Source of the DNA: Candidatus Poribacteria bacterium
Lineage (GTDB): Bacteria > Poribacteria > WGA-4E > GCA-2687025
Reading direction: 5' to 3'
NCBI GenBank assembly: GCA_963665845.2
Contig: OY762492.1
Span: 2,976,001 to 3,040,000 of the forward strand
DNA: 64,000 bases
Shown: positions 1 through 64,000 of the stretch, piece by piece
How positions within the stretch are numbered: the first letter of the stretch is position 1
Layout: the number at the start of each line of letters is the position of its first letter
Notes under the pieces: generated by a model
Databases searched by the model: none
The model's input: only the letters and a program-made list of their open reading frames with translations
What the model was told of the DNA's origin: nothing
Made by a program: the position numbers and the translations under genes

Positions 1-194
1 CTCAAGACGCCTCCTCCGAATGATGCCGCCCGCCTACGTTAACATGGATCGCATCGTTCGTCATGCCGAATGGAAAAAGGCGCCGCCGCCCATAGCCTGC
101 CCCCGTGAAAACGGGGCGCAGAAACGGTCCGCGTTCGCCATGCGAAATATGCCAACTAAAGCGGTAAGGTCAGCCCTCTATGCCCTTCTGCGCG

Positions 195-1283
195 TTAGTC
201 GCCGTCTTGCGGAGTTTGATTATCGCTACGGTCCGCCGCTTTCAACGTTCCCCATTCCGCTTTTTTTTTACCCGCAGGGTCGACGGAGAGGAAGCGGCTC
301 TTGCCCGCCAAGACCCAGGACCCGAACACGGCGTTGACGCCTTCCGGCGTAACGCGAACAATCTCCTTCGTATCCACATTCACCCGCACAACGCGGTAGC
401 CCAAGTGAACGTTGTCCGGATTCATCCCGTATAAAAGCCACTTGCTGTCCGGAGACCAAAAAGTGAGTTCTTTCCAAAGACCCTTGTCTTGTGTGATCCG
501 CTCCATATTGGAGCCGTCCGGATCCATCATAAAAATGCCTCTCTCGCCGTTGAACGCGATCTTCTTGCCGTCCGGAGACCACCTAGGAGAGGATTCAAAC
601 ACATCGGGGGTGTCGGTGATGTTTTTCACATCCGATCCGTCCGCGTTCATGGTGAAGATGTCGAGTTGATGGCTGTGATGATACGGCTCCTTCGCGTTCG
701 CAGAAAACGCGATTTTTCCGTCCGGAGACACGCTCATCTGATTTTCCGATTTGCCCGGCGTGTTCGTGATGTTGACCATCTTGCCCGCGCTGTTTGTCAG
801 CATATAGAGATCTCTGGGCGGGCCATGAGGCGGCAGAAAGTCTCCCCCGACGCTGCAGACCATCCGCTGCCCCCCGGGCATCCATCGGCTGCTATGTATG
901 TCGAACTCGCGCCAGAAGTCGATGCCCATGTTCTGGATGATCCTCTTGGTCACGTTTATTTCTTCCCCTGTTCTGAGGTTCAGAACGTATTTTCCGTAGA
1001 ACTTGTCCGGAACGCCGCCGCCGATCGAGACATATTTGCCGTCCATGCTCCATATTGGAAGTCCGTATTCTCCCTTCAGCCAGAGTCGGTTGTTTTGTCC
1101 GTCCCAGTCGATGAGAAACACGCCTCCAGCAGAGTTGTCTGTGTAGCTGATGGTCGGCTTTTCCAGCTTCGTCACATCTTCGAGCGGTTCAAGATCGTTT
1201 CCAACGGCGTCAGCGGAAAGCAGAACGAGCAGGCTGACCGCCGCAAGAACGGCGCGAAGCTTTGAGAAGGCAATGGATGTCAT
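195..1283 (-). CDS. Secreted TolB/PD40-like beta-propeller protein with C-terminal SVDPxGK...WGxLK tail
   Basis: Start moved to ATG 1283 (AGGAG RBS, then signal peptide MTSIAFSKLRAVLAAVSLLVLLSADA). Repeated WSPDGKKIAF / NITNTPG motifs. Ends FLSVDPAGKKKAEWGTLK plus a short tail. Confidence 0.75.
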   Translation of the reverse strand: MTSIAFSKLRAVLAAVSLLVLLSADAVGNDLEPLEDVTKLEKPTISYTDNSAGGVFLIDWDGQNNRLWLKGEYGLPIWSMDGKYVSIGGGVPDKFYGKYVLNLRTGEEINVTKRIIQNMGIDFWREFDIHSSRWMPGGQRMVCSVGGDFLPPHGPPRDLYMLTNSAGKMVNITNTPGKSENQMSVSPDGKIAFSANAKEPYHHSHQLDIFTMNADGSDVKNITDTPDVFESSPRWSPDGKKIAFNGERGIFMMDPDGSNMERITQDKGLWKELTFWSPDSKWLLYGMNPDNVHLGYRVVRVNVDTKEIVRVTPEGVNAVFGSWVLAGKSRFLSVDPAGKKKAEWGTLKAADRSDNQTPQDGD

Positions 1284-1320
1284 ATCATGCTCCTTTCTGG
1301 GTTTGGTCTGCGGCGCCTCG

Positions 1321-2976
1321 TTAGGGGGAGTTCCAGCCGTCCGACCATTCTTTGGAGAATTCCCTTGACTCTGTTTGGTGATCGTCATCTCTGTCGGCAG
1401 CTCCATCAATGCCAATGCCTTCAAGCGTGAATTTCCATTCCTTAGGTTTTGGCTGTTGATTAACCTTCGCCGATGCGTAGGCGTAGTAGAAGTTGGGCAA
1501 CTCTTCAGCGCCTTCCACAAATACCGCATCCCGCAACTCGAATATCCTGCTGGCCGAGCCGTCATATCTGAGTGCAAGCGGCAGGAGCCATTTCTCGCCT
1601 TCCACATTGTTCGGGGCATGGAACACATCGAAACTGTCTTTGACAGGCTCTGGCCGCATCAGCTGGCCCCATCTGTTGCGCCGCCGCTTACACGCGAGGA
1701 CGAACGCGTAGATGTTGGCATCTGCCCCTTCCAGGTCGTTGTAGTAGTCGATGCCGGCAGTGAAGCTAATGTCGACGAGGGCGGATTTCCGGTTATCGCT
1801 CATTTTCACATTGAAGTGGTTGATGGTCACAAAGGTGTCGCGCAGTATCTTTTTCTTGCCTTCGTGAACGAAGATGGATTTCTCGTCAGAGACAAAAGGA
1901 GAAACAGGGGGTGTGGAAGTGTCTGTTTTGATGTCTTTCCAGGATGTGAGTTCCGTACTGGACGGAGGAAGATGGTCCGCTGGCAGCGTGTCGGGATCTA
2001 CAGCGTATGCGACCGCTCTGACCGTATACTCTTTTCCGCTGACCGCATCGGAACCGCTCCCTGACTCGAAGGCGTATTTCTCGGAGGCATAGGCATACCG
2101 ATCGCCGTAGTTATCGGAGACAACCTCTCTAACGTGAGCATCGCTCCCGCCGACAAACCATCGAATCGTATGAAACGGCGCATCGGCGCTGGCGCTGAGG
2201 GTAAACTGCTCGCCCGCGACAACATTATCTGGGCAATAGACCGTAACGCTTGAGATCGGCTCAACGACGCGGATCTTAATTGTCGCAGCATTGCCGGCAA
2301 CGGCTTCGCCGTTTGCGTTGACGCCGTATGGAGTCGCCGTGAACGTGACGGTGTTGCCGTACGGGACGGTTGAGAAGTCGTACGTGATTTGGCTTGTCAG
2401 CCCAGGTCCGTTGTCGCTGATTGGAGTCCCTCCGTCAATGGACCAGTCGACGCGGTAGAAGCCCACATCCGTTTGGACAGCGACATCGGTCGTTGCGGCG
2501 CCAACGAAGGTCTGGTCGTTGGTTTGAGAAGTTATCGCGACTGTTTCTGATTTCGTCCAGACGTTGATGGTTGCCTGATCGGTGTCGGTGTTGCCGTTGG
2601 CGTCGGCGGCTACGGCTTTGACAACAACGGGCGCCCCGGTCGTTGAACCGAGACCGCTGTAGTTATGGCTGAAGACGCTCGTCCTGCTCGGACCATCGGA
2701 TTTCCTGACAAAACTGTCATTGACGTACCAATCGACGGTGTCGTAGTTCACGTTGGTGTTGACGAGCATGCTGTGGCTGTCGCCTTCAAAGGTGTCGTAT
2801 CCGCTGTAGTAGGCGCCGATGGAGGTAATCTCAATCGGCATCGGTACAGCTGCTTTGGCTGGCCCGCCAAAGAAGACAGCGGCCGTTGCCGCGACAAGCA
2901 AGGTCTGAGCCGCTTTATGCAACCGACGCTTGCGGGGGGAGGTTTGGGTCGTTCGGTTTGCCAGATGCGTGTTCAT
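1321..2976 (-). CDS. Secreted protein with tandem Ig/PKD-like beta-sandwich domains
   Basis: 551-aa ORF with a signal peptide ending AKA. Thr/Val-rich beta-strand repeats (VDWYVND, VDWSIDG, IRWFVGG). Confidence 0.55.
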   Translation of the reverse strand: MNTHLANRTTQTSPRKRRLHKAAQTLLVAATAAVFFGGPAKAAVPMPIEITSIGAYYSGYDTFEGDSHSMLVNTNVNYDTVDWYVNDSFVRKSDGPSRTSVFSHNYSGLGSTTGAPVVVKAVAADANGNTDTDQATINVWTKSETVAITSQTNDQTFVGAATTDVAVQTDVGFYRVDWSIDGGTPISDNGPGLTSQITYDFSTVPYGNTVTFTATPYGVNANGEAVAGNAATIKIRVVEPISSVTVYCPDNVVAGEQFTLSASADAPFHTIRWFVGGSDAHVREVVSDNYGDRYAYASEKYAFESGSGSDAVSGKEYTVRAVAYAVDPDTLPADHLPPSSTELTSWKDIKTDTSTPPVSPFVSDEKSIFVHEGKKKILRDTFVTINHFNVKMSDNRKSALVDISFTAGIDYYNDLEGADANIYAFVLACKRRRNRWGQLMRPEPVKDSFDVFHAPNNVEGEKWLLPLALRYDGSASRIFELRDAVFVEGAEELPNFYYAYASAKVNQQPKPKEWKFTLEGIGIDGAADRDDDHQTESREFSKEWSDGWNSP

Positions 2977-3164
2977 GTGTTTTTCTCCGTTTCATGTTCG
3001 CGCTTACAACGCCTGATCATGGCTTAATTTCATCTTCGCGTCAACATCTTCATGCCGATGCGCCCAAAAACTTCTCTCAAGCCGTATCGCCATTGTACGA
3101 TAGTTTTTGACCGCGCTGCAACTTTTGAGCGCAAGCCTCTCATATTCCCGCGCGTTTTACTGCA

Positions 3165-3460
3165 AAGGCGGACGGCTTCTGCGGCGCCTCTAGATTCCCG
3201 CTTGCGCGGGAATGCATGTCCTCGCGGAAGCGGGGGACAACCTGGGGCGCGGGAATGACGACCTGGGGCGCGGGAATGACGGCCTGGAGCGGCGGGCGGT
3301 GGCGTCAACTAAAAGCGCGGCGGCAGCAGACTCCCCCCTTGAAAAGGGGGGAAGGGGGGGTTTCCGCCGCTCGCGGCGGCGGGCGAACGCGGACGCCGTC
3401 TGCGGCGCCTCTGGATTCCCGCTTACGCGGGAATGACGATCCGGTTAGCGACGCTTTTTC
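3165..3460. repeat. Cluster of dRS3/REP-like palindromes and a CCCCCTTGAAAAGGGGG hairpin
   Basis: ATTCCCGCTTGCGCGGGAAT, CCTCGCGGAAGCGGGG, tandem GCGCGGGAATGAC copies, CCCCCTTGAAAAGGGGG, and the internal part of the MITE. Confidence 0.85.
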
Positions 3461-4527
3461 CGCTGGTCATCGCAGTTCTTTCGGCATGATGTCATCAGAG
3501 ACGGGTCTAGCGCCGCCTTGACGCCCCGCCGTTCCCGCGCGTATTGAACCGCCTCGTTCGCTTCGCTTAAAGAAAAACGGCGCGGTTTTAAATCGGACAG
3601 GTCGATTTCGCCGTCAACAATCATCTGCCGCGCTTCTTCCAGGCTCCGCCGCGTGAACGCCCATGAGGCGCGTATCGACACTCCTTGAAAATGCAGCTGT
3701 TCAAGATCGATGGCAAGCGTCCGCCCCGCCGGCGCCAGCCCGAAGTAGTTGACGCTGCCGCCGCGCCGCGCCGCGTCCATCGCCTGTTGAACCGCCGCTT
3801 CCGCCTCCGTCGCGACGATGACCGTATCGGCGCCGCCGTCGGTTAAGTCGCGCAGCTCGGCGTAACCTTCCGCGGTTGGCTCCAGCGCCGATACAGCCCC
3901 CCGCGCCAGCGCCTTGTCGCGCCGCTCCTTCACCGGCTCCATAACAAAAACGCGCGTCCCCGCCTTCGCCGCCAGCTGCGTGAACAACAGCCCGATCGGT
4001 CCCGCGCCCAGAATCGCCGCCGTCTCTTTCAACGGCGCGTCATGAACGGCGTTCAACACGCACCCCAGCGGCTCAACGAACATCAACCGCATCGGCGGCG
4101 TCTCCTCTGGGACATGCAGCAGCCCGCCCCGCTCCACGAGCGGCTTTGGCGCCGTCAGGTATTCGGCAAAACCGCCGTCGATGTCATGCCCGATGCCGTA
4201 AAGGTCTCGGCAATACCGATCTTGTCCGCGCCTGCATTCGCGGCACTCTCCGCATGAGATCATCGGGTTGACGCTGACGCGGTCGCCGACGCGCGCATGC
4301 GTTGAGCGCGACTCGACAACAACGGCGGCGATCTCATGCCCAAGCGCGACGGGCGGCGAATAGTCGGACGCGCCGCCGTCGATGGCGAGCAGGTCGGACG
4401 CGCACACGCCGCACAGGTCGATTTTCAACCGCGCCTCCCCCTCCGAAAGCGGCGGCAGGTTTCTCTCTTCCAACACAAGAGGTTGGTTCGCTTCATGAAA
4501 AAGGACGGTCTGATAACGGCGCGTCAT
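3445..4527 (-). CDS. Zn-dependent medium-chain alcohol/sugar dehydrogenase (MDR)
   Basis: CGVCASD, GHE, CGECRECRRGQDRYC structural Zn site, GAGPIG Rossmann motif. Confidence 0.9.
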   Translation of the reverse strand: MTRRYQTVLFHEANQPLVLEERNLPPLSEGEARLKIDLCGVCASDLLAIDGGASDYSPPVALGHEIAAVVVESRSTHARVGDRVSVNPMISCGECRECRRGQDRYCRDLYGIGHDIDGGFAEYLTAPKPLVERGGLLHVPEETPPMRLMFVEPLGCVLNAVHDAPLKETAAILGAGPIGLLFTQLAAKAGTRVFVMEPVKERRDKALARGAVSALEPTAEGYAELRDLTDGGADTVIVATEAEAAVQQAMDAARRGGSVNYFGLAPAGRTLAIDLEQLHFQGVSIRASWAFTRRSLEEARQMIVDGEIDLSDLKPRRFSLSEANEAVQYARERRGVKAALDPSLMTSCRKNCDDQRKKRR

Positions 4528-5300
4528 CGTTTTTTTTGTCCGTGTCGGTTGAAGTGGGCAATCCGCTCGGCAGGCAGGCGGGTTGAGAGGATCGGCTCCG
4601 CCTCTTTTTTCAGGTAACCCATCCGCAGGATGAGAATCGGTTCGCAGGTTTCGGGCGCGTCAAAGAGGCGGCGCGTTTCGTCCCGCCCTTCCGCCGTTTC
4701 CAGCGCGGCGACGGTGAACTGCGCGCCGATGCCGCGCTCCTCCGCCTCCAGCAGCATGTTTTGAAACATGGCGCCGATGGAAAGCAGCGTCCACACTTCG
4801 CCGTTGGCGCCGGGCGAAACGCGGTCGAGACGCCTGAAGACGACGCATAACAGCGGCGCTTCGGCGAGCGCCCGTTTGGCGGCGTTTCCAGGACCCGCCC
4901 CCGCGCCCAGTTTCGCCAGCGCGGCCGCGGCGCCGGGGCGTTTCAACAGCAATGGCGCCACCAACCGCGCGAACCCCGAATCGGGCAGCTGATCCTCCAG
5001 AAAGACGCCGTCCCCCGCCTCCAGCCACTCCTCCTCGGTGACGCGCGTCCAGCTCGCCGCCGCTTCCAAGAACGGGCGCCGCTTCATCTGCGCGGACATA
5101 TGGCGGCGCGTCAATTCGCCCAGCGCCTCCTTCTGCGCCGCCTCCGTTATGAACAGCAGCTCCCATGGCTGTATGTTGAACGGCGACGGCGCCCAGCGCG
5201 CCGCCTCGATGAGCGCGTCAATGTCCTCATCAAGGGGAGGCTTGTCTAAAAAATCGCGCCGTTGGCTGCGCCGTTGCCGTATCAGGTCAAGGGGCGTCAT
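4524..5300 (-). CDS. Nitroreductase family protein
   Basis: IRQRRSQR, AARWAPSPFNIQPW, GAMFQNMLLEAEERGIG motifs. Confidence 0.88.
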   Translation of the reverse strand: MTPLDLIRQRRSQRRDFLDKPPLDEDIDALIEAARWAPSPFNIQPWELLFITEAAQKEALGELTRRHMSAQMKRRPFLEAAASWTRVTEEEWLEAGDGVFLEDQLPDSGFARLVAPLLLKRPGAAAALAKLGAGAGPGNAAKRALAEAPLLCVVFRRLDRVSPGANGEVWTLLSIGAMFQNMLLEAEERGIGAQFTVAALETAEGRDETRRLFDAPETCEPILILRMGYLKKEAEPILSTRLPAERIAHFNRHGQKKR

Positions 5301-6276
5301 CGCGCTCTACAACTTGAATCGAGGCGCCGCGGTTGTTCGCGCGGACAATGCGCGTGAATCCAGGGTTGCCCGCTTTTTTAAAAAACTGCTCAGCCGTCTG
5401 TTTCAGCGCGTCAAGATTCTCGCCGAAGACAGCCATCGTCGGTCCCCAGCTGCTCATGGCGGCGCCGTATGCGCCTTCGCGCCGTAGATGTTCCGCCGTC
5501 TCCCGCACGATCGGCTCCTGAACCTGCCACTCCACCTTTTTCCATCCAACGCCCCCCATCGCGTCCAGGGCGGCGGCGGCGGTCTGCAGATCGTTTTCCG
5601 CCAGCGCAGGCAGGAGGCTCATCGTCAGCAGGTGCGAGACGCGTTCAGCGGCGCGCGGCGGCATCGGACATTTAGAACGAAAAAGCCGTTTCTCCTCCTC
5701 GCCGGAAACCTGCCGCGCGCGCGGCGACACCAGCAGCATCTTCCAGTCAGGGAAATCGCGCCTCAACAGCAACGGACCGGGACCGACGCCTTCAGCCGCC
5801 GCGGACGGCAGAAAGTCATCTTTTTGAGACGGAAAGCGATGCCCCCCGTCCACAAGGAAACCGCCCTTTTCAAAAGCGTACAGACCAATCCCGGACGCGC
5901 CCCCCCGACCCGACAGCGCCGCCGCCTCTTCAGCCGACAACGGAATCTCGTATAAAGCGGCAAGCGCATGGATAACGGACAACGCCGCCTGCGTCCCTGA
6001 ACCCAAGCCGACATGCGCCGGTATCGTCTCCTCATAACGCAGATGAACGCCGCCGACCTTCCACAGGGCGCGCAGCCGTTTCGCCAACCGCTCCACGCGC
6101 TCTTGATGGACGCCCGCGCCCACCGCCTCCACGCGCTCCGCCTTCCGCGCCTCCAATACAAAGCTGGGCTTTTCAAGCGTCAGCCCGATGCTGCCGTCGA
6201 TGCGCCCCAGCCGACCTGTCAGATCGATCAGCCCGAAATGCAGGCGCGAGGGCGTTTCGATGCGTACCGTTTTCAC
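5287..6276 (-). CDS. Beta-ribofuranosylaminobenzene 5'-phosphate (beta-RFAP) synthase family, GHMP kinase fold
   Basis: GTG start at 6276. PSRLHFGLIDL, PAHVGLGSGTQ, GRGGASGIG, GGFLVDGG and SSWGPT motifs. Confidence 0.85.
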   Translation of the reverse strand: MKTVRIETPSRLHFGLIDLTGRLGRIDGSIGLTLEKPSFVLEARKAERVEAVGAGVHQERVERLAKRLRALWKVGGVHLRYEETIPAHVGLGSGTQAALSVIHALAALYEIPLSAEEAAALSGRGGASGIGLYAFEKGGFLVDGGHRFPSQKDDFLPSAAAEGVGPGPLLLRRDFPDWKMLLVSPRARQVSGEEEKRLFRSKCPMPPRAAERVSHLLTMSLLPALAENDLQTAAAALDAMGGVGWKKVEWQVQEPIVRETAEHLRREGAYGAAMSSWGPTMAVFGENLDALKQTAEQFFKKAGNPGFTRIVRANNRGASIQVVERDDAP

Positions 6277-6280
6277 CGGC

Positions 6281-6859
6281 TCATCGGCTTTTGAGTTCCG
6301 CCCAGACAGACGCGGCGCGGTTCTTTGGCGAAACGGACATCGGATTGTCCAGCAGCGACAGCGCCTGCTCCAATACCTTGTCGGCGGAGGGGCGGTCAGC
6401 CTTGTCGGCGCCGACATATTTCCACGCGGCGACGCCGCTGCTGTCTAGAACAAAGACAGCCGGCTTTGCAATGTTCGCCGCCGCATTCAAGATGTCGTAC
6501 GCCTTGATTGTCTCTCGGCTGACGTCGCTCAACAGCGGAAAGGTTAGGCTATGCCGCTCTTTCATCTGCTTGGCGGTCGCTGTCGGGTCGACGCTGATTG
6601 CCAGCAGCCCGATCTCGTTCGTTTCAAAGACATCGATCTTTTCCTGCAGCTCCACGAGCTGCTCATTGCAAAACGGTCAGAACATGCCGCGGTAAAACAC
6701 GAGAACGCATGGCTTTCCGCGGTAATCTTTCAGTTTAACGGTCTCATTTTCCGTGTTCGGCAGTTCAAAAAGCGGCGCGCTCTCGCCGACATCCAGAGCC
6801 GAGGCGGTCAAAGCAAACGGCAAAAACAGCGCGGCGGCAAACAAAGCGGACGGTTTCAT
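6281..6859 (-). CDS. Exported peroxiredoxin-like (AhpC/TSA) selenoprotein, UxxC (U-P-F-C); in-frame TGA at 6677-6679
   Basis: ORFs 6677..6859 and 6281..6655 are in frame: VFYRGMF-TGA-PFCNEQLVELQ. The TGA sits at the first Cys of the thioredoxin CxxC. SECIS-like hairpin follows; signal peptide present. Confidence 0.85.
6646..6662 (-). other. Putative bacterial SECIS hairpin
   Basis: GCAGCTC-GTG-GAGCTGC stem-loop starting 14 nt after the UGA, with G in the apical loop. Confidence 0.7.
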
Positions 6860-7443
6860 GGCGTTCGTTCTTTCGGCGTTGGTTGAAGCGGGCGTATCTG
6901 ATCTAGTATCGCGTTCACGGAGGGGCGGTCTGCCTTGTTATCGCCGACATATTTCCATGCGACGACGCCTGACGAGTCGATGACGAAGACGGCGGGCTTC
7001 GCAATCTGCCCGCTTTCAACGCCGTATTCGCGTATCGTTAAGCGGGCCGGGTCGCTCAACACATTATACTCAAGGCTGTTTTCGTTCGCCATCGCCTGCG
7101 CGTTTTCCAAGTTGTCGGCGCTCAACGCCACGAGACGCGCGCCGAGGCGCTGAAAACGGTTCAGGTTCTGTTGCAGCTCCACGAGCTGCTCGCTGCAATT
7201 CGGTCACCACAAGCCGCGGTAAAAAACAAGAACGACAGGCGCGCCTTCCGCCCCGTTGAGCGACCAGTCGCCGCTGGAGCCGCTCAAGGCGAATGGCGGC
7301 GCTTGCTGCCCGACCTCGTTTCCGACGCGGATCTGCGGCGCCGGCGTCTCGGCGGCAGGTTTGGATGAGCAGGCGGCGAAGACCATCGACAGCGCGAGAG
7401 CGGAACAGGCGGGCAGCGTCCAACGGCGCATCGTTTTCTCCAT
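6856..7443 (-). CDS. Lipoprotein peroxiredoxin-like (AhpC/TSA) selenoprotein, UxxC (U-P-N-C); in-frame TGA at 7204-7206
   Basis: ORFs 7204..7443 and 6856..7182 are in frame: VFYRGLW-TGA-PNCSEQLVELQ. Lipobox FAA-C. Paralog of the adjacent gene. Confidence 0.85.
7173..7189 (-). other. Putative bacterial SECIS hairpin
   Basis: Identical GCAGCTC-GTG-GAGCTGC hairpin, also 14 nt after the UGA. Confidence 0.7.
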
Positions 7444-7502
7444 TTCGGTTGACAGCGTTTCCAGGCGCTCGGCGGCGCGGCAGGTTGAATCGCATCCATT
7501 AT

Positions 7503-7531
7503 ATTATGGCATGCGGACAGCAAATCTGCAA
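7503..7531 (-). promoter_or_regulatory. Possible sigma70 promoter of the selenoprotein operon
   Basis: TTGCAG-17 bp-CATAAT with an extended TG, on the minus strand. Confidence 0.35.
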
Positions 7532-7634
7532 ACGGCGCCCGTCGTCATTCCCGTGAAAACGGGAATCTTAGGCGTCGGAGACGCCTACATATCGCGTCTC
7601 CGACCAACATCATCGCATGAGCGTACTACCTGAT

Positions 7635-7885
7635 TGACCTTACGTCTTTAGTTGGGACATGCCGGCGGGCGGACGCGGACGGTTTCTGCGGCGCCTCTGG
7701 ATTCCCGCACGTTTTACCGCACGGGCGGGAATGACGACCTGGGATGCGGCATGTCGGGCGGAATGCCGCCTTTCGGCAATTCTCCTGGCAATCTTTTCAA
7801 TCATGCAAATCTTAGTTCAGACGACAACTACGGCGGCTACGGTCTAAGATTCCCGCATGTTTCACCGCAAGGGCGGGAATGACGA
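7635..7885. repeat. Composite repeat (MITE half, REP hairpins, AATCTTTTCAATC module), copy 1
   Basis: Closely similar to 9849..10070, in direct orientation. Confidence 0.8.
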
Positions 7886-7918
7886 CGGGCGGGGACCGTA
7901 GCGGCCCCGCCCTGATCG

Positions 7919-9487
7919 TCATTCGTCCTCGTCTTCGTCTTCCGCCGTTTGGCTGTTTTCATCGGCGGAAGAGGACGCCTGCTCCTGTCGCCGAAGCCGA
8001 TCCTGACCCTTCCACATCTGGTACGCCTCGTAACGCTGCTTCAAGCTGCGGCGCACATTCTCCGGCACATCCGCGTTCTCGATGAGATGCAGATCGAGAA
8101 AGTCAAAGAAGGCGTCCACATCCTCGCGGCTTCTGCCCGGCGACTTCGGCAGCTCCACGCCCGGCGGCAAGAGCAGCGGAAGTTCCTGCGCCTGTTTATC
8201 CGTAGCCGCGCGATCCGCTGTCAGCTCATCAGGCGGGGCGGGAACCCCAGAAGGCGCCGGCGAAACGGGCGGCGCATCGGAAACTCCCGTTCGACCGCCG
8301 TCCGTATAATCGATCAGCGCGCCCGTATAGTCCGCCATCGTCATCCAGTCAACGATTGTCATCTCCTTCACCTTCTCGGAGTTCAAGAATTCAACCGCTT
8401 CTTGGAGAGCTTCCTGCCGCTTATGCTCGGACATGGCGGCGACGCGGTCCTTCCAGTCCAAGCGCATCGGCTCGCTGTCAGGCGGCATCACTTCGTTGTT
8501 CTCGTCAATGTAAAACACCTCAATGTCCTCAGGAGCGACTCCATGGTATTTCAGAAGATGCGCCTCTTCACCGGTCAGGTCTCTCTTGCGCGGTCCTAAC
8601 ATGAACACGGTGTGATCGGGGTCCCCCGTCGCGATCTTGACATGCATGTGGTTGTCTTTGGTCATGACATACCGGTTTCCCAGACGAAAGCCGCCGGTGC
8701 TGTCCGGAAATTTGCGCATCGCGTCGCGCCACAAGATATTGTCCATCGCGGCTTTCTTGATCTGCTCGTCAATGTACGCGTTGAAGTTGGCTTCGTCTTC
8801 AAGCCCTTTTCGCTGATAGAGCCGGGCGAACCGTTTCGGCTCGCTTTGGATCCATTCAATAAGCCCGCGCACCTGCATAATTCCTGCGTAATCGTAGTTG
8901 TCGAGAAAAACGACCCCTAGATCCAGGGCGCGTTGAATCCACTCATTGCGGGGGAAAAGCATGTCGAGATCGCTTCCCGGCGGGGAGTGAGTACGGCTGT
9001 AGTACTCATCATACTCCGCCATGAGCGCGTTGACGGTCTGCGGCCCGTCGTAATCCGCCATCACATATTCCTCATTGTATTTGAATGAAACCTCCGACAG
9101 CCGCGGGGGGCGTCCATCCTTCGTGACGAATTTGTTGTAGAGATCGGTGAGCTTCTTTCGAATTTCCTCCTCTGTTTCCTTCGACAGCTCGCCCGCCCCT
9201 GTCTTTTTCTTTTGATCCTTCCTGAGCGTCTCAAGCCCCATTTCGACAAGCTGCTCCTTGGTCACGATGGGGTCATCGTCGGCGTTCGTTCCGTCATAAA
9301 TGGTGAGGTCTGGATGCTCCGATTTTCCCTGCTCAGCCAGTTGGGACATCAGGACGATGTGTGAGGGGGAGGGCGGCGGCTCGGCCGCCCGCTCTTGTCC
9401 AGAATCCATCCAAAAGAACATCAGAGCAGCCGCCAAGAGAATGACCGCCGCGCCAATGAGAGCGATGCGCGTCTTTTTCATGCTCAT
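7919..9487 (-). CDS. Hypothetical membrane-anchored/exported protein
   Basis: 522-aa ORF with AGGAAGGG RBS, an N-terminal hydrophobic helix, a Pro-rich linker and an acidic tail. Confidence 0.7.
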   Translation of the reverse strand: MSMKKTRIALIGAAVILLAAALMFFWMDSGQERAAEPPPSPSHIVLMSQLAEQGKSEHPDLTIYDGTNADDDPIVTKEQLVEMGLETLRKDQKKKTGAGELSKETEEEIRKKLTDLYNKFVTKDGRPPRLSEVSFKYNEEYVMADYDGPQTVNALMAEYDEYYSRTHSPPGSDLDMLFPRNEWIQRALDLGVVFLDNYDYAGIMQVRGLIEWIQSEPKRFARLYQRKGLEDEANFNAYIDEQIKKAAMDNILWRDAMRKFPDSTGGFRLGNRYVMTKDNHMHVKIATGDPDHTVFMLGPRKRDLTGEEAHLLKYHGVAPEDIEVFYIDENNEVMPPDSEPMRLDWKDRVAAMSEHKRQEALQEAVEFLNSEKVKEMTIVDWMTMADYTGALIDYTDGGRTGVSDAPPVSPAPSGVPAPPDELTADRAATDKQAQELPLLLPPGVELPKSPGRSREDVDAFFDFLDLHLIENADVPENVRRSLKQRYEAYQMWKGQDRLRRQEQASSSADENSQTAEDEDEDE

Positions 9488-9848
9488 TGCCCTTCCTTTA
9501 CGGGGTTACGGGATCCCCTTTGTTGAAGCATTCCTCGTTGTTGCCTGTGCCGTCTTTGCTCCAGTAAGTAGCATGGTCGGCGTCTTCTATCACACCTTAG
9601 CGTTGGTATGTCCGCCGACGAGGAGAGCGGAGGCTGCCGCAAGAAGGAGAGCCAGGCCGATGTCAGGCAGCCGACTTACGCGGGGAGGGGGGTACATTGC
9701 TTACATCATGACGGTCGGTTCGTCCGAGAAGCGCGGACTTGAGATTTTTCAGTCGTTACATTGGTTTATCGTTCCTTTCGACGTTTCAGAAACTTCGCTT
9801 GCGACTTTATCCTAACTGAGTCGTTCTCCCGTGTCAACGCCTTTTCAC

Positions 9849-10150
9849 TGACCTCACGTCTTAAGTTGGGATATGCCGGCAGGGAACGCGAACGGTTTCT
9901 ACCAGGACTCTGGATTCCCGCTTGCGCGGGAATGACGACCTGGGATGAGGCATGTCGGCGGAATGCCGCCTTTCGGCAATTTTCCTGGCAATCTTTTCAA
10001 TCATGCAAATCTTAGTTCAGACGACAACTACGGCGGCTACGGTCTAAGATTCCCGCTTACGCGGGAATGACGAATTGGTTAGCGGAGGCTAAGATTCCCG
10101 CTTGCGCGGGAATGACGAGGAGAGAGCGCGGAAATGACGAACTGGTTAGC
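9849..10150. repeat. Composite repeat copy 2 plus further REP hairpins
   Basis: Same modules as 7635..7885, then more ATTCCCGC..GCGGGAATGAC units. Confidence 0.8.
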
Positions 10151-10151
10151 G

Positions 10152-12785
10152 CTAAGGGGAGGGACCGACGCATGGGCGCGCCCCGATCACAGGCTCTCCA
10201 TTCACCAGAAGCGGGCGCGCCGTCTCCGTCTCCAGATCGAACGTCCAGACCTGCCCGTTTCGTTCGTAGATCAGCCCTGTTCCGCCGTTGAGCCATTTGG
10301 GTCGGGCGCCGCCTTGCTGCGTGATTTGGCGAAGCGTTTTCTCCCCGTTTTTTGAAAATTCGGCGATCCATATCTGCGGGCGTTCGTCCTGAACGCGCGT
10401 GAAGGCAAGCGTCATCGGATGCGTCGGCGACCATGCCGGGTGGGCGTCGTAGGCGCTGCCGACAATAAGCGGCTCCAGATGCGCTCTCTTTGTGTCGTAA
10501 AGGTACAGATTCGAGTCGGCGGCGGCGTCCGCGCTGTCCGATTGTTCAGCGGCTGAAAAGGCGATCAGGAACCCGTCTCGACTCCATGCAAGCCCGTCGA
10601 TCTGTTGGAGCGGAACGGCGGCAACCTCCTCCGTCCCTGTTTGCTGACGGCGAATGCGCAGCTGCCCGCCTTTCAGATAGGCGATCGTCTTCCCGTCCGG
10701 CGCGGCGGCCGCCTGTCCCGGCGCCTCCTCCGCAGGAATGAGCTTCGGCGGTCCGGCGCCGTCCCAGAAGCGCAGATTGCGGTCTTCGTCGCGGAACCAT
10801 ACCCCTTTTGTCGACATGGTCAGCTCGCTTCCGATTCCGATCGGTTCCTGCGACCCGTTCGGCGCCAGCGCCCAGATGACGCTGTCCGCTTCATAATACA
10901 CCGGCTCGCGGACGACCGAGGAGACGGAGAACGGCGTCTGCAGCGTCAGGTTGTCGGGGCGCAGACGTTCTAGGGCGGCGCGGTTCGGCTCAAAGGAGCG
11001 CGACTCTTCCAGCTCCCAGCCTGGACCCTTGGCGGCAAACGCAAAGAAAGCGCCTTTCTCCCAGTAGCGCCACTCTTCGATCAAGCGCCCGCGCGCCATG
11101 CGCCGATAGATGTCGTTCGGCTCGCCGTATTTTCGCCGTATGAGCGCGCGGGAGCCGTCGTCCAGCGGCGCGTATCCGCCCGCGTTGTCTGTGGCGACGG
11201 CGCTGACGCGCATATGAATATACGGCGCGACGCTCTCCTCCCAAACATACACCTCCGACGGCGCGCCGGTGAGAGGCGCGTTCGTTCCATAAACGGCGAC
11301 CCCGTCTCCGCGCCCGACCGTTTCATCGCCGGTCGCGTCCACCACCGCCATGATGTAATGGCTCCCTGACGGCAGGCTCAGCGCGAAGTTTCCATAGGCG
11401 TCCAGATCGACGCGGCGCGGCGCGGCGTCCTTGAAGTCGGGCGTTGAAGAGGCGAAGACCCATGCGGCGGAGGGCGTCAAGCCGTCCCAGACGATTCGCC
11501 CCGCGACGCCGGTTGAAATCCCCTCGGACGCTCCGCGGTCGGATTCGACGGCGCCGATAGAGACGACGCGCCCCGCGGGACCGTAAACGCCGGTGATCGG
11601 AGCGACCGCTTCAGCCGGCCCCTCCTCCATGTTCTCTTTCAACTCAAACGGAAGCGGAGGAAAAGAGGCGATGTTCGGCGAACCGTACGCCCCGATGCCG
11701 TCCCCAGGGCTGATATACCCGTCCCCGTCAAAGTCGGCGTTCGCCAAGATGTAGTAGGAGCCGGGGGGCAGCTGGATGGAAAATTTGCCGTTCGGGTCGG
11801 CGGAGGTGTGCGCCGCCGGACGCATCAGGGACGGGTCGGCATGAATCTCAACGGTCGATGAGGCGGAAACGCCTTTAGGCAATTCGACTCTGCCGTTCAA
11901 GGTGAGCAGGTTTCCGCTTCCTTCTTTTGTTAAAGGCTGCAGCCGCCCTTCCCCGTCTCTCTGCGCGGCGATCTTCAGTTCAACCCCCTCCACGATTCCG
12001 CCGGCGGCGTTGAGCGGTTCAGGTTCGATCCGCCCCGTCTCGCTGTTGAGCGCATCGAGACTGCCGAAGGCGTCGCCGGCGTCAAAAATGTTGGAGCGAT
12101 TTCGGTCGGCGACCGCGGCAAGGTAGACCGTTCCGCGCGGCGCTTTCAGCTCAAAAGAGCCGTCTGGGTTGACGCGCGTTTGTCCAACGCGGCGGCGGCG
12201 CGCCGGGTCGTCGAAGGCGAGAATATAAACCGGACCCTTGACGGTGGAAACCGCCTTGCCGCGTATGACCGCCTTCTCCTTGACCGCCGGCTGCGGCAGC
12301 CCGTTCAGCTCGGCGTCCTGAAGGCTCACGATGCGCGGGCGTCCCTGGAACTCAACGCGGGCGGCGGAAATCGGCACCTGTATGTTGTAGGTTCGGCGTC
12401 CGCTTTCGATCTGGACAGCCTGCTTCGTCTCCCGCGTGTTTCCCCAAGAACGAATGCCGTACACGCCGATGGCGTCCCCGGCGTCGAACCCGCCGTTACG
12501 GTTCCGGTCGATGACAGCGGCAAGATAGTACTCGCCCGGCGCCGCTTCAATGTCAAACTTCCCGTCCGCCGCCAGCAGCGGAAACGCCTTCTCCACCTTC
12601 CGAAGCGTCGGGTCCGAGTACAGGTAGACGACCGCCCCTTCAAGGTTTCCATCCTCCCAAACGACCGCCCCGCTGACGCGCCCAGGGTCTGTCTGCTCAG
12701 GCGCCGAGGGGGCTGCCGCTTCTCCATAGGCGGCGCCGGCATAGGCGGCGATCAACGCGCAGGCGGCATAGATACCGATTCGCAC
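10152..12785 (-). CDS. Secreted protein: four prealbumin-like modules with Dx(N/D)x(N/D)G loops and a C-terminal TolB-like propeller
   Basis: GTG at 12785 after AAGGAG; signal peptide. Repeats of the form G.YYL.A..DRNRNGGFDAGDAIG. C-terminal WSRDG / PAWSP motifs. Confidence 0.65.
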   Translation of the reverse strand: MRIGIYAACALIAAYAGAAYGEAAAPSAPEQTDPGRVSGAVVWEDGNLEGAVVYLYSDPTLRKVEKAFPLLAADGKFDIEAAPGEYYLAAVIDRNRNGGFDAGDAIGVYGIRSWGNTRETKQAVQIESGRRTYNIQVPISAARVEFQGRPRIVSLQDAELNGLPQPAVKEKAVIRGKAVSTVKGPVYILAFDDPARRRRVGQTRVNPDGSFELKAPRGTVYLAAVADRNRSNIFDAGDAFGSLDALNSETGRIEPEPLNAAGGIVEGVELKIAAQRDGEGRLQPLTKEGSGNLLTLNGRVELPKGVSASSTVEIHADPSLMRPAAHTSADPNGKFSIQLPPGSYYILANADFDGDGYISPGDGIGAYGSPNIASFPPLPFELKENMEEGPAEAVAPITGVYGPAGRVVSIGAVESDRGASEGISTGVAGRIVWDGLTPSAAWVFASSTPDFKDAAPRRVDLDAYGNFALSLPSGSHYIMAVVDATGDETVGRGDGVAVYGTNAPLTGAPSEVYVWEESVAPYIHMRVSAVATDNAGGYAPLDDGSRALIRRKYGEPNDIYRRMARGRLIEEWRYWEKGAFFAFAAKGPGWELEESRSFEPNRAALERLRPDNLTLQTPFSVSSVVREPVYYEADSVIWALAPNGSQEPIGIGSELTMSTKGVWFRDEDRNLRFWDGAGPPKLIPAEEAPGQAAAAPDGKTIAYLKGGQLRIRRQQTGTEEVAAVPLQQIDGLAWSRDGFLIAFSAAEQSDSADAAADSNLYLYDTKRAHLEPLIVGSAYDAHPAWSPTHPMTLAFTRVQDERPQIWIAEFSKNGEKTLRQITQQGGARPKWLNGGTGLIYERNGQVWTFDLETETARPLLVNGEPVIGARPCVGPSP

Positions 12786-12801
12786 ATCCAACTCCTTTTT
12801 C

Positions 12802-12989
12802 TGACCTCATGCTGAAAGTTGGGACACTGAACGACCAAAGCCTTTATTCATGGGGAAAAAGGCGCCGCCAACCAGACCGTCCCCCGCTTCCGCGAGGGCA
12901 TGCATTCCCGCGCAAGCGGGAATCTAGAGGCGTCGCAGAAGACGTCCGCGTTCCCATGTTGACCCGTCCCAACTAAAGACGTAAGGTCA
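12802..12989. mobile_element. MITE-like element with terminal inverted repeats (contains an extra REP doublet)
   Basis: TGACCTCATGCTGAAAGTTGGGACA ... GTCCCAACTAAAGACGTAAGGTCA. Confidence 0.75.
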
Positions 12990-13063
12990 TCTTTGTCATT
13001 CTCCGACGCGCATATTCATCAACGTTTCCATAATTATAGACGCAATACGGCTATAGAGGTTGA

Positions 13064-14785
13064 TTAAAAGGAGCCTTCCCCGACAACCGAACCGTGATGC
13101 ATTACCTGAAAACGCCATTCCCGCCGATCTGCAGGCGCTCGAATCGATGCGCCGAACGACTTCCCGCCGTCCGTTGAGCGCATCTCCGCCTTGAACGTCT
13201 CGCCCTCCGAACTGATCTCAACGATCAACCCGCCCCCAACAATAGGCGAACTCGGAACCGCCGCAATCTCGACAAACCCAGGATGGATGGGATTGATGTA
13301 TCCAGCCGTTGTGAACGAAACCCCCTCGCCGATCCGCCCCGAATATTCATAATCGGCGGCGGCGGCGTTGCTTGCAGAGGCAGCGGCAAACCCAATCGAT
13401 ACGACGACTCGATCAACCGACTTTCCAAACTCTCCAAACGAGCCGACGGCGCGCCCCCCCGCCGACGAGAGCTGAAGCGAACGAACCCCCCGCAGCTGCG
13501 TTCCGTCCAGCAGCGCGGCGCGAACCTGAAAATCGCCCGCCCAGCGCTTCGGCGCTTTCAGCTCAAATTGGAGCGGGGCGGAACCGCCGGCCGGCGCGCG
13601 AAACTCTATAAAATGGGAACTCCAGTTCTCAATCTGCGCCGTATGAGTCGGCGTCGGCAGCGACCAGATCCGCTTCGGACGGATGCGAACGTTCAGTTCC
13701 TTGAACCCGTATCTTCCGTCCTGATACGCCGCGTCGTCCGACGCCAGCGCCGTTTGCCAGTCCGCGAACAGCTGCTCTGCCGTTTCAAAACGCCCCCCTA
13801 AACGCAAGGCGCTTTCAACGCTCTGCATGCCGTTCTGCGAATGCTGCACAATCCGCCGAATCATGGATACGCCGCCCCGATGCTCGTAGATATACTGCGC
13901 GAACAGAAACGCCGCCCCGTATTGGGCAAGCGAGCTGCTCAAACCGGACGACCAGTTCACCAGCGATACAGACGGATCCTCCTCAAATTCGCGCACATGA
14001 TCAAGCGGCGCGTATCCGCATAACGACATCGCCAGCTCCGAAGCCGCCTCGTCCAGCCAGGTCTCTTCGTTCGCGTCGTACCGGTAATGAATCAGATGCT
14101 GAAGCTCATGCGCAACGATGCCGAACGCGCCCGCCCCGCCCGGATTGAGCGGATTGGTGTCGATGTACAGCATCTCTATCTCGTTGCTGTGAAACACGAC
14201 GCCGCGGCGTCCGTCCCGCACCTGCCCCCGCGCTTGATTGACCGGCGAAAAATACCCCGCCACATAGGAGCCGAACGGAGGAGTATAGCCGTCTTTGACA
14301 TCCAGAAGCAGCAGGTAGATTCTAGGGTCTCCGTCAATGTCCGGCGGCGCGCCAAACGCCTCCGCCTCAATTTCATAGATTCCGCGCGAGCTGTCCGCCG
14401 CCGTCCGATTTTCAAAGACGTTCAAAAGCGAGTCAACCGTCCGCTGTCCGACGCGCCGATTCCATTGCGAATTCTCGACATAAATGTAGCAGCGGTCTCC
14501 GACGGCGCGGAGCGTAGCGCGGGAAGTGTACTCGTTCTGGTTTTCAAAATCGAAGGCGAAAAAGTCGCGCTGATGCCCAACCTGACGAAGCGGCGGCGCC
14601 CCAAGAGGAACAGCCCGCTCCGCGTCCGGCGCCGGCTGAAGATGCCGAAACAGGTTCTTGAGATACGCCGTGCCATGGATGCTATGCGAAGCGGCGGCGC
14701 CGCACAAAGCAAACAGGCACAAAACGACAGCGAGCGCCGCCCGTCTACTCGGCGGCGGAATGTTCAGAGGTTTCGTCTTTGGCAT
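13064..14785 (-). CDS. Secreted zinc metalloprotease (M30/hyicolysin-like)
   Basis: AHELQHLIH (HExxH) followed by EETWLDEAASE; PDIDGDPRIYLL; signal peptide. Start set at MPKTKP. Confidence 0.75.
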   Translation of the reverse strand: MPKTKPLNIPPPSRRAALAVVLCLFALCGAAASHSIHGTAYLKNLFRHLQPAPDAERAVPLGAPPLRQVGHQRDFFAFDFENQNEYTSRATLRAVGDRCYIYVENSQWNRRVGQRTVDSLLNVFENRTAADSSRGIYEIEAEAFGAPPDIDGDPRIYLLLLDVKDGYTPPFGSYVAGYFSPVNQARGQVRDGRRGVVFHSNEIEMLYIDTNPLNPGGAGAFGIVAHELQHLIHYRYDANEETWLDEAASELAMSLCGYAPLDHVREFEEDPSVSLVNWSSGLSSSLAQYGAAFLFAQYIYEHRGGVSMIRRIVQHSQNGMQSVESALRLGGRFETAEQLFADWQTALASDDAAYQDGRYGFKELNVRIRPKRIWSLPTPTHTAQIENWSSHFIEFRAPAGGSAPLQFELKAPKRWAGDFQVRAALLDGTQLRGVRSLQLSSAGGRAVGSFGEFGKSVDRVVVSIGFAAASASNAAAADYEYSGRIGEGVSFTTAGYINPIHPGFVEIAAVPSSPIVGGGLIVEISSEGETFKAEMRSTDGGKSFGASIRAPADRREWRFQVMHHGSVVGEGSF

Positions 14786-16439
14786 GCTGCCGCACTTTCG
14801 CTTCGATTTCAGCGTTGTCAGGGTCGAACTCCAGCGCGCTTCTCCATGACTCAATGGCCGCGTCCGCTTGATCCATCTTCAGGTAAGCGTCGCCGAGATG
14901 GTCAAGGATAACGGCGTTGTCCGGGGCGCCTTCCGCCGCGCGTTTCAGGTAGACCGCCGCTTCGTCGTATCGGCTCTGCCGATAGTACGCCCATCCGAGG
15001 CTGTCGAGATAAGCGGGGTTGGCGGGTTCCGCCTCCAGCGCCTTCTGGATCAAGGCCACCGCGTCGTCCAGATGCAAGCCCATATCGGCGTACACATACC
15101 CCACCGTATTGAGTATATTGGGCGACAACGGCGTCGGCGCGCCGGTTCCGCTGACGATGGCTCCCCGTATCATTTCTGCCGCGTCGTTGGGCGCGATTTC
15201 GTTCTCCGCGCAGACCATGCTGATCTGCTGGACAGCGCCCATATTTTCAGGACTGATTTTGAGAATGGTTTGAAGCGTCAGCAGCGCGTTGTTGAGATCG
15301 CCCATGCGCCCGTAGGTCATGGAGAGGCCGAAAAGCGCGTCCATGTTGTTTTTGTCGATCTGCAGCGCCGCGGTGAAACTCTCAAGGGCTTTCTCAGGAT
15401 CGTCGGAAGCGATCAGATGGTATCTTCCCAGCAGCGCATGCGCCTCGGCGATGTTTGGATCGAGACGAATCGCTTCTCGAATATGCGACAGCGCTTCGTC
15501 GTAACGCTCCGCCGCCAGGCAGAAACCGCCCAGCGCGAGCCGCGCCTTGATCGACTCGGGGTCGATCTCAACATACCGCTTGAGCGCCTCAAGAGCCTTG
15601 TCGAACCGCTTCATCCGCAAGTAGATCCCGACAAGAATGTCCACATAATCGTAGTTGGGAGACAGCTTGAGAAACGCCTCATAATTCTCGGCGGCGGCTT
15701 CAAAGTTTTCGAGATAGCTGTGAAGATCCCCCAGGCTCAAAAAAGGCGCCGGCCAGTTCGAGTTGATCTGCGCCGCGCGTTCGTATTCTTGGATGGCAAG
15801 CGTGTAACGCTCCTCGCGCTCATACAGCGCGCCCAGATGAAGGCGGTAACTCGCGTTCAACGGGCGCATATGCGTCAACGCTTCCAGCGCCTCAACCGCC
15901 CGTTCCCATTTGCGCAGGTAATTGGCAAGTCGGGCGACCATCTCTAAGGAAGCCGCATGGGACGGGTCGGCGTCGACCGCTTTCTGAAACATTTCAAACG
16001 CGCTTTGAGTTCGTCCGCTGCTCTCCGCGGCGCGCCCCATGATGTAGTATGCATGCGCGCAGTTCGGATCGATCTCGACCGCTTTTCGGCACATCTCATT
16101 CGCTTTGTGCAGGTTTTGTCCAAAGAGGTAGATCTGGCCGGCATAGGCGTAAAGCCGCGCGGAAGCGTTCCCGCTTTCGTTCGCCAGCTGGATCGCCTTG
16201 TTGATGGCGTCCCGCGCGCCGAGAGTATCGCGCCGGTGGAGGCGGTAAAGAGCGTTCATATAATGGGCGCGCGACTGCGACCGCGCGCGCTCTTCAGGCG
16301 CCAGCGGAGACGCCTCTATTTCTACAGAATCGAACATCGGCTCAACCGCCTGCTCCTGCGCAGCCGCGCCAAGAACCCCGCCAACCGCGCCGATGATTAA
16401 ACCGATCATAAAACCGCGCCATGCCAGACCGCGTTTCAT
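14745..16439 (-). CDS. Exported tetratricopeptide repeat (TPR) protein
   Basis: Many 34-aa TPRs, e.g. AYLDSLGWAYYRQ..DEA and ILDHLGDAY; N-terminal signal. Confidence 0.88.
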   Translation of the reverse strand: MKRGLAWRGFMIGLIIGAVGGVLGAAAQEQAVEPMFDSVEIEASPLAPEERARSQSRAHYMNALYRLHRRDTLGARDAINKAIQLANESGNASARLYAYAGQIYLFGQNLHKANEMCRKAVEIDPNCAHAYYIMGRAAESSGRTQSAFEMFQKAVDADPSHAASLEMVARLANYLRKWERAVEALEALTHMRPLNASYRLHLGALYEREERYTLAIQEYERAAQINSNWPAPFLSLGDLHSYLENFEAAAENYEAFLKLSPNYDYVDILVGIYLRMKRFDKALEALKRYVEIDPESIKARLALGGFCLAAERYDEALSHIREAIRLDPNIAEAHALLGRYHLIASDDPEKALESFTAALQIDKNNMDALFGLSMTYGRMGDLNNALLTLQTILKISPENMGAVQQISMVCAENEIAPNDAAEMIRGAIVSGTGAPTPLSPNILNTVGYVYADMGLHLDDAVALIQKALEAEPANPAYLDSLGWAYYRQSRYDEAAVYLKRAAEGAPDNAVILDHLGDAYLKMDQADAAIESWRSALEFDPDNAEIEAKVRQHAKDETSEHSAAE

Positions 16440-16440
16440 C

Positions 16441-19062
16441 TTAAACCTCCCCGTCCATCTCTTGCGCATCGTCTCTCGCTTCCTCCTCATTCGACTCTTC
16501 CAAATCCGCTGTTTCGCCGCCGTTGTCGTCCAGATCGCCGCCGCGCTCCAGAACCGCGATGTCCTGAATCCGCTCCTCCTCCTGAAGCGACATGATCCGC
16601 ACCCCCTGCGTGTTGCGCCCGATCGGGCGTATATCGGACGCCGCCATGCGCGTCACCATCCCGCGCGAGCTGATCACAAACAGATCGTCGTCTTGGGACA
16701 CGAGACGCGCACACACCACTTCTCCGTTTCGTTCGCTCGATTTGATTGCAATAATACCGATTCCGCCCCTGCCTTGCAAGCGGTATTCGGAGATTCGGGT
16801 GCGCTTGCCGTACCCGTTCTCGGTGACGACAAGGAGCGTCGGCTCCGCGCCGCCGTTCTCCTCTTCCGCCTCTCCCTCCGCCGCGTCGATCGGCTTTGCG
16901 ACGGCGATGCCGACCGCCTCGTCTCCGTCCCGCAGATTGATGCCGCGCACCCCCTGCGCCGACCTGCCCATGACGCGCACATCCTCCTGCGAAAACCGTA
17001 TCGACATGCCGCTTCTGGTCGCCATGACAATCTCCTCGTCCGGCTCCGTCAGGCGCACATCCATGAGCCTGTCCGCTTCGTTTTTGAGCGTGATGGCGAT
17101 GATGCCGGAGGCGAGCGGCCTTGAAAAATCCTTGACGGCGCACCGCTTCACAATGCCCTTCCGCGTTGCAAAAAACAGGGTGCGCGGGTCATCCTCCGCG
17201 CCGCTGCGGTAGGACGCGAGCAGCGGAACGACCGCGGCGATGTTCTCCTCCGAGCTCAACCGCAGCAGGTTCACCAGCGCGCGCCCTCTCGATTGGCGCG
17301 TCGCTTCCGGTATCTCATAAACGCGCAGCCAGTAGCACCGCCCGCTGTCCGTGAAACAGAGCAGGTATTGATGATTGGAGGCGGTGAAGATCGACTCGAC
17401 AAAGTCGCCGTCCTTCGTTCCCATTCCGCGCACGCCGACTCCGCCGCGCCGCTGGCTTCGGTAGGTTGAAACGGGCAGCCGCTTGATGTAACCGCTTCGC
17501 GTCAACGTGATGACCATCTCCTCGTCGGCGACAAGGTCTTCGACCGACAGGTTGCCGGGGTCAATGGCGATGGCGGTGCGCCGCTTGTCGCCGTAATCTT
17601 CCTTCAACTTTTTCAGCTCCTCCTTGATGATGTTGCGGATGAGCAGGTCGCTTTCAAGAATGGCGCGGTATTCCTCCGCCTTGACGAGCAGGTTGTTGTA
17701 ATCGTCGTTGATTTTCTGCCGCTCAAGCCCGGTGAGACGTTGAAGCGTCAGTACCAAGACGGCGGACGCCTGCCGATTTGTCAGTTCAAACCGCTCCATC
17801 AACACGCCGCGCGCCTCGTCCGGCGAGTTCGCTTCTTGGACAATTTCAATGATTTCGTCGATGTTGGAAAGCGCGATTCGGTAACCTTCCAGCAGATGCA
17901 GCTGCGCCTCCGCCCGCCGAAGCTTGTACGCCGTCCGCCGCCGCACCACCTCCCGCCGATGCTCGATGTAGTAATGCAGCATTTCAGGCAGGTTGAGCCG
18001 ACGCGGCATGCCGTTCACCAAGCAGAGCGACAGAACGCTGAACGTGGTCTGCAGATAGGTGTGCTTGAACAGCTTGTTCAGAACGACCTGCGCCGTCTCC
18101 CCCCGTTTCAGCTCCACGACGACTCGTATCTCTCGATCCGATTCGTCGCGCACATCGGCGATGCCTTCCACCACCTTGTTGTTGGCCGCTTTGGCGATCT
18201 GCTCGATGAGCTGATTTTTTTTGACATCGTAGGGTATCTCGGTGATGACGATGATGTCGCGGTTTTTGCCTTCGCCCGGTTCGATATGCGTACGTCCGCG
18301 GAGCGGAATGGAGCCGCGCCCAGTGGAGTACGCTTGATGAATCCCCTCAACGCCTAGAATGATGCCGCCGGTCGGAAAGTCGGGACCCTTGATGAACTGC
18401 ATCAGATCCTGCAGCGTCGCTTCCGGCCGATCGATGTAGTACACGATGGCGTCGATCACCTCGCTTAAATTCTGGGGCGGAATGCGCGTCATATATCCGA
18501 CGCCGATGCCGGTCGTCCCATTGATGAGCAGGTTCGGCAGCTTGGCGGGCAGAACGGACGGCTCCGTGGTCGACTCCTTATAATTGGGATGAAAATCGAC
18601 CGTGTCCTGGTCAATGTCTAAAAGCAGCTCGTCGGCGATGCGCTCCATGCGCACTTCGGTGTAGCGCATGGCGCCGGGCGGGTCGTTGTCGATGGAGCCG
18701 AAGTTGCCCTGCCCCTCAAGGAGCGGGTAACGCATCGCAAAATCCTGCGCCATGCGCACCAGCGTCTGATAGATCGATCCGTCGCCATGGGGGTGGTAGT
18801 TTTTCATGACCTCGCCGACAACGCCCGCGCATTTGTCGTGGGCGCGGGAGGCGGTCAGATTCTCTTCTCTCATGGCGTAAAGGATGCGTCGGGAGCTGGG
18901 CTTCAACCCGTCTCGGACATCCGGGATCGCGCGGTTCGTGTTGACATTGACCGCGTAAGTGAGATAGGCGTTGCGCAGCTCGTCCTCAATAGACCGCTCA
19001 ACAACATGTCCCCGCAGGTCCGGTTCGGTTTCTATCGCGTCGTCGTTTTCGGGCGGGCGCAT
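16441..19062 (-). CDS. gyrA: DNA gyrase subunit A
   Basis: RAIPDVRDGLKP, YHPHGD, AMRYTE catalytic Tyr, GyrA-box QRRGGVG, C-terminal pinwheel repeats. Confidence 0.96.
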   Translation of the reverse strand: MRPPENDDAIETEPDLRGHVVERSIEDELRNAYLTYAVNVNTNRAIPDVRDGLKPSSRRILYAMREENLTASRAHDKCAGVVGEVMKNYHPHGDGSIYQTLVRMAQDFAMRYPLLEGQGNFGSIDNDPPGAMRYTEVRMERIADELLLDIDQDTVDFHPNYKESTTEPSVLPAKLPNLLINGTTGIGVGYMTRIPPQNLSEVIDAIVYYIDRPEATLQDLMQFIKGPDFPTGGIILGVEGIHQAYSTGRGSIPLRGRTHIEPGEGKNRDIIVITEIPYDVKKNQLIEQIAKAANNKVVEGIADVRDESDREIRVVVELKRGETAQVVLNKLFKHTYLQTTFSVLSLCLVNGMPRRLNLPEMLHYYIEHRREVVRRRTAYKLRRAEAQLHLLEGYRIALSNIDEIIEIVQEANSPDEARGVLMERFELTNRQASAVLVLTLQRLTGLERQKINDDYNNLLVKAEEYRAILESDLLIRNIIKEELKKLKEDYGDKRRTAIAIDPGNLSVEDLVADEEMVITLTRSGYIKRLPVSTYRSQRRGGVGVRGMGTKDGDFVESIFTASNHQYLLCFTDSGRCYWLRVYEIPEATRQSRGRALVNLLRLSSEENIAAVVPLLASYRSGAEDDPRTLFFATRKGIVKRCAVKDFSRPLASGIIAITLKNEADRLMDVRLTEPDEEIVMATRSGMSIRFSQEDVRVMGRSAQGVRGINLRDGDEAVGIAVAKPIDAAEGEAEEENGGAEPTLLVVTENGYGKRTRISEYRLQGRGGIGIIAIKSSERNGEVVCARLVSQDDDLFVISSRGMVTRMAASDIRPIGRNTQGVRIMSLQEEERIQDIAVLERGGDLDDNGGETADLEESNEEEARDDAQEMDGEV

Positions 19063-19196
19063 CGTCCTGTTTGGCTCCCTGTGGGTTGAATGAGTTGTAT
19101 CGCTCCGTCGGCGTCTCTAATATGATACAATATATGAGCGGAAAGCGCTAAATTGAGCGTTGCGCCGCCGTTGCGCCGACACTTTGGAGATTGTCC

Positions 19197-20510
19197 ATGA
19201 ACGAGCATTTTCCCGACATACCGACCATCCCGTTTGAGGGTCCGCAGAGCGAAAACCCGCTCGCGTTCCGCCATTACAACGCCGAGGAGCAGGTTGAAGG
19301 GCTGGCGATGAAAGACCATTTTCGGTTCGCTGTCGCCTACTGGCACTCCTTCCGCGGAACAGGGCAGGACCCGTTCGGCGCCCCGACCATGCTTCGCCCC
19401 TGGGAAGCGGCTGACGACAGCGTCGACAACGCGAAGCGGCGGGCGGAGGCGGCGTTTGAGTTCATCTCCAAGCTGGGCGCGCCCTTTTACTGTTTCCATG
19501 ACCGCGACATCGCGCCTGAAGGCGAATCGCTCAAAGAAACGAACGCGAACCTGGACGCGGTCGTCGACACGCTGGAGCGGCTGCAGGAGGCGGCGGGAGT
19601 CCGTCTGTTGTGGGGGACGGCGAACCTGTTCTCCAACCCGCGCTTCATGCATGGCGCGGCGACCAGCTGCAATGCGGAGGTTTTTGCGTACGCCGCCGCC
19701 CAGGTCAAAAAAGCGCTGGAAGCGACCCATCGCCTCGGCGGAGAGAACTACGTCTTCTGGGGCGGACGGGAAGGTTACGCGACCCTGCTCAACACCGACA
19801 TGAAACGGGAACTGGACCATCTCGGCGCTTTTTTCCACATGGCGGTCGATTACGCGAAAAAGATCGGCTTCACAGGGCAGTTTCTGATTGAGCCGAAACC
19901 GATGGAGCCGACAAAGCACCAGTACGATTTTGACGCCGCCGCGTGCATTGCCTTTCTGAAAAGCTACGGACTGGACAAGCATTTCAAACTGAACATCGAA
20001 ACGAACCATGCGACGCTGGCTGGACATACGATGGGGCATGAGCTGGAAACGGCGGCGATGCATGGACTCCTCGGCTCCATCGACGCGAATCGAGGCGACA
20101 CGCTGCTGGGCTGGGACACCGATCAGTTCCCGACCGACATCTACCTCACAACGGAGGTCATGCTGATCGTGTTGAAGCATGGCGGGCTGGCGCCGGGCGG
20201 TTTCAATTTTGACGCGAAGGTTCGGCGCGAGAGCTTTGAGCCGCTTGACCTGTTTCACGCGCATATCGGCGCGATGGACGCTTTCGCCCGCGGGCTGAAG
20301 ATCGCCGCGGCGATACGCGCGGACGGAACGCTGAACGATATGCTGACAGCGCGCTACAGCTCCTGGGACAGCGGACTCGGCGCGCAGATCGAATCGGGCG
20401 ATCTCGGCTTTGAGGAGCTGGAGGCGGTCATGCTTGAAAAAGGCGAACCCGCCGCCAACGAATCGGGGCGCCAAGAGCTGTTTGAAAATGTCGTCAATCG
20501 GTTTATCTGA
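19197..20510 (+). CDS. xylA: Xylose isomerase (class II)
   Basis: [60 protein letters not shown]. Confidence 0.97.
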
Positions 20511-20673
20511 CCTCACGTCTTAAGTTGGGACATGTCAGCATGGGAACGCGGACGTCTTCTGCAACGCCTCTAGATTCCCGCTTACGCGGGAATGACGGTT
20601 TGGTCAGCGGCGCCTTTTTCCCATGAATAGAGCGATCGTCAGTTCAAATGTCCCAACTTTCAGCATGAGGTCA
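20508..20673. mobile_element. 166-bp MITE-like element
   Basis: TIRs TGACCTCACGTCTTAAGTTGGGACAT / ATGTCCCAACTTTCAGCATGAGGTCA; central REP hairpin. Confidence 0.8.
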
Positions 20674-20717
20674 AGTTCATCTGACAGCGCCGCATGGAAC
20701 CAACATAGGCGGATCGA

Positions 20718-21599
20718 ATGCGACTAGGCATCCTCTCGCGCGCCGCCGGCGCGTACTCTACCCGCGCCTTGATGCTGGCGGCAAGCCGCGCCGGGCATCA
20801 TACAACCGTCATGGACCCGTGGAAATGCGCGCTTTACATCCGCGCAGGTTCGCCGCGCGTCATGTATGAGGGCAAATCGGTTGATCATCTGGACGCGGTC
20901 ATCGCTCGATTCGGCTCCGCGACGGCGGCATACGGCATTGAGGTACTGCGGCAGTTAGAAACCGCCGGCGCGTTGGCGTTGAACTCCGCGGCGGCGGTTG
21001 AAACGGCGCGGCATAAGTGGCGCAGCCTCCTCGCTTTTGAAAAAGCCGGCCTCCCGATTCCGCCCACCTTCACGGCGGGCGATCCAGAAGTCTTGGAAAA
21101 GTCGGTGAAACGTGTCGGCGGCTACCCGTTCATAGCGAAGCCGTTTCAAGGGACGCAGGGGTCGGGCATCATTCTCTTTGAGACGCCCGTTTCCGCAAAA
21201 TCGACCCTGTCGGCGCTGTGGAGCTTGAGCCGCAACTACATCGCGCAGCAGTTCTATCCGGAGGCGGAGGGGGTCGACATCCGCGCGATGGTGATTGGCG
21301 GAAAGGTGGAGGGGGCGATCCGCCGCGTCGCGCCGAAGGGCGAATTCCGCGCCAATCTGCACTGCGGCGGATCAGGGTATATGACGCGCATTAGCCCCAG
21401 CATGGAGCGGGTCGCCGTCGCCGCGGCGAAAGCGGTCGGACTCGGCTTCGCGGGGGTCGATATGCTGCAGGTCGGACAGAACATCTATGTGCTGGAAGCG
21501 AACCCGTCCCCAGGGCTGGAAGGCATGGAAACGGCAACCGGCATCGACATGGCGGCGCGCGTCATCCGATATGTTGAAACGCTCCTGAAAGGAAAATGA
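20718..21599 (+). CDS. rimK: RimK-family ATP-grasp ligase (alpha-L-glutamate ligase)
   Basis: GTQGSGI, DIRAMVIGG, EFRANLHCGG, GVDML, LEANPSPGLEGME. Confidence 0.8.
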   Translation: MRLGILSRAAGAYSTRALMLAASRAGHHTTVMDPWKCALYIRAGSPRVMYEGKSVDHLDAVIARFGSATAAYGIEVLRQLETAGALALNSAAAVETARHKWRSLLAFEKAGLPIPPTFTAGDPEVLEKSVKRVGGYPFIAKPFQGTQGSGIILFETPVSAKSTLSALWSLSRNYIAQQFYPEAEGVDIRAMVIGGKVEGAIRRVAPKGEFRANLHCGGSGYMTRISPSMERVAVAAAKAVGLGFAGVDMLQVGQNIYVLEANPSPGLEGMETATGIDMAARVIRYVETLLKGK

Positions 21600-21603
21600 G
21601 CGC

Positions 21604-23043
21604 ATGGCGACTCGCCCGAACATACTTTTTCTGATGACAGATCAGATGCAGGGGCGGACGGTTGAACCTGACCATCCCTGTCTGACGCCGAATTTTGATC
21701 GTCTCGCGGAACGCGGCATGCGTTTCACGCGCGCCTACACGCCCAACGCGGTCTGCTCGCCCGCCCGCGCGAGCCTCATGACGGGGCTGCTGCCGCACAC
21801 GCATGGCGTCCTTGAGGTGACCCACTGCGTCGACGACGACCAGTGCGTTCTGCGGACGGAGCATCCGCACTGGGCGCAGCGGCTTGAAGCGGCGGGCTAT
21901 CGGAACGGGTATTTCGGAAAATGGCATGTGGAGCGGTCGAACGATCTCTCCGCGTTCGGCTGGCAGACCGACTTCGGCAGCCAGAGCGCCGGCTTCCGCG
22001 CCTATAGGTCCAAGGTACAGAAAGCGGCGGGCAAGGAGCGTCTTTCCCTTTCCCGACAAAACAATCTGCCGTCCGGCTACAACAAAACGACGCTCTACGG
22101 CGTGACGAACCTCCCGCCCGAAGCGCGCGGCATGGGCGTTACAACCGACCTGGCGCTGCAGTTTCTCAATAAAGCTGTCCAAGGCTCCGACCCATGGTGT
22201 TGCTTTGCGAGCGTAACGGAGCCGCATGACCCGTTCATCGCCGGCGAGGAGGCGTTTGCGCTGTACGATCTGGACGCGCTGGAGCTGCCGCCGAATGTCC
22301 ATGACGACATGTCGGATCGGCCGGGCGTCTATCGGAAGGCGGCGCGGACCTGGGCGGATATGACCGACCGCGAGAAAAAAGAGGCTGCCGCATGCTACTA
22401 CGCCTCGATAACGGAGATCGACGCGCAATTCGGGCGGCTTCTAAACGCCGTGGAGGAGGCGGGGCAAATGGACAACACGATCGTCGTCCTGACAAGCGAC
22501 CATGGGGAGCTGCTGGGCGCGCATGGGCTGTATTGCAAGAACTTCACCGGGTTTGAGGAGGTGTACCATATCCCGCTGATGATGAGCGGTCCGGGCGTTC
22601 AACGGGGAAGCGTCAGCGCGGCGCGCGTCGGGCTGCATGACCTGGCGCCGACGCTTTTAGAGATGACGGGCGAAGAACCGATCGGCGCGCCCGATTCGCG
22701 TTCCTTCGCCTCCGCCCTGCGCGACCCCGATCAAGCGGGCGATTTTACGCAAGGGTTCGCCGAATACCATGGCGGCAGATACCGAGTGACGCAGCGCGTC
22801 GTCTGGGACGGGTCATGGAAGCTGGTTTGGAACGGGTTCGACTTTGACGAGCTGTACGACCTTGAAACCGATCCGTTTGAGATGAACAACCGCATTGACG
22901 ATCCGTCCTGTCAGGCGCGGGTCGAGTCGCTCATGCGTCATGCATGGCGCGTTGTCAGGGACACGAAGGATCGGGCGCTTTTCAATTCGCATTATCCGAT
23001 ACTGCGCCTCGCCCCCGTCGGACCGAACATCTTGGACGAGTAG
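21604..23043 (+). CDS. Formylglycine-dependent sulfatase
   Basis: RPNILFLMTDQ, CSPARASLMTG, GKWH, TSDHGE, ELYDLETDPFE. Confidence 0.93.
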   Translation: MATRPNILFLMTDQMQGRTVEPDHPCLTPNFDRLAERGMRFTRAYTPNAVCSPARASLMTGLLPHTHGVLEVTHCVDDDQCVLRTEHPHWAQRLEAAGYRNGYFGKWHVERSNDLSAFGWQTDFGSQSAGFRAYRSKVQKAAGKERLSLSRQNNLPSGYNKTTLYGVTNLPPEARGMGVTTDLALQFLNKAVQGSDPWCCFASVTEPHDPFIAGEEAFALYDLDALELPPNVHDDMSDRPGVYRKAARTWADMTDREKKEAAACYYASITEIDAQFGRLLNAVEEAGQMDNTIVVLTSDHGELLGAHGLYCKNFTGFEEVYHIPLMMSGPGVQRGSVSAARVGLHDLAPTLLEMTGEEPIGAPDSRSFASALRDPDQAGDFTQGFAEYHGGRYRVTQRVVWDGSWKLVWNGFDFDELYDLETDPFEMNNRIDDPSCQARVESLMRHAWRVVRDTKDRALFNSHYPILRLAPVGPNILDE

Positions 23044-23059
23044 CGGACGTTCTTTAAAG

Positions 23060-23375
23060 CGGGAATCTTATGGAAAAAGGCTTCGCCAACCAGACCGTCA
23101 TTCCCGCGTAAGCGGGAATCTTAGCCGCGGTGTCGTCTGAACTAGGATTGCCAAGATTGAAAAGATTGCCAAGAAAATTCCCGCGCCGCTCTCTTGGGAA
23201 TCTTAATCATCCTTCAATCTTAGTTCAAAACCAAACGCAACCCGCGTTCACCTCAAACGTCCGGCGGACAATTCGTCATTCCCGCGCAAGCGGGAATGAC
23301 GAATAGCCCAATAACAGCGGTCGGGGCGCGGTTTCTGGACTCCCCCCTTGAAAAGGGGGGCTGGGGGGTTTTAGT
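23060..23375. repeat. Mosaic intergenic repeat cluster
   Basis: MITE fragment, two REP hairpins, GATTGCCAAGATTGAAAAGATTGCC module, CCCCCCTTGAAAAGGGGGG hairpin. Confidence 0.8.
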
Positions 23376-23459
23376 TCCGTGCGCGGAATCACGATTAGCA
23401 TAACTCAAACGGGATTTTCGTCGTCATCGCCTGTAGAGACTGCCCCAGAAATTTTTTCA

Positions 23460-23488
23460 TTGCCATCGCCGCCGTTCTGTTTTACAAT
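23460..23488 (+). promoter_or_regulatory. Putative sigma70 promoter for larA-like/minCDE
   Basis: TTGCCA-17 bp-TACAAT. Confidence 0.55.
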
Positions 23489-23612
23489 AAGGCAAATTAG
23501 CAGGATCGGGCGCGTGTGGGCGGGTCATGTCATTAAATGAAACGCCGCCGCGCCGCTCCAACGTTTGTTATGTGTGGAATCTATCCCATGCGGCAAGACA
23601 GGCGGCGGCAAT

Positions 23613-24896
23613 ATGCAACTTGAAATGCGATACGGACGCGCAGGACGGGCGGTGCGCTTCCCCCAACGTCAAACCTCCGTACTGCGCATGAGGCGCAGCG
23701 AGCCGCTGAAAGACCCCCTCGCGGAACTGGAGCATGCGCTGGCGAACCCCATTGAAGCGCCCCCGCTCGCCGAGACGGCGCGCGGACGCAGCAACGCCTG
23801 CGTCGTCATCTCCGACATCACCCGCCCCGTTCCCAACCGACTCATCCTCCCCCCCATTCTCCGAACCCTCGAAGAAGCGGGCATACCGCGCGACCGAATA
23901 CTCATCCTCATCGCAACGGGAATCCACCGCCCCAACGAGGGCGAGGAGCTGATCGAGCTGGTCGGCGAAGAAATCGCCGCCGCCTACCGCATTGAGAACC
24001 ATGACGGGCTGAACCTGGAAAGCCACCGTCTTATCGGCGAGACGCTGGACAGCGCGCCTGTTCTGATCGATGAGCGGTTTTGCGCCGCCGACCTTAAAAT
24101 CACCACCGCTCTCATTGAGCCGCACCTGATGGCGGGCTATTCAGGCGGGCGCAAGGCGGTCTGCCCTGGCTTGGCGTCGATTGAAACGATGAAGACGCTG
24201 CACGGACCGGAGCTGCTGTCGCATCCGAAGGCGGCGGCGGGGGTACTGGACGGCAACCCGTTTCATGAGGAGGCGCTGCGCATCGCACGTTTGGCGGGAG
24301 TCGATTTTAGCCTGAATACGGCGCTGGACGAGAAGCGCCGTCTCGTCGGCGTCTTTGCGGGTGAGATCGACGCCGCGCACCGCCAAGGATGCGCCTTTGC
24401 CGCGGAGCGCGCCGCCGTTGAAACGGAGCCTGCCGACATTGTTGTAACAACCTCCGCCGGCTACCCGCTGGACCAGACCTTTTATCAGGCAGTGAAAGGG
24501 CCGGCGGGCGCGCTGGAGGCGGTCAAGCCGGGAGGAAGCATCCTGCTCATGGCGGAATGCGGCGAAGGCCTCGGCAGCGAACCGTTCCAACGACTCATCC
24601 TCGGCTCCGAAAGCTTAGAGGCGTTTGAAAAACGGCTGTACCATGGCGGGCATTTCTCCATCGACCAGTGGCAGCTGCAGGAGCTTGCAAAAATATCCCA
24701 GAAAGCGGACATCTACCTGTTCAGCGAGGGCATTCCGTTTGACGAACAGAAGCGGCTGTTCGTCAAGCCGGTTCGAACGCCCGAAGACGGCATCGAAGAG
24801 CTGTTGGAACGGTATGGACGCGGCGCGCGGCTCAACGCCATTCCCGAAGGACCGTATGTCCTTCCCGTCGCAGCCGAAAAGGAGGCAGGCAGATGA
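23613..24896 (+). CDS. larA: Nickel-pincer-dependent lactate racemase (LarA) family protein
   Basis: SDITRPVP, IATGIHR, IEPHLMAGYSGGRK, GYPLDQTFYQAVKG motifs. Substrate not determinable. Confidence 0.82.
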   Translation: MQLEMRYGRAGRAVRFPQRQTSVLRMRRSEPLKDPLAELEHALANPIEAPPLAETARGRSNACVVISDITRPVPNRLILPPILRTLEEAGIPRDRILILIATGIHRPNEGEELIELVGEEIAAAYRIENHDGLNLESHRLIGETLDSAPVLIDERFCAADLKITTALIEPHLMAGYSGGRKAVCPGLASIETMKTLHGPELLSHPKAAAGVLDGNPFHEEALRIARLAGVDFSLNTALDEKRRLVGVFAGEIDAAHRQGCAFAAERAAVETEPADIVVTTSAGYPLDQTFYQAVKGPAGALEAVKPGGSILLMAECGEGLGSEPFQRLILGSESLEAFEKRLYHGGHFSIDQWQLQELAKISQKADIYLFSEGIPFDEQKRLFVKPVRTPEDGIEELLERYGRGARLNAIPEGPYVLPVAAEKEAGR

Positions 24897-25609
24897 ATAA
24901 CCGCAAATCGATTTTGGTGCGCGGATGCACAGGCGGTCTGTTTATCACGGTCGACGACTCCATCGATTCTAAGGAGCTGAACGACCTCGTCATGGAGCGC
25001 ATACGGCGCGTCGGTCCCGAAATCAGAGGCGAATCGATCATTCTGGAGGTGGACAAGCGCGCCATGGACAGCGACGCGCTCCAATCGTTTCAGATGCGGC
25101 TCAACGAAGAATTCGGCATGTCGGTTCAGCAGCTGATCACCAAATCGGACGCGACGCGCGAAGCGGCAAAAGAGCTGCGCATCCGTTCCGCCCCTGTTTT
25201 CACCACGGGGCGCGACCCGCAGGCGGACACGGTGAGCGTCCCGTACACGCTGCGGTCGGGCGAATTCAAACGCAACCCGCGCGGCAATATCCTGATATTA
25301 GGCGATGTGAACCCTGGCGCGGAGGTGTCCGCCTCCGGCGATGTGATCGTCATGGGAACGCTCTGGGGCGTCGCCACCGCGGGGGCGCTCGGCGACGAAA
25401 CGGCGGTCGTCATCTCCTTAAACATGCAGGCGACGCAGCTGCGAATCGCGGGGCATTACGCTTACGCCCGCTCGCCCAAAAACTCGGAGAGAGAGCTGAA
25501 TCCGGAGGTCGCCCTTCTTGAAAACGGAGAAATTGTGGTGCGAAACTTTATCGAATTCAATCTGTTAGAGCGAGAGGTCAAAAAATCATGGGGCGGGTTA
25601 TCGTCGTAA
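24893..25609 (+). CDS. minC: Septum site-determining protein MinC
   Basis: TLRSG...LILGDVNPGAEVSASGDVIVMGTLWG.A.AG beta-helix; upstream of minD. Confidence 0.88.
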   Translation: MNNRKSILVRGCTGGLFITVDDSIDSKELNDLVMERIRRVGPEIRGESIILEVDKRAMDSDALQSFQMRLNEEFGMSVQQLITKSDATREAAKELRIRSAPVFTTGRDPQADTVSVPYTLRSGEFKRNPRGNILILGDVNPGAEVSASGDVIVMGTLWGVATAGALGDETAVVISLNMQATQLRIAGHYAYARSPKNSERELNPEVALLENGEIVVRNFIEFNLLEREVKKSWGGLSS

Positions 25610-26382
25610 CATCTGGAAAGGGCGGGGTCGGAAAAACAACCGTCTCCGCAAATCTAGGTACCGCGCTTGCCATGCTGGAGCAAAGCACGGTCATCGTTGA
25701 CGCCGACATCGGCTTGCGCAACCTAGACCTTGTCATGGGGCTGGAAAACCGCGTCGTCTTCAATTCGCTGCACGTCATGGAAGGCGAATGCAAGCTGGAG
25801 AGCGCCCTTGTCAAAGACAAACGAGTCGAAAACCTGTACCTGTTAGCCGCCCCGCAAAGCCGCAACAAGGACGACGTCGAACCTGAAAACATGGAGAAAA
25901 TGGTCAAGCAGCTCTCCGAAAAGTTCGACTTCGTCATCATCGATTGTCCGGCGGGCATCGAGCAGGGGTTCCAAAACGCGGTCATCGGAGCGAAGGAGGC
26001 GCTGGTCATCGTCACCCCGGAGGTCTCCTCGGTGCGCGACGCCGACAGGGTCATCGGACTGCTCCAGGCGACCGGCATCGAAAGCTTGAGTTATGTTCTG
26101 AACAGGCTGTCGCAGCAGCTTGTCGACAGGGGAGACATGCTGAGCCAGCCGGATGTGCAGGAGATTTTGCGCGTTCCGATCATCGGCGTGATTCCTGAAG
26201 ACCATCACATCACCGCCTCAACAAATGTGGGAAAGCCGCTCGCCATTGAGGGCGGAACGCCCGCCGGGGACGCTTTCGGGCGAATCGCCCGCCGCGTTCT
26301 CGGCGAGAAAGTGCCGGTGCCGGAATTTCGATACGAAGGTAAAATGGCGCGGTTCTGGAAATGGATCTCCGGAAACAACTAG
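25588..26382 (+). CDS. minD: Septum site-determining ATPase MinD
   Basis: TSGKGGVGKTT, DADIGLRNLDLVMGLENR, DCPAGIEQG, SSVRDADR, C-terminal amphipathic helix. Confidence 0.96.
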   Translation: MGRVIVVTSGKGGVGKTTVSANLGTALAMLEQSTVIVDADIGLRNLDLVMGLENRVVFNSLHVMEGECKLESALVKDKRVENLYLLAAPQSRNKDDVEPENMEKMVKQLSEKFDFVIIDCPAGIEQGFQNAVIGAKEALVIVTPEVSSVRDADRVIGLLQATGIESLSYVLNRLSQQLVDRGDMLSQPDVQEILRVPIIGVIPEDHHITASTNVGKPLAIEGGTPAGDAFGRIARRVLGEKVPVPEFRYEGKMARFWKWISGNN

Positions 26383-26406
26383 ACGCAACACCAAAGAGAG
26401 AGCAAC

Positions 26407-26691
26407 ATGGGAGCATGGACTGATAATTTTTGGGCGATGCTTGGTCGGAAAAAGAAAAAAAACTCTAACGATGTGGCGCGTGAACGGCTGCTCAGCGTTC
26501 TGCAAATGGACAGAGCGGCTGTCAACCTGCTTTCGATAAACGTCAACTTCGACGCCATGTGCGCCGATTTGGCGGATGTGGTCGCGCGGCATCTACATAT
26601 GACCCCAAAAGACGTTGTGATCGATTACACCAAGGGCGAAAACCGCGTCTTTTTTGAAGCTGGGCTGCGGGAAAGCCGGCGCGGCGAATGA
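26407..26691 (+). CDS. minE: Cell division topological specificity factor MinE (divergent)
   Basis: Lies after minD; N-terminal membrane-targeting segment and VARERLLSVLQMDR contact helix. Confidence 0.7.
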   Translation: MGAWTDNFWAMLGRKKKKNSNDVARERLLSVLQMDRAAVNLLSINVNFDAMCADLADVVARHLHMTPKDVVIDYTKGENRVFFEAGLRESRRGE

Positions 26692-26720
26692 ACGTAACGT
26701 GAACCCGCAAGGGGGAGATC

Positions 26721-26886
26721 TGACCTCATGCAGAGAGTTGAGACATTTGAACTGACGATCGCTCTATTCATGGGAAAAAGGCGCCGCCGACCAGACCGTC
26801 ATTCCCGCGTAAGCGGGAATCTAGGGGCGCCGCAGAAGACGTCCGCGTTCGCCAAGCGAAATGTCCCAACTCTTGACGTAAGGTCA
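26721..26886. mobile_element. 166-bp MITE-like element
   Basis: TGACCTCATGCAGAGAGTTGAGACAT ... ATGTCCCAACTCTTGACGTAAGGTCA. Confidence 0.8.
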
Positions 26887-26897
26887 GGGAGCTGATC

Positions 26898-28049
26898 ATG
26901 CCCGCTAAAATACTGGTCGTCGATGACGAACCTGACATCCTTGACCTGGTGGAGCTGTCGGTCGCTTCCGAGGGCTTTGACGTCATCAAGGCGACCAACG
27001 GAGAAGAGGCGCTTCAACAAGCGGAGCGCGACAGCCCGGACCTGATCCTGCTCGACATCAGCATGCCGGGAATGGACGGGTTTGAAACGCTGGAGGCTCT
27101 GCGGGAGAATCCGCATACGAAAGGGATACCGGTTATTCTACTCACGGCGCGCGCCCAGATCAGCGACAAGCTGCGCGGCATCAGCTCCGGCGCCGAAGAT
27201 TACATCACAAAGCCGTTCAATCCGAGCGAGCTGATTGAGCGCGTCAAAAGCTCTTTGAAAGACCCAGAGCCGTCTGGCGCGCGCGTCGATACGCTGAAAA
27301 ACTGGTCGGGCGAGATCACCCAGCTAGCGCAGCACCTGGAGGCGGCAAGCGAAATACAGCGCGCTTTGCTTCCAAAAGAGGCTCCGTCGGCGCCCGGTCT
27401 GGACATCGCCGGCGACCATCAAAGTTCGCTCAACGTCTCCGGCGACTTTTACGACTTTCTCGCCCTTGAAAACGGGCAATGGGGAATCGCCATCGCGGAC
27501 ATCAAGGGTAAAGGAATACCCGCGGCGCTGCTCATGGTCATGGCGAGAACGGCGCTGCGCATCGCCGCGCGCGAGCTGAAACCGCCGAATGAAACGCTTA
27601 AAACGGTGAACGATTTTCTGGCGGACGAGACGGAAGCGGACCTGTTCGCCACGATGGTGTATGCGGTGGTGAACCCCAGAACGCGCTCCTTCGCTTACTC
27701 GAACGGGGGGCATAATTATCCGATCTTGGCGCGCGGCGACGGAAACCTGCGCTATCTCAAAGAGGGCGGACCGCTGGTCGGCTCCTTCCCAGAGGCGCAG
27801 TTTGAAACCGAAACGATACAGCTGGAAACGGGCGACCGCATCCTGCTGTACACGGACGGCGCTGCCGATATGCTGAACGAACAGGGAGAGCCGTTTGGAG
27901 AGGAGCGGCTTGCCGACATCGTTCAGACCGCTTCGAGCATGGACGCCCATGAGCTGTGCGCCGCCGTGCGGGAGCGGTTGAAGCAGTACAACCCGGACCC
28001 GAACCTTGCGGACGATATGACGATCGTCGCCGTCCACGCCTCTCCGTAA
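26898..28049 (+). CDS. Response regulator receiver fused to PP2C/SpoIIE phosphatase (RsbU-like)
   Basis: ILVVDDE, LLDISMPGMDG, KPF receiver motifs; SGDFYD, IADIKGKG, LYTDG, DDMT phosphatase motifs. Confidence 0.92.
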   Translation: MPAKILVVDDEPDILDLVELSVASEGFDVIKATNGEEALQQAERDSPDLILLDISMPGMDGFETLEALRENPHTKGIPVILLTARAQISDKLRGISSGAEDYITKPFNPSELIERVKSSLKDPEPSGARVDTLKNWSGEITQLAQHLEAASEIQRALLPKEAPSAPGLDIAGDHQSSLNVSGDFYDFLALENGQWGIAIADIKGKGIPAALLMVMARTALRIAARELKPPNETLKTVNDFLADETEADLFATMVYAVVNPRTRSFAYSNGGHNYPILARGDGNLRYLKEGGPLVGSFPEAQFETETIQLETGDRILLYTDGAADMLNEQGEPFGEERLADIVQTASSMDAHELCAAVRERLKQYNPDPNLADDMTIVAVHASP

Positions 28050-28063
28050 AGAAACAAGACGCG

Positions 28064-28516
28064 GTGAGATTTGAGCATTTTATTCAGCCCCTTCCGAAAA
28101 GCGGGGAGCGCGTTCAGACGATAGCGGCGGCGTTTCCAAGCGCGCTGAAGTATGTTCCCGCGCTTGAAGCGATGGTGCATTCGCTTGCGCGGGCGTTGTC
28201 GTTTGACGAACGGGGCGCCAACGAAATCGCCGCCGCCGCCGTTGAAGGAGCGATGAACGCCCTTCAGCACGGCAACCAGAAAGACATCTCTAAAAACATC
28301 TTCCTTGCCGCCATCGTGGAGCCGAACCGACTCACCATCAAGATCAAGGACGAAGGCGCCGGTTTTGATGTGGAAAAGGTCGAAGATCCGCGCGAGGGGG
28401 ATCGAATCTGGAAAGACAGCGGGCGCGGCATCCTCATCATGCGCTATTATATGGACAGCGTCTCGTACGACCCGAAGGGCGTAGAGCTGACGCTGGTAAA
28501 GAAACGGCCTCGTTGA
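28064..28516 (+). CDS. Anti-sigma factor Ser kinase (RsbW-like HATPase)
   Basis: EGAMNALQHGN, IKDEGAGFD, SGRGILIMRYYMD; GTG start inferred. Confidence 0.88.
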   Translation: MRFEHFIQPLPKSGERVQTIAAAFPSALKYVPALEAMVHSLARALSFDERGANEIAAAAVEGAMNALQHGNQKDISKNIFLAAIVEPNRLTIKIKDEGAGFDVEKVEDPREGDRIWKDSGRGILIMRYYMDSVSYDPKGVELTLVKKRPR

Positions 28517-28540
28517 ACAATTTGGAGGGCGCGGATCGAA

Positions 28541-28924
28541 ATGAAACTGCGCATACGTCAAGAAGAGAACGGATGGGTGGCGCAAGTGGAAGGCAAGGTG
28601 ATCGCCCAAGAAAGCGTCAAACTGGGGCGTAAACTGGAAGAAACGATCCTGAACGCGCAGGAAAGCAGCCCGAATATCGTCGTGAATGTGGCGCAAACGG
28701 CGTATCTGGACAGCCAGGGACTCGGCGCTCTCGTCCGGGCGCGGCAGAGCGTTCAGGCGCGCGGCGGGCTGATGGCGCTCTCGGAGGCGCCGCAGCATAT
28801 CCTGCGCCTGCTGGAGATCACCAAGCTAAGCCAGATCATACCGGCGTATCCGAACGACGCGGCGGCGCTGAAAGCGATGCGCGCTCAAGCGGACGGCGGC
28901 GCGTCAACGCCGACGACCGCATGA
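28541..28924 (+). CDS. STAS-domain anti-anti-sigma factor (RsbV/SpoIIAA-like)
   Basis: YLDSQGLGALV phospho-Ser motif, RLLEITKL. Confidence 0.88.
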   Translation: MKLRIRQEENGWVAQVEGKVIAQESVKLGRKLEETILNAQESSPNIVVNVAQTAYLDSQGLGALVRARQSVQARGGLMALSEAPQHILRLLEITKLSQIIPAYPNDAAALKAMRAQADGGASTPTTA

Positions 28925-29598
28925 ACGAGCGCGAACGAAGCCCCATACCGGACGGCGTCTGGATCCAATGCGGCGAATGCGGCGAGGCGATCTTCGCGCG
29001 CGAATTTGAACGGGCGGGAAAAGTATGCCCCCACTGCGGTCAGCATGACGCGCTGAACGCCGCCGAACGCGCCGCGTATGTCCTGGATGAGTTCGATGAA
29101 GAGTCGGACGCGGACGGGCGTCCGTCGGGTCCGTTTCATACGGTGGGCGAGATCGCCGGCTTTCCGGCGGCGGTTGCCGTGATCGACGCCGAGTCGGCGG
29201 GGGTTTCTTCCGGCGGGCTGTTTCGTTCGGTCGCCGAGCTGGCGGGGTTGTCGAAGCCGCTCATTGTGTTTGCCGCCAACGGTACAGGGGCGGGTGAAGA
29301 GAGCGCCGAGCCGCGCCTTCGACTCACGCGCGCCCTGAAACGGCTCGGAGAGGAACGGCTGCCGTACATACTGGTCGTCACGGACGGGTCTGAAGAGGAC
29401 GGGTACCGCGCCTTTCTGCCGCCCGGCGACATCGTTTTGGCGGAAACGGGCAAACGCAAGGAGGCGGAGAACCCGCTGGAATCGGCGCATCCGCATATCG
29501 ACAGCTTTTTGACGCGCCATGAGCTGAACGAGACGCTGCCCAAACTGCTCGCCTTTTTCCGACAACGCGGGAGCGAAGATGGCGCACGTCCGAATTGA
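28921..29598 (+). CDS. Degenerate AccD-like protein (zinc finger plus shortened carboxyltransferase-beta fold)
   Basis: PDGVWIQCGEC...VCPHC zinc ribbon as in AccD, and LPYILVVTD. Lacks the GGS(M)G and SGGARMQE motifs. Confidence 0.6.
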   Translation: MNERERSPIPDGVWIQCGECGEAIFAREFERAGKVCPHCGQHDALNAAERAAYVLDEFDEESDADGRPSGPFHTVGEIAGFPAAVAVIDAESAGVSSGGLFRSVAELAGLSKPLIVFAANGTGAGEESAEPRLRLTRALKRLGEERLPYILVVTDGSEEDGYRAFLPPGDIVLAETGKRKEAENPLESAHPHIDSFLTRHELNETLPKLLAFFRQRGSEDGARPN

Positions 29599-30685
29599 AA
29601 ACGTACATAAAATTTATCCGCCCGACACGGTCGCCGTTCAAAACGCGAATCTAGAGGCGCTGGACAAGGAGTTCCTGGCGCTGGTCGGTCCGTCGGGATG
29701 CGGAAAATCGACGCTGCTGCGCATGATCGCCGGGCTGGAAAGCGTCACGCAGGGCGACATCTACATTGATGAGCGGCGCGTCACCGACGTTCTCCCGAAA
29801 GACCGCGACATCGCCATGGTGTTTCAAAACTACGCCCTTTATCCGCATATGACCGTCCATAAAAATATGGCGTTCGGGTTAAAGATGCGCAAGACGCCGA
29901 AGCGCGAAATCGAGCGGCGGGTGAAAAACGCGGCGGAGATTTTAGGAATAGAGCCGCTGTTGAACAGGCGCCCGCAGCGTCTCTCCGGCGGCGAACGGCA
30001 GCGCGCCGCCCTCGGACGCGCCATTGTACGCAACCCGAAGGTTTTTCTCTTCGATGAGCCGCTGAGCAACCTGGACGCGCAGCTGCGCGCTCAAATGCGG
30101 GCGGAACTGAAAAAACTGCACGCGCGGCTTGAAGCGACGATGATCTACGTAACCCATGACCAGACCGAGGCGATGACGATGGGCGACCGCATCGTCGTGT
30201 TGAAAGAGGGCGCCATTCAGCAGATTGCGACGCCGCTGCATCTCTACGAGCAGCCGAAAAACAGGTTTGTGGCGCAGTTCATCGGAAACCCGCCGATGAA
30301 CCTGATCGAAGGGCGCATGGCGACGCGGGAGCAGCGGCGCGTCTTTGAAGCGCCCGGCATGGAGTTGGACCTGCCGCGCCCCCTCTGGCCGGCTCTTCAG
30401 GCGGCGCCGGACGGGGAGATCGTCCTCGGCGTCCGCCCTGAACATGTGCGCATCGACCCCGAATTCACGCAGACGCGCCCGGCGGCGCGCATCCCTGCAG
30501 TGGTGGAGGTGGTGGAGCCGCTTGGAAGCGAAACGCTGGCGTATCTGAACGCGGAGGGAAGCGTCTTTATTGCGAAAATGCCGCCGACAAGCCTGCCGCG
30601 CGTCAACGAACGCATCGACGCCGCATTTGAGCCGGAGCAGATTCATTTCTTCAACGCCGCCTCTGGAGAAAGCTTCACCGCCTAG
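29579..30685 (+). CDS. Sugar ABC transporter ATP-binding protein (MalK/UgpC family)
   Basis: GPSGCGKST, VFQNYALYPHM, LSGGERQR, DEPLSNLDA, YVTHDQ, C-terminal TOBE domain. Confidence 0.93.
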   Translation: MAHVRIENVHKIYPPDTVAVQNANLEALDKEFLALVGPSGCGKSTLLRMIAGLESVTQGDIYIDERRVTDVLPKDRDIAMVFQNYALYPHMTVHKNMAFGLKMRKTPKREIERRVKNAAEILGIEPLLNRRPQRLSGGERQRAALGRAIVRNPKVFLFDEPLSNLDAQLRAQMRAELKKLHARLEATMIYVTHDQTEAMTMGDRIVVLKEGAIQQIATPLHLYEQPKNRFVAQFIGNPPMNLIEGRMATREQRRVFEAPGMELDLPRPLWPALQAAPDGEIVLGVRPEHVRIDPEFTQTRPAARIPAVVEVVEPLGSETLAYLNAEGSVFIAKMPPTSLPRVNERIDAAFEPEQIHFFNAASGESFTA

Positions 30686-30709
30686 AGAACTAGAGGAAGG
30701 GGCAGGACG

Positions 30710-32614
30710 ATGACACAACAAGAACGGCCGTTCCCTTCCGTCCGCGCATCTGAACCGCTTTCAAGTCCGCCGCAGTGGGCGATTCTGCAGCGCGCGCTCA
30801 TAGACGCCATCAATGAGGCGGCGGAGCCGCTGGTTGAAAAGTATCTGCGCCCCGACGGGTCTCTGATGTGGCCGCCCAGCCCCGATTTTCAAAGCATCGA
30901 CGCGCTGGACGACGCCTACGAGAGCTTTCACAACTGGCCCCTGTTTTATATGCTCGGCGGGAGCGAGTCGTTTCTGGAACGCGCCGAGGAGCAGTTTGAG
31001 TCGATCAACCGAAATATGGCGCGCCATCAGACCGGGCGCGGCTATCCGATGGTCGTCAACGAATACCAGCCCGGCTACGACTGGTTTCATCAAGGCGAAG
31101 GAAATTATCTGTTTTATATGCTGTGCGCGGCGAATCCGTCCAATCCGAAACATCAGGAGCGGGCGCGCCGGTTTGCGGGGCTGTATATGAACGAAGACCC
31201 GAACGCCGACAATTACGACCCCGTACACAAGATCGTCAAATGCGCGCACAACGGGAGCCTCGGACCCGCGTACGGCAACTTCGCAGGCGATTACGCATGG
31301 ACGGCGCCTGGGTACGGGCTGCATTTTTACGACATTCCAGGCGTTGGGACGGTTGAGGACCTGGAGGACCCTGTCAAAAGCAAGCGTTACGGCGCCGAAG
31401 CGAACGCCCGACGCGCGCAGGGGGACGCGGTCGTCAACCTCGCCGCAACCTCCCTGGCGGCGACCGCCTATCTGCTCACTGGCGATGAAAAATGCAAAGA
31501 GTGGGCTATCGAATATATCGACGCATGGAGAGAACGCGCCGAACGAAACGGCGGCATACTCCCCGACAATGTCGGCGTCAACGGCGTCATCGGCGAGCAT
31601 ATGAACGGCGCTTGGTACGGAGCCAACTACGGCTGGACATGGCCCCATGGATGGCACGGGGTCGGGGAGGCGGCCGTCATCGCGGGACAGAACGGAGCGC
31701 TTCTCGCCAACGATCCGCGCTATCTCGACCTGCCGCGCTCCCAGATCGATTTGCTGATCGAGAACGGAATCGAACGGGAGGGGCAGCTTTACACTCCTTT
31801 TAAACATGGAGCGCCAGGGCGCGTCCGGTATGAGCCATGGCCCTTCCTGAACGCGCTGCGGAACGAGGACGGAACGGCGCTGGAAACGGACGGCTGGTTT
31901 GAGTTCATGCCGATGCATCCGCTCTACATCGCGCATGTTTGGAACGGGTCGATGTCGGAGGGGGATATGGAGCGTTTTGAAACGCTGCGCCGTTCAGGAG
32001 CGGGCCCCGGTCTGAGCGAGCCGGCGTGGCATCATATTAAAGACCAGGGCGGGCATGACGGAGCCTGGCTCGCGTATCTCCGCGGCGAGTTTCCAGAGTA
32101 TCCGGAGCGAATCCTTCAACACAACCTGAATCAAGTGTATGCGCGGCTCGCGTTCATGCAACGGGACGATGAAGACCCCGCGCATTACGGCGACAGCTAC
32201 TTCCAGCGTAGAAATACCGTTACATGCGAGGGGCTTGTCCAGCTGACGATGGGCGCGCCGCTGCCGATCTACAACGGGGGGCTGCTGTTTGCGAACGCCG
32301 TTCACCACGACGCGCAGCGCAAGCGCCCAGGGCTGCCGCCGGACGTCTCGGCGCTAGTTGAAGAGCTAGGACATGACAAAATGACGATACAGCTTGTAAA
32401 CCTTAGCCCGTCGCAGTCGCGGGAGTCGTTGATACAGGCGGGCGCGTTTCGGGAACATCGCATCGCCTCGGCGCGCTGCGGAGAGGAAGAGATCAAGGTC
32501 GGAGCCGCCTATCTGAAAGTCGAACTGCCGCCGGCGGCGCAGATACGGCTTGAAATGCAGATCGAGCGGTATGCGAACCAACCGTCTTACGGAACGCCAT
32601 GGGAAAACGATTGA
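30710..32614 (+). CDS. Conserved hypothetical protein, possibly an (alpha/alpha)-barrel enzyme
   Basis: 634-aa ORF with an RBS; aromatic/acidic motifs (DDAYESFHNW, YDWFHQGE). Fold is inference only. Confidence 0.55.
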   Translation: MTQQERPFPSVRASEPLSSPPQWAILQRALIDAINEAAEPLVEKYLRPDGSLMWPPSPDFQSIDALDDAYESFHNWPLFYMLGGSESFLERAEEQFESINRNMARHQTGRGYPMVVNEYQPGYDWFHQGEGNYLFYMLCAANPSNPKHQERARRFAGLYMNEDPNADNYDPVHKIVKCAHNGSLGPAYGNFAGDYAWTAPGYGLHFYDIPGVGTVEDLEDPVKSKRYGAEANARRAQGDAVVNLAATSLAATAYLLTGDEKCKEWAIEYIDAWRERAERNGGILPDNVGVNGVIGEHMNGAWYGANYGWTWPHGWHGVGEAAVIAGQNGALLANDPRYLDLPRSQIDLLIENGIEREGQLYTPFKHGAPGRVRYEPWPFLNALRNEDGTALETDGWFEFMPMHPLYIAHVWNGSMSEGDMERFETLRRSGAGPGLSEPAWHHIKDQGGHDGAWLAYLRGEFPEYPERILQHNLNQVYARLAFMQRDDEDPAHYGDSYFQRRNTVTCEGLVQLTMGAPLPIYNGGLLFANAVHHDAQRKRPGLPPDVSALVEELGHDKMTIQLVNLSPSQSRESLIQAGAFREHRIASARCGEEEIKVGAAYLKVELPPAAQIRLEMQIERYANQPSYGTPWEND

Positions 32615-34776
32615 CGCGACAGGCTTTAAAAACGCTGCGCGCCCCTTCGGTTCAGGCGCATGCGAGCTATGCGGTTTTGTGCGCCGTTTCGTTGGCGCTG
32701 GGATTGGGTCTACAGCTGGACGCGCGCCTGCATTTTGAGTACCGCAGCGCGCATGGCGTCATCGGATGGGTGAGCGTCCACGAGTATGCGAAGTCGCAGG
32801 AGACGCTGTATTATCTGCTCGCTGTCTTCGGCGTTCCGCTTTTCATTGCGCTGTGCCTGTTTGCTTGCGCGTTGTTTAGCCGATGGATGTCTCGGCAGAC
32901 GGGGCAGTCAGAGGCGTGGACGTTTCAGCGGTGCGCGTTCGCGTTGACGCCGCTGCTGCTCGCCTGTTTCTTTTTTAAGACGGCGGTTGGGTTAGCCTTG
33001 CTGTCGTTTTTGACGGTTTATACCGCGGGCTATTTTCTTTCGTCTAAGCCGCCGCCTGAAGCGAAACACGCCGATTCCGCTTCCCAGCCAAAAAAGAGCG
33101 CGCCCAAAACGCCCGCATGGAAAACGGCGCGACTCCTTTTAATATATGTCCTGATCCCGGCGCTTCTTTATCTGCTGTACTATTCGGGGGGAATCAACGG
33201 CGGCATCGACATGTTCCATGAGGGCGAACGGCTCGCGCCGCTGAACGAAATGCTGCGCGGCGGCGTTCCGTATCGGGACATCTACATTCAGCATGGGCTG
33301 TTTGAAAACGCTTTTTTGGCGCGCGTCGGGGCGGCGCTGTTCGGAGAGACGCTTGCCGGCGTTCGGCTGATGCAGCGGCTGCTCGGGCCGGTCGGTTATA
33401 TCGCGCTCTACATTCTCGGCGTTCAGTTATACCGCGGCTCATGGGCGTCCGCGCTGATACTTGTCATGATCGCGTCGGGGCATCATACAGGCGTCACGGC
33501 GCGGCATACGTTTGGGCTGTTGTGCGCCGCCATGTCGGTCGCCGCGCTTCAACAGGACGGAGCGCGCCGTCTTTGGATGATCGGCGCGTCGGGTTTGTGC
33601 GCCGGCTTCGCGTTCTGGCACAGCGCCGAGATCGGAATGTATTCGATCTGCGCCGTCGGCCTGTTCTGGACAATTCGCCTATTCGCCAAAGCGGAGACGA
33701 GAGACGAGCGGCTGCGCCCTGTTCTGTTTTTCAGCGCGGGGGTCGCTGCTGGGCTAGCTCCCGCCGCGCTCTGGCTGCTGCGGCATGGCGCGCTGGACGA
33801 CGCCGTCCGCAACACGTACATACAGCTCGCTTACCAGTTGGACACGTGGGGTTTGCCGTTCCCGCCGCTTGAGCGGGCGCTTCAGCCGTTCAAACAGCAT
33901 GGGCTGCTGGGCGGATGGAATGAGTTTATCGGAAGCGAGCCGCTGCGTTGGTATCTGCCGCCTGCCGCGTTGATCGCCGCCGGCGCCGTTCTCGTTCGGC
34001 GCGCTGTTCAAGGCGGTTTTTGGAAACATGAGGCATGCGTTAAGGGTTTGCTGACGGCGCTCTGTTTAGCCGCTTTTTTCCGCACGGCGCTGGGCAGGTC
34101 GGACGGCGGGCATCTGGTCTTCGGGTCCACCTTCTTTTGGCCGCTGCTACTGCTTCCGCTGGACAGGTCCGCCGCGGGCGTCTGGGACGCGCTTCGGGCG
34201 AAACGGAAGCTGACCGCGAGGCAGTGGGCATGGGCGGCGCTGCCGATACTGATCGCCGCGCTGTACGCCGGGCGCGTTCATCGCCCCGTTGCGGCGTTTC
34301 AAAGCCGATGGAACGGCATGCTCCAAAACCAGTTCAACCTGCCGAGAGCGGAGGAGGAGCTGACACGCGCCGGCCCGATCGACCTGCCGGACGATCAGGT
34401 TCAGCAGATTCAAGCGGTGGCGACGTTCATACAGGAGAACACGGCTCCCGGCGAACGCATTTTCGATTTCTCCAGTCAAGGCGCGTACTACTTCTTCGCC
34501 GACCGCCCCGCCGCGACCCGCTACCATCAGATCTGCTACGCCTCGGCGCCGGAGCTGGAGCGGGAAGTCATCAACGCGCTTGAAAAAGACCGGACGCGGC
34601 TTGTTCTGTATAAAACGGGCGGCTGGTTCGACACGGTGGACGGCATCGACAGCGAGCTGCGCTACCCCCAAATCGCGCTTTATTTATGCGATAATTATGA
34701 AGAGTACATTAATATCGATGGCGCGCGGGTATGGATGCGCATTCATGGGGCGGATTCCGCTCAACCGCCCTATTGA
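32599..34776 (+). CDS. Polytopic membrane protein, GT-C-like glycosyltransferase candidate
   Basis: About 12 or more hydrophobic segments, DMFHEGE..GGVPYRDI loop, and a C-terminal soluble domain (YYFFADRP). Confidence 0.6.
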   Translation: MGKRLTRQALKTLRAPSVQAHASYAVLCAVSLALGLGLQLDARLHFEYRSAHGVIGWVSVHEYAKSQETLYYLLAVFGVPLFIALCLFACALFSRWMSRQTGQSEAWTFQRCAFALTPLLLACFFFKTAVGLALLSFLTVYTAGYFLSSKPPPEAKHADSASQPKKSAPKTPAWKTARLLLIYVLIPALLYLLYYSGGINGGIDMFHEGERLAPLNEMLRGGVPYRDIYIQHGLFENAFLARVGAALFGETLAGVRLMQRLLGPVGYIALYILGVQLYRGSWASALILVMIASGHHTGVTARHTFGLLCAAMSVAALQQDGARRLWMIGASGLCAGFAFWHSAEIGMYSICAVGLFWTIRLFAKAETRDERLRPVLFFSAGVAAGLAPAALWLLRHGALDDAVRNTYIQLAYQLDTWGLPFPPLERALQPFKQHGLLGGWNEFIGSEPLRWYLPPAALIAAGAVLVRRAVQGGFWKHEACVKGLLTALCLAAFFRTALGRSDGGHLVFGSTFFWPLLLLPLDRSAAGVWDALRAKRKLTARQWAWAALPILIAALYAGRVHRPVAAFQSRWNGMLQNQFNLPRAEEELTRAGPIDLPDDQVQQIQAVATFIQENTAPGERIFDFSSQGAYYFFADRPAATRYHQICYASAPELEREVINALEKDRTRLVLYKTGGWFDTVDGIDSELRYPQIALYLCDNYEEYINIDGARVWMRIHGADSAQPPY

Positions 34777-34801
34777 CATGCCCGCGGTATAATGTTACAA
34801 T
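34773..34801 (+). promoter_or_regulatory. Near-consensus sigma70 promoter of the crystallin-flotillin cluster
   Basis: TTGACA-17 bp-TACAAT with an extended -10 TG. Confidence 0.7.
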
Positions 34802-34880
34802 CGCCTTAGCCTGCGCATAGAAGACGAAAGCGGCGCCAATGAAGCCGCTTCAGATTTGTTTATTGGTACGGAGAATCGAG

Positions 34881-36281
34881 ATGCCTGCAATCAATCCCCG
34901 CCTGATCCTTGAAGCGTATGAGCAGCCGAACTACGGCGGCGTCGCAGGCTATTTTGTCGACCCTGAACCGTCGCTCTGGCGCGTCGGCTTTCGCAACGGC
35001 TTCCGATCCGCCCGCGTCTACCGCGGACCTGGATACAAACGCGGACCGAACTACCGAATCGTTCTGTTCGACCGCTCCAACTACGAAGGGCGCAAACTGG
35101 TTCTCGCGCCCGGCTATTATCCCGACCTGCTGGACGTTGCGGTTCAGCACACGGGGCGGTTCCGCTCCTTCAACATCGCGCCGGATTACAACATCTCCGG
35201 TCCCGAATGGGGTACGGTGCCGGTCATCGTTCAGCTGTTCAACGACCCCGACTACAGGGGGCGGCATGCGACCGTTCTGCGCGATGTGCCGAACACGCAC
35301 AGCGAACTCGGCATGGCGGACACGATCAGCTCCGTCCGCGTCATCAAAGGCTCCGACTTTCCGCCGCAGGGCGCGAAGGTGCGCCTTTTCGAGCATCTGG
35401 ACTACGGCGGTCCGTTTCTTGAAATCGCCATGACAACCTACGACATGAAAAAGGAGATACCCGACCTGTCGATGCTTCCGATGGTCGGCGGGCAGTACGC
35501 CTCCACTTTCGGAAACGCGATCTCTTCGGTGCAGATCGAAGGATGGGCGTCGTCGGGAGAGTTTATGGAGATGGCGTACACCGACGAATTTGACCAAGCG
35601 GGAATGAACGAGGTTTGGCAATGGGTCGACCCGGCGGGCGGCGGAGAATGGCGCGAACGGCAAGGGTATCTTGAAATGCGCGCCGACCCCGGACAAGACC
35701 TGTGGCACGGCAACCCGCCCGGCAGCGGCGGCGATATGGACGCGCCGAGAATACTCATGGAGTACAGCGGCGACTTCGCCATCGAAACGCGGCTGCCGGT
35801 CACCCCGCAGCTGCGCGAACATGGCGGGCTGCTGGTCTGGAAAAGCCCAGGGCGTTTTTTGAGGCTTGAAAAAACATCCGGGGCGCATGCTTTCCGCGGC
35901 GCGGTGCGTTTTGAACGGCATGTGAACCGCGTCTTCCGCCTCGTCGGACGAGGACCGAACAACCTGATCCGAACGCGGCATCTCTACCTGCGGCTTGAAC
36001 GCCGGCGCAATCAGTTCACAGGCTTTGCCAGCCAAGACGGGCAGACCTGGGCAAACTGCGGCGTCACGAATGTCGGCATGGGCGATCCTGTTCAGATCGG
36101 ACTTCACGGACTCTGCCCCGGCAACATACCGCCGACCATCACCCGTTTCGACTACTTCCGCGTCTTCTCCAGAAAAGGCGAGGCGGTTCAGCTTCGGTTC
36201 CGACCGCAGGAGATCGAGCTGGACGAGCAGCAGGCAGACGCGCGGCGCATCGCCGCCCTGAGACGATTCATGGACGCATAA
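34881..36281 (+). CDS. Beta/gamma-crystallin domain protein with C-terminal ConA/LamG-like (DUF1349-type) domain
   Basis: Four Greek-key motifs (YEQPNYGG, FDRSNYEG, FNDPDYRG, FEHLDYGG; ADTISS, GNAISS), then DEF...APRIL...GDF.IET...YLRLERR...SQDGQTW. No signal peptide. Confidence 0.75.
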   Translation: MPAINPRLILEAYEQPNYGGVAGYFVDPEPSLWRVGFRNGFRSARVYRGPGYKRGPNYRIVLFDRSNYEGRKLVLAPGYYPDLLDVAVQHTGRFRSFNIAPDYNISGPEWGTVPVIVQLFNDPDYRGRHATVLRDVPNTHSELGMADTISSVRVIKGSDFPPQGAKVRLFEHLDYGGPFLEIAMTTYDMKKEIPDLSMLPMVGGQYASTFGNAISSVQIEGWASSGEFMEMAYTDEFDQAGMNEVWQWVDPAGGGEWRERQGYLEMRADPGQDLWHGNPPGSGGDMDAPRILMEYSGDFAIETRLPVTPQLREHGGLLVWKSPGRFLRLEKTSGAHAFRGAVRFERHVNRVFRLVGRGPNNLIRTRHLYLRLERRRNQFTGFASQDGQTWANCGVTNVGMGDPVQIGLHGLCPGNIPPTITRFDYFRVFSRKGEAVQLRFRPQEIELDEQQADARRIAALRRFMDA

Positions 36282-36288
36282 GAAAGGC

Positions 36289-36454
36289 AGACCTCATGCG
36301 TAAAGTTGGGACATTTGAGCGAATAATCGCTCTATTCATGGGAAAAAGCCGTCGCCTACCAGACCGTCATTCCCGCGCAAGCGGGAATCCAGAGTCTACC
36401 CCGAAACCGTTCGCGTTCACAACCAGAATTGTCTCAACTCTAAGGATGAGGTAA
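36289..36454. mobile_element. 166-bp MITE-like element (diverged ends)
   Basis: AGACCTCATGCGTAAAGTTGGGACAT ... GTCTCAACTCTAAGGATGAGGTAA. Confidence 0.7.
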
Positions 36455-36473
36455 GAAGAAAGGCGCACGAACC

Positions 36474-38000
36474 ATGGCGGTCAATCCGCGCATCATTGTT
36501 GAGCTGTTTAGGGACAAGCACTTTCAGGGGACGAAGGCGACCGTCGTGGAGCCGATCGACGATCTGAAAGAGATCGGGATGGACGAAACGATTTCCTCCA
36601 TCAAGGTTTATCACGGACCGGGCGCCGCGGCGGCGCCGAATCAGCGCGTCGTTTTCTTTGAACAGACGCGGTATCAGGGGCGCAAGATCACGCTTCCGCC
36701 CGGTTTCTATCCGGATATTCATGCGATACCGTACAACTTCGGCGATGTTGTGTCCTCGCTCAACTTTTCCTCCTCCGCCCGGCTGACCGCGCCGAAATAC
36801 GGCTGGATGCCGCTCATCGTGGAGGTGTTTCAAGACCTGAACTACAAAGGGCGGCGCGCGACCATCATGCGCGACACCAGCTACATCGGCGAGATCGGCA
36901 TGAACGACCGCATCTCCTCCATGCGCGTCACGCGCGGACCGAACTTTCCGTTCACGGGATGCCGCGCCGTTTTCTTTCAGCATCCCGACTATGAGGGGCG
37001 CGAGCTGTCGATCGCCCTCGGACCGCGCGACTTCTCCGTCCAGATCTCCAACCTAGACGACTACAACCTACGGACGCGGGCGGGCGAAACGATACAGCAT
37101 ATCGACGCCGACCGCGGCATTGAGAATCTGACAAAAACAGGCTTCGACAACACGATCAGCTCCGTCAAAATACTGCCGACCGGCAACTTCAACGTCCTCG
37201 TCATCGAAGGCGATTCGCACACGCGCGAACCCGGCATTTTGGAGGATTTCCGCGAACATCAGGGCAACATCTTCCGCTTCGACCATGTCCGCATCAACCA
37301 GGACATAGAGAACAGCGGCTCGGCGGACGCGGTGGAGTTTGAATCGATTCTGCACCTGCTCGACAATTACGACATCATCTGGCTCACCTGGAACGCGCCT
37401 GGGCATAACGGCTCCTATTTTCTGGAGCCGTCTGGGGAACGCGCCATACAGGAGTGGGTCAAGGCGGGCGGAACGCTCTGGGCGTCCGCGATGGACGACA
37501 ACATTGAAACGGACGAAAAAGAGGGCAAGAAATGGAGAGGCGACTGGCTGCCCGTTTACCGGCACCCGGCGCGCGTTGTGAACTCGGAGGATGTGAAGGT
37601 CTGGATGACGCGGGAGGGGCGCAAGACGGGGCTTTTCACCTGGCCCGATAAAGTGGACCCGGAGCGCATTCAAACGGACGACCACTGGGTCACGACCGAC
37701 CCCTCGTACACGATTTTAGCCCGGCGCGACGACAACCAGGAGCCGATTGCCGCGCAGTTGCCTTGGGGGGACGGGCATTATATTCTGTTTGCCGTGGACA
37801 CCCGTTCGGATGAAGTTGCCGAGGCGGCGCGTCCGCTCATCGGCAACGCGCTCTGTTTTCTCGCCAGCTTGGCATGGGCGACCTCGCCGCGGCAGCCCCT
37901 GCGCGGTCGCGCGCGGTCGGCAGGGGGCATGTCCAGCGCCGGCGTCGTTGACCGGACAAGAAATCGACGGCCGCAACCGTATCGAAGGAGCGTCACATGA
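36474..38000 (+). CDS. Beta/gamma-crystallin domain protein with C-terminal class I GATase-like (flavodoxin-type) domain
   Basis: Four Greek-key motifs with DETISS, GDVVSS, NDRISS, DNTISS. C-terminal LDNYDIIWL...IQEWVKAGGTLW...PWGDGHYILF. Confidence 0.75.
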   Translation: MAVNPRIIVELFRDKHFQGTKATVVEPIDDLKEIGMDETISSIKVYHGPGAAAAPNQRVVFFEQTRYQGRKITLPPGFYPDIHAIPYNFGDVVSSLNFSSSARLTAPKYGWMPLIVEVFQDLNYKGRRATIMRDTSYIGEIGMNDRISSMRVTRGPNFPFTGCRAVFFQHPDYEGRELSIALGPRDFSVQISNLDDYNLRTRAGETIQHIDADRGIENLTKTGFDNTISSVKILPTGNFNVLVIEGDSHTREPGILEDFREHQGNIFRFDHVRINQDIENSGSADAVEFESILHLLDNYDIIWLTWNAPGHNGSYFLEPSGERAIQEWVKAGGTLWASAMDDNIETDEKEGKKWRGDWLPVYRHPARVVNSEDVKVWMTREGRKTGLFTWPDKVDPERIQTDDHWVTTDPSYTILARRDDNQEPIAAQLPWGDGHYILFAVDTRSDEVAEAARPLIGNALCFLASLAWATSPRQPLRGRARSAGGMSSAGVVDRTRNRRPQPYRRSVT

Positions 38001-41000
38001 GAATTGGAATTACGATCGGCGTCGCAGTGATCGCAGTCTTCTTCGCCGCTATCGCGCCGGAAAGGCTCGGCATGGATAATATGATCACTGACAAAACGAT
38101 CTCTGGATTGCTCAAGTACGGCATGTTGATCGGCTTGCCGGTCGTCGCGGCTCTGGCGGCGATGTACCGTTATGAAAAGCCGCGCGCCGATCAAGCCCTG
38201 GTGCGGACGGGGGGGCGCAAGGAAAAGATATCCATCACAGGCGGCCTCTGGGTCAATAAAATTATCCATGAAATACGCCAGATTTTTCTGGACACGGTGC
38301 GGCTGGACATTGTCCGCGTCGGGCCGGACGCGCTCATCACCAGCGATTTTTTAAGGGCGGACATTGAGGCGGCGTTTTTTATACGGGTGGAACCTGACCC
38401 GGACCAGATACTGCGGGCGGCGCAGAGCCTCGGCGAACGCACCATGACCGCCGAGGAGCTGACGGAGCTGCTTGAACAAAAACTGGAAGGCGCCCTGCGC
38501 ACCGTCGCCGCCGAGAAGGAGCTGCAAGACCTGCTTCAAAAACGCAAAGACTTTGGGGAAGCGGTTCAAGAATCGGTGAAAACCGACCTTGAAGAGAACG
38601 GCTTGACCCTAGAGACCGTCTCGCTCATCCGAGTCGACCAGGCGCCGCTGGAATCGATGGACGAGAACAACCAGTTTGACGCGCAGGGGATTCTCAAGAT
38701 CACCGAGATAACGCAAGAGAACCGATATGAAGCGGAGAAGATACGCCTGGAGGTTGACGTTCAGATCACGGAGGCGGAGACCAGTACCCAGGAAGAGAAG
38801 CTGGAGCTGAACAAGCGGCTCGCGTGGGCGGAGGCGGAGCAGGCGAAGGAGATCGCGACCTACGCCGCCGAGAAAGAGGCGGACACGCTTGCCTTCCAGT
38901 ATGAGCAGGATCAGCGGATTCAAGAGACGGAGCAGATGACGAAACTCGCCATTGAGCGCGCCACGATTGAGCAGGAACAGGGCGTGCTGGAGCGCGAGAT
39001 CGAGAAGCTGCTGCATGTGGAGACGGCGCGGATACAGCAGGAGCAGTTCGTTCAAGAGGCGGAGATTGAAAAGAACCTCAACGTGGAGCTGGCGCAAGTT
39101 GACCAGTCGCAGAAGGTTCAGATCGCCGAAGTGGAGCGGATGCTGGCGGTTGAAATGGCGCGGGTCGCTCAAGAGCAGACGGTGGAAGAACGCGAAATTG
39201 AGCGGAATCTGGGCGTTGAAACGGCTGAAATCGCGCAGCAAGAGGCGGTTCAGGTGCGCGATGTGGAGCGCGTCATGGCGACCGAGACGGCGCGCATTGA
39301 TCAAGAACGTGTCGTCCAAACGCGCGATATTGAAAAGAACCTCATCATCGAAACGGCGCAAATCGACCAGACGCGGCAGGTTCAGGAGGCGGAAATCGAA
39401 CGAAGCTTGCGCGTGGAAACGGCAAGAATCGCCCAAGAGCAGATCGTTAAAGAACGCGATATTGAGCGCGAACTCGGCATCCAGATTGCCCAGATTGCGC
39501 AGCAGGAGGGTACGCAGGTTCGAGAAATTGAGCGTGTCTTGGCAACCGAGACGGCGCGCATCGATCAGGAGCGGGTCGTCCAAACGCGCGACATCGAAAA
39601 GAACCTGATCATTGAGACTGCGCAGATCGATCAGACGCGCCAAGTCCAAGAGGCGGAAATCGAACGAAGCTTGCGCGTTGAAACGGCAAGAATCGCCCAA
39701 GAGCAGATCGTTAAAGAACGCGATATTGAGCGCGAACTCGGCATTCAAATCGCCCAGATCGCGCAACAGGAAGGAACGCAGGTCAGAGAAATTGAGCGGG
39801 TCTTGGCAACCGAAACGGCGCGCATTGACCAAGAGCGTGTCGTCCAAACGCGCGACATCGAAAAGAACCTGATCATCGAAACGGCGCAAATCGACCAAAC
39901 GCGGCAGGTGCAAGAGGCGGAAATCGAACGAACCTTGCGCGTCGAGACGGCGCGCATCGCCCAAGAGCAGATCGTTAAAGAACGCGATATTGAGCGCGAA
40001 CTCGGCATTCAAATCGCGCAGATCGCGCAGCAGGAAGGAACGCAGGTCAGAGAAATTGAGCGGGTCCTGGCGACTGAAACGGCGCGCATCGATCAGGAGC
40101 GGGTCGTCCAAACGCGCGACATCGAAAAGAACCTCATCATCGAAACGGCGCAAATCGACCAAACGCGGCAGGTGCAAGAGGCGGAAATCGAACGAACCTT
40201 GCGCGTGGAAACGGCAAGAATCGCCCAAGAGCAGATCGTTAAAGAGCGCGATATTGAGCGCGAACTCGGCATCCAGATCGCGCAAATCGCGCAGCAGGAA
40301 GGAACGCAGGTCAGAGAAATTGAGCGGGTCTTGGCAACCGAAACGGCGCGCATCGATCAGGAGCGGGTCGTCCAAACGCGCGATATTGAAAAGAACCTGA
40401 TCATTGAGACGGCGCAAATCGACCAAACGCGCCAAGTCCAAGAGGCGGAAATCGAACGAACCTTGCGCGTCGAGACGGCGCGCATCGCCCAAGAGCAGAT
40501 CGTTAAAGAACGCGATATTGAGCGCGAACTCGGCATCCAGATCGCCCAGATCGCGCAACAGGAAGGAACGCAGGTTAGAGAGGTTGAGCGGGTCCTGGCA
40601 ACCGAGACGGCGCGCATCGATCAGGAGCGGGTCGTCCAAACGCGCGACATCGAAAAGAACCTGATCATAGAGACGGCGCAAATCGACCAGACGCGGCAGG
40701 TTCAAGAGGCGGAAATCGAACGAACCTTGCGCGTTGAAACGGCAAGAATCGCCCAAGAGCAGGTCGTTAAAGAGCGCGATATTGAACGCGAACTCGGCAT
40801 CCAGATCGCGCAAATCGCGCAGCAGGAAGGAACGCAGGTTAGAGAAATTGAGCGTGTCTTGGCAACCGAAACGGCGCGCATCGATCAGGAGCGGGTCGTC
40901 CAAACGCGCGACATCGAAAAGAACCTGATTATCGAAACGGCGCAAATCGATCAGACGCGCCAAGTTCAAGAGGCGGAGATCGAACGAACCTTGCGCGTTG

Positions 41001-42151
41001 AAACGGCAAGAATCGCCCAAGAGCAGATCGTTAAAGAACGCGATATTGAGCGCGAACTCGGCATCCAGATCGCGCAGATCGCGCAACAGGAAGGAACGCA
41101 GGTCAGAGAAATTGAGCGGGTCTTGGCAACCGAAACGGCGCGCATCGATCAAGAGCGGGTCGTCCAAACGCGCGACATCGAAAAGAACCTCATCATCGAG
41201 ACGGCGCAGATTGATCAAACGCGCCAAGTCCAAGAGGCGGAAATCGAACGAACCTTGCGCGTTGAAACGGCAAGAATCGCCCAAGAGCAGATCGTTAAAG
41301 AACGCGATATTGAGCGCGAACTCGGCATTCAGATTGCCCAGATCGCGCAGCAGGAAGGAACGCAGGTTCGAGAAATTGAGCGCGTCTTGGCAACCGAAAC
41401 GGCGCGCATCGATCAAGAGCGGGTCGTCCAAACGCGCGACATCGAAAAGAACCTCATCATCGAGACAGCGCAGATCGACCAGACAAGGCAGGTGCAGGAG
41501 GCGGAGATCCAGCGCACCTTAGTGGTGGATACGGCGCGGATCAATCAGGAGATGATGGTCGCCTTGGTCGGCGAAGACAAAAACATCTCGATCTTCAACC
41601 GTCAGCGCGACACCGAATTGTCTGAACGGGACAAGCTGGAAGCCGAGGCCGAAAAGGCTGAAGCGATGGTGAACGTGTCGGCGGTGGAACGCACGCGCGA
41701 AGCGGAATGGCAGCGCGAAGTGGCGATCATCAACGCCGAGAGTCAGGCGCAGCCGATAGAGCGGCTTGCCGAAGCGATACTCGCCGAGGCGCAGGCAAAG
41801 GCGGAAGGCGAAATGGCGCACCTGCAAGCGCGCAACACCGCCGAACAGCGCGTCCTCGTACAAGAAGCGGTTATGGAGCTGATCGACCGCTCCCCCGACA
41901 TCGTTGAGCAGATGGTGAAGCCCGCCGAGCAGATCGACAGCATCAAAATACTGGACATGGGGCAAGGCGACGGACCCGCCAACCGAAACAACATGGGCAA
42001 ACTTGCCAACACGATACTGGACACGGGCGTTCTGTCGCCGATTTTGAAGGAGCTGTTCAACTTCGCCGATGTGGACGCGGAGCAGATTGCGGACAAGCTG
42101 ACCGAGTATCTGGGCGCGCTCATTCGTCCGCAGGCGCCCGACAACGACTAG
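37997..42151 (+). CDS. Giant flotillin-like SPFH protein with 88-aa tandem-repeat coiled-coil stalk
   Basis: Two N-terminal TM segments. SPFH domain (ALVRTGG, ALITSDFLRADIEAAFFIRV, DLEENGLTLETVSL, NNQFDAQG). Flotillin C-terminus (MVKPAEQIDSIKILDMG). Confidence 0.9.
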   Translation: MRIGITIGVAVIAVFFAAIAPERLGMDNMITDKTISGLLKYGMLIGLPVVAALAAMYRYEKPRADQALVRTGGRKEKISITGGLWVNKIIHEIRQIFLDTVRLDIVRVGPDALITSDFLRADIEAAFFIRVEPDPDQILRAAQSLGERTMTAEELTELLEQKLEGALRTVAAEKELQDLLQKRKDFGEAVQESVKTDLEENGLTLETVSLIRVDQAPLESMDENNQFDAQGILKITEITQENRYEAEKIRLEVDVQITEAETSTQEEKLELNKRLAWAEAEQAKEIATYAAEKEADTLAFQYEQDQRIQETEQMTKLAIERATIEQEQGVLEREIEKLLHVETARIQQEQFVQEAEIEKNLNVELAQVDQSQKVQIAEVERMLAVEMARVAQEQTVEEREIERNLGVETAEIAQQEAVQVRDVERVMATETARIDQERVVQTRDIEKNLIIETAQIDQTRQVQEAEIERSLRVETARIAQEQIVKERDIERELGIQIAQIAQQEGTQVREIERVLATETARIDQERVVQTRDIEKNLIIETAQIDQTRQVQEAEIERSLRVETARIAQEQIVKERDIERELGIQIAQIAQQEGTQVREIERVLATETARIDQERVVQTRDIEKNLIIETAQIDQTRQVQEAEIERTLRVETARIAQEQIVKERDIERELGIQIAQIAQQEGTQVREIERVLATETARIDQERVVQTRDIEKNLIIETAQIDQTRQVQEAEIERTLRVETARIAQEQIVKERDIERELGIQIAQIAQQEGTQVREIERVLATETARIDQERVVQTRDIEKNLIIETAQIDQTRQVQEAEIERTLRVETARIAQEQIVKERDIERELGIQIAQIAQQEGTQVREVERVLATETARIDQERVVQTRDIEKNLIIETAQIDQTRQVQEAEIERTLRVETARIAQEQVVKERDIERELGIQIAQIAQQEGTQVREIERVLATETARIDQERVVQTRDIEKNLIIETAQIDQTRQVQEAEIERTLRVETARIAQEQIVKERDIERELGIQIAQIAQQEGTQVREIERVLATETARIDQERVVQTRDIEKNLIIETAQIDQTRQVQEAEIERTLRVETARIAQEQIVKERDIERELGIQIAQIAQQEGTQVREIERVLATETARIDQERVVQTRDIEKNLIIETAQIDQTRQVQEAEIQRTLVVDTARINQEMMVALVGEDKNISIFNRQRDTELSERDKLEAEAEKAEAMVNVSAVERTREAEWQREVAIINAESQAQPIERLAEAILAEAQAKAEGEMAHLQARNTAEQRVLVQEAVMELIDRSPDIVEQMVKPAEQIDSIKILDMGQGDGPANRNNMGKLANTILDTGVLSPILKELFNFADVDAEQIADKLTEYLGALIRPQAPDND
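39302..41545 (+). repeat. Intragenic 264-bp tandem repeat, 8.5 copies
   Basis: Units start at 39302, 39566, 39830, 40094, 40358, 40622, 40886, 41150 and 41414 (half unit). Confidence 0.95.
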
Positions 42152-42157
42152 CGGCGC

Positions 42158-43120
42158 ATGGGGGCGTTAGCCGAGATCGTCGGGCATGAGACGCAGATAG
42201 AGTTGCTTCGGAGCGCCGTTGAATCGCGCAGTCCGGCGGAGGCGTATCTGTTTGCGGGTTTGCCGGGCGTCGGGAAAAAGACGCTGGCGCTCGCCTTTGC
42301 CGCGGCGCTCAACTGCGAGGAGTCGGCGGACGACGCATGCGGCGAGTGCGTCTCATGCAGAAAAGCCGTCTCGCTGAACCATCCGGACGTTCGCCTCTTT
42401 CAACCGGACGGCGCCGTTTTTAAGGTGGATCAGGTGCGCGAAATACGCCGCCTGCTCACCTTTCAACCGATGGAGGCGCGGCGCAAAGCGTATGTGTTGA
42501 CCGACGTGGAAACGATGCGCGCCGAAGCGGCGAACGCTTTTTTGAAGTCGCTGGAGGAGCCGCCCGGCGCGACGACGATTATCCTGACAACCTCCAACAT
42601 CAACGCGCTGCTGCCGACGATACTATCCCGCTGCCAGATTTTGAAGCTGCTGCCGGCCTCCATGGAGACGCTGACGGCGGCCCTCGCGGAGCGCGGCATG
42701 GAGGAAGCGGAGGCGCTGGCTCTCGCGCGGCAGTCCGGCGGACGGGCGGGGCGCGCTTTTCAAGCGATGTCCGCCAAACAAAGCGCCGGCGCGGACGAGC
42801 AGATCGAAGCGCTGCGGCAGGCGGACGAGCTGGACGCCTTCCGTCTGGCGGAGAGCTGGCAGACGCGGCCTGAACAGCTGGAGGATCTGATGGCGTCGCT
42901 GCGGCGGGCGCTTCAGTGGCGCGTCGGGATTAAGCGGGAGGAATGCTCCGTCGCGCTGGCGGCGTTCGCGCGCGGCGAGACGGAGCGGTCGCTTCAACGC
43001 AAAATGCGCGCCGTCATGGAGGCGCAATACAGGCTCAAACGGAACCTGAACGGCGCGCTTGTGATGGAATGCCTCGCCTTTCAGCTGCTGGCGCCGCCCG
43101 GCGGACAGCGGCGCCGTTAG
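42158..43120 (+). CDS. holB: DNA polymerase III subunit delta'
   Basis: AYLFAGLPGVGK, C...ACGECVSC zinc site, HPDV, AANAFLKSLEEPP, LLPTILSRC. Confidence 0.92.
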   Translation: MGALAEIVGHETQIELLRSAVESRSPAEAYLFAGLPGVGKKTLALAFAAALNCEESADDACGECVSCRKAVSLNHPDVRLFQPDGAVFKVDQVREIRRLLTFQPMEARRKAYVLTDVETMRAEAANAFLKSLEEPPGATTIILTTSNINALLPTILSRCQILKLLPASMETLTAALAERGMEEAEALALARQSGGRAGRAFQAMSAKQSAGADEQIEALRQADELDAFRLAESWQTRPEQLEDLMASLRRALQWRVGIKREECSVALAAFARGETERSLQRKMRAVMEAQYRLKRNLNGALVMECLAFQLLAPPGGQRRR

Positions 43121-46100
43121 GGGCTTCTGCCGGCGTCCCAGACGCGAATCGCGCTTCCGCCTCCGCTGACAAGCCTCAACCCGTCCGGCGAAAAGGCGAG
43201 CGAGCGAACCCTGTCCGTGTCTCCTTTGAACGTTTGGAGACGCTTGCCTGTCTCGGCGTCCCAGACGCTTATCGTTTTGTCGTAGCCGCCGGCGGCAAGC
43301 TTGGCGCCGTCCCGCGAATACGCCACAGCGTAGATAGAGGACGGACCCCTTCTGAACGCATGCAGCTGCTCTCCTGTCTCGGCGTCCCAGACATAGACCG
43401 CGCCGTCTCGGCCGGCGGTGGCGATCTTGGAGCCGTCCGGCGAATACGCCGCCGAATAAACTTCGAGCCGATGCCCTCTGAGCGTTAGGAGAACGCCGCC
43501 TGTTTCGACATCGAAGATGTACACTTTATGGTCGGAGCAGCCGGCGGCGATCCTGGAGCCGTCTGGAGAATAGGCGGCGGTACGGACGCCTGAAGACGCC
43601 GCGAAGGTTTTTAAAAGCGCTCCGGTCTCGGCGTCCCAGACGCGTACCGTGCCGTCGTAGCTGCCGCTGGCGATCCTGGAACCGTCCTGTGAATACGCCG
43701 CCTCCGTAACCGAGTGTGTATGCCCCTTGAGCGTATGCAGAAGCGCGCCGGTCTCGGCGTCCCAGATGCGTACCGTCTTGCCGGCGCCGCCGGCGAGCCT
43801 GGAACCGTCCGGAGAATAGACGCTGCCCGAATGCCCTTTGAGCGTTCGCAGCTCCTCGCCTGTATTGGCGTCCCAGATGCGAACCGTCGTGCCGACGCGG
43901 CCGGCGATCTTGGAGCCGTCCGGCGAATAGACTGCCGCCGCATGCGACGCCTCCCCGTTTCCTCTTAAAACGGCTCTCAAAGCGGGATCGTTGAGATAAA
44001 TGTTGGACGCGGCATTGTCCCCGACGGAGCTGAGCGGAACGCTCACCTCAACCGCGGTCTGCCCTGACGGTTCGATGATCGCTCTGTAGATGGAGCCGAC
44101 GCCTTGAAAGCCGCGGACGCTGCCGTATTTGACAGAGATGTCCTCATGCGTGAAGCCGTCCGCGACGCCGCTAAAGGCGATCGTTACCTCAAACGGAATC
44201 TGCATCCCTTTTTCAGGTCCGCTCACCGTCACGGTTAACGGCGGCGCCGGCTCCGCCTTCAGCCGCCAAATGCGCATCGCTTGATCGTCTCCCGCGCTCA
44301 CAAGCGCGCGTCCGTCCGGGGAGATGTCCACCGCGCGGACGGCGCCGTTATGCGCCTTGTATGTTTGCGCCGGCTCGCCTGTTTCGGCGTTTAAGAGGCG
44401 AATCATGCCGTCCTCCCCGCCGTCGGCGAGCGCGTTGTCTTCAAAATGATCGGCTAAATACGCCTCCCCAGAAGCGCCGGTCAATGTGCGAATCGCTTCG
44501 CCGGTCGAAGCGTCCCAGACGCGAACCGCCCCGTCCTCTCCCGCAGAGACGAGCGACTTGCCGTCGGAGGAAAAGGCGGCGAATGGTACGGCGCCGGAAT
44601 GCGCTTTGATCGTTTGAAGAATAACCCCTGCCGCGGGGTTCCAGATATGGATGGAGCCGTCCGCCCCTCCGCTGACAATCATCGTTCCGTCCGGCGAATA
44701 TGCGGCGGTATGGACGGCGCCCGTAGACCCCTTCAGCGTTAGGAACCGCTTGCCGGTTTCGGCGTCCCATAGATGTATCGCGCCGTCCGCCCCGCCGCTG
44801 ACAATCTCGGCGCCGTTGGGCGAATACGCGGCGCACAGTACGGAACCTGTATGCCCCGTCCATTCCGCCTTCAAGAGGAGGCAGGCGGCGTAGATGTTGG
44901 AGGGGAGATGGCTGCCTGCGGCGTTTGCGGGAACTTTGACCCGCGTGTAGTCGGCGCCGATGGGCTGAATGAGCGCCTGATACGCGGCGCCAGAACCGCT
45001 TAGGCTGACAACCTTTCCGTTCACCGCCTCAATGTCGGACGGCTCAAAGCCGCTGACCGGTTCGCTAAAGACGATGTCGGTTGTAAAGGCGCCGTCAACG
45101 ACATCGTCGGGTCCGCTCACCTTCACCGTCAAGGGCGGAGGCGGCGGTTCGCCCGCTTTGACCGTCCAAAGCCGAACCGAGTTGTCCGAGCTGCCGCTGG
45201 CAAGCATGAAACCGTCCGGCGAAAAGGCGATCGAAAGTACCTCATCCGTATGCCCTTCATATGTTTGCAGCGGTTTGCCGGTTGCGGCGTCCCAGATTCG
45301 CGCCGTTTTGTCTTCGCTTCCGCTGGCGATCATGGAGCCGTCCGGCGAAAAGGCGGCGGATCGAACCTTGTCGGTATGCCCTGTGAGCGTGCGGATCGTT
45401 TCGCCCGTTTTGAGTTCCCAGATCCGAACGGCGTCAGTCTCTCCGGCGCTGGCGACCAGTTCGCCGTCCGGCGAAAAGGCGACCGTATGAATGGAACCAA
45501 AAGGATCGTTGAACGCGCGGATCGTCTCGCCCGTCTCGGCGTTCCAGATGCGTACCGCGCTTCGGCTTGCGCTGGCGAGCATAGACCCGACCATCGAAAA
45601 GGCGACGATATTGACCTCGTCGGAATGCCCTGTGAGCGTTCGCAGATGCTCCCCTGTGGCGGCGTCCCAGATGCGTATTGTTTTATCGTCGCTTGCGCTG
45701 GCGAGCATGGAGCCGTCCGGCGAATAGGCAACCGAACGCACATAATCGGAATGCCCTGTGAGCGTTCGGATTATTTTGCCGGTTTCAGGACTCCAAATTT
45801 CAACGTTTTTGTGCGGATCAATGGCAAGCATGGAGCCGTCCGGCGAAAAGACGGGGAATCCCCTCTCTCTAATCTGTTGAAGCGTCTCGCCGGTTGCAGG
45901 GTTCCATATCATCGTCCATGGATAACCGCAGCTGGCAATCAGGGAGCCGTCCGGCGAAAAGGCGACCGAAACGACCCCATCGGTATGCTCGGTGAACGCC
46001 GCTTTCGCGGCTGGATAAAAGGAGTACGCGTTGGATTGGATGTTGTTCGCGGCGGCTTTCTTTGGAACGCGAACGCGCGCGGCGTCCAAGCCGGCGGGCT

Positions 46101-47262
46101 GGATCGTCGCCGTATAGAGATCGCCGTCTCCGCTGAAGTTCGTCACGGCGCCGTTTTCCACATGAATATCGGACTTCCGAAAGCCTTTCACACTCATGCT
46201 GAACTGGATCGTTATATCAAAGGTTCCCTCTCCGCTCGCCTTCCCGCCGTTGATCCGCACAGAGGGGCCGGACATAGTAGGCAGGTCTTTCCAGAGAAGA
46301 ATCGTCTTGCCGTCAACGCCTGCGAGCGTCGTACCGTCCGGCGAAAACGCTTCAGATGAAACAAAACCTGTACTCCCTTTGAACGTTCGGAGAAGCGCGC
46401 CCGAGTAGGCGTCCAAGATCTGATTGTCGTCGCTGACAGCAATCATTTTTCCGTCCGGCGAAAACGCGATGGACCAGCTGTTGCCGATATTCCCTTGGAG
46501 CGTTCGGAGAGGCGCGCCCGATTGGGCATCCCAGATGCGAATCGTGTTGTCGGCGCTTCCGCTGGCGAGCAGTGAGCCGTCCGGCGAAAAGGCGACCGAA
46601 TAGATGTTGTCGGTATGCCCTTCGAGCGTCTGGAGAATCTCGCCCGTCTCTGCGTCGCGGATGTGTACCGTATCGCCTCTGCCGCCGTTGGCGAGTTTGG
46701 TTCCGTCCGGCGAAAAGGCGGCGGAATAGACAACAGGCGTGAATCCTTCCCGCTCATTGCCTCGAAGCGTCAGCAGCCTGTCGCCGGTTTCAGGGTTCCA
46801 AACCCCGAACCTATGCCCTCCGCCGACGAGTTTGGTTCCGTCCGGCGAAAAGGCGATGGAAAGGTAACCTTCCGTATCGATTGTTCGCAGATGTTCGCCC
46901 GTTTCAGGGTCCCAGATGCGTATCGTCTCATCGCTTCCTCCGCTGGCGAGCATGGAGCCGTCCGGCGAATAGACGAGGGAACGGATGTTTTTTGTATGCC
47001 CTTCCAGCGTTTGCAGCGTCTCGCCTGTCTTCAGGTTCCAGATGCGTATCGTCTTGTCATCGCTTCCGCTGGCGAGCATGGAACCGTCCGGCGAATAAGC
47101 GGCAGCCCTGACCAAATCGGCATGCCCTTCCAGCGTTTGCGCCGCGTCAGGTTTGTTGAGATAAAAATAGGCGCTCACCCCCAACGCAACTGCCGCAAAG
47201 AGCAATCCGATACGCGCGGGCGTGGATGAGACGGCTTTTTTCATGCGCGTTTTCATCTTCAT
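43117..47262 (-). CDS. Exported WD40/Ig-like protein (7 WD-Ig-7 WD-Ig-about 5 WD-Ig-7 WD)
   Basis: GH...SPDG..LASGS.D.TIRIW repeats separated by F.ITI.FS..V.GF..SDI.V.NG Ig modules; N-terminal anchor. Confidence 0.9.
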   Translation of the reverse strand: MKMKTRMKKAVSSTPARIGLLFAAVALGVSAYFYLNKPDAAQTLEGHADLVRAAAYSPDGSMLASGSDDKTIRIWNLKTGETLQTLEGHTKNIRSLVYSPDGSMLASGGSDETIRIWDPETGEHLRTIDTEGYLSIAFSPDGTKLVGGGHRFGVWNPETGDRLLTLRGNEREGFTPVVYSAAFSPDGTKLANGGRGDTVHIRDAETGEILQTLEGHTDNIYSVAFSPDGSLLASGSADNTIRIWDAQSGAPLRTLQGNIGNSWSIAFSPDGKMIAVSDDNQILDAYSGALLRTFKGSTGFVSSEAFSPDGTTLAGVDGKTILLWKDLPTMSGPSVRINGGKASGEGTFDITIQFSMSVKGFRKSDIHVENGAVTNFSGDGDLYTATIQPAGLDAARVRVPKKAAANNIQSNAYSFYPAAKAAFTEHTDGVVSVAFSPDGSLIASCGYPWTMIWNPATGETLQQIRERGFPVFSPDGSMLAIDPHKNVEIWSPETGKIIRTLTGHSDYVRSVAYSPDGSMLASASDDKTIRIWDAATGEHLRTLTGHSDEVNIVAFSMVGSMLASASRSAVRIWNAETGETIRAFNDPFGSIHTVAFSPDGELVASAGETDAVRIWELKTGETIRTLTGHTDKVRSAAFSPDGSMIASGSEDKTARIWDAATGKPLQTYEGHTDEVLSIAFSPDGFMLASGSSDNSVRLWTVKAGEPPPPPLTVKVSGPDDVVDGAFTTDIVFSEPVSGFEPSDIEAVNGKVVSLSGSGAAYQALIQPIGADYTRVKVPANAAGSHLPSNIYAACLLLKAEWTGHTGSVLCAAYSPNGAEIVSGGADGAIHLWDAETGKRFLTLKGSTGAVHTAAYSPDGTMIVSGGADGSIHIWNPAAGVILQTIKAHSGAVPFAAFSSDGKSLVSAGEDGAVRVWDASTGEAIRTLTGASGEAYLADHFEDNALADGGEDGMIRLLNAETGEPAQTYKAHNGAVRAVDISPDGRALVSAGDDQAMRIWRLKAEPAPPLTVTVSGPEKGMQIPFEVTIAFSGVADGFTHEDISVKYGSVRGFQGVGSIYRAIIEPSGQTAVEVSVPLSSVGDNAASNIYLNDPALRAVLRGNGEASHAAAVYSPDGSKIAGRVGTTVRIWDANTGEELRTLKGHSGSVYSPDGSRLAGGAGKTVRIWDAETGALLHTLKGHTHSVTEAAYSQDGSRIASGSYDGTVRVWDAETGALLKTFAASSGVRTAAYSPDGSRIAAGCSDHKVYIFDVETGGVLLTLRGHRLEVYSAAYSPDGSKIATAGRDGAVYVWDAETGEQLHAFRRGPSSIYAVAYSRDGAKLAAGGYDKTISVWDAETGKRLQTFKGDTDRVRSLAFSPDGLRLVSGGGSAIRVWDAGRSP

Positions 47263-49403
47263 TTCTTCTCTCCGTTGGCGCCGGCGGGGGCGGGAATCTC
47301 CCAGATGCGGACCGTCTTGTCGTCGCTGCCGCTGGCGAGCGAGCGGCCGTCCGGCGAAAAGGCAACCGCAAAAACGCTGCCGTAATGCCCCTCAAGCGTT
47401 CGGATCCGCTTGCCGGTTGCGGCGTCCCATATCCGAATCGTATAGTCTCGGCTGCCGCTGGCAAGCATGGAGCCGTCCGGCGAAAAGGCTAACGAATAAG
47501 CCCAATCGGTATGCCCCGTGAGCGTGTGGAGCGGCTTTCCTGTCGCTGCGTCCCATATCCGAATCACGTCGTCCGATCCGCCGACAGCGAACGCGGAGCC
47601 GACCGGCGAAAAGGCTAACGTAAAATAGTCGCCGAATTGCATTTGGAACATTCGCGCTGTTTCTCCTGTTGCGAGGCTCCAAATCCGAATCGTATTGTCG
47701 TAGCTGCCGCTGGCAAGCATGGAGCCGTCCGATGAAAAGGCGGCCGACGCGAGATCGTCCTTATGCCCTTTGAGCGTTTGCAGATGCTCTCCCGTGTCGG
47801 CGTCCCAGATGCGTACGGTTCGGTCCCCGCTGGCGCTGGCAAGCATGGAGCCGTCCCGCGAATACGACACCGAGTTGACCGAGCCTGTATGCCCTTTGAG
47901 CGTTTGGAGCGTTTTGCCTGTTTCGACGCTCCATATTCGAATCTCGCTGTTTCCATAGCCGCTGACAAGTTTCGTACCGTCCGGCGAATAGGCTAGAAAG
48001 TTGACCCATCCAGCGCCTTGGATGGTTCGAAGCGGCTCTCTTGCCGCAGGATTCCAGAGATGAATCTCTTGGTCATCGCCGATGGCAAGCGTCTTCCCGT
48101 CCGGCGAATAGGCGACAGCGCTGACCGAATACGCATGCTCCTTCAGCGCCGTTTTCAATGCGGAGTTGAAACGAAAGATGTTGGAGGCGGCGTTGCGGTC
48201 GACTGCGTTCGCCGCAACCATAACGCGCGTTGTGTCAAGGCTCATCGGCTGGATGGTCGCTTTGTAGGAATCGCCAGAGCCGCTGAAGCGGATAATGGCG
48301 CCGTTTTTTACCTGAATATCGGACTGCTCAAAGCCTTTCACGCTTTCGCTGAAGGAGACGGCTACATTAAATGCGCCTTTGCCGTATTCGCGCTCGCCTG
48401 TGATCCATACAGAGGGGCCGGTCAGGACAGGCGCTTCCCATATCTGAATCGTGCCGTCATAGTTGGCGCTGGCAACCGCTTTCCCGTCCGGCGAAAAGGC
48501 GGCGGAATAAACAAAAGGAGGATACCCTTCCAGCGTTTGGAGAACGGCGCCCGAGTAGGAATCCAGGATATAAAAGACGCCGTCCCAGCCGTGGACAACC
48601 ATCGTGGAACCGTCCGGCGAATAGTAGGCAAAATAAACATAATCCCCGTCTCCCTCAAAGATGCGGATCGTCTCGCCCTTTTCGACATCCCAAATGCGAA
48701 CGGTGTTGTCGATGCTTCCGCTGGCAAGCCGCGTTCCGTCCGGCGAAAAGCAAACGGAGTAGCAGTCTTCGGTATGCCCTTCCAGCGTTTGGAGCGTCTC
48801 GCCTGTTTCAACATCCCAAATGTGAATCGCGCCGCCGAACCCGCTGCCGTTGACCAGCCTTGTTCCGTCCGGCGAAAAAGCGAGGGCGCTGGCGGCGTCC
48901 CTGTGTTCACTCCTCTCAAATGTTCGGAGCGTCTCGCCTGTTTTAGGGTTCCAGACGATGACGACGCTGTCGCCGCAGCCGCTGGCGAGCATGGAGCCGT
49001 CCGGCGAAAAAACGATCGAATAGATATGAGCGGTATGCCCATGGAACGTTCGGAGCGTCTCGCCCGTGTTAGGGTCCCAAATGCGAACGGCGTTGTCGCC
49101 GCCGCCGCTGGCAAGCATAGACCCGTCCGGCGAATAGGCGGCGACATAGACGTCGCCCGTGTGTCCTTTGAGCGTTCGTATTGTCTCGCCTGTTTTGGCG
49201 TCCCAGATGCGAACCGTATCGTCTCGGCCGCCGCTGGCAAGTTTTGCGCCGTCCGGCGAATAGACCACTCTCAGAACGGATCCCGTATGCCCTTTGAGCG
49301 ATTTTCTCACGGGCTGGCTGCGGAGCGATCGGTTACTTCCTAGCGCCAACGCGGCGAGGATTAAGCAGGTCAAAACGAGGGCGGACGGGGGGCGTCTTCT
49401 CAT
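47259..49403 (-). CDS. Exported WD40/Ig-like protein (7 WD-Ig-7 WD)
   Basis: 14 WD40 repeats with a central Ig module; signal peptide; 4-nt overlap with the next gene. Confidence 0.9.
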   Translation of the reverse strand: MRRRPPSALVLTCLILAALALGSNRSLRSQPVRKSLKGHTGSVLRVVYSPDGAKLASGGRDDTVRIWDAKTGETIRTLKGHTGDVYVAAYSPDGSMLASGGGDNAVRIWDPNTGETLRTFHGHTAHIYSIVFSPDGSMLASGCGDSVVIVWNPKTGETLRTFERSEHRDAASALAFSPDGTRLVNGSGFGGAIHIWDVETGETLQTLEGHTEDCYSVCFSPDGTRLASGSIDNTVRIWDVEKGETIRIFEGDGDYVYFAYYSPDGSTMVVHGWDGVFYILDSYSGAVLQTLEGYPPFVYSAAFSPDGKAVASANYDGTIQIWEAPVLTGPSVWITGEREYGKGAFNVAVSFSESVKGFEQSDIQVKNGAIIRFSGSGDSYKATIQPMSLDTTRVMVAANAVDRNAASNIFRFNSALKTALKEHAYSVSAVAYSPDGKTLAIGDDQEIHLWNPAAREPLRTIQGAGWVNFLAYSPDGTKLVSGYGNSEIRIWSVETGKTLQTLKGHTGSVNSVSYSRDGSMLASASGDRTVRIWDADTGEHLQTLKGHKDDLASAAFSSDGSMLASGSYDNTIRIWSLATGETARMFQMQFGDYFTLAFSPVGSAFAVGGSDDVIRIWDAATGKPLHTLTGHTDWAYSLAFSPDGSMLASGSRDYTIRIWDAATGKRIRTLEGHYGSVFAVAFSPDGRSLASGSDDKTVRIWEIPAPAGANGEKK

Positions 49404-49547
49404 CAGGTACTCCTAGGCGGCTGACTCATTTTACCGCCTGCTGAATAAGATGTGAACCCGCATGAGAAAGGGACAGGGTTCTTCCTTGCCGCGCCCGCCG
49501 ACTGCGGAAATTTGCGCAACGCCAAACGCGCCCCGCGCCGCCTTCCT

Positions 49548-49722
49548 GTCATTCCCGCGTAAGCGGGAATCTTAGGCACAGAAGACGACATCTGCAGATG
49601 TCGAAACCCCCCTAGCCCCCCTTTTCAAGGGGGGAATCCGCCGCGCAAACCCCCCTAGCCCCCCTTTTCAAGGGGGGAATCCGCCGCGCAAACCCCCCTA
49701 GCCCCCTTTTCAAGGGGGAATT
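49548..49722. repeat. REP hairpin plus triple tandem CCCCCTTTTCAAGGGGG hairpin repeat
   Basis: GTCATTCCCGCGTAAGCGGGAATC, then three copies of about 41-42 bp of AAACCCCCCTAGCCCCCCTTTTCAAGGGGGGAAT. Confidence 0.85.
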
Positions 49723-49731
49723 CTCTGCTCC

Positions 49732-52700
49732 CTATTTCAAAACGACCATGCGCCGCAGCGCCGTGAACGAACCCGCCTCTATGCGGACATAATAAACGCC
49801 GCTGGCTACAGGTTCGCCCAGGCTGTTCCGTCCGTCCCAATGGGCGGACCTTGACCGGCTGCGGTAGGCTCCCGCCGGCAATTGTCCCAGCTCCAAAACG
49901 CGGACGGTTTGACCCGCCGAGTTGTAGATCGTCAACTTCACGCGGGACGCTTCCGACAGATCAAACGGGATCCAGGTTTCGGGGTTGAACGGGTTGGGGT
50001 AGTTCGGCAACAGCGCGTTTGTGGACACAACATGCCGCGGCGACCGAAGCATGCCCTCCAAAACAGCGATGCCGCGTTTCGCCGAGTCGCTGCGGACAAT
50101 CAGCCTTTGAGCGTCGTTCAGCCATGCCGAAACCTGCGGAACGGAAAGAGCCTCCCGCGCCGCCGCCAACGCTGGAGCCGCCGCAACCGCCCCGGCCTGC
50201 CCAGCCAGGGCGTCCACAACCAGCAGAACGTCGGCGATGTCGACGACGCCGTCGCCGTTCACATCCGCGCCGCTGCCGCCGCCGCTTCCGTAGTTCGCCG
50301 CGATATGCGCTAAGTCGGCGATGTCCACAACGCCGTCGCCGTTGGCGTCCAGCTGGGGCGACGGCATTGACCAGAAGCGCAACGTCCTGTCCCGGCTTCC
50401 GCTGATGAGCGCTTGACCGTCCGGCGAATAGGCAACCGCGTAAACGGTACCCGTATGCCCCTCTAACGTTTCTTTATGCCGGCCGTTTCCGGACGCCCAG
50501 AGATGAACGGTTCCGTCCTGATTTCCGGAGGCAAGCGTTGAACCGTCCGGCGAAAAGGCGACCGAAAACAGGAGACCCGCCGTCCCGCCTACCGTACGAG
50601 TATGGAGAAGCGATTGCGATGAGACATCCCAAAAACGAATCGTCTCGTCGGCGCTGCCGCTCGCCAGAACCGTTCCATCCGGCGAAAAGGCGACCGAGTA
50701 GATCGTCCGCCCATGCTTTTTCATGGTCGCAAGAGGCTTGCCGGTCTTGGCGTTCCAGAGGCGGACGGTTCGGTCGGCGCCGCCGCTGGCGATGAGCGTT
50801 CCGTCGGGAGAGAAGGCGGCTGTCCGAACGACGCCCGCATGCTGAGTCATCGTTTTGATCAAGGCTCCCGTATTCGCGTTCCAGAGGCGGACGGTTCGGT
50901 CGCCGCTTGCGCTGACGATAGCGGATCCGTCCGGCGAATAGTCGACGGCGTAAACGTCGCCCTCGTGTCCTTCCAGCGTTCGGACATGCGCGCCCGTTTC
51001 AGCGTTCCAGAGGCGTATCGTGTCGTCGGCGCTGCCGGCGGCGAGCATGGTTCCGTCCGGCGAGAAGGCGGCGGAGCGGACATCGCCCGTATGCTCCGTC
51101 AGTTCAAGGAGCGGCGTTTCTTCATTCACATCCCAGATGAGAACCGTATCGTCCGCGGAGGCGGTGGCGATGCGGTTTCCGTCAGATGAATACGCCGCCG
51201 CTAAAACGGCGCCCCTATGGCCAGTCAATACCCGCGGAGGCGCATAGTGGACGGTATAGACGGCGGAAGCTAAGTTATTCCCCGCGGCGCCGGCGGGAAT
51301 GCTCACCGTGACGGCTCCCGCGCTGGACGGCTCAATGGCCGCTGTGTAGGAGTTGCCGCTGCCGGACAGGTTCGTTACGGCGCCGTTTGCCGCGTCAATA
51401 TCCGACGCTTCAAACCCATCAACCGCCGCGCTGAATGTGATGGACACATAAAACGCGCTATTAACGCTGCCGCGCGGTCCGGAAATCTCCGCCGTAACAG
51501 GGGCGTCTTTCAAACTCCAAATTCGAATCGTTTCATCGTCGCTTCCGCTGGCAAGAAAGGAGCCGTCTGGAGAATACGCCGCTGAATTGACCGAACCTGT
51601 ATGCCTGTCGAACACTTGCATCATCGCGCCCGTTTCGGCATTCCAGATTCGAACCGTATTGTCCCTGCTGCCGCTGGCAAGCCGCGTACCGTCCGGAGAA
51701 TACGCCGCGGATTCAACCAAAGACGTATGCCCCTCAAGCGTCCGTATCAAAGCGCCTGTCTCGGCGCTCCAGATTGCTATGTTATTCCAGCTGCCGCCGG
51801 CAAGCTGGAGGCCGTCTGGAGAATACGTTACAGAACTGACCCGTAAATTTTCTCCGCTGCGTATGAGCGCGCCCGTCTCGGCATTCCAGATCCGTAATGT
51901 GTTGTCATCGCCGCAGCTGGCAAGCTGGAGGCCGTCTGGAGAATACGCTATGGAATTAACCGAATCCGTATGTCCTATGAGCGTTCGGACATGCGCGCCC
52001 GTCTCGGCGCTCCAAATGCGAATCGTATGATCGCCGCTGCCGCTCGCAAGCCAGAGACCGCCCGGCGAATACGCTATGGCATGGACCGAGTCTGTATGCC
52101 CTGTGAGCGTTCGGACATGCGCGCCTGTATCGGCGCTCCAAATGCGAATCGTATGATCGCCGCTGCCGCTCGCAAGCCAGAGACCGCCCGGAGAATACGC
52201 TACGGAATGGACCCAATCCGTATGCTCTGTAAGCGTTCGGATATGCGCGCCTGTTTCAGCGTTCCAGATGCGAATCGTGTCGTCTAGACTGCCGCTGGCA
52301 AGCTGGCGGCTGTCCGGAGAATACGCCACAGATTCGACATAAAACCGATGCCCCGCGAGCGTTCGTAAGCGTTCGCTCGTCTCGGCGCTCCAGATCCGTA
52401 TGGCGCTGTCGTCGCTGGCGCTGGCAAGCCGGGCGCCGTCCGGCGAATACGCTATGGAGTTGACCGACTTCGTATGCCCGGCGATTGTTCGGAGATGCGC
52501 GCCGGTTTCGGCGCTCCAGATCCGTATGGCGTTGTCGTCGCTGGCGCTGACAAGCTGCATACCGTCCGGCGAATACGCTACAGAATTGACATAGCCAGTA
52601 TGCCCTGTGAGCGTTCGGAGACGCGCGCCCGTTTCGGCGTCCCAGATGCGAATCGCGTTGTCCAAACTGCCGCTGGCAAGCCGGGCGCTGTCCGGCGAAT

Positions 52701-53349
52701 ACGCTACGGATTTGACATATAACCGAGTCCCCTCAAGCGTTCGGACATGCGCGCCTGTTTCGGCGTCCCAGATGCGAATCATATTGTCATTGCCGCCGCT
52801 GGCAAGCTGGACGCCGTCCGGCGAATACGCTACAGAATTGACCGAGTCCGTATGACCTGTGAGCGTTCGGAGATGCGCGCCGGTATCGGCGTCCCAGATG
52901 CGAATCGTATGATCGTCGCTGCCGCTGGCAAGCTGGACGCCGTCCGGCGAATACGCTACAGAATTGACCCAGTCAGTATGTCCCCAGAGTGTTTGTACCG
53001 CCGCGCCCGTCTCGGCGTTCCAGATCCGTACGGCGCCGTCCCAGCCGGCGCTGGCAATCCGCGTACTGTCCGGAGAATACGCGACGGAAGTAACCGGACC
53101 CGTATGACCTGTGAGCGTTCGGACATGCGCGCCCGTCTCGGCGTTCCAGATGCGAATAGACCGGTCTTGGCTGCCGCTGGCAAGATAGGCGCCGTCCGGA
53201 GAATACGCTACAGATTCGACAGAAGACGTATGCCCCGCCAGCGTTTTCACCGCTTGCGCCTGGCTGTTTTGGTTAAAAATGCCGGCGAACAGCAGCGGCG
53301 CCGTCCAGCAGAAAAGGCGGAACATCACAGAACGAAGCGGGCGTGTCAT
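49732..53349 (-). CDS. Secreted WD40 protein (14 WD-Ig-7 WD) with dockerin-like domain and FlgD-Ig/T9SS-like C-terminal domain
   Basis: 21 WD40 repeats; DANGDGVVDIADL / DVNGDGVVDIADV; NYPNPFNPETWIPF...WDGRN..GEPVASGVY. Start set at MTRPLR. Confidence 0.9.
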   Translation of the reverse strand: MTRPLRSVMFRLFCWTAPLLFAGIFNQNSQAQAVKTLAGHTSSVESVAYSPDGAYLASGSQDRSIRIWNAETGAHVRTLTGHTGPVTSVAYSPDSTRIASAGWDGAVRIWNAETGAAVQTLWGHTDWVNSVAYSPDGVQLASGSDDHTIRIWDADTGAHLRTLTGHTDSVNSVAYSPDGVQLASGGNDNMIRIWDAETGAHVRTLEGTRLYVKSVAYSPDSARLASGSLDNAIRIWDAETGARLRTLTGHTGYVNSVAYSPDGMQLVSASDDNAIRIWSAETGAHLRTIAGHTKSVNSIAYSPDGARLASASDDSAIRIWSAETSERLRTLAGHRFYVESVAYSPDSRQLASGSLDDTIRIWNAETGAHIRTLTEHTDWVHSVAYSPGGLWLASGSGDHTIRIWSADTGAHVRTLTGHTDSVHAIAYSPGGLWLASGSGDHTIRIWSAETGAHVRTLIGHTDSVNSIAYSPDGLQLASCGDDNTLRIWNAETGALIRSGENLRVSSVTYSPDGLQLAGGSWNNIAIWSAETGALIRTLEGHTSLVESAAYSPDGTRLASGSRDNTVRIWNAETGAMMQVFDRHTGSVNSAAYSPDGSFLASGSDDETIRIWSLKDAPVTAEISGPRGSVNSAFYVSITFSAAVDGFEASDIDAANGAVTNLSGSGNSYTAAIEPSSAGAVTVSIPAGAAGNNLASAVYTVHYAPPRVLTGHRGAVLAAAYSSDGNRIATASADDTVLIWDVNEETPLLELTEHTGDVRSAAFSPDGTMLAAGSADDTIRLWNAETGAHVRTLEGHEGDVYAVDYSPDGSAIVSASGDRTVRLWNANTGALIKTMTQHAGVVRTAAFSPDGTLIASGGADRTVRLWNAKTGKPLATMKKHGRTIYSVAFSPDGTVLASGSADETIRFWDVSSQSLLHTRTVGGTAGLLFSVAFSPDGSTLASGNQDGTVHLWASGNGRHKETLEGHTGTVYAVAYSPDGQALISGSRDRTLRFWSMPSPQLDANGDGVVDIADLAHIAANYGSGGGSGADVNGDGVVDIADVLLVVDALAGQAGAVAAAPALAAAREALSVPQVSAWLNDAQRLIVRSDSAKRGIAVLEGMLRSPRHVVSTNALLPNYPNPFNPETWIPFDLSEASRVKLTIYNSAGQTVRVLELGQLPAGAYRSRSRSAHWDGRNSLGEPVASGVYYVRIEAGSFTALRRMVVLK

Positions 53350-53469
53350 CAGGCTCTCCAAATCAGATCGACAGGTTGGTTCAGCGGACAAGCGTATGAT
53401 ACCGATTTGGACGCCGGCGGGCTATTTTAAATGCGGCTGCCGATTTTCAGCCTCATTCCGAATCCAGCC

Positions 53470-54110
53470 CCTCTTTTCAATCCTGAAAATCTTAGTTCAA
53501 ACAACGGCTAAGATTCCCGCACGTATTACCGCAAGGGCGGGAATGACCCCCGTTTTCACGGGGGCAGGCTATGGGCGCGGGAACGACTCCCCCCTTGAAA
53601 AGGGGGGCAGGGGGGGTTTTGAGCGCGGGTTGCGCTTGGTTTTGAACTAGGATGGAAGGATGATTAAGATTGCCAAGACAGCGGCTCAAGGGAAATTTCT
53701 TGGCAATCTTTTCCATCTTGGCAATCCTAGTTCAGACAATGGCTAAGATTCCCGCTTGCGCGGCAATGACCCCCGTTTTCACGGGGGCAGGCTATGGGCG
53801 CGGGAACGACTCCCCCCTTGAAAAGGGGGGCAGGGGGGGTTTTGAGCGCGGGTTGCGCTTGGTTTTGAACTAGGATGGAAGGATGATTAAGATTGCCAAG
53901 ACAGCGGCTCAAGGGAAATTTCTTGGCAATCTTTTCCATCTTGGCAATCCTAGTTCAGACAATGGCTAAGATTCCCGCTTGCGCGGCAATGACGATTTGA
54001 GACGCGGGATGCTTGGGGTGAACGCGGACGGTTTCTGTCGGGACTCTGGATTCCCGCTTACGCGGGAATGACGAGGACGAGAAGCGGGAATGACGAGGAC
54101 GAGAAGCGGG
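53470..54110. repeat. Tandemly duplicated (about 223-235 bp) mosaic repeat block
   Basis: GGCTAAGATTCCCGC unit recurs at about 53505, 53740 and 53963. Contains REP, CCCCGTTTTCACGGGG and CCCCCCTTGAAAAGGGGGG modules. Confidence 0.85.
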
Positions 54111-55484
54111 TTACTCGGCAGATGTGAGAACAGCGACCCAGCCCGAGTCGCTCGGCGCCTCTATGCGAGTCGCTTTGCCCGCCTCGATGGACGCTTCGCC
54201 GCCCCATTCGCCTGTTGAGACGTTCAGCCAGCGCAGGCGCGCCTTGCCCGCCATCTCCGACAGGTCGATGGAGACGGCGCCGCCTTTTGTGAAATAAAGC
54301 GCGTAGGTTTCGCCCGCCTTTCGCGCGAGATACGCTTCATTCTCTTCGCGTTCGCTCAACAGCTCCTGCATCGGCTCCATTTCCCAGAACGGCGTGATCG
54401 CCTCCAGCAGGCGCGCCGCCTTGACCGACGCCTTCGCGCGCTCCGCCAACCCAAGCCCTGTCGGCGGTCGGTGAAAGCGGGACGACGCCGCGCCTCCGAT
54501 CACATGGCGCCACCAACGCTCCACCCCCTCCTGCGAGTCGTAAAATTGTCCGCCGTCCGCGCCGTAAGTTTTGACGGCGTTCAACGGACGGGGGCGGTCG
54601 GCAATATAGGCGCGCGCCCACTGGAAATTGTCCCAGTGAGTTTGACCCGTTTTTTGATTGTTTTGCGATATGTCCGCAAAATCGTATCGATCAGGATGGT
54701 CAAAAGTGCGCTTATGGCGGTCCGCCCGCAGGTCCCAGTCGTCCCACATCTCCGTGACGCAGACCTGAACGCCCGCTTCCCGCGCCCGCCCGCGGATGTA
54801 GCTTGACCAGTAGACCGCCCACTCCTCCTCCGCGCCCGTTTCGTTGTCCATGCAGTAAAGAACATGGCGGTGTTTCAGCGTGTAGGAGAGCATTTTGTCG
54901 ACGAACATCTGCTGGTATTTCAACACGACTTCGTTGTTCCGCTGTTTCGGCGTCGTGAAGAAAAACGGCTGGTCGTTTCGCCCTGGATGATGCGGATAAT
55001 CCGCCGCCAGCCCCGACTCCTCATGCGTGTAGTTCACGTTGTTTTTCGGGTTGTAAGGATGCCCGATCCAGTTGTCGCGCGAGTAATCGAACCGATCCCA
55101 CACTTCGATCTGGACGATGATTTCGCGCTCCGCCGTCCATTTGAGCATGTTTTCAAACCGCTCCCAGTACGATTCGTTCCACTGGTCAAGGTCGTAACGC
55201 CCGTCCGGCAGCTGCGCGACGCGCCACAACTCAAAGCCGCGGTCTTTTCGGTCGCTCATGGTGTTGCGGATGTAATTGGCGCCCGCCGCCTTCATTTCGT
55301 CCAGATGCGCTTCCAGATGCGGTATCTGGAAGAGGCTGTCCTTGACGCTCGCGCCGAGAAGCATGACCGTTTTGCCGTTGTATTGCCAGTAGCGCGGGTT
55401 TTCATCGGAGGGGCGGATGCGGTTCTCGTCCGCTTCAGCCGCCGCGCACAAGAGACCCGCGACGCATACTGCAATCGACATCAT
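54111..55484 (-). CDS. Secreted putative glycoside hydrolase (TIM-barrel-like) with C-terminal small beta domain
   Basis: AAGGAG RBS and signal peptide; [24 protein letters not shown]...[11 protein letters not shown]. Confidence 0.55.
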
Positions 55485-55503
55485 TCTCGACTCCTTTAAT
55501 GTT

Positions 55504-56994
55504 TCAGCCCGCTTTTTCCAAAAACAGCTCCTGGTTCGTTTTTGCCGCGTAGATGCGCAGCTCCTTCGCCTCCGCGTCGTACGCATGGCGCGCCTGACGG
55601 CTTAAATTCGGGAGCGCAAACTCGGTCAGGAAGCTGCCGGGGAAATCCGCGTCGCGGTTCACCGCGTCCGCAAAGGCGGGGTCGTCCAGTATGCCTTCCA
55701 CATAAAGAACGCCGTTTTCAACATAGACGCGAAGCGAATAGTCCGGCAGGTCGGCGGGCAGCCGCTCCTTGCGCGGACGAAGGCTGACGGGGGTCTTGCG
55801 CGGCAGCTCCAGCGTAATCTCATAACCCTCCTTCGTCTCGGTCAAATGGTGCGCCATGCCGTATCGCCGGCGCCGTTCCAGTTCGTCTGTAAGACGCGCC
55901 TCTCCGCCCGGCAGCGGCTTGTCAGGCGGCTGGGTGTCTTCCATCGGCGGACGGGCGAGCGTGCGCGCGATCCCTTGAACCGCCGGCCAAACGAGCCACC
56001 CAAGCGCCCAGCCGTAAAGCGACGCTTTATACTGCCGATGAACAGGCGCATCCGCGGCGATGACCGACCAGGTGCGTACCAGCGCCTCAACGAAGCCGAA
56101 TGTCACGGCGAGCGTCAGGTAAAGGTTGGTCATCGGGCTGATGTTCCACCGCTCCGGTCCGACAACGGCTTGCGCCCATGCGAACGCGGCGAACGTGTAA
56201 AGAACCGCGTTCAAGCCGACATTCCACCAGGTGGAGGAGGCTGCGTTGAAACGCTTCTCGCCGGCGTAGCCTTCCAGCATATATTTTGCGCGGGCGGGCA
56301 AGGCGCCGAGTATTGGCTGCGCCGCCCAGATCAGAAAGCCGGCGATGCCGCCGATCGACATTTCGGGGCGGGGCGGGGGAGTTTCGACAACAGGCTCTTC
56401 TTCAGGCTCAAATTCGGGGTCTTCCTTATAGCCTTTAGGGACGACGAGGATATGCCCGCGCACCTCTTCAGGCGTTTCAGGATCGATCTTTTCGGCGCCG
56501 GGCGGGGGCGCGGTTTCGGCGGGGGAAGGCGCGGCGGGCGCGCTCGGAGCGGGAGCGGCGGGGCGAACGCCTGTCAACTGAATCAGGGCGACCTCGGCGT
56601 CCAGCGTCCCTTCTTCGACCGTTTCAAGGATGCGCCGGACACGATCGCGCGTTAGACTCACATCGCCGATCTCCACGGCTGCGGACGCGGCGGCGGGCTG
56701 CGCCAACTCACCCTCTTCCTCCTCCACTGAGGAGACGGCGTCTTCAACCGAAAGCCGCTCAAACGCCTCGCGGTTGATGTCGATATACGACTCCCACTGG
56801 CTCGGGACGTCCGACTCCTCAAAGATGGCGTCCACAGGGCATTCGGGTCGGCAAGCGTCGCAATCGATGCACTCGTCGGGATGAATATACAGCTGATCTT
56901 CGCCGTCAAACTCATAGATGCAGTCGACGGGGCAGACGATGACGCATGCCGTGTCTTTAACGTCTACGCACGGTTCGCAGATGATATATGCCAT
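55504..56994 (-). CDS. 7Fe-type ferredoxin fused to a membrane region and an Hsp20-like C-terminal domain
   Basis: [26 protein letters not shown]...[16 protein letters not shown]; 3-4 hydrophobic segments; C-terminal [33 protein letters not shown]. Confidence 0.75.
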
Positions 56995-57755
56995 GTGTAT
57001 TTCTCCATATACGCCTCGGCGTCCAGGCCGCCGATCAATACAGGCGCGGACTGCAGCTCGGCGGCGCTTCGCTCCGCGTCAAACCGCGCGGAATCGATCA
57101 GATAAACGCGCCCGCCGTTCGGGTCGCCGCGCCGTTTCATGTGTGTGAAGCGGACATATCCGCCCGCGCGGGAGGCAACGTAACCTGGCAGATAATTCGG
57201 ATCGTCCGACAAGCCGATCTCCGCCTTGACGAACGGCGCGGACGCCGCCTTGGACGCCAGCGCGAGCGCGTCAATAAAACGAACGCTCAACCCGCGCCGC
57301 TGCGCCCATTCCATGGCGCGTTCCCGCGCTCCAGGCTCCCAGTCAAATGCGGACACGCGAACCCCTTTCTCTCGGTTCGGATCCAGGCGCGCGCCTGTTT
57401 GGGCGTCCATCAACGCCGCGCCGCGCATGTTCGGTTCGCGCGTCAACGTTTCAACCGCCCGCCGCGCCGCCGACGTTGAAACGCCCCGATCCCGCAGTTC
57501 CGTTTCCGCCAAAGAAAGCCCTTCCGCCGCGCTTTTCACCCAAACCGTCGTTACGTTGAGGGCAGGCGCTTTGCGTATCGCGTCGGCGCGGATCGGCTCT
57601 AGCGTCAACGCGATGCGCGCGCCGTCCAGTTGACAGCGGCGCATCAACTCGGCGACAGCGCCATGCCGCTCCGACATCGGAACGAGACGCTCCGCGCCGG
57701 AAACATGCCGTCCGCCGAGACGGGCGCGCATCCTTGCCGATACCCAACTCTTCAC
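56964..57755 (-). CDS. bioW: 6-carboxyhexanoate--CoA ligase (pimeloyl-CoA synthetase)
   Basis: RMRA...[47 protein letters not shown]. Confidence 0.88.
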
Positions 57756-57800
57756 AGCCTTATGTTGCCATGCAAGACGCCAAAGGGCAAGGCTGGCTCT

Positions 57801-57886
57801 CGACCTTACCCTTTAGTTGGGACGCGGCGGCATGACGTCTTACCGGAAGGGCGGCGCCTAAGATTCCCGCTTACGCGGGAATGACA
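57801..57886. repeat. Degenerate MITE half ending at a REP hairpin
   Basis: GACCTTACCCTTTAGTTGGGAC...ATTCCCGCTTACGCGGGAATGAC. Confidence 0.65.
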
Positions 57887-57911
57887 GCGATGAGTGCGCG
57901 CGGCGGCTTGC

Positions 57912-58694
57912 TTACTGCGTTTTGACGTCCGCCCAGGTCGCCGCCAGTTTGCCGCGCGGGTCGACGGAGAGCAGCGTCGTCAGCCCCTCGTTCATGAGCG
58001 TCTGCATGTCGTCCGTCGTCAGCGCGGCGCTAAACAGCGCCACTTCGGACAGCATGCCGTTCAGCGTCTCGGAGGTGTTGTCCGTCCATCCGCCGATGTT
58101 GACAGGGGTGTCGTTGCGCGGCGCGGGCGGTCCGAGTCCGCCTGTGAAGCCGATCTCGACGCCGTTTTCGTAGATGCGGATCGTTCCCTCGCCATCGTAG
58201 GTCGCGGTCATGTAGAGCCAGACGCCCTTCTTGACGGAACCCTTGCCCCATGCGCCTTTCCAGCCGTTATTCGCAAAATACGCTTCCCAGCCGGTTCCGT
58301 TGTTGCTCGTTCTGAAGGCGTAATTGGCGACCGTGACGCCATGGGGCCGTTTCGCCAAAATATGCCCGTAGCTGGTTTCGGCGTTGTTGACAAATATCCA
58401 TGCGGTGATTGTCCATGCGCCGTCGATGTAGAGGCTGTCGGAATCGGGAATGATGACGCGGTCGTCGTTGCCGTTGAGGCTCAAGGCGGGGCGTCCTTCG
58501 CGCCCGTCGACCCATTCGCCGCCTTGACGTTCGCCGTCGTTGCCGTTGTCGGAGCTGTCTTTAATCTTGTCGCCGCTGCCTTCGTCCAGCAGCCAGATGC
58601 CGCGCGCGTCTTCAAAGTTCAGTTCTGCCTGCGCCGCCGACGCGAAGATCAAGCCGACCGCCGCCGCCGAAACGCAGATCGTTTTCCATGTCAT
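57912..58694 (-). CDS. Secreted LamG/ConA-like domain protein with SVDPRGKLAATWADVK tail
   Basis: WLLDEGSG..IKDSS.NGNDG, TITAWI, ATYDG..IRIYENG, NIGG, LSEVALFSAALT; signal peptide. Confidence 0.88.
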   Translation of the reverse strand: MTWKTICVSAAAVGLIFASAAQAELNFEDARGIWLLDEGSGDKIKDSSDNGNDGERQGGEWVDGREGRPALSLNGNDDRVIIPDSDSLYIDGAWTITAWIFVNNAETSYGHILAKRPHGVTVANYAFRTSNNGTGWEAYFANNGWKGAWGKGSVKKGVWLYMTATYDGEGTIRIYENGVEIGFTGGLGPPAPRNDTPVNIGGWTDNTSETLNGMLSEVALFSAALTTDDMQTLMNEGLTTLLSVDPRGKLAATWADVKTQ

Positions 58695-58781
58695 GTTGCC
58701 GCCTTCAGTTGAGTTGCCAGTATTAAGGGCGTAACGCCGCCAGTATAAACCGCATGTTTGACGAAGGCAAGCTTTTCAGAC

Positions 58782-59142
58782 TGACCTTACATCTTTAGTT
58801 GGGACATGCCGGCGGGCGAACGCGGACGTCTTCTGCGGCGCCTCTAGATTCCCGCTTACGCGGGAATGCATGTCCTCGCGGAAGCGGGGAACGAATAGCC
58901 CAATAACAGCGGTCGGAGCGCGGTTTCTGGACTCCCCCCTTGAAAAGGGGGCAGGGGGGTTTTGAGCGCGGGTTGCGCTTGGTTTTGAACTAGGATGAAA
59001 GGATGATTAAGATTGCCAAGAGCGCCGCTCACGGGAATTTCTTTGGCAATCTTTTCAATCTTGGCAATCCTAGTTCAGACAGCAGACGGTTTCGGCGGCG
59101 CCTCTGGATTCCCGCACGTTTTACCGCAGGAGCGGGAATGAC
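58782..59142. repeat. Mosaic repeat cluster starting with a MITE half
   Basis: TGACCTTACATCTTTAGTTGGGACAT, REP doublet, CCCCCCTTGAAAAGGGGG, and modules shared with 23060-23375 and 53470-54110. Confidence 0.82.
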
Positions 59143-59155
59143 TATCAGATCTGTT

Positions 59156-62100
59156 TCAGGCGCGCCTTTTCACAAACTCGCGCAGATCAACCGTCATCAC
59201 ATGCAGCGCCGGTATCAAAAAAAGCGTCAACAGCGTTGACGCCGCCAAGCCGAAAATGATGACGCTCGCAATCGGTATCCAGATGGGCGACTTGCCGCCG
59301 ATGCCCATCGCCATCGGGGTCAGTCCGGCGATTGTCGTAACGGAGGTCAGCAGCACGGGGCGGAAACGCGCCTTCCCCGCGGCGAGCGCGGCGCGGAACT
59401 TGCCCATCCCCCTCTCCCCGCCTTTCTTGATGAAGTCCATCAGCACAATCGAGTCGTTCACCACAATGCCCGACAGCGCGACGACTCCAAACAGCGCCAC
59501 GATGCTCAGCGTCGCCTGTATCGCCAGCAATCCGAGCATCGCGCCGATGATGCCGAACGGCGCCGCAAACATGACGACAAACGGCTCAATAAACGATTTC
59601 AGCTGCGCCCCAAGGATCACATAGATAGCGAGAATGCCGACAATAAACAGCTGCCCAATCTGCCCGAACGACTCGTTGATCTGGTCAAAGACGCCGCGAA
59701 AATCGAGCGAGACGCCGGGATACAGCCCGCTGAATTCCGCAAACGAACTCTGCAGCGCCTTGTTGACCGCGACCGGGTCGTTCATTCCCTCCTCGATGGA
59801 GGCGGTGACGGCGATGGAGCGCTCGCCTTCAAAACGGCGTATCTCCGCCAGCCCCTGCGTCATGCGTATTTCGGCGACGTCTCTCAACGGCGACGCTCCG
59901 ATCATGATGTTGGCGAGGTCGTCGGGCGACTGGAGCGACTCGGGCGCGTATTTGACGACGATGTCGGGCGATTCGTCCGCGTCCCTGTAGGTTGTGGAGA
60001 CGACGCCGGCAAGCGCGGCGCGCGTCGTTTGCGCGATGATCGCCGCGTCTAAACCGAGCGCGCGCGCCTTTTCCTTGTTCACATCGATCTGCAGCTCATT
60101 TCGCCCGACAAGGTAATCGTCCGTCACCTCATAGACGCCGGGCATTTCGCGCAGGGCGTCTTGGAGACGTTTTGAGACGGCGCGCATCTGCTCAAAATCG
60201 CTTCCGATCACCTTTACATTGACATCTCTGCCGGAGGGCGGACCGCCGAGGGCTTTCTCGACCGACAGCGTTTCGATCTCCGCAATCGGCTCAATCTTCG
60301 CGCGCAGCTCCTCCACAATCTCATCTACCGAACGGCGCCGCTCATTCTTCGGCGTCAGCTCAACCGACACCTCCCCGACATTCGGACGCGCGGGCGGCGA
60401 GTCGAGATTCGACCGCGCCGACTGCAGCCCGACGCGGCTCGTCACCGCCAGCCGCTCCTCCTCGGACAGCTCCATCGCCATCGCCTCAATGACGGCAATC
60501 GTCTTGCCGGTTTGCTGAAGGCTGTACGATGTCGGCGTTTCGATCCGTATATTCACCTGCGGGAAATCTTCGCCCGGAAACAGCTCGCGCGGGAGTATGC
60601 TGAACGCCGTAACGGTCGCCGCCGCGCCGATTAGCAGCGTCAACCCCAAGGCGATGTACCGATGCCGTATGACGCGCGCCAAAAGCCGCGTATAACCGCG
60701 CCGCAGCGCGTCGAACCAGGGCTGACGACTGGGGCGCCCGCTGGCGTCCAGGCGCGGCGGCTTGCCCCATTCCGCCGCATGGGACGGCAATATGACAAAC
60801 ACCTCCAGCAGCGACGCGCCCAGAACGATGATGGCGACCGTCGGAACGATGCGCATGAACTGACCCGTCACCCCCGACAGGAGCATCAACGGCGCAAACG
60901 CGGCGATGGTCGTCAAACTGGCGGCAAGGACAGGCGACCCGATCTCTTCGGCGCCGCGTATCGCCGCTTCTTTCGGCGGCAGTCCCTCTTGGACATATCG
61001 AAAGATGTTTTCGATGACGACAATCGCGTCGTCCACCACAATGCCGACGACCAGTATCAGCCCGAACAGCGCGACCGCGTTGATCGTTCCGCCCGACCAG
61101 TAAAGAAACAGAAACGCCGCCATGAACGCGACCGGTATGCCTAAGCAAGCGAACAGCGCGTTGCGCCAGCCGAGCAGCGCATACAGCAGCAGCGCGACCA
61201 GAACCAGTCCAAAAAGCGCGTTGTTCTGCAGGATGCCGAGACGCTCTCTCAAGATGACGGAGGAGTCGTTGACAACGCTCATCTCCACATTTGGGGGCAG
61301 GTCTGCTTGTCGGCTGGCAGCGTATTCGCGTATCTGTTCAACGAGGCGGATCGTGTTGCCGTCGTTTGTTTTGAGTATGTCGAGGCTGACGGCGCGTTTG
61401 CCGTTGAGGCGGGACAATGTGCGCGGTTTTTCAAACGTGTCGGAAACGGTTGCCACATCGCCGACGCGCAGCGGCTCTCCCGACGGCATCGACCGAATCA
61501 CCGCGTTTTCAATGTCCTGTAACGACTGAAACTGCGCCAGCGAACGGACCGAATACTCAAGAGCGCCGACCTCCAGCGGACCCGCCGGAACGTTCAGGTT
61601 CTGACGGCGCAGCGCGAGCGAGACGTCCTGAAGCGACAGGCGGTACGCCGACAGCCGCTCTGGATCAACCGCGACCCAGATTTCGCGGTCGCGCAGCCCG
61701 GAGGTTCGGACGTCGGAGATCCCCTGTATTTTCATCAGATCCGCTTCGATCTCTTCGGCAAGCGCTATCATTTCCGATTCAGACGCGGCGCCGCCGACCA
61801 CGACCGTCGCGACCGCTTCAAAAGAGCTGTTGATCTCGATGATCTTCGGCGCGTCCAGAACCTCGTCGGGCAGGTCGTCGATATTGGCGACCGCGTCGCG
61901 CATGAGCCGCATTTCGCGGTCGAAGTCCCGGTCGCTCAACTCCTCAAACTGTATCGTGACGACCGACAAGCCTTCGGTCGAAAACGATGTCATCAGGTCG
62001 ATGTTGCTGACCTCTCCCTGTACCGCCTCTTCGATGGGTACCGTAACGAGCGATTCCACCTCTTCTGGAGAGGCGGACGGATAAACGGTTCGCACCTGCG

Positions 62101-62257
62101 CAATCTGGAAAGAGACGTCTGGGGTGAGTTCGCGGGGGAGCGTCAGATAGGCGTAGCTTCCTGCAATCACGATGGCGACCATGAGCAGGTTTGCGAAGAC
62201 AGGGTTTTCGACCGACAGGCGCGGTATCGACCATTTGCGGTTTGAGGTTGAGTTCAT
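59156..62257 (-). CDS. RND transporter permease (AcrB/AcrD/AcrF family)
   Basis: 1033 aa; GIVVDDAIVVIENI, SLTTIAAFAP, GIVVNDSIVL, RFRPVLLTSVTT. Confidence 0.93.
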   Translation of the reverse strand: MNSTSNRKWSIPRLSVENPVFANLLMVAIVIAGSYAYLTLPRELTPDVSFQIAQVRTVYPSASPEEVESLVTVPIEEAVQGEVSNIDLMTSFSTEGLSVVTIQFEELSDRDFDREMRLMRDAVANIDDLPDEVLDAPKIIEINSSFEAVATVVVGGAASESEMIALAEEIEADLMKIQGISDVRTSGLRDREIWVAVDPERLSAYRLSLQDVSLALRRQNLNVPAGPLEVGALEYSVRSLAQFQSLQDIENAVIRSMPSGEPLRVGDVATVSDTFEKPRTLSRLNGKRAVSLDILKTNDGNTIRLVEQIREYAASRQADLPPNVEMSVVNDSSVILRERLGILQNNALFGLVLVALLLYALLGWRNALFACLGIPVAFMAAFLFLYWSGGTINAVALFGLILVVGIVVDDAIVVIENIFRYVQEGLPPKEAAIRGAEEIGSPVLAASLTTIAAFAPLMLLSGVTGQFMRIVPTVAIIVLGASLLEVFVILPSHAAEWGKPPRLDASGRPSRQPWFDALRRGYTRLLARVIRHRYIALGLTLLIGAAATVTAFSILPRELFPGEDFPQVNIRIETPTSYSLQQTGKTIAVIEAMAMELSEEERLAVTSRVGLQSARSNLDSPPARPNVGEVSVELTPKNERRRSVDEIVEELRAKIEPIAEIETLSVEKALGGPPSGRDVNVKVIGSDFEQMRAVSKRLQDALREMPGVYEVTDDYLVGRNELQIDVNKEKARALGLDAAIIAQTTRAALAGVVSTTYRDADESPDIVVKYAPESLQSPDDLANIMIGASPLRDVAEIRMTQGLAEIRRFEGERSIAVTASIEEGMNDPVAVNKALQSSFAEFSGLYPGVSLDFRGVFDQINESFGQIGQLFIVGILAIYVILGAQLKSFIEPFVVMFAAPFGIIGAMLGLLAIQATLSIVALFGVVALSGIVVNDSIVLMDFIKKGGERGMGKFRAALAAGKARFRPVLLTSVTTIAGLTPMAMGIGGKSPIWIPIASVIIFGLAASTLLTLFLIPALHVMTVDLREFVKRRA

Positions 62258-62343
62258 AGGCTCCCGCTGCGGTTTGAACTTCGGCTGCGTTTTATTTCTT
62301 TAATGATAGCGGGCGCGCGTTGAATCTTCTCTAGGCTCCGCGT

Positions 62344-63141
62344 TTAGGCGGGCGGTTGATTCATTAGCCCGGCGTGCCAACCCGCCAAAAATCCGCCGTC
62401 GACCGGCAGCATCTGCCCTGTGATGTAACGCGCCGCGTCGGAGGCGAGAAAGACGGCTACATCGGCAAGATCCTCGCCCAAACCGGAGCGCCCCAGCGGC
62501 GTCTTGTCAAGCAGCGTCTCAAGCCATCCAGGGCGCTGAAACACCGCGCGGTTCAGGTCGGTTTCAAACCATCCGGGAGCGATCCCGTTGACCCGTATGC
62601 CGCTCGGTCCCCATTCAATCGCGAGCGACTTGACGAGCGCATGGACCCCCATTTTTGTCGCGCCGTAGGGTCCGATCGTCGGCGTTCCGATATAGGTTGT
62701 GAGCGACCCGATATGGATGATCGCGCCCGACCGGCGCGGAAGCATCAGTTTGCCCGCCTCTTGGCTGCAGAAAAAGGCGCCCTTCAGGTTCACATCCACG
62801 ATATGGTCCCAGTCCGCTTCGGCGTAGTCGACCGTCGGCATGCGCCGGTTGACGCCGGCGGCGTTCACCAGTATATCGAGCCGTCCGTCCGCGGCGTCCG
62901 CCGTTTGGCGAAACAGGCGGCGTATCGAGTCGACATCGGCGGCGTCGTAGGAGAAGCCGGCGGTTGGACGTCCGTATGCCTGCTGTATTTCGTCGGCGGT
63001 TTGGGCGATGCGTTCAGGGTCGCGGGCGGCGATGATCGCCGCGGCGCCGGCGCGCGCGAGTCCGACCGCCATCGCTTTGCCTAAGCCTCGGCTGCCGCCC
63101 GTGATGAGCGCGTTTTTTCCGGTTAGGTCGAAGGCGTCCAT
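62344..63141 (-). CDS. Short-chain dehydrogenase/reductase (gluconate 5-dehydrogenase/KduD-like)
   Basis: TGGSRGLG, LVNAAG, YGATK, NGIAPGWF.T, VDGG. Confidence 0.88.
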   Translation of the reverse strand: MDAFDLTGKNALITGGSRGLGKAMAVGLARAGAAAIIAARDPERIAQTADEIQQAYGRPTAGFSYDAADVDSIRRLFRQTADAADGRLDILVNAAGVNRRMPTVDYAEADWDHIVDVNLKGAFFCSQEAGKLMLPRRSGAIIHIGSLTTYIGTPTIGPYGATKMGVHALVKSLAIEWGPSGIRVNGIAPGWFETDLNRAVFQRPGWLETLLDKTPLGRSGLGEDLADVAVFLASDAARYITGQMLPVDGGFLAGWHAGLMNQPPA

Positions 63142-63194
63142 GAAGAGTCCTATCGAAACGGGTCAGAAAGGGCAAGACGAGACGCGGTAAAAAA

Positions 63195-63269
63195 TGGGGC
63201 CAGCGAGTGGATTTGAACCACCGACCTGCTGATTACGAATCAGCTGCTCTGCCCCTGAGCTACGCTGGC
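63195..63269 (-). tRNA. tRNA-Thr(CGT)
   Basis: GCCAGCGTAGCTCAG...CTGATT-CGT-AATCAG...GGTTCAAATCC...GGCCCCA; cloverleaf with CCA end. Confidence 0.95.
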
Positions 63270-63277
63270 GTCCTGAT

Positions 63278-63353
63278 TGGTGGCGGGAGGCAGAGTTGAA
63301 CTGCCGACGCAGGGATTTTCAGTCCCTCGCTCTACCACCTGAGCTACCCCGCC
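63278..63353 (-). tRNA. tRNA-Phe(GAA)
   Basis: GGCGGGGTAGCTCAG...AGGGACT-GAA-AATCCCT...GTTCAACT...CGCCACCA. Confidence 0.95.
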
Positions 63354-63386
63354 GCCCTGGTTGCTTGGGGGCGCAACCGCCTATTT

Positions 63387-63415
63387 AAGATAACCTGTTG
63401 AGACGCAGGCGTCAA
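63387..63415 (-). promoter_or_regulatory. Putative sigma70 promoter of the tRNA pair
   Basis: TTGACG-17 bp-TATCTT, followed by a GC-rich stretch. Confidence 0.5.
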
Positions 63416-63426
63416 GTAAAATCGAC

Positions 63427-63592
63427 TGACCTCATGCATAAAGTTGGGACATTTGAACTGACGATCGCTCTATTCATGGGAAAAAGGCTTCGCCAACCAG
63501 ACCGTCATTCCCGCGTAAGCGGGAATCTAGAGGCGCCGCAGACGACGCCCGCGTTCGCCCGCCGGCATGTCCCAACTTAAGACGTGAGGTCT
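63427..63592. mobile_element. 166-bp MITE-like element
   Basis: TGACCTCATGCATAAAGTTGGGACAT ... ATGTCCCAACTTAAGACGTGAGGTCT. Confidence 0.8.
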
Positions 63593-63666
63593 GGAGGAGG
63601 GCTTACGCCCGCGCGCCGTTTGCGGTATCATGCCCGTGGAACGCATATCATAAATGGAGCAGGCGG

Positions 63667-63999
63667 ATGGCGAACTTGAAAGTGTCGTATGTTGGAACGG
63701 GAGGCAACGCGCAGGGGCATCTGGGCAGGCTGTCGAAGATGGAGGGGGTGGAGATTGCCGCCTGCTGCGATATTATCGAAGAACGGGCGCAGGCGTCCGC
63801 CGAAAAATACGGCGGCAAAGCGTTCGTCGACTGGCGGCGCATGCTGGACAGCGTCGAGACGGACGCATGCTATTTTTCGCTCCCGCCCTTTGCGCATGAG
63901 GGCGCCGAAACGGAAGCCGCCTCGCGCGGCATTCACATCTTCGTTGAAAAACCTGTCTGCACGGACATGGAAACCGGGCTGGCGACGAAGGAGGCGCTG
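63667..63999 (+). CDS. Gfo/Idh/MocA oxidoreductase (partial, runs off the window)
   Basis: Not in the ORF track. MANLKVSYVGTGGNAQGHL...CCDI...DWRRML...LPPFAH...GIHIFVEKP; GGAG RBS. Confidence 0.88.
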   Translation, partial: MANLKVSYVGTGGNAQGHLGRLSKMEGVEIAACCDIIEERAQASAEKYGGKAFVDWRRMLDSVETDACYFSLPPFAHEGAETEAASRGIHIFVEKPVCTDMETGLATKEAL

Positions 64000-64000
64000 G

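Follow-up and report, generated by a model that had tools for sequence, protein, structure and literature searches.

Two tandem UGA-containing redoxin genes of a Poribacteria genome as probably exported Prx-like selenoproteins with a conserved coding-region hairpin

The gene pair and its in-frame TGA codons

The window, the whole 64,000-nucleotide stretch of Candidatus Poribacteria DNA that was analysed, carries on its minus strand, between positions 6281 and 7443, four short open reading frames under translation table 11 (7204-7443, 6856-7182, 6677-6859, and 6281-6655). When TGA is read as selenocysteine (Sec), the four fuse into two genes with intact frames, the end of gene 1 and the start of gene 2 overlapping as ATGA. 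The initial annotation, made from the letters alone, had proposed this fusion through a TGA at the same aligned position in both genes. The coordinates agree with it, as does the domain content, since a single PF00578 (AhpC-TSA) domain extends across the TGA in each joined protein (102 bits in gene 1 and 118 bits in gene 2; curated cut-off, 26 bits). The features of the pair are as follows.

6856-7443, minus strand: gene 1, 195 aa, predicted lipoprotein selenoprotein, AhpC-TSA/redoxin, FYRGLW-U80-P-N-C83
7369-7443, minus strand: predicted lipoprotein signal peptide of gene 1, lipobox FAAC, Cys25, from sequence reading and a heuristic
7204-7206, minus strand: in-frame TGA of gene 1, putative Sec80; the family alignment has TGA in 47 members and TGY in 4
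7173-7189, minus strand: predicted SECIS hairpin of gene 1, 7-bp stem, 3-nt GUG loop, -10.1 kcal/mol
6281-6859, minus strand: gene 2, 192 aa, predicted secreted selenoprotein, AhpC-TSA/redoxin, FYRGMF-U61-P-F-C64, C-terminal tail
6797-6859, minus strand: predicted cleavable signal peptide of gene 2, residues 1-21, ASA-type site after residue 21, from sequence reading and a heuristic
6677-6679, minus strand: in-frame TGA of gene 2, putative Sec61; Cys in the syntenic ortholog of genome G004
6646-6662, minus strand: predicted SECIS hairpin of gene 2, with the same sequence as the one in gene 1
6284-6337, minus strand: C-terminal tail of gene 2, SVxPxxK/RxxxxWxxLK type, a low-confidence linker and helix in the structural model

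Positions 6200-7500 are present, with identical letters, in single contigs of four public runs (at most three samples of one study, possibly the same DNA source), and the TGAs are therefore not an error peculiar to one assembly. A scan for sigma-70-like promoters returned one site, at 7532-7503, which is no excess over chance (1 versus 0.6 +/- 0.8 expected). RNA-library contigs from related strains, about 90-96% alike and drawn from 2 studies, one of them labelled sponge metagenome, span the gene 2 UGA region in three runs; they were rejected as a sign of transcription, which contigs cannot show.

The genome (90% complete) contains selA (564 bits), selB (321 bits), and selD (350 bits), all scoring over the cut-off, with selA adjoining selB, and a tRNA-Sec was found both by ARAGORN and by Rfam (70.6 bits). 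The initial annotation had made its reading depend on the presence of selA, selB, selC, and selD; all four were found, and the machinery is complete. The SelD gene of the genome itself contains an in-frame TGA, in the motif CAG-U. Otherwise TGA is an ordinary stop, including at the ends of gene 1, gene 2, and many of their neighbours, and the sole tRNA with a TCA anticodon is tRNA-Sec, alongside a normal tRNA-Trp(CCA). When 20,964 in-frame TGAs were scanned genome-wide for coding signal on both sides together with a hairpin, 14 passed, and the two genes and a third paralog elsewhere in the genome ranked as the top three. With SelB on the hairpin, Sec would almost certainly be inserted at the UGA of each gene.

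The hairpin and its conservation among relatives

The 17-mer GCAGCTC-GTG-GAGCTGC, which had been noticed as an identical element 14 nt downstream of both TGAs, was recovered at 7173-7189 and 6646-6662; it begins 14 nt past each TGA, so that the loop begins 21 nt after the UGA. Exactly three copies exist in the 3.98-Mb genome, the third following the TGA of the third paralog at C1:549172, unlinked to the pair. The available part of PMC13188914 defines a bacterial SECIS (bSECIS) by a loop of 3-9 nt, a stem of 4-16 bp, a G in the loop's first two positions, a distance of 16-37 nt from the UGA, and an MFE of at most -7.5 kcal/mol. Both hairpins fall within all of these limits (loop 3 nt, stem 7 bp, spacing 21 nt, -10.1 kcal/mol). 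Folding energy was discarded as proof of the hairpin, being no better than that of shuffles in a 48-nt context: among 200 shuffles of each segment, 38 and 34 were as stable (z -0.86 and -1.06). An Rfam search of the window returned two tRNAs only and no match to a SECIS family. The claim that neighbouring codons diverge around the identical element held in part, as codons -6 to -3, +1, +3, and +5 are identical too. Because the hairpin coincides with the conserved peptide QLVEL and several flanking codons are identical, RNA and protein constraint are inseparable from the pair alone.

Relatives settle the question of the hairpin, through core pairing in Sec and Cys forms and through synonymous compensation. 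Of 41 genomes, 36 contain homologs, which almost always have a single internal TGA. The loci that were fetched gave 54 motif rows. Three of them, Cys proteins of the WAxW type, were set aside, and the other 51 are 47 Sec forms and 4 Cys forms; this 51-member set omits L050, L059-L064, L066-L068, L070, and L072, whose sequences did not match the motif pattern, as well as most of the matches that were listed and not fetched. The 6-bp core is fully paired in 45/47 Sec forms and in 0/4 Cys forms, the hairpin is also broken in a fifth Cys form (the frame of P0008, a Candidatus Poribacteria database protein), and the loop opens with G in 46 of the 47 Sec forms. The third base of the paired Gln codon and the first base of the paired Leu codon covary, the combinations being A-U in 28 rows, G-C in 14, G-U in 5, and A-C in none; with related genomes not independent of one another, these covariation figures are counts rather than probabilities. 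From gene-wise codon use, the mismatched combination CAA..CTG would be expected 9.9 times and was observed 0 times. Likewise, CTC encodes the paired Leu in 44/47, where 9.7 were expected, and GAG encodes the paired Glu in 42/44, where 17.3 were expected; genes whose GC3 is as low as about 0.2 keep this preference for CTC and GAG. No such coupling was seen at a neighbouring unpaired Gln codon, used as a control, and this control and the gene-wise expectation together rule out GC content as the source of the covariation.

Across the alignment, 93.9% of the cells are paired versus 90.0% in shuffles, none of 500 of which reached as high a value, and controls in which the alignment was slid gave at most 50.8%. 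The number of extra pair types was no higher than in shuffles (98/500), and the outer pair of the stem is unpaired in 17/47. The pattern TGA-N6-TGY-N6-CARCTCGNNGAGYTG was found in 112/121 genomes of the phylum, with up to five matches each, while its reversed control gave 0; among the 150 matches listed of 235, one (in G048) carries an A-C mismatch. As judged from these comparisons of sequence, the hairpin is under selection at the RNA level, maintained by synonymous compensation.

The Cys forms provide a natural control. A selA gene was found in 36 of the 41 genomes. In one genome that is 61% complete, G004, nothing scored over the cut-off for selA, selB, selD, or tRNA-Sec, and its four homologs of the pair are all Cys forms without an internal stop; the one directly upstream of its beta-RFAP gene reads FYRGLF-C-PFC. 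Two of these Cys forms are nested, in a 55-row tree, within the gene 2 clade beside Sec forms of two other genera (support 97/95; long branches flagged), which suggests reversion to Cys. A second genome, G010, lacks a selA match; with both a Sec-type selD and a tRNA-Sec, it is a genome that uses Sec and whose assembly is incomplete.

Database proteins place Cys at the same position. Among 137 such proteins, 128 aligned over the Sec position, where 67 have Cys, 41 Ser, 19 Thr, and 1 Trp. The Ser and Thr proteins are true peroxiredoxins and the single Trp protein has no CxxC. The Cys homologs that the initial annotation had looked to are thus represented by 67 of the 128 aligned proteins, and the prospect it had raised against itself, that homologs would have Trp or another non-Cys residue there, did not materialise.

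It is very hard to maintain, given these findings, that the TGAs are true stops in pseudogenes or split genes, or that UGA is read as another residue, e.g., Trp. Such a reading could appeal to public gene calls, which list the downstream halves only, to a hairpin energy that by itself is unremarkable, and to the support for a Sec product, which comes from sequence rather than from protein-level data; it would have to accommodate a catalytic codon that is TGA in each of 47 genes from many genera, with frames intact on both sides, a Cys that stands in where Sec genes were not found, a hairpin conserved synonymously, and a genome in which TGA is a normal stop elsewhere and the tRNA complement is as described above. 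Both loci are most likely genuine, probably exported selenoprotein genes. The gene calls themselves have a ready counterpart in the suggestion that standard pipelines would split such genes: nine database proteins begin just past the UGA, as truncated public gene calls. The present reading corrects the annotation of genes that public protein sets break off at the UGA.

Gene 1 and gene 2 are 46% identical at the protein level. Their order, a lipoprotein or signal-peptide gene followed by the tail-bearing gene, is kept in G001 and, in another genus, in G005-G007, and in the tree the gene 2 orthologs form one clade, while the gene 1 orthologs of two genera do not resolve together. Recent duplication or gene conversion was considered as the source of the identical hairpins and rejected in view of the 46% identity, the same 17-mer in an unlinked paralog, and the grouping of gene 2 orthologs of three genera apart from gene 1. 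The identity and the gene order shared with a second genus indicate that the duplication is old and, consequently, that the hairpins are identical owing to selection. The initial description of a duplicated pair of extracytoplasmic selenoenzymes is therefore supported, with the amendments that the duplication is old and the family already known.

Family, predicted fold, and active-site chemistry

Gene 1 and gene 2 are Prx-like 1 selenoproteins (PF00578, UxxC). The 'Prx-like' selenoproteins were a known family, defined by UxxC, by 2005 (available part of PMC1088965), the 2008 GOS survey counted 225 sequences of 'Prx-like 1' (available part of PMC2398784), and a Prx-like thiol:disulfide oxidoreductase is also contained in the available parts of the 2022 and 2026 catalogues (PMC9312934, PMC13188914). 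Beyond the PF00578 scores and a UxxC rather than TxxU motif, both proteins have homologs with Cys at the Sec position, and their active-site context, FYRGxx-U-xxC-xx-QL, was matched in the GOS supplement (by eye, unaligned). That 2008 supplement contains FYRG 49 times, with FYRGHW-U-PYC in the Prx-like 1 section and a lipoprotein-like read with FYRGYF-U-GIC-xx-QLGEL. Neighbouring selenoprotein genes had already been noted in GOS data (PMC2398784, in part), and bioRxiv 2022.07.06.499078 describes bacterial selenoproteins that are exported, among them SaoX forms that are lipoproteins. The family, its UxxC motif, and the export of bacterial selenoproteins are thus already in print in the available parts of PMC1088965, PMC2398784, and bioRxiv 2022.07.06.499078, and no new mechanism is involved.

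The additions are modest and specific to this lineage, namely the spread of UGA and hairpin through the phylum and the tail of gene 2. Like the catalogued Prx-like 1 proteins, the pair combines PF00578 with UxxC, where Sec-peroxiredoxins have TxxU; it differs in its tandem arrangement, in the dissimilar predicted export signals of its two members, in the gene 2 tail, and in belonging to a lineage-wide expansion of paralogs that share one near-fixed SECIS. Between one and five such Sec redoxins are encoded in most sampled genomes of the phylum (112/121). The family offers a clean natural case, useful for SECIS models, of a coding-region SECIS kept by synonymous compensation and apparently lost on reversion to Cys. 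The term 'signal peptide' is absent from the main text of PMC2398784 and PMC13188914, and 'Poribacteria' was not found in the supplement of PMC12013277 or in the available part of that of PMC13326102. Literature joining Poribacteria with selenoproteins was found only on hydrogenases (PMC13582414, in its available part), in a search that covered subscription journals thinly. A single-protein locus scan matched 2 loci, and a Candidatus Poribacteria locus is 91% identical to gene 2.

An AlphaFold model of gene 2 residues 21-192, which carries Cys in place of Sec, has a mean pLDDT of 92.6, the domain being confident and the tail at 50-65, and a PrxQ/AhpE-like fold is predicted from it. The closest structures are of PrxQ/BCP and AhpE proteins (PDB 3hjp, 2cx3, 1xxu, 5id2; rmsd 1.2-1.6 A, Z up to 26.1), with Bcp4 at an rmsd of 1.3 A and AhpE at Z 26.1, and these are also nearest in sequence. 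In the alignment, Sec61 corresponds to the Thr/Ser of PxxxT/SxxC, Cys64 to the peroxidatic Cys, Arg57 to the Pro, and Pro133 to the catalytic Arg, so that Arg57, Sec61, and Pro133 replace the peroxiredoxin triad of Pro, Thr/Ser, and Arg; predicted export signals likewise set the Poribacteria proteins apart from these relatives. As a canonical peroxiredoxin, then, the protein has the fold and lacks both PxxxT/SxxC and the distal Arg. Among the 51 family members, Arg57 is kept in 46 and Pro133, at the cis-Pro position, in 40, with no further Cys conserved; the 11 in which Pro133 is replaced include the third paralog of the genome. Pro occupies the cis-Pro position in both proteins of the pair by sequence, cis/trans geometry not being read from the model. 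Database matches fall into two clean types, R/CxxC/P (55) and P/S-or-T-xxC/R (59), and two of the 55 bear the name 'peroxiredoxin-like family protein', whose Cys forms (FYRGxWCPxC) have the R/CxxC/P layout.

Other named families are less close. The best NCBIfam match of both proteins is the SelL-related redox protein model NF040769 (65.8 and 66.8 bits), which covers them partially and under its 120-bit cut-off, so that they are not members. PrxU (NF040737, TxxU) gives 22-47 bits against 270, and Sec lies here three residues before the peroxidatic position, which places the pair outside that family. ResA/TlpA/DsbE proteins have in common with the pair a thioredoxin fold, a CxxC-type motif, an export signal, and probable recycling by DsbD; they are less similar than peroxiredoxins, with WAxW before the motif where the pair has FYRG, and their NCBIfam scores are low (ResA 44-64 bits, cut-off 170; DsbE 28, cut-off 123). 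PRXL2B, or prostamide/prostaglandin F synthase, shares an Arg four residues before CxxC and a Pro at the cis-Pro position, uses Cys rather than Sec, and acts on PGH2; it is distant (Z 17.1, 16% identity), below ResA (Z 20.4), which speaks against a peroxide role. The same can be said of the combination of CxxC and a Pro at the cis-Pro position, which is how disulfide reductases are laid out.

In thioredoxin-fold chemistry, a selenolate at the first position of the motif is nucleophilic and the Cys at the second position resolves it to a selenenylsulfide. By this scheme, the selenolate at position one of UxxC would attack and be oxidised by the substrate, after which Cys64 would close a selenenylsulfide, and the role of the absent peroxiredoxin Arg would fall to Arg57, which lies four residues ahead of Sec. 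The genome has a single DsbD (one PF02683 gene, in an 822-aa frame that ends in a thioredoxin domain), which presumably would carry cytoplasmic electrons over the membrane and re-reduce the Se-S bond. The Prx-like protein Alr4642 of Anabaena is reportedly protective against oxidative stress.

What the two enzymes would reduce is a matter of weighing two substrates. The model and the analogy to PRXL2B give an about even chance that the pair are exported selenoenzymes whose substrates in the cell envelope are peroxides or comparable small oxidants. This substrate is favoured over protein disulfides by the fold and by the PRXL2B layout, the human protein combining Arg(-4)-CxxC and Pro with reduction of an endoperoxide (PMC12938796, in part). 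A competing proposal keeps recoding and export the same and makes the proteins ResA/TlpA-type disulfide reductases or isomerases, fed by DsbD, that keep envelope proteins reduced. It is plausible to a lesser degree: UxxC at the thioredoxin CxxC position, the frequent Pro at the cis-Pro position, the place of ResA among the top NCBIfam and PDB matches, and signal peptides and a DsbD that suit the class are offset by a fold and sequence nearer PrxQ/AhpE than ResA, the replacement of Pro133 noted above, the presence in the genome of separate Cys-type WAxWCxxC TlpA/ResA genes (L018-L020), and ResA/TlpA/DsbE NCBIfam scores that are all far under cut-off.

Export signals, the gene 2 tail, and the gene neighbourhood

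The initial annotation had assigned export signals to both proteins, one of a lipoprotein and one cleavable, and sequence reading together with a heuristic predicts the same. The heuristic also detects a signal-like N-terminus in 49/51 family members and a lipobox-like motif in 31. The Sec translocon would very probably export both proteins, protein 1 then being lipid-anchored at Cys25 and protein 2 cleaved, and the lineage-specific C-terminal tail may address protein 2 further.

The tail motif matches 107 frames in the genome, 104 of them with the motif within 26 aa of the C-terminus, and a signal-peptide-like N-terminus is present in 91/104 of these frames versus 266/1150 soluble controls. 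About 100 probably exported proteins of the genome have this tail in common. Within the family it is confined to gene 2 orthologs (5/51 rows, plus P0008). No Pfam or NCBIfam model matched the gene 2 C-terminus, and the tail, at ~18 aa, did not qualify as a T9SS Type A/B sorting domain; for T9SS machinery, the genome has a PorU-like match at 235 bits (cut-off 420) and a SprA-like match at 77 bits (cut-off 200), in frames of ~2000 aa. A search for literature on such a C-terminal tail in Poribacteria found none. It is conceivable, though rather unlikely, that an uncatalogued Poribacteria sorting tail sends the gene 2 selenoenzyme past the periplasm to the surface or exterior, with a membrane-anchored twin. 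If the tail were a sorting signal, the phylum would have a multi-paralog envelope antioxidant system based on selenium that is invisible in public annotation.

Three genes follow the pair on the same strand.

5287-6276, minus strand: beta-RFAP synthase family gene (GHMP fold), probable operon; TIGR00144 279 bits, cut-off 113.5
4524-5300, minus strand: nitroreductase-family gene; PF00881 94 bits; order kept in G001 and G005-G007
3445-4527, minus strand: zinc-binding dehydrogenase gene; PF08240 and PF00107; order kept in G001 and G005-G007

A methanopterin C1 pathway was rejected as the setting for the beta-RFAP gene, as mch was not found in the genome (90% complete). That the pair serves a pathway formed by the three downstream genes, e.g., with the nitroreductase as electron donor, is improbable. 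The five-gene order is kept in this genome (G000), G001, and G005-G007, the junction of gene 2 and the beta-RFAP gene also occurs in G004, and the PDB contains a peroxiredoxin-nitroreductase fusion (4eo3, Z 20.6); against a shared pathway, the three downstream proteins have no signal peptide, and their compartment would thus differ from that of the pair. Nor is the arrangement general. A beta-RFAP gene is found in 40/41 genomes and adjoins gene 2 in 6/8 genomes of family f1, and outside that family it adjoins no listed redoxin match, coordinates having been compared by eye. The pair is linked to the downstream genes only within family f1.

Further candidate selenoprotein genes in the genome of the window

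Beyond the two redoxin genes of the window, contig C1 of the same genome (G000) carries a third paralog and three further selenoprotein candidates, each of the latter combining a TGA with a hairpin.

C1:548786-549289, minus strand, third redoxin paralog (L017), FYRGHW-U-PVC
C1:856375, minus strand, TlpA-like candidate, WASW-U-GC
C1:3849203, plus strand, SelW-like candidate, CTA-U
C1:944378, plus strand, signal-peptide protein candidate, DPLGCV-U-NN

The 17-mer hairpin of the third paralog is the same as that of genes 1 and 2. The protein has a lipoprotein-like N-terminus, its cis-Pro position lacks Pro, and about 10 extra residues are inserted. In the other candidates (L073–L075) the hairpin spacing is 18–21 nt. 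The TlpA-like protein ends in TPR-like repeats, and the upstream half of the DPLGCV-U-NN candidate gave no meaningful match to NCBIfam. A second, frame-broken selA and a partial selB lie on the small contig C3 (C3:1436-3984), together with broken PorU-like pieces; this contig may represent a variant strain, or else a duplicate rich in errors.

Multi-domain and fused redoxins in related genomes

A single reading frame of genome G020 (L030) encodes two redoxin domains in tandem, and each of them has a separate TGA and hairpin (positions 1624 and 2098 of L030). A 190-residue C-terminal domain follows, and a two-Sec protein is the predicted product. The same pattern occurs in genome G124 (C1:655739 and 656213). 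In genome families f6 and f8 (L035–L049), one to three repeated beta-rich domains precede a fused Sec redoxin domain in lipoproteins, the genes of which are often clustered in twos or threes.

C-terminal tail and surroundings of gene 2

The tail of gene 2 (window 6284-6337) is common to about 100 other genes of its genome, which encode signal-peptide proteins of diverse kinds, and no family model matched it. The following window features include two further carriers and the gene downstream of gene 2.

195-1628, minus strand, tail-bearing gene
57912-58694, minus strand, tail-bearing gene
3445-6276, minus strand, stretch with the archaeal-type beta-RFAP synthase family gene (5287-6276)

In a Cys form of the gene-2 clade from relative G004 (L029, contig C115), the short tail is replaced by a dockerin-like C-terminal repeat. 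The beta-RFAP synthase family gene, found in 40 of the 41 genomes of the group, would by its family name serve the first step of methanopterin synthesis, although mch was not found in the G000 genome. Palindromic intergenic repeats of the TGGATTCCCGC type (about 3400-3460 and 7540-7700) recur around the window and are covered very deeply by RNA-library contigs.

What the first reader, a model, noticed from the sequence alone, without database searches (positions are those of the whole stretch)
34773..42151. Candidate new system: two beta/gamma-crystallin proteins co-transcribed with a giant flotillin
Seen: a near-consensus promoter (TTGACA-17-TACAAT) precedes two paralogous proteins (starts MPAINPR and MAVNPR). 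Each has four Greek-key crystallin motifs, six of the eight carrying (D/N)xx(I/V)SS-type sites, but different C-terminal domains (ConA-like versus GATase-like). Neither has a signal peptide. The second overlaps the flotillin start (ATGA, 37997-38000), indicating translational coupling. Known: N/D-N/D-x-x-S/T-S is the Ca2+ site of microbial beta/gamma-crystallins such as Myxococcus Protein S; bacterial flotillins usually sit beside NfeD genes, and none is visible here; SPFH proteins form membrane-bound cages. Inference: a Ca2+-responsive membrane compartment or scaffold in which the crystallin proteins are cargo or adaptors.
Basis: partly seen in the sequence, partly recalled or inferred. Interest (0 to 1): 0.85.

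Follow-up and report, generated by a model that had tools for sequence, protein, structure and literature searches.

The report
Extra-long flotillin cage with crystallin partners
In the marine bacterial phylum Poribacteria, a conserved gene cluster pairs two crystallin-domain proteins with a membrane-scaffold protein (flotillin) whose stalk varies between species almost always in exact 88-residue steps and is here about five times longer than in humans, so it likely builds an elongated, membrane-anchored cage onto which the crystallin proteins are predicted to dock.

Summary
The window is from Poribacteria. cryA (crystallin + DUF1349), cryB (crystallin + GATase-I/ThuA-like fold) and a 1384-aa YqiK-type flotillin follow an 11/12 promoter. 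The flotillin lies within 1.8 kb downstream of cryB in 78 of 78 related loci with room. A fourth, Cys-rich gene belongs to the cluster but sits 1 Mb away in this genome. The genes occur in both classes of the phylum and are missing together from the same 32 genomes. The stalk keeps an 11-residue register in 79 of 79 gap-free orthologues (336-1040 aa; this one is longest) and has two opposite hydrophobic stripes, as a barrel wall would. Best reading: an elongated flotillin cage, roughly 75-155 nm here, with CryB as partner in place of NfeD. Binding, cage assembly and Ca2+ control are inferred; the complex predictor was unavailable. Corrections: only 2 of 8 Ca2+ motifs are canonical, the ATGA overlap is genus-specific, and the cryA-cryB spacer is a repeat element. 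My searches found no paper on it, but this scan noted it twice on other genomes (e1-4949585, e1-1494738).

The parts
34773..34801 (+). sigma-70-type promoter TTGACA-17-TACAAT (11/12, extended -10)
   Evidence: kept in the same-genus relative; in relatives a match of 11 or better precedes cryB in 47 of 69 loci where it is the first gene, 0 of 5 where cryA is upstream, against 3 of 358 other ORFs
34881..36281 (+). cryA: two beta/gamma-crystallin domains + DUF1349 (ConA-like) domain + basic amphipathic C-terminal tail; no signal peptide
36289..36469 (.). 181-nt multicopy miniature repeat element inserted between cryA and cryB; not part of the system
   Evidence: 173 genomic hits of 100 nt or more, absent in the same-genus relative; skipped by contigs of two RNA runs
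36474..38000 (+). cryB: two beta/gamma-crystallin domains + class I GATase/ThuA-like domain; no signal peptide; the constant upstream neighbour of the flotillin
37997..42151 (+). YqiK/FloT-type flotillin, 1384 aa
37997..38167 (+). two predicted transmembrane helices (hairpin), predicted to place the SPFH domain in the cytoplasm
   Evidence: hydropathy; helices 2-24 and 28-56 in the orthologue model
38168..38716 (+). SPFH (Band 7) domain
39266..41520 (+). stalk repeat array: 8.5 copies of 264 bp (88 aa = 4 x 22 = 8 x 11), copies 91% alike and differing almost only at synonymous sites
41570..42151 (+). end of wall helix, cap helix, cap beta-strand and C-terminal helices
   Evidence: aligns with the C-terminal part of flotillin-1 as a weak second stretch; Pfam Flot in orthologues

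Best explanation
This is a Poribacteria gene cluster in which a YqiK-type flotillin has lost its usual NfeD-like neighbour and is inherited with two crystallin-domain proteins and a Cys-rich protein; the flotillin likely assembles into an elongated cage on the inner face of the cell membrane, and CryB is predicted to be its docking partner. Shown: gene order, joint inheritance, shared promoter, domain content, and a stalk that changes length only in multiples of 11 residues, nearly always 88. Inferred from solved SPFH structures: subunits would stand side by side, anchored by a transmembrane hairpin and SPFH ring and closed by the cap strand, so module number would set cage height (about 25-65 nm for the common 336-424-residue stalks, 75-155 nm for the 1040 residues here). 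Inferred: CryB, and more loosely CryA and the Cys-rich protein, would bind the cage, CryA possibly through its conserved basic amphipathic tail. Most speculative (about 0.25 on its own): the low-affinity crystallin sites would be empty at resting cytoplasmic Ca2+ and fill when seawater Ca2+ leaks in, so docking would be a membrane-damage response in which the cage confines or protects client proteins.
For: Linkage: flotillin within 1.8 kb downstream of cryB in 78 of 78 loci with room (80 examined, the best 80 of 123). Full order cryA-cryB-flotillin-Cys-rich gene in the other class of the phylum (L123), first three genes in L121 and L122. Profile: crystallin-type hit in 143 of 176 genomes, flotillin orthologue in 139 of 176, one match each, Cys-rich gene in 120 of 151; all three not found in family f2 or genera g15 and g22, where Pfam Crystall is also 0 of 32. 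Promoter moves with the first gene. Expression: in the supplement of PMC5087111, three consecutive genes that I match by length, annotation and neighbours have mean FPKM 708, 225 and 176, flanked by 108 and 57. Cage anatomy: best PDB hits are flotillin-1/2 by sequence (E 6e-14) and by fold; the orthologue model has one continuous helix 224-512. Register: 79 of 79 gap-free complete orthologues equal 6 mod 11, 75 of 79 equal 72 mod 88. Ile at 99% and Val at 97% of two positions of the 11-mer form stripes on roughly opposite faces, no Pro. Repeats are under purifying selection: 507 synonymous against 26 non-synonymous codon differences. The closest paralogous flotillin sits beside a YqiJ_N gene.
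Against: No direct evidence of oligomerisation or of any contact. The flotillin model is low-confidence overall (pLDDT 65.5, pTM 0.32) and concerns a 679-aa orthologue. A two-striped hendecad helix could also form bundles or sheets. cryA is unlinked in most f8 and some f6 genomes, and this genome has three more cryA paralogues with no flotillin nearby. One genome has a second cryB with no flotillin downstream (L134), one has a biotin-synthase-like gene between cryB and flotillin (L043), and one 91%-complete genome has a crystallin gene but no flotillin or Cys-rich hit (G132). The loci are dominated by one family, so the counts overstate independence: the profile rests on about two losses. Only 2 of 8 Ca2+ motifs here are canonical. 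A 3-fold range of stalk length suggests exact length is not critical.
Confidence: 0.45

Rival explanations
1. An ordinary YqiK/FloT-type microdomain scaffold whose stalk has grown by tolerated tandem duplication; the crystallin proteins are co-regulated stress proteins that share the operon but do not bind it.
For: Paralogous YqiJ-linked flotillins in the same phylum already have 299-343-residue stalks in an 11-residue register. Length varies from 336 to 1040. cryA and the Cys-rich gene can leave the operon. Stand-alone double-crystallin proteins occur without flotillins (0 of 13 mostly short loci).
Against: cryB has stayed beside the flotillin across both classes while flanking genes changed. 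Genes that moved away were kept, and all were lost together. The full cryB architecture forms only two 50% clusters among 1.84 billion representatives.
Confidence: 0.25
2. The stalk forms a membrane-anchored strut, filament or molecular ruler (a bundle or sheet of long helices, not a closed cage) that positions the crystallin proteins or another structure at a set distance from the membrane.
For: Predicted uninterrupted helix of up to about 150 nm, with length in discrete steps. Poribacteria have unexplained bipolar granules (PMC5087111, abstract and passages).
Against: The SPFH base and the cap strand region that close flotillin cages are both retained and well conserved. Heptad periodicity is nearly absent: amplitude 0.04 at period 3.5 against 0.39 at 3.67.
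Confidence: 0.15
3. CryA and CryB are signal-less exported proteins, like Myxococcus Protein S, that load Ca2+ and bind glycans outside the cell; the flotillin organises their export site.
For: Protein S is the best PDB sequence hit (E 1.2e-5); its signal-less surface assembly is recalled, not tested. Stand-alone versions of the CryB C-domain have signal-peptide-like N-termini (P0092, P0097). Reported crystallin affinities of 4-100 uM (PMC3551895 passage) suit seawater better than cytoplasm.
Against: No secretion genes in any neighbourhood examined. Flotillin cages are described as sealed by the membrane, not as channels (PMC13000311 passages).
Confidence: 0.1
4. An anti-phage defence system.
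For: Multi-gene cluster of mostly unknown function with a membrane component.
Against: No PADLOC hit for 4 of 4 proteins; single copy, conserved neighbourhoods within families and parallel divergence of cryB and flotillin (distance correlation 0.88-0.96), unlike patchy defence islands.
Confidence: 0.03

Closest known systems
Human flotillin-1/2 cage (PDB 9bq2, 9l3g; PMC11260169, PMC13000311)
   Same: SPFH base, long wall helix without heptads, cap helix and cap beta-strand; best sequence hit (E 6e-14) and best fold hit.
   Different: The human wall is 186-189 residues and about 14 nm high, the longest among the SPFH proteins compared in PMC11260169. Here the stalk is 336-1040 residues, modular, with a transmembrane hairpin and a single subunit type.
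Bacterial YqiK/FloT flotillins with NfeD-like partners (E. coli yqiJ-yqiK, B. subtilis yuaF-floT; names recalled)
   Same: Band_7 + Flot domains; weak NCBIfam FloT hit far below cut-off; a paralogue in Poribacteria lies beside a YqiJ_N gene.
   Different: No NfeD/YqiJ neighbour; an extra N-terminal helix; 88-residue module expansion; crystallin and Cys-rich partners.
Microbial beta/gamma-crystallins (Myxococcus Protein S, spherulin 3a, vibrillin)
   Same: Two-domain Greek-key fold, N/D-N/D-x-x-S/T-S-like motifs, no signal peptide.
   Different: Fused to DUF1349 or GATase-like domains; most motifs deviate at position 1; linked to an SPFH gene.
Vault (major vault protein) and HflKC-FtsH cages
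   Same: SPFH-related cages that enclose partner proteins; weaker fold hits.
   Different: No MVP repeat domains; no protease in the cluster.
ThuA-like / GATase1-like domains (4jqs, 1t0b, 3rht, IFT52 N-terminal 5fms)
   Same: Fold of the CryB C-domain, Z 13.9-16.0.
   Different: No Cys nucleophile or His-Pro-Glu motif; an invariant Ser338 sits at what appears from sequence to be the elbow position; activity untested.

Membership tests
Flotillin (SPFH, YqiK/FloT type) | Band_7 domain plus C-terminal Flot domain | tested here: met
   20 of 20 members of A2 match both; window protein found by Band_7 over cut-off; flotillin-1 E 6e-14
Flotillin (SPFH, YqiK/FloT type) | N-terminal membrane anchor followed by long helical wall | tested here: met
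   hydropathy; orthologue model
Flotillin (SPFH, YqiK/FloT type) | Assembly into a ring or cage | not testable with these tools
   needs EM; only indirect support from register and stripe pattern
FloT equivalog (NCBIfam NF058507) | Score above curated cut-off 700 | tested here: not met
   33.4 bits
SPFH-NfeD operon | NfeD/YqiJ gene adjacent to the SPFH gene | tested here: not met
   neighbours are cryB and holB; the genome's NfeD hits lie about 68 kb away
Beta/gamma-crystallin superfamily | Pfam Crystall match and double Greek-key fold | tested here: met
   (27 of 27)
Ca2+-binding microbial crystallins | Canonical N/D-N/D-x-x-S/T-S motif pair in each domain | tested here: inconclusive
   met in CryB domain 2; partial in CryB domain 1 and CryA domain 2; lost in CryA domain 1 in this family
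Ca2+-binding microbial crystallins | Measured Ca2+ binding | not testable with these tools
   needs ITC
Class I glutamine amidotransferase (catalytic) | Cys-His-Glu triad | tested here: not met
   fold met; by sequence, Ser at the presumed elbow and no His-Pro-Glu; geometry not inspected
Known anti-phage systems (PADLOC 2.0) | Match to defence protein models | tested here: inconclusive
   no hit for 4 of 4 proteins; library dates from 2023
Bacterial microcompartment or gas vesicle locus | Shell genes linked to or co-distributed with the cluster | tested here: not met
   BMC in 74 of 74 genomes including those lacking the cluster; gas vesicle family in 1 of 151

The most novel reading that the evidence does not exclude
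Poribacteria build a new kind of protein compartment: a capped, membrane-anchored tube up to about 150 nm long, whose length is genetically set in 88-residue steps, and which is loaded or gated by Ca2+-sensing crystallin adaptors and a zinc-binding protein. It would be the largest flotillin cage described, a vault-like organelle, and a natural length-programmable nanocontainer.
Probability: 0.3. Interest if true: 0.88.

Novelty: new variant of a known kind. Interest (0 to 1): 0.62.

Why it matters
What bacterial flotillin cages enclose, and what sets their size, are open questions. This family offers a natural series with walls from 336 to 1040 residues in fixed steps, so the link between wall length and cage size can be tested directly, and it names specific candidate partners in place of NfeD. 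It would also give cytoplasmic microbial crystallins a defined role and offer a candidate for the long-discussed compartmentation of Poribacteria, which are abundant uncultivated sponge symbionts. If the cage is real, it is a tunable nanocontainer.

Tried and rejected
Complex prediction of CryB with flotillin pieces was not available, so binding is untested. Assembly artefact for the repeats: rejected; no two of 8 units are identical (10-28 nt differences) and relatives carry stalks of 776, 864 and 952 residues. Rows dropped from stalk counts: L048 (N gap; 1 of 80), L132 (N gap), L046, L053 (N gaps), L020 and contig-end fragments; no complete second-class flotillin was available. Link to gas vesicles or BMCs: rejected. 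Defence: no PADLOC hit. Crystallin-flotillin linkage outside Poribacteria: none in 13 metagenome loci of one stand-alone subfamily, most under 5 kb, so weak. Atlas: CryB C-domain leads only (MJECL34, DUF4960, scores 0.93-0.94 with under 170 shared features); Cys-rich protein nothing above 0.78 and no Pfam hit of note. RNA runs: shares were small (0.05-0.16); contigs cover all three genes while the upstream gene is almost uncovered, but contigs cannot show starts, levels or single transcripts, and no listed piece clearly bridges cryB to the flotillin. Literature: Poribacteria+flotillin 0 papers, Poribacteria+SPFH 0, hendecad+SPFH 0, crystallin+flotillin+operon+SPFH 2 unrelated by listing, Poribacteria+crystallin 30 papers, 20 listed, none relevant by title or abstract start. 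Subscription papers and most supplements were not searched. The upstream ATG at 34839 was rejected as the cryA start: orthologues begin at 34881.
Full report
1. Observation. The promoter, three ORFs and ATGA overlap are at the stated coordinates. CryA (466 aa) is Crystall + DUF1349/GH43_C2, CryB (508 aa) is Crystall + an unassigned domain. The CryB model (pLDDT 78) matches beta/gamma-crystallins and its C-domain matches ThuA/GATase-I folds (Z 16.0, rmsd 3.4, 204 aligned). Neither protein has a hydrophobic stretch. The 1384-aa protein is a flotillin: shorter relatives match Band_7 and Flot in 20 of 20 cases, and their profile finds human flotillin-1 (E 6e-14), with a weak second stretch reaching the cap strand.

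2. Origin and linkage. Of the 80 best cryB loci in the genome collection, the titles name Poribacteria or an unclassified bacterium. A flotillin lies within 1.8 kb downstream in 78 of 78 loci that have room; two end at a contig edge. One of the 78 has a biotin-synthase-like gene in between. cryA is upstream of cryB in 7 of those 80 loci, which are mostly family f8, but in 12 of 16 loci chosen across other families. The other class of the phylum has the order cryA-cryB-flotillin-Cys-rich gene (L123), so the four-gene order is probably ancestral. One second cryB copy has no flotillin downstream (L134).

3. Joint inheritance. Among 176 genomes, 143 have a crystallin-type hit (this query also picks up cryA) and 139 have the flotillin orthologue, always one match. 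The Cys-rich gene is in 120 of 151 genomes at least 90% complete. All three were not found in family f2 (11 genomes) or genera g15 (20) and g22 (1); Pfam Crystall is 0 of 32 there, while 12 of the 21 g15/g22 genomes keep another flotillin, which in the one examined lies beside YqiJ_N. This amounts to about two independent losses, not 32. BMC genes (74 of 74) and gas vesicle genes (1 of 151) do not track the cluster. The full CryB architecture forms only two clusters among 1.84 billion representatives.

4. Operon. Where cryB is the first gene, a promoter match of 11 or better lies within 300 nt in 47 of 69 loci; where cryA is upstream, in 0 of 5; among other ORFs of the same loci, 3 of 358. The window's promoter is kept in the same-genus relative. 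The cryA-cryB spacer is a multicopy element absent from that relative, where the genes are 17 nt apart. Contigs from two RNA runs join cryA to cryB across it, which fits but does not prove one transcript. In the supplement of PMC5087111 (I saw the abstract, passages and matching table rows), consecutive genes 2265143637 (crystallin)..636 (COG2268) and ..635 (hypothetical) have mean FPKM 708, 225 and 176; I matched them by length, annotation and neighbours, not by sequence. The ATGA overlap is limited to 2 of 30 pairs.

5. The stalk. It contains 8.5 copies of a 264-bp unit, each 4 x 22 residues. Units differ at 507 synonymous against 26 non-synonymous codons in pairwise counts. The distance between two fixed anchors runs from 336 to 1040 residues; 79 of 79 gap-free complete orthologues keep the same remainder modulo 11 and 75 of 79 differ by exact multiples of 88; this window has the longest. 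Within the 11-mer, two positions are 99% and 97% large hydrophobic and fall in stripes on roughly opposite helix faces; heptad periodicity is nearly absent. A 679-aa orthologue models as two N-terminal helices, SPFH domains and a continuous helix 224-512, at low overall confidence, and matches flotillin cages first. Human flotillin forms a 44-mer cage whose 186-189-residue wall has no heptads and stands about 14 nm high; other SPFH walls are 44-189 residues (PMC11260169, passages and one section; PMC13000311, passages). Scaling between that tilt and a straight helix gives 75-155 nm for this stalk. That range is my estimate.

6. Calcium. The canonical motif is N/D-N/D-x-x-S/T-S, with affinities of 4-100 uM (PMC3551895, passages). 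Here 2 of 8 motifs are canonical. Positions 2 and 5, which from memory supply the side-chain ligands, are intact in 5 of 8 here, in 22, 22, 26 and 27 of 27 CryB orthologues, and in 9, 9, 12 and 12 of 13 CryA proteins; CryA domain 1 is degenerate in this family. Resting cytoplasmic Ca2+ near 0.1 uM (recalled) would leave such sites empty, so a Ca2+ role implies influx or export.

7. Mechanism. Most likely (0.45) the flotillin forms an elongated cage on the inner membrane face with CryB as docking partner in place of NfeD; CryA and the Cys-rich protein are looser partners. A Ca2+-triggered damage response is plausible but the least supported step. Rivals: a conventional scaffold with bystander crystallins (0.25), a strut or ruler (0.15), signal-less export (0.10), defence (0.03). 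No binding prediction could be run.

8. Novelty. The parts belong to known families. SPFH genes are often paired with NfeD (PMC13086221, passages); the crystallin partners and the modular giant wall were not found in print by my searches. This scan had already noted the cluster on two other genomes; those notes are not independent support. New here are the phylum-wide joint loss, the promoter that follows the first gene, the strict register and stripe pattern, published expression values and the longest stalk among those measured. Verdict: a real and apparently undescribed variant of the flotillin cage family; interest 0.62.

Noticed in passing
window 36289-36469: A 181-nt miniature repeat element with a short direct repeat at its ends, 673 genomic hits of which 173 are 100 nt or more; absent at this site in close relatives.
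   Followed up: partly
G000:C1:1975553-1976320 (outside the window): The Cys-rich fourth gene of the cluster, kept but about 1 Mb away; directly downstream of the flotillin in 67 of 74 loci. In families f6, f8 and f9 it carries an extra ~190-residue insert.
   Followed up: yes
window 42158-43120: holB (DNA polymerase III delta') starts 6 nt after the flotillin stop; contigs of two RNA runs span the junction. This linkage was seen only in family f1.
   Followed up: partly
L012:11236-18001, L127:1-5309: In families f6 and f9 the cluster is followed on the same strand by the nuo (complex I) operon; in f8 by an M6 peptidase gene.
   Followed up: no
window 24893-26379 and 29579-30685; L035:911-8804: minC, a MinD-like ATPase and a MalK-type gene lie upstream of cryA both here and in an f8 genome where cryA is separate from cryB, so cryA may mark the older site.
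   Followed up: partly
window 36177-36281: cryA ends in a basic amphipathic helix after a variable linker, seen in 20 of 21 locus-derived cryA proteins; a candidate docking peptide.
   Followed up: partly
L121:6160-8214, P0011-P0033: In the second class CryB is 684-694 aa, with a second GATase-like domain nested in the first.
   Followed up: partly
G000:C1:2258897-2260324, 1654151-1655491, 2067801-2069132: Three further cryA-type paralogues in this genome, with no flotillin within 6 kb.
   Followed up: partly
window 43117-53391: Tandem WD40-repeat proteins with signal-like N-termini on the minus strand (the third was not scanned).
   Followed up: no
window 26898-28924: RsbU-like phosphatase, RsbW-like kinase and STAS protein: a partner-switching module upstream of the cluster.
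   Followed up: no
G000:C1:656775-659503: A tandem pair of other SPFH genes, only distantly related to the giant flotillin.
   Followed up: no

Follow-up and report, generated by a model that had tools for sequence, protein, structure and literature searches.

A YqiK-type flotillin from Poribacteria with a stalk extended by 88-residue modules, the probable wall of a membrane-anchored tube

The protein described in this study is, as judged from its Band_7 and Flot domains, a YqiK-type flotillin, a membrane-scaffold protein whose stalk of about 1050 residues has been extended by 88-residue modules and is predicted to form one helix. On balance, we consider it probable, if by no means certain, that these helices pack into a hollow, membrane-anchored tube facing the cytoplasm. 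In such an assembly, 16-44 identical subunits would stand side by side in a tube that is likely 100-160 nm long and about 6-17 nm wide, with the SPFH ring fencing a membrane patch and, if human flotillin can serve as a model, the C-terminal cap shutting the far end. Two near-opposite stripes of apolar and small residues would each bind one neighbour, and the stutter-free 11/3 register would hold radius and right-handed tilt constant, so that added modules would lengthen the cylinder rather than widen a dome. The structural step of this wall would be 11 residues, with 88 arising as a product of recombination between 264-bp units.

All coordinates refer to the forward strand of the window, the analysed stretch of 64,000 nucleotides on contig OY762492.1 of a Candidatus Poribacteria bacterium. 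The flotillin gene, whose start is immediately preceded by an RBS-like GAAGGAG, comprises the following features:

37997..42151, + strand, YqiK-type giant flotillin gene (1384 aa, 158.7 kDa, pI 4.6)
37997..38167, + strand, pair of hydrophobic helices at the N-terminus, aa ~1-21 and ~35-57 (from hydropathy and two helices at this end of the ortholog model)
38192..38716, + strand, SPFH/Band_7 domain, aa 66-240 (PF01145, E 1.8e-16, 61.2 bits against a cut-off of 23.6)
38999..39328, + strand, five degenerate 22-mers, aa 335-444, of which the last four are the putative ancestral proto-module found in all orthologs
39329..41440, + strand, eight full 88-aa (264-bp) modules, aa 445-1148
41441..41545, + strand, partial ninth module, shared by orthologs without extra modules
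41735..42061, + strand, Flot domain, aa 1247-1355 (PF15975, E 1.5e-17, 64.3 bits against a cut-off of 27)

Both domains were recovered in Pfam searches of protein pieces; the entire 1384-residue protein gave no Pfam match because the repeat masks them. Together with the structural and sequence matches, they bear out the flotillin identity proposed in a first-pass annotation of this DNA. The PDB sequence matches of an ortholog profile were flotillin-1/2 chains only (5/5), and database relatives bear the names YqiK or SPFH-domain protein. Foldseek matches included prohibitin, flotillin, HflK/C, stomatin, erlin and vault cages, whose coverage hardly extends beyond the SPFH domain and the start of the helix (TM by query 0.14-0.18), and a stalk-only model found none, a bare helix being an uninformative query. 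The N-terminal piece had 0 phmmer matches in the PDB, PDB sequences yielded no YqiK-type cage with either phmmer or the ortholog profile, and the pieces reached at most 46 bits against the FloT equivalog NF058507, whose cut-off is 700. The hydrophobic N-terminal helices are the predicted membrane anchor, and by analogy the SPFH domain would face the cytoplasm, an orientation predicted for YqiK in a passage of PMC10434171. The Flot domain would correspond to the region that in human flotillin contains the wall end, a cap helix and the strand forming the roof barrel.

The far end of the protein bears on a reading that we regard as improbable, in which the cap binds a second structure, for example a polar granule or another membrane, and the number of modules sets its distance to the cell membrane in the manner of a molecular ruler or tether. 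Its C-terminal tail helices are kept across all orthologs, human flotillin cages often attach a second membrane at their narrow end (10.1101/2024.05.09.593390), and the cells of Poribacteria, with a width of 0.9-1.2 um, carry bipolar granules of 168 nm (PMC5087111), a scale resembling that of the tube. However, the tail is only moderately amphipathic, its maximum moment of 0.61 not exceeding that of windows inside the repeat, and the granules are not evidently membrane-bound (PMC5087111).

The repeat itself was detected by TRF between positions 39266 and 41520 as 8.5 copies of a 264-bp period with 91% matches and no indels, corresponding to the eight full modules and the partial ninth. It thus has the composition described in the first-pass annotation, namely 8.5 near-identical 88-residue units built of 22-mers, with about five degenerate 22-mers ahead of them. 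Its further claims of Ile (once Val) at each eleventh residue, of a repeat without Pro and of copies differing mainly at synonymous sites were equally reproduced: the first residue of the 11-mers is Ile in 63/64 and Val in 1/64 cases in the eight full units, Pro is absent between aa 218 and 1252, and 41 of the 47 variable nucleotide columns among the eight copies lie at codon position 3. Pairs of copies, all distinct in DNA, differ by 11-27 nucleotides and 0-2 amino acids (mean pS 0.296, pN 0.0067, pN/pS about 0.02), and this comparison of coding sequences shows the amino acid sequence of the modules to be strongly conserved.

The repeat is confirmed as real, and the evidence supports, without proving, the exact number of its copies. 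An inflation of the copy number in this assembly, the objection anticipated in the first-pass annotation, appears very improbable and left no sign. Each copy is distinguished from the others by the nucleotide differences given above, three runs contain mismatch-free unitigs for single copies at about the depth of the flanks, the array sits in a 3.95-Mb contig, and independent assemblies contain 7, 6 and 5 units, with at least 7 in another family. Against this stand two identical copies in the sister genome G001 and the fact that the array is spanned by none of the contigs or unitigs listed, the best runs possibly being the source of the assembly itself.

Models of the stalk support its helical nature. 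AlphaFold predicts residues 357-576 as a single unbroken helix (pLDDT 92.3) and the shortest ortholog as helical across most of residues 213-589 (pLDDT about 65), whereas in the full ortholog model (pTM 0.30) the helix is broken at two low-confidence points. From the ortholog model and the domain order of flotillins, we place the predicted wall helix at aa ~228-1280, which amounts to about 1050 residues and makes the stalk four to five times as long as is usual. The continuous helical stalk proposed initially is therefore upheld at the level of prediction, and the proposed length of about 130 nm remains within the 100-160 nm expected if a barrel forms, but the count of about 860 residues on which it was based was too low. 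A beta-solenoid, a reading prompted by the many Ile, Val and Thr residues, was dropped in view of the helix predicted by AlphaFold.

Although the exact period of 11 residues claimed in the first-pass annotation holds, the coiled coil that its hendecad assignment implied does not. A canonical hendecad coiled coil has an apolar core at positions a, d, e and h, and the best such register is filled to 0.25/1.0/0.25/0.5, with a hydropathy power at period 11/3 (176) far below that at 11/4 (1436) and 11/2 (833). Instead, large apolar residues occupy 11-mer positions 1 (0 deg) and 7 (229 deg), with Leu at position 5 in odd units, and Ala is found at position 10 (164 deg). The hydrophobic residues thus line up in two nearly opposite stripes and not in a coiled-coil core, an arrangement that suits the wall of a side-by-side barrel. 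Their separation is soft, ranging from about 130 to 200 deg depending on the weighting of the Ala stripe, and of the three angular moments the third is the largest (1.0), ahead of the second (0.65) and the first (0.48). The same 5/6 spacing was found in 24/27 periodic distant flotillins, the remaining 122 of the 149 sequences given having been dropped because they lacked periodicity or an anchor. For a ring of 12-44 helices, two interfaces 150-172 deg apart are needed, compared to 90 deg in a tetramer. The 11/3 register is compatible with barrels made up of 16-32 helices, with 3.62-3.65 residues per turn, and also with a near-straight tetramer at 3.627 residues per turn, so that periodicity alone cannot select the barrel. 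For 16-44 side-by-side helices, the computed mass is 2.5-7 MDa with subunits of 159 kDa.

The same features could be read differently, in that the SPFH ring and cap oligomerize while the stalks remain unsealed, as an open flexible sheet or as small right-handed bundles serving as spacer or filament, which we consider unlikely. Besides the tetramer permitted by the 11/3 register, the net charge of -6 per module, the narrowness of the apolar stripes and the open nautilus-like form that HflK/C also adopts (PMC12048511, and the title of a PDB entry) would agree with this arrangement. Against it speak the missing a/d/e/h core and the weak first angular moment, the two-column pattern common to the short relatives (24/27) and a conservation that extends along all 88 module positions.

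The modular growth of the stalk is reflected in its orthologs, whose lengths had been predicted to differ in steps of 22 or 88 residues. In 40 of 44 complete genome orthologs the stalk measures exactly 384+88n residues, with each n from 0 to 8 present, and the remaining four are short by one 11-mer. The fit holds for 24/28 and 16/16 genome orthologs in the two sets (after leaving out two open-ended loci from the first, and from the second 4/20 genome loci, two with N runs, one frame-broken and one truncated, and 7/14 metagenome loci) and for 235/237 database proteins, 14/251 and 60/149 proteins without anchor having been dropped from the length survey. The length step across the family as a whole is 11 residues, and 88 is probably the step of recombination. 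A phase-variable repeat found no support, the complete members of seven 90% clusters holding one copy number each (93 of 113 members listed), although the clustering may hide other lengths.

The ladder also lends itself to a reading that is compatible with the tube on structure but its rival on function, and to which we assign a substantial, though less than even, chance. In this case, a tube forms whose length is nearly neutral, with unequal crossing-over of 264-bp units shifting the copy number and selection maintaining the wall sequence and the 11-residue register. DNA identity is higher at lag 264 (0.66-0.88 for n>=1) than at lag 66 (0.49-0.55), module copies are homogenized within genomes and lineages, modules were gained and lost repeatedly on the tree and within one genus, which holds orthologs of 678, 766, 854 and 942 residues, and deletions of 11 residues in four genomes and of 22 in one database protein are tolerated. 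The variation of copy number from 0 to 8 with an unchanged operon likewise implies that exact length may matter little. Conversely, the family of the host carries n=5-8 in 4/4 complete members as opposed to n=0-2 in most other Poribacteria, the 90% clusters each keep their copy number, a 159-kDa subunit in an assembly of several MDa is costly, and conservation across families is higher in the opening 22-mer of the module (0.84) than in the one that follows it (0.62).

The genomic surroundings of the flotillin gene contain two genes coding for crystallin domains:

34773..34801, + strand, Sigma-70-like promoter match, 11/12 with extended -10 (consensus match only)
34839..36281, + strand, second crystallin-domain gene (crystallin and DUF1349)
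36474..38000, + strand, partner gene with beta/gamma-crystallin domains and a C-terminal domain, 508 aa (PF00030, E 1.9e-17)

The stop of the partner gene overlaps the flotillin start (ATGA), and this gene lies upstream of the flotillin in 29/29 and 33/34 ortholog loci and in 0/10 paralog loci. Its product has no hydrophobic anchor, and in the ESM Atlas it led to its own Poribacteria cluster (0.96) alone, other leads scoring under 0.9. The second crystallin-domain gene, the first gene of the likely operon, adjoins it in only part of the orthologous loci; the promoter scan returned 3 sites against 2.3 expected in shuffles, the listed match being the sole 11/12 site. With crystallin genes and holB as neighbours, the canonical NfeD-SPFH2 operon (yqiJK, yuaFG) was excluded, as no NfeD or YqiJ gene is found in the operon, NfeD matches lying about 69 kb away and YqiJ_OB being absent from the 90%-complete genome. 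The translationally coupled crystallin-domain protein would be the likely cargo or partner that replaces the NfeD/YqiJ of ordinary bacterial flotillins. In two RNA-library runs of one study, contigs of a roughly 95%-identical relative cover parts of the operon, which by itself does not establish transcription.

If a tube forms, it would be taller than any other SPFH assembly that these searches brought up. It would also be a candidate subcellular structure of the Poribacteria, a phylum in which compartmentation has long been suspected, and could serve as a ready scaffold for building protein tubes whose length can be programmed. The ortholog series differing by 0 to 8 wall modules makes the relation between helix length and the height of SPFH cages testable and could reveal how the sequence encodes a large helical barrel, with two stripes on an 11/3 helix. 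A bolder proposal, which we put forward as doubtful, is a length-coded nanotube, a sealed SPFH compartment of up to about 150 nm where each module provides about 11-13 nm of wall and a docking ring for the co-translated crystallin-domain protein, and where the number of modules determines how much a new membrane-attached bacterial organelle can hold or how far it reaches; its length would then reach a tenth or more of the cell width. If length is neutral, the array offers a clean example of concerted evolution in a structural repeat.

Known SPFH cages are squat domes about 20 nm high, and right-handed hendecad (11/3) coiled coils are exemplified by tetrabrachion, with which the giant flotillin shares the exact 11-residue period but from which it differs by two separated stripes in place of a continuous a/d/e/h core. 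Among solved structures, the human flotillin-1/2 cage (PDB 9BQ2, 9L3G) is the best PDB sequence match and second in Foldseek, sharing the SPFH domain, a long heptad-free helix and the Flot cap. Its 44 subunits form a right-handed barrel in which heptad-free helices stand side by side (10.1101/2024.05.09.593390), with a wall of 189 residues bent at pi/3-10 motifs (PMC13000311). In contrast to the 186-189 residues of the human wall, to its lipid anchor and to the bends that shape its dome, the Poribacteria protein has about 1050 residues, predicted transmembrane helices and a strict tandem register and, being encoded by a single flotillin gene, is probably a homo-oligomer. Major vault protein similarly places a long side-by-side helix after an SPFH-like domain, with weak Foldseek matches (E 1e-5) and no Pfam match to its repeat domains in the whole protein or pieces. 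The term vault-like used in the first-pass annotation overstates the width, since 16-44 side-by-side helices would give a tube of about 5-17 nm, a membrane-anchored single half that is longer and far narrower than the 70 x 40 nm vault, whose width is about 40 nm (PMC3762200). The statement that typical flotillins are much shorter needs qualification, as giant SPFH2b flotillins of 800-1000 residues, grown by expansion of the coiled-coil region, have already been described (PMC2636767). With these SPFH2 'p-flotillins', which include E. coli YqiK, the protein shares by description the expanded coiled-coil region, whereas its 1384 residues exceed their size range and its discrete, homogenized 88-residue modules and crystallin-domain partner in place of NfeD/YqiJ set it apart.

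The window contains a giant flotillin gene with an 88-residue tandem repeat in its stalk, directly preceded by a crystallin-domain gene (nucleotides in window coordinates, residues in the protein):

36474-38000, plus strand: crystallin-domain partner gene, overlapping the flotillin start by ATGA
37997-42151, plus strand: giant flotillin of 1384 residues, the whole repeat lying inside one open reading frame
Residues 335-444: five degenerate 22-mers preceding the full units
Residues 445-1148: eight full 88-residue units, followed by a partial ninth

The array has a period of 264 bp and 8.5 copies, with 91% matches and no indels (TRF). Isoleucine occupies 63 of the 64 places at position 1 of the 11-mers in the full units, and residues 218-1252 are free of proline. 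Among the eight DNA copies, 41 of 47 variable columns are third codon positions, pairs differ by 11-27 nucleotides but only 0-2 amino acids, and mean pS and pN amount to 0.296 and 0.0067. TRF and copy comparison agree with the first-pass annotation, which had described 88-residue units with isoleucine (once valine) at every 11th residue, no proline and mostly synonymous differences between the DNA copies. The array is probably not an assembly artefact, and we regard an inflated copy number as highly improbable since no two of the eight copies are identical, the window sits on a 3.95-Mb contig of a three-contig genome and independent assemblies of relatives contain 7, 6 and 5 units. Read depth points the same way: three runs contain short unitigs that agree perfectly with individual copies, their depth being close to that of the flanks (for example, 16-22 compared to 17-18 in run X1), although unitig depth at the array does not equal copy number, the runs stem from one study that may be the source of the assembly, and no piece among those listed spans the array.

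Measured between two fixed anchors, the SPFH end and the cap strand, stalk length follows a ladder of 384+88n residues, where n is the number of extra modules, in 24 of 28 complete orthologs including that of the window (1088, 1000, 912, 824, 648, 560, 472 and 384); this set leaves out two open-ended loci, and four members from a single genus have stalks of 461 residues, short by one 11-mer. A further search matched 150 of 176 genomes, and of 20 loci fetched for unusual lengths (two with runs of N, one frame-broken and one truncated being left out) all 16 complete ones obey the ladder, including one of 736 residues (n=4). Steps of 88 residues, one of the two sizes predicted, are borne out in both sets, and each n from 0 to 8 is found among complete genome orthologs, while G069, a genome of a different family whose locus contains runs of N, has at least seven units. 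Half of 14 metagenome loci are complete and all seven lie on the ladder, one being the same contig as in genome G003. Database searches were restricted to proteins of at least 761 residues, which excludes n=0; both anchors were located in 237 of 251, with stalks of 472 residues in 202, 560 in 33, and 450 and 470 in one each. In the eleven Poribacteria flotillin paralogs, the stalk measures 325, 347, 358 or 391 residues, the steps being other multiples of 11, and 56 of the 89 distant representatives that could be anchored (out of 149) share the same remainder modulo 11. These controls identify 11 as the family-wide step and 88 as particular to this ortholog group. The distant stalks have a median of 274 and a maximum of 574 residues, so that typical flotillins are indeed much shorter, the window stalk being four times the median. 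In the 895-residue relative P0259, it was not the 88-mer but another segment, closer to the N-terminus, that was copied again to lengthen the stalk, and at locus L091 of the single-contig genome G071 both flotillin and partner appear frame-broken, by sequencing error or decay. The whole genome of the window has seven Band_7 matches, and two short SPFH genes with open frames of 487 and 450 residues stand in tandem at G000:C1:656964-659026 (locus L070).

Unit identity is 97-100% inside one genome and 81-96% inside the window's family, but falls to 48-61% when that family is compared with others. Each window copy is 11-27 nucleotides from its sisters compared to 34-47 from any copy of a same-genus genome, which indicates concerted evolution. 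In all cases with n of at least 1, DNA identity is higher at a lag of 264 than at one of 66, favouring recombination in 264-bp steps, while the tolerated deletions of 11 and 22 residues show that 88 is not obligatory. A midpoint-rooted tree of the non-repeat parts, calculated without G069 and G070, indicates that modules were gained in the window's family and in a second genus, that they were lost down to n=0 on two or more separate occasions, and that n=1 was the likely ancestral state. In each of seven 90% clusters, with 93 of their 113 members listed, the complete members share one copy number, which speaks against a phase-variable repeat and for slow lineage change, although such clustering may conceal other lengths. 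Whether length itself is selected is a separate question from structure: neutral drift through unequal crossing-over is a serious contender, if somewhat the weaker one, and a module-level function would account for the stronger cross-family conservation of the first 22-mer (0.84) compared to the second (0.62).

Although a whole-protein Pfam search gave no match, pieces of the protein matched Band_7 (E 1.8e-16) and Flot (E 1.5e-17) above cut-off, and all five PDB matches of a profile of 34 homologs are flotillin-1/2 chains, upholding the original assignment; the relatives named in databases are annotated as 'YqiK' or as SPFH proteins of Candidatus Poribacteria. Basic residues come after two hydrophobic N-terminal segments, an arrangement that would place the SPFH domain in the cytoplasm, in agreement with the prediction for E. 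coli YqiK (PMC10434171). The crystallin partner, which has no hydrophobic anchor, lies upstream of the flotillin at 29 of 29 ortholog and 33 of 34 further loci (the exception begins at a contig end) and at none of 10 paralog loci within the approximately 1.5-2.4 kb of flank covered, and the first crystallin gene has a promoter consensus match of 11/12 in front of it. NfeD/YqiJ is the usual operon partner of SPFH2 genes (PMC2636767, in part), whereas the window flotillin adjoins no such gene and has the crystallin-domain gene instead. From this gene coupling, a physical link between both proteins may be inferred.

A crystallin and DUF1349 gene (34839-36281) is full-length beside the partner in some lineages only, and three more crystallin-domain paralogs are found elsewhere on contig C1. 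Between the two crystallin genes, 36290-36450 is a high-copy element (blastn finds 673 pieces across the genome and about 640 matches to the core), presumably of REP/MITE type, that is missing from related-strain contigs, where 36288 joins 36470. Downstream, a DNA polymerase III delta-prime gene (42158-43120) starts within 7 bases of the flotillin stop; it also adjoins the flotillin in the sister genome G001 and in G007 but was not seen at the other ortholog loci fetched. Three large minus-strand proteins with 126-bp repeats (43117-53391) we take to be WD40-type, the last ending in an EF-hand/dockerin-like motif and a sorting-like C-terminal domain. This region includes a palindromic array (49604-49718, 43 bp x 2.7) with 213 blastn pieces in the genome; a 223-bp tandem duplication of 99% identity follows at 53537-53993.

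AlphaFold predicts a single helix for residues 357-576 (pLDDT 92.3). Its model of an n=0 ortholog (mean pLDDT 63, pTM 0.30) comprises two N-terminal helices, the SPFH domain and a long helix broken at two places of low confidence; Foldseek matches comprise prohibitin, flotillin, HflK/C, stomatin, erlin and vault chains, mostly via the SPFH domain. Despite the hendecad periodicity pointed out at first, a classical hendecad coiled coil is not upheld, since the repeat lacks its a/d/e/h core and 11/3 hydropathy power is small. Instead, large apolar residues occupy 11-mer positions 1 and 7 (0 and 229 degrees on the 11/3 wheel), leucine position 5 in odd units and alanine position 10 (164 degrees), with charged columns in between, and the 5/6 spacing of apolar columns recurs among distant flotillins, in 24 of the 27 that are periodic. 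A helix within a large ring must contact its neighbours on two near-opposite faces, the calculated separation being 150-172 degrees for 12-44 helices compared to 90 degrees for a tetramer. At an assumed spacing of 9.8 Å, a strict 11/3 register is compatible with 3.62-3.65 residues per turn in barrels of 16-32 helices, and also with a near-straight tetramer. We somewhat favour a putative membrane-anchored assembly fencing off a membrane patch, in which stalk helices would pack side by side into a capped tube of constant radius that might hold or recruit the crystallin-domain protein. That the stalks form an open sheet (compare the open form of HflK/C, PMC12048511) or small bundles appears unlikely, and a tether or ruler to a second structure more unlikely still. 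As a barrel, the wall of about 1050 residues, rather than the 860 first estimated, would extend 111-157 nm at tilts of 45-5 degrees, or 90-124 nm if scaled from the human cage, in keeping with the length of about 130 nm originally suggested. PMC5087111 gives Poribacteria cells a width of 0.9-1.2 µm, at least a tenth of which the predicted tube would span, and describes bipolar granules of 168 nm in them.

A survey of hendecad protein families reportedly exists; within literature coverage outside subscription journals, we found no account of an 88-residue ladder or a tubular SPFH assembly, nothing joining hendecads with SPFH proteins and, among the papers listed, none that joined Poribacteria with flotillin, SPFH or crystallin. 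Giant SPFH2 proteins of 800-1000 residues with expanded coiled coils have been known since 2009 (PMC2636767, in part), and the fuller data behind that report may concern the window's lineage. New here are the top of the ladder, its complete series from 0 to 8, the controls parting steps of 11 from 88 and the two-stripe pattern. The predicted tube, with a calculated diameter of about 5-17 nm, would be far narrower than the 70 x 40 nm vault (PMC3762200, in part), so that the vault-like compartment once envisaged overstates its width. According to 10.1101/2024.05.09.593390 and PMC13000311, human flotillin forms a right-handed ring of 44 heptad-free helices, a cage 22 nm high with walls of 186-189 residues that bend at pi and 3-10 motifs. 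The helix predicted for the window protein is likewise free of heptads and its near-opposite faces would suit such a ring, but its wall would comprise about 1050 residues.
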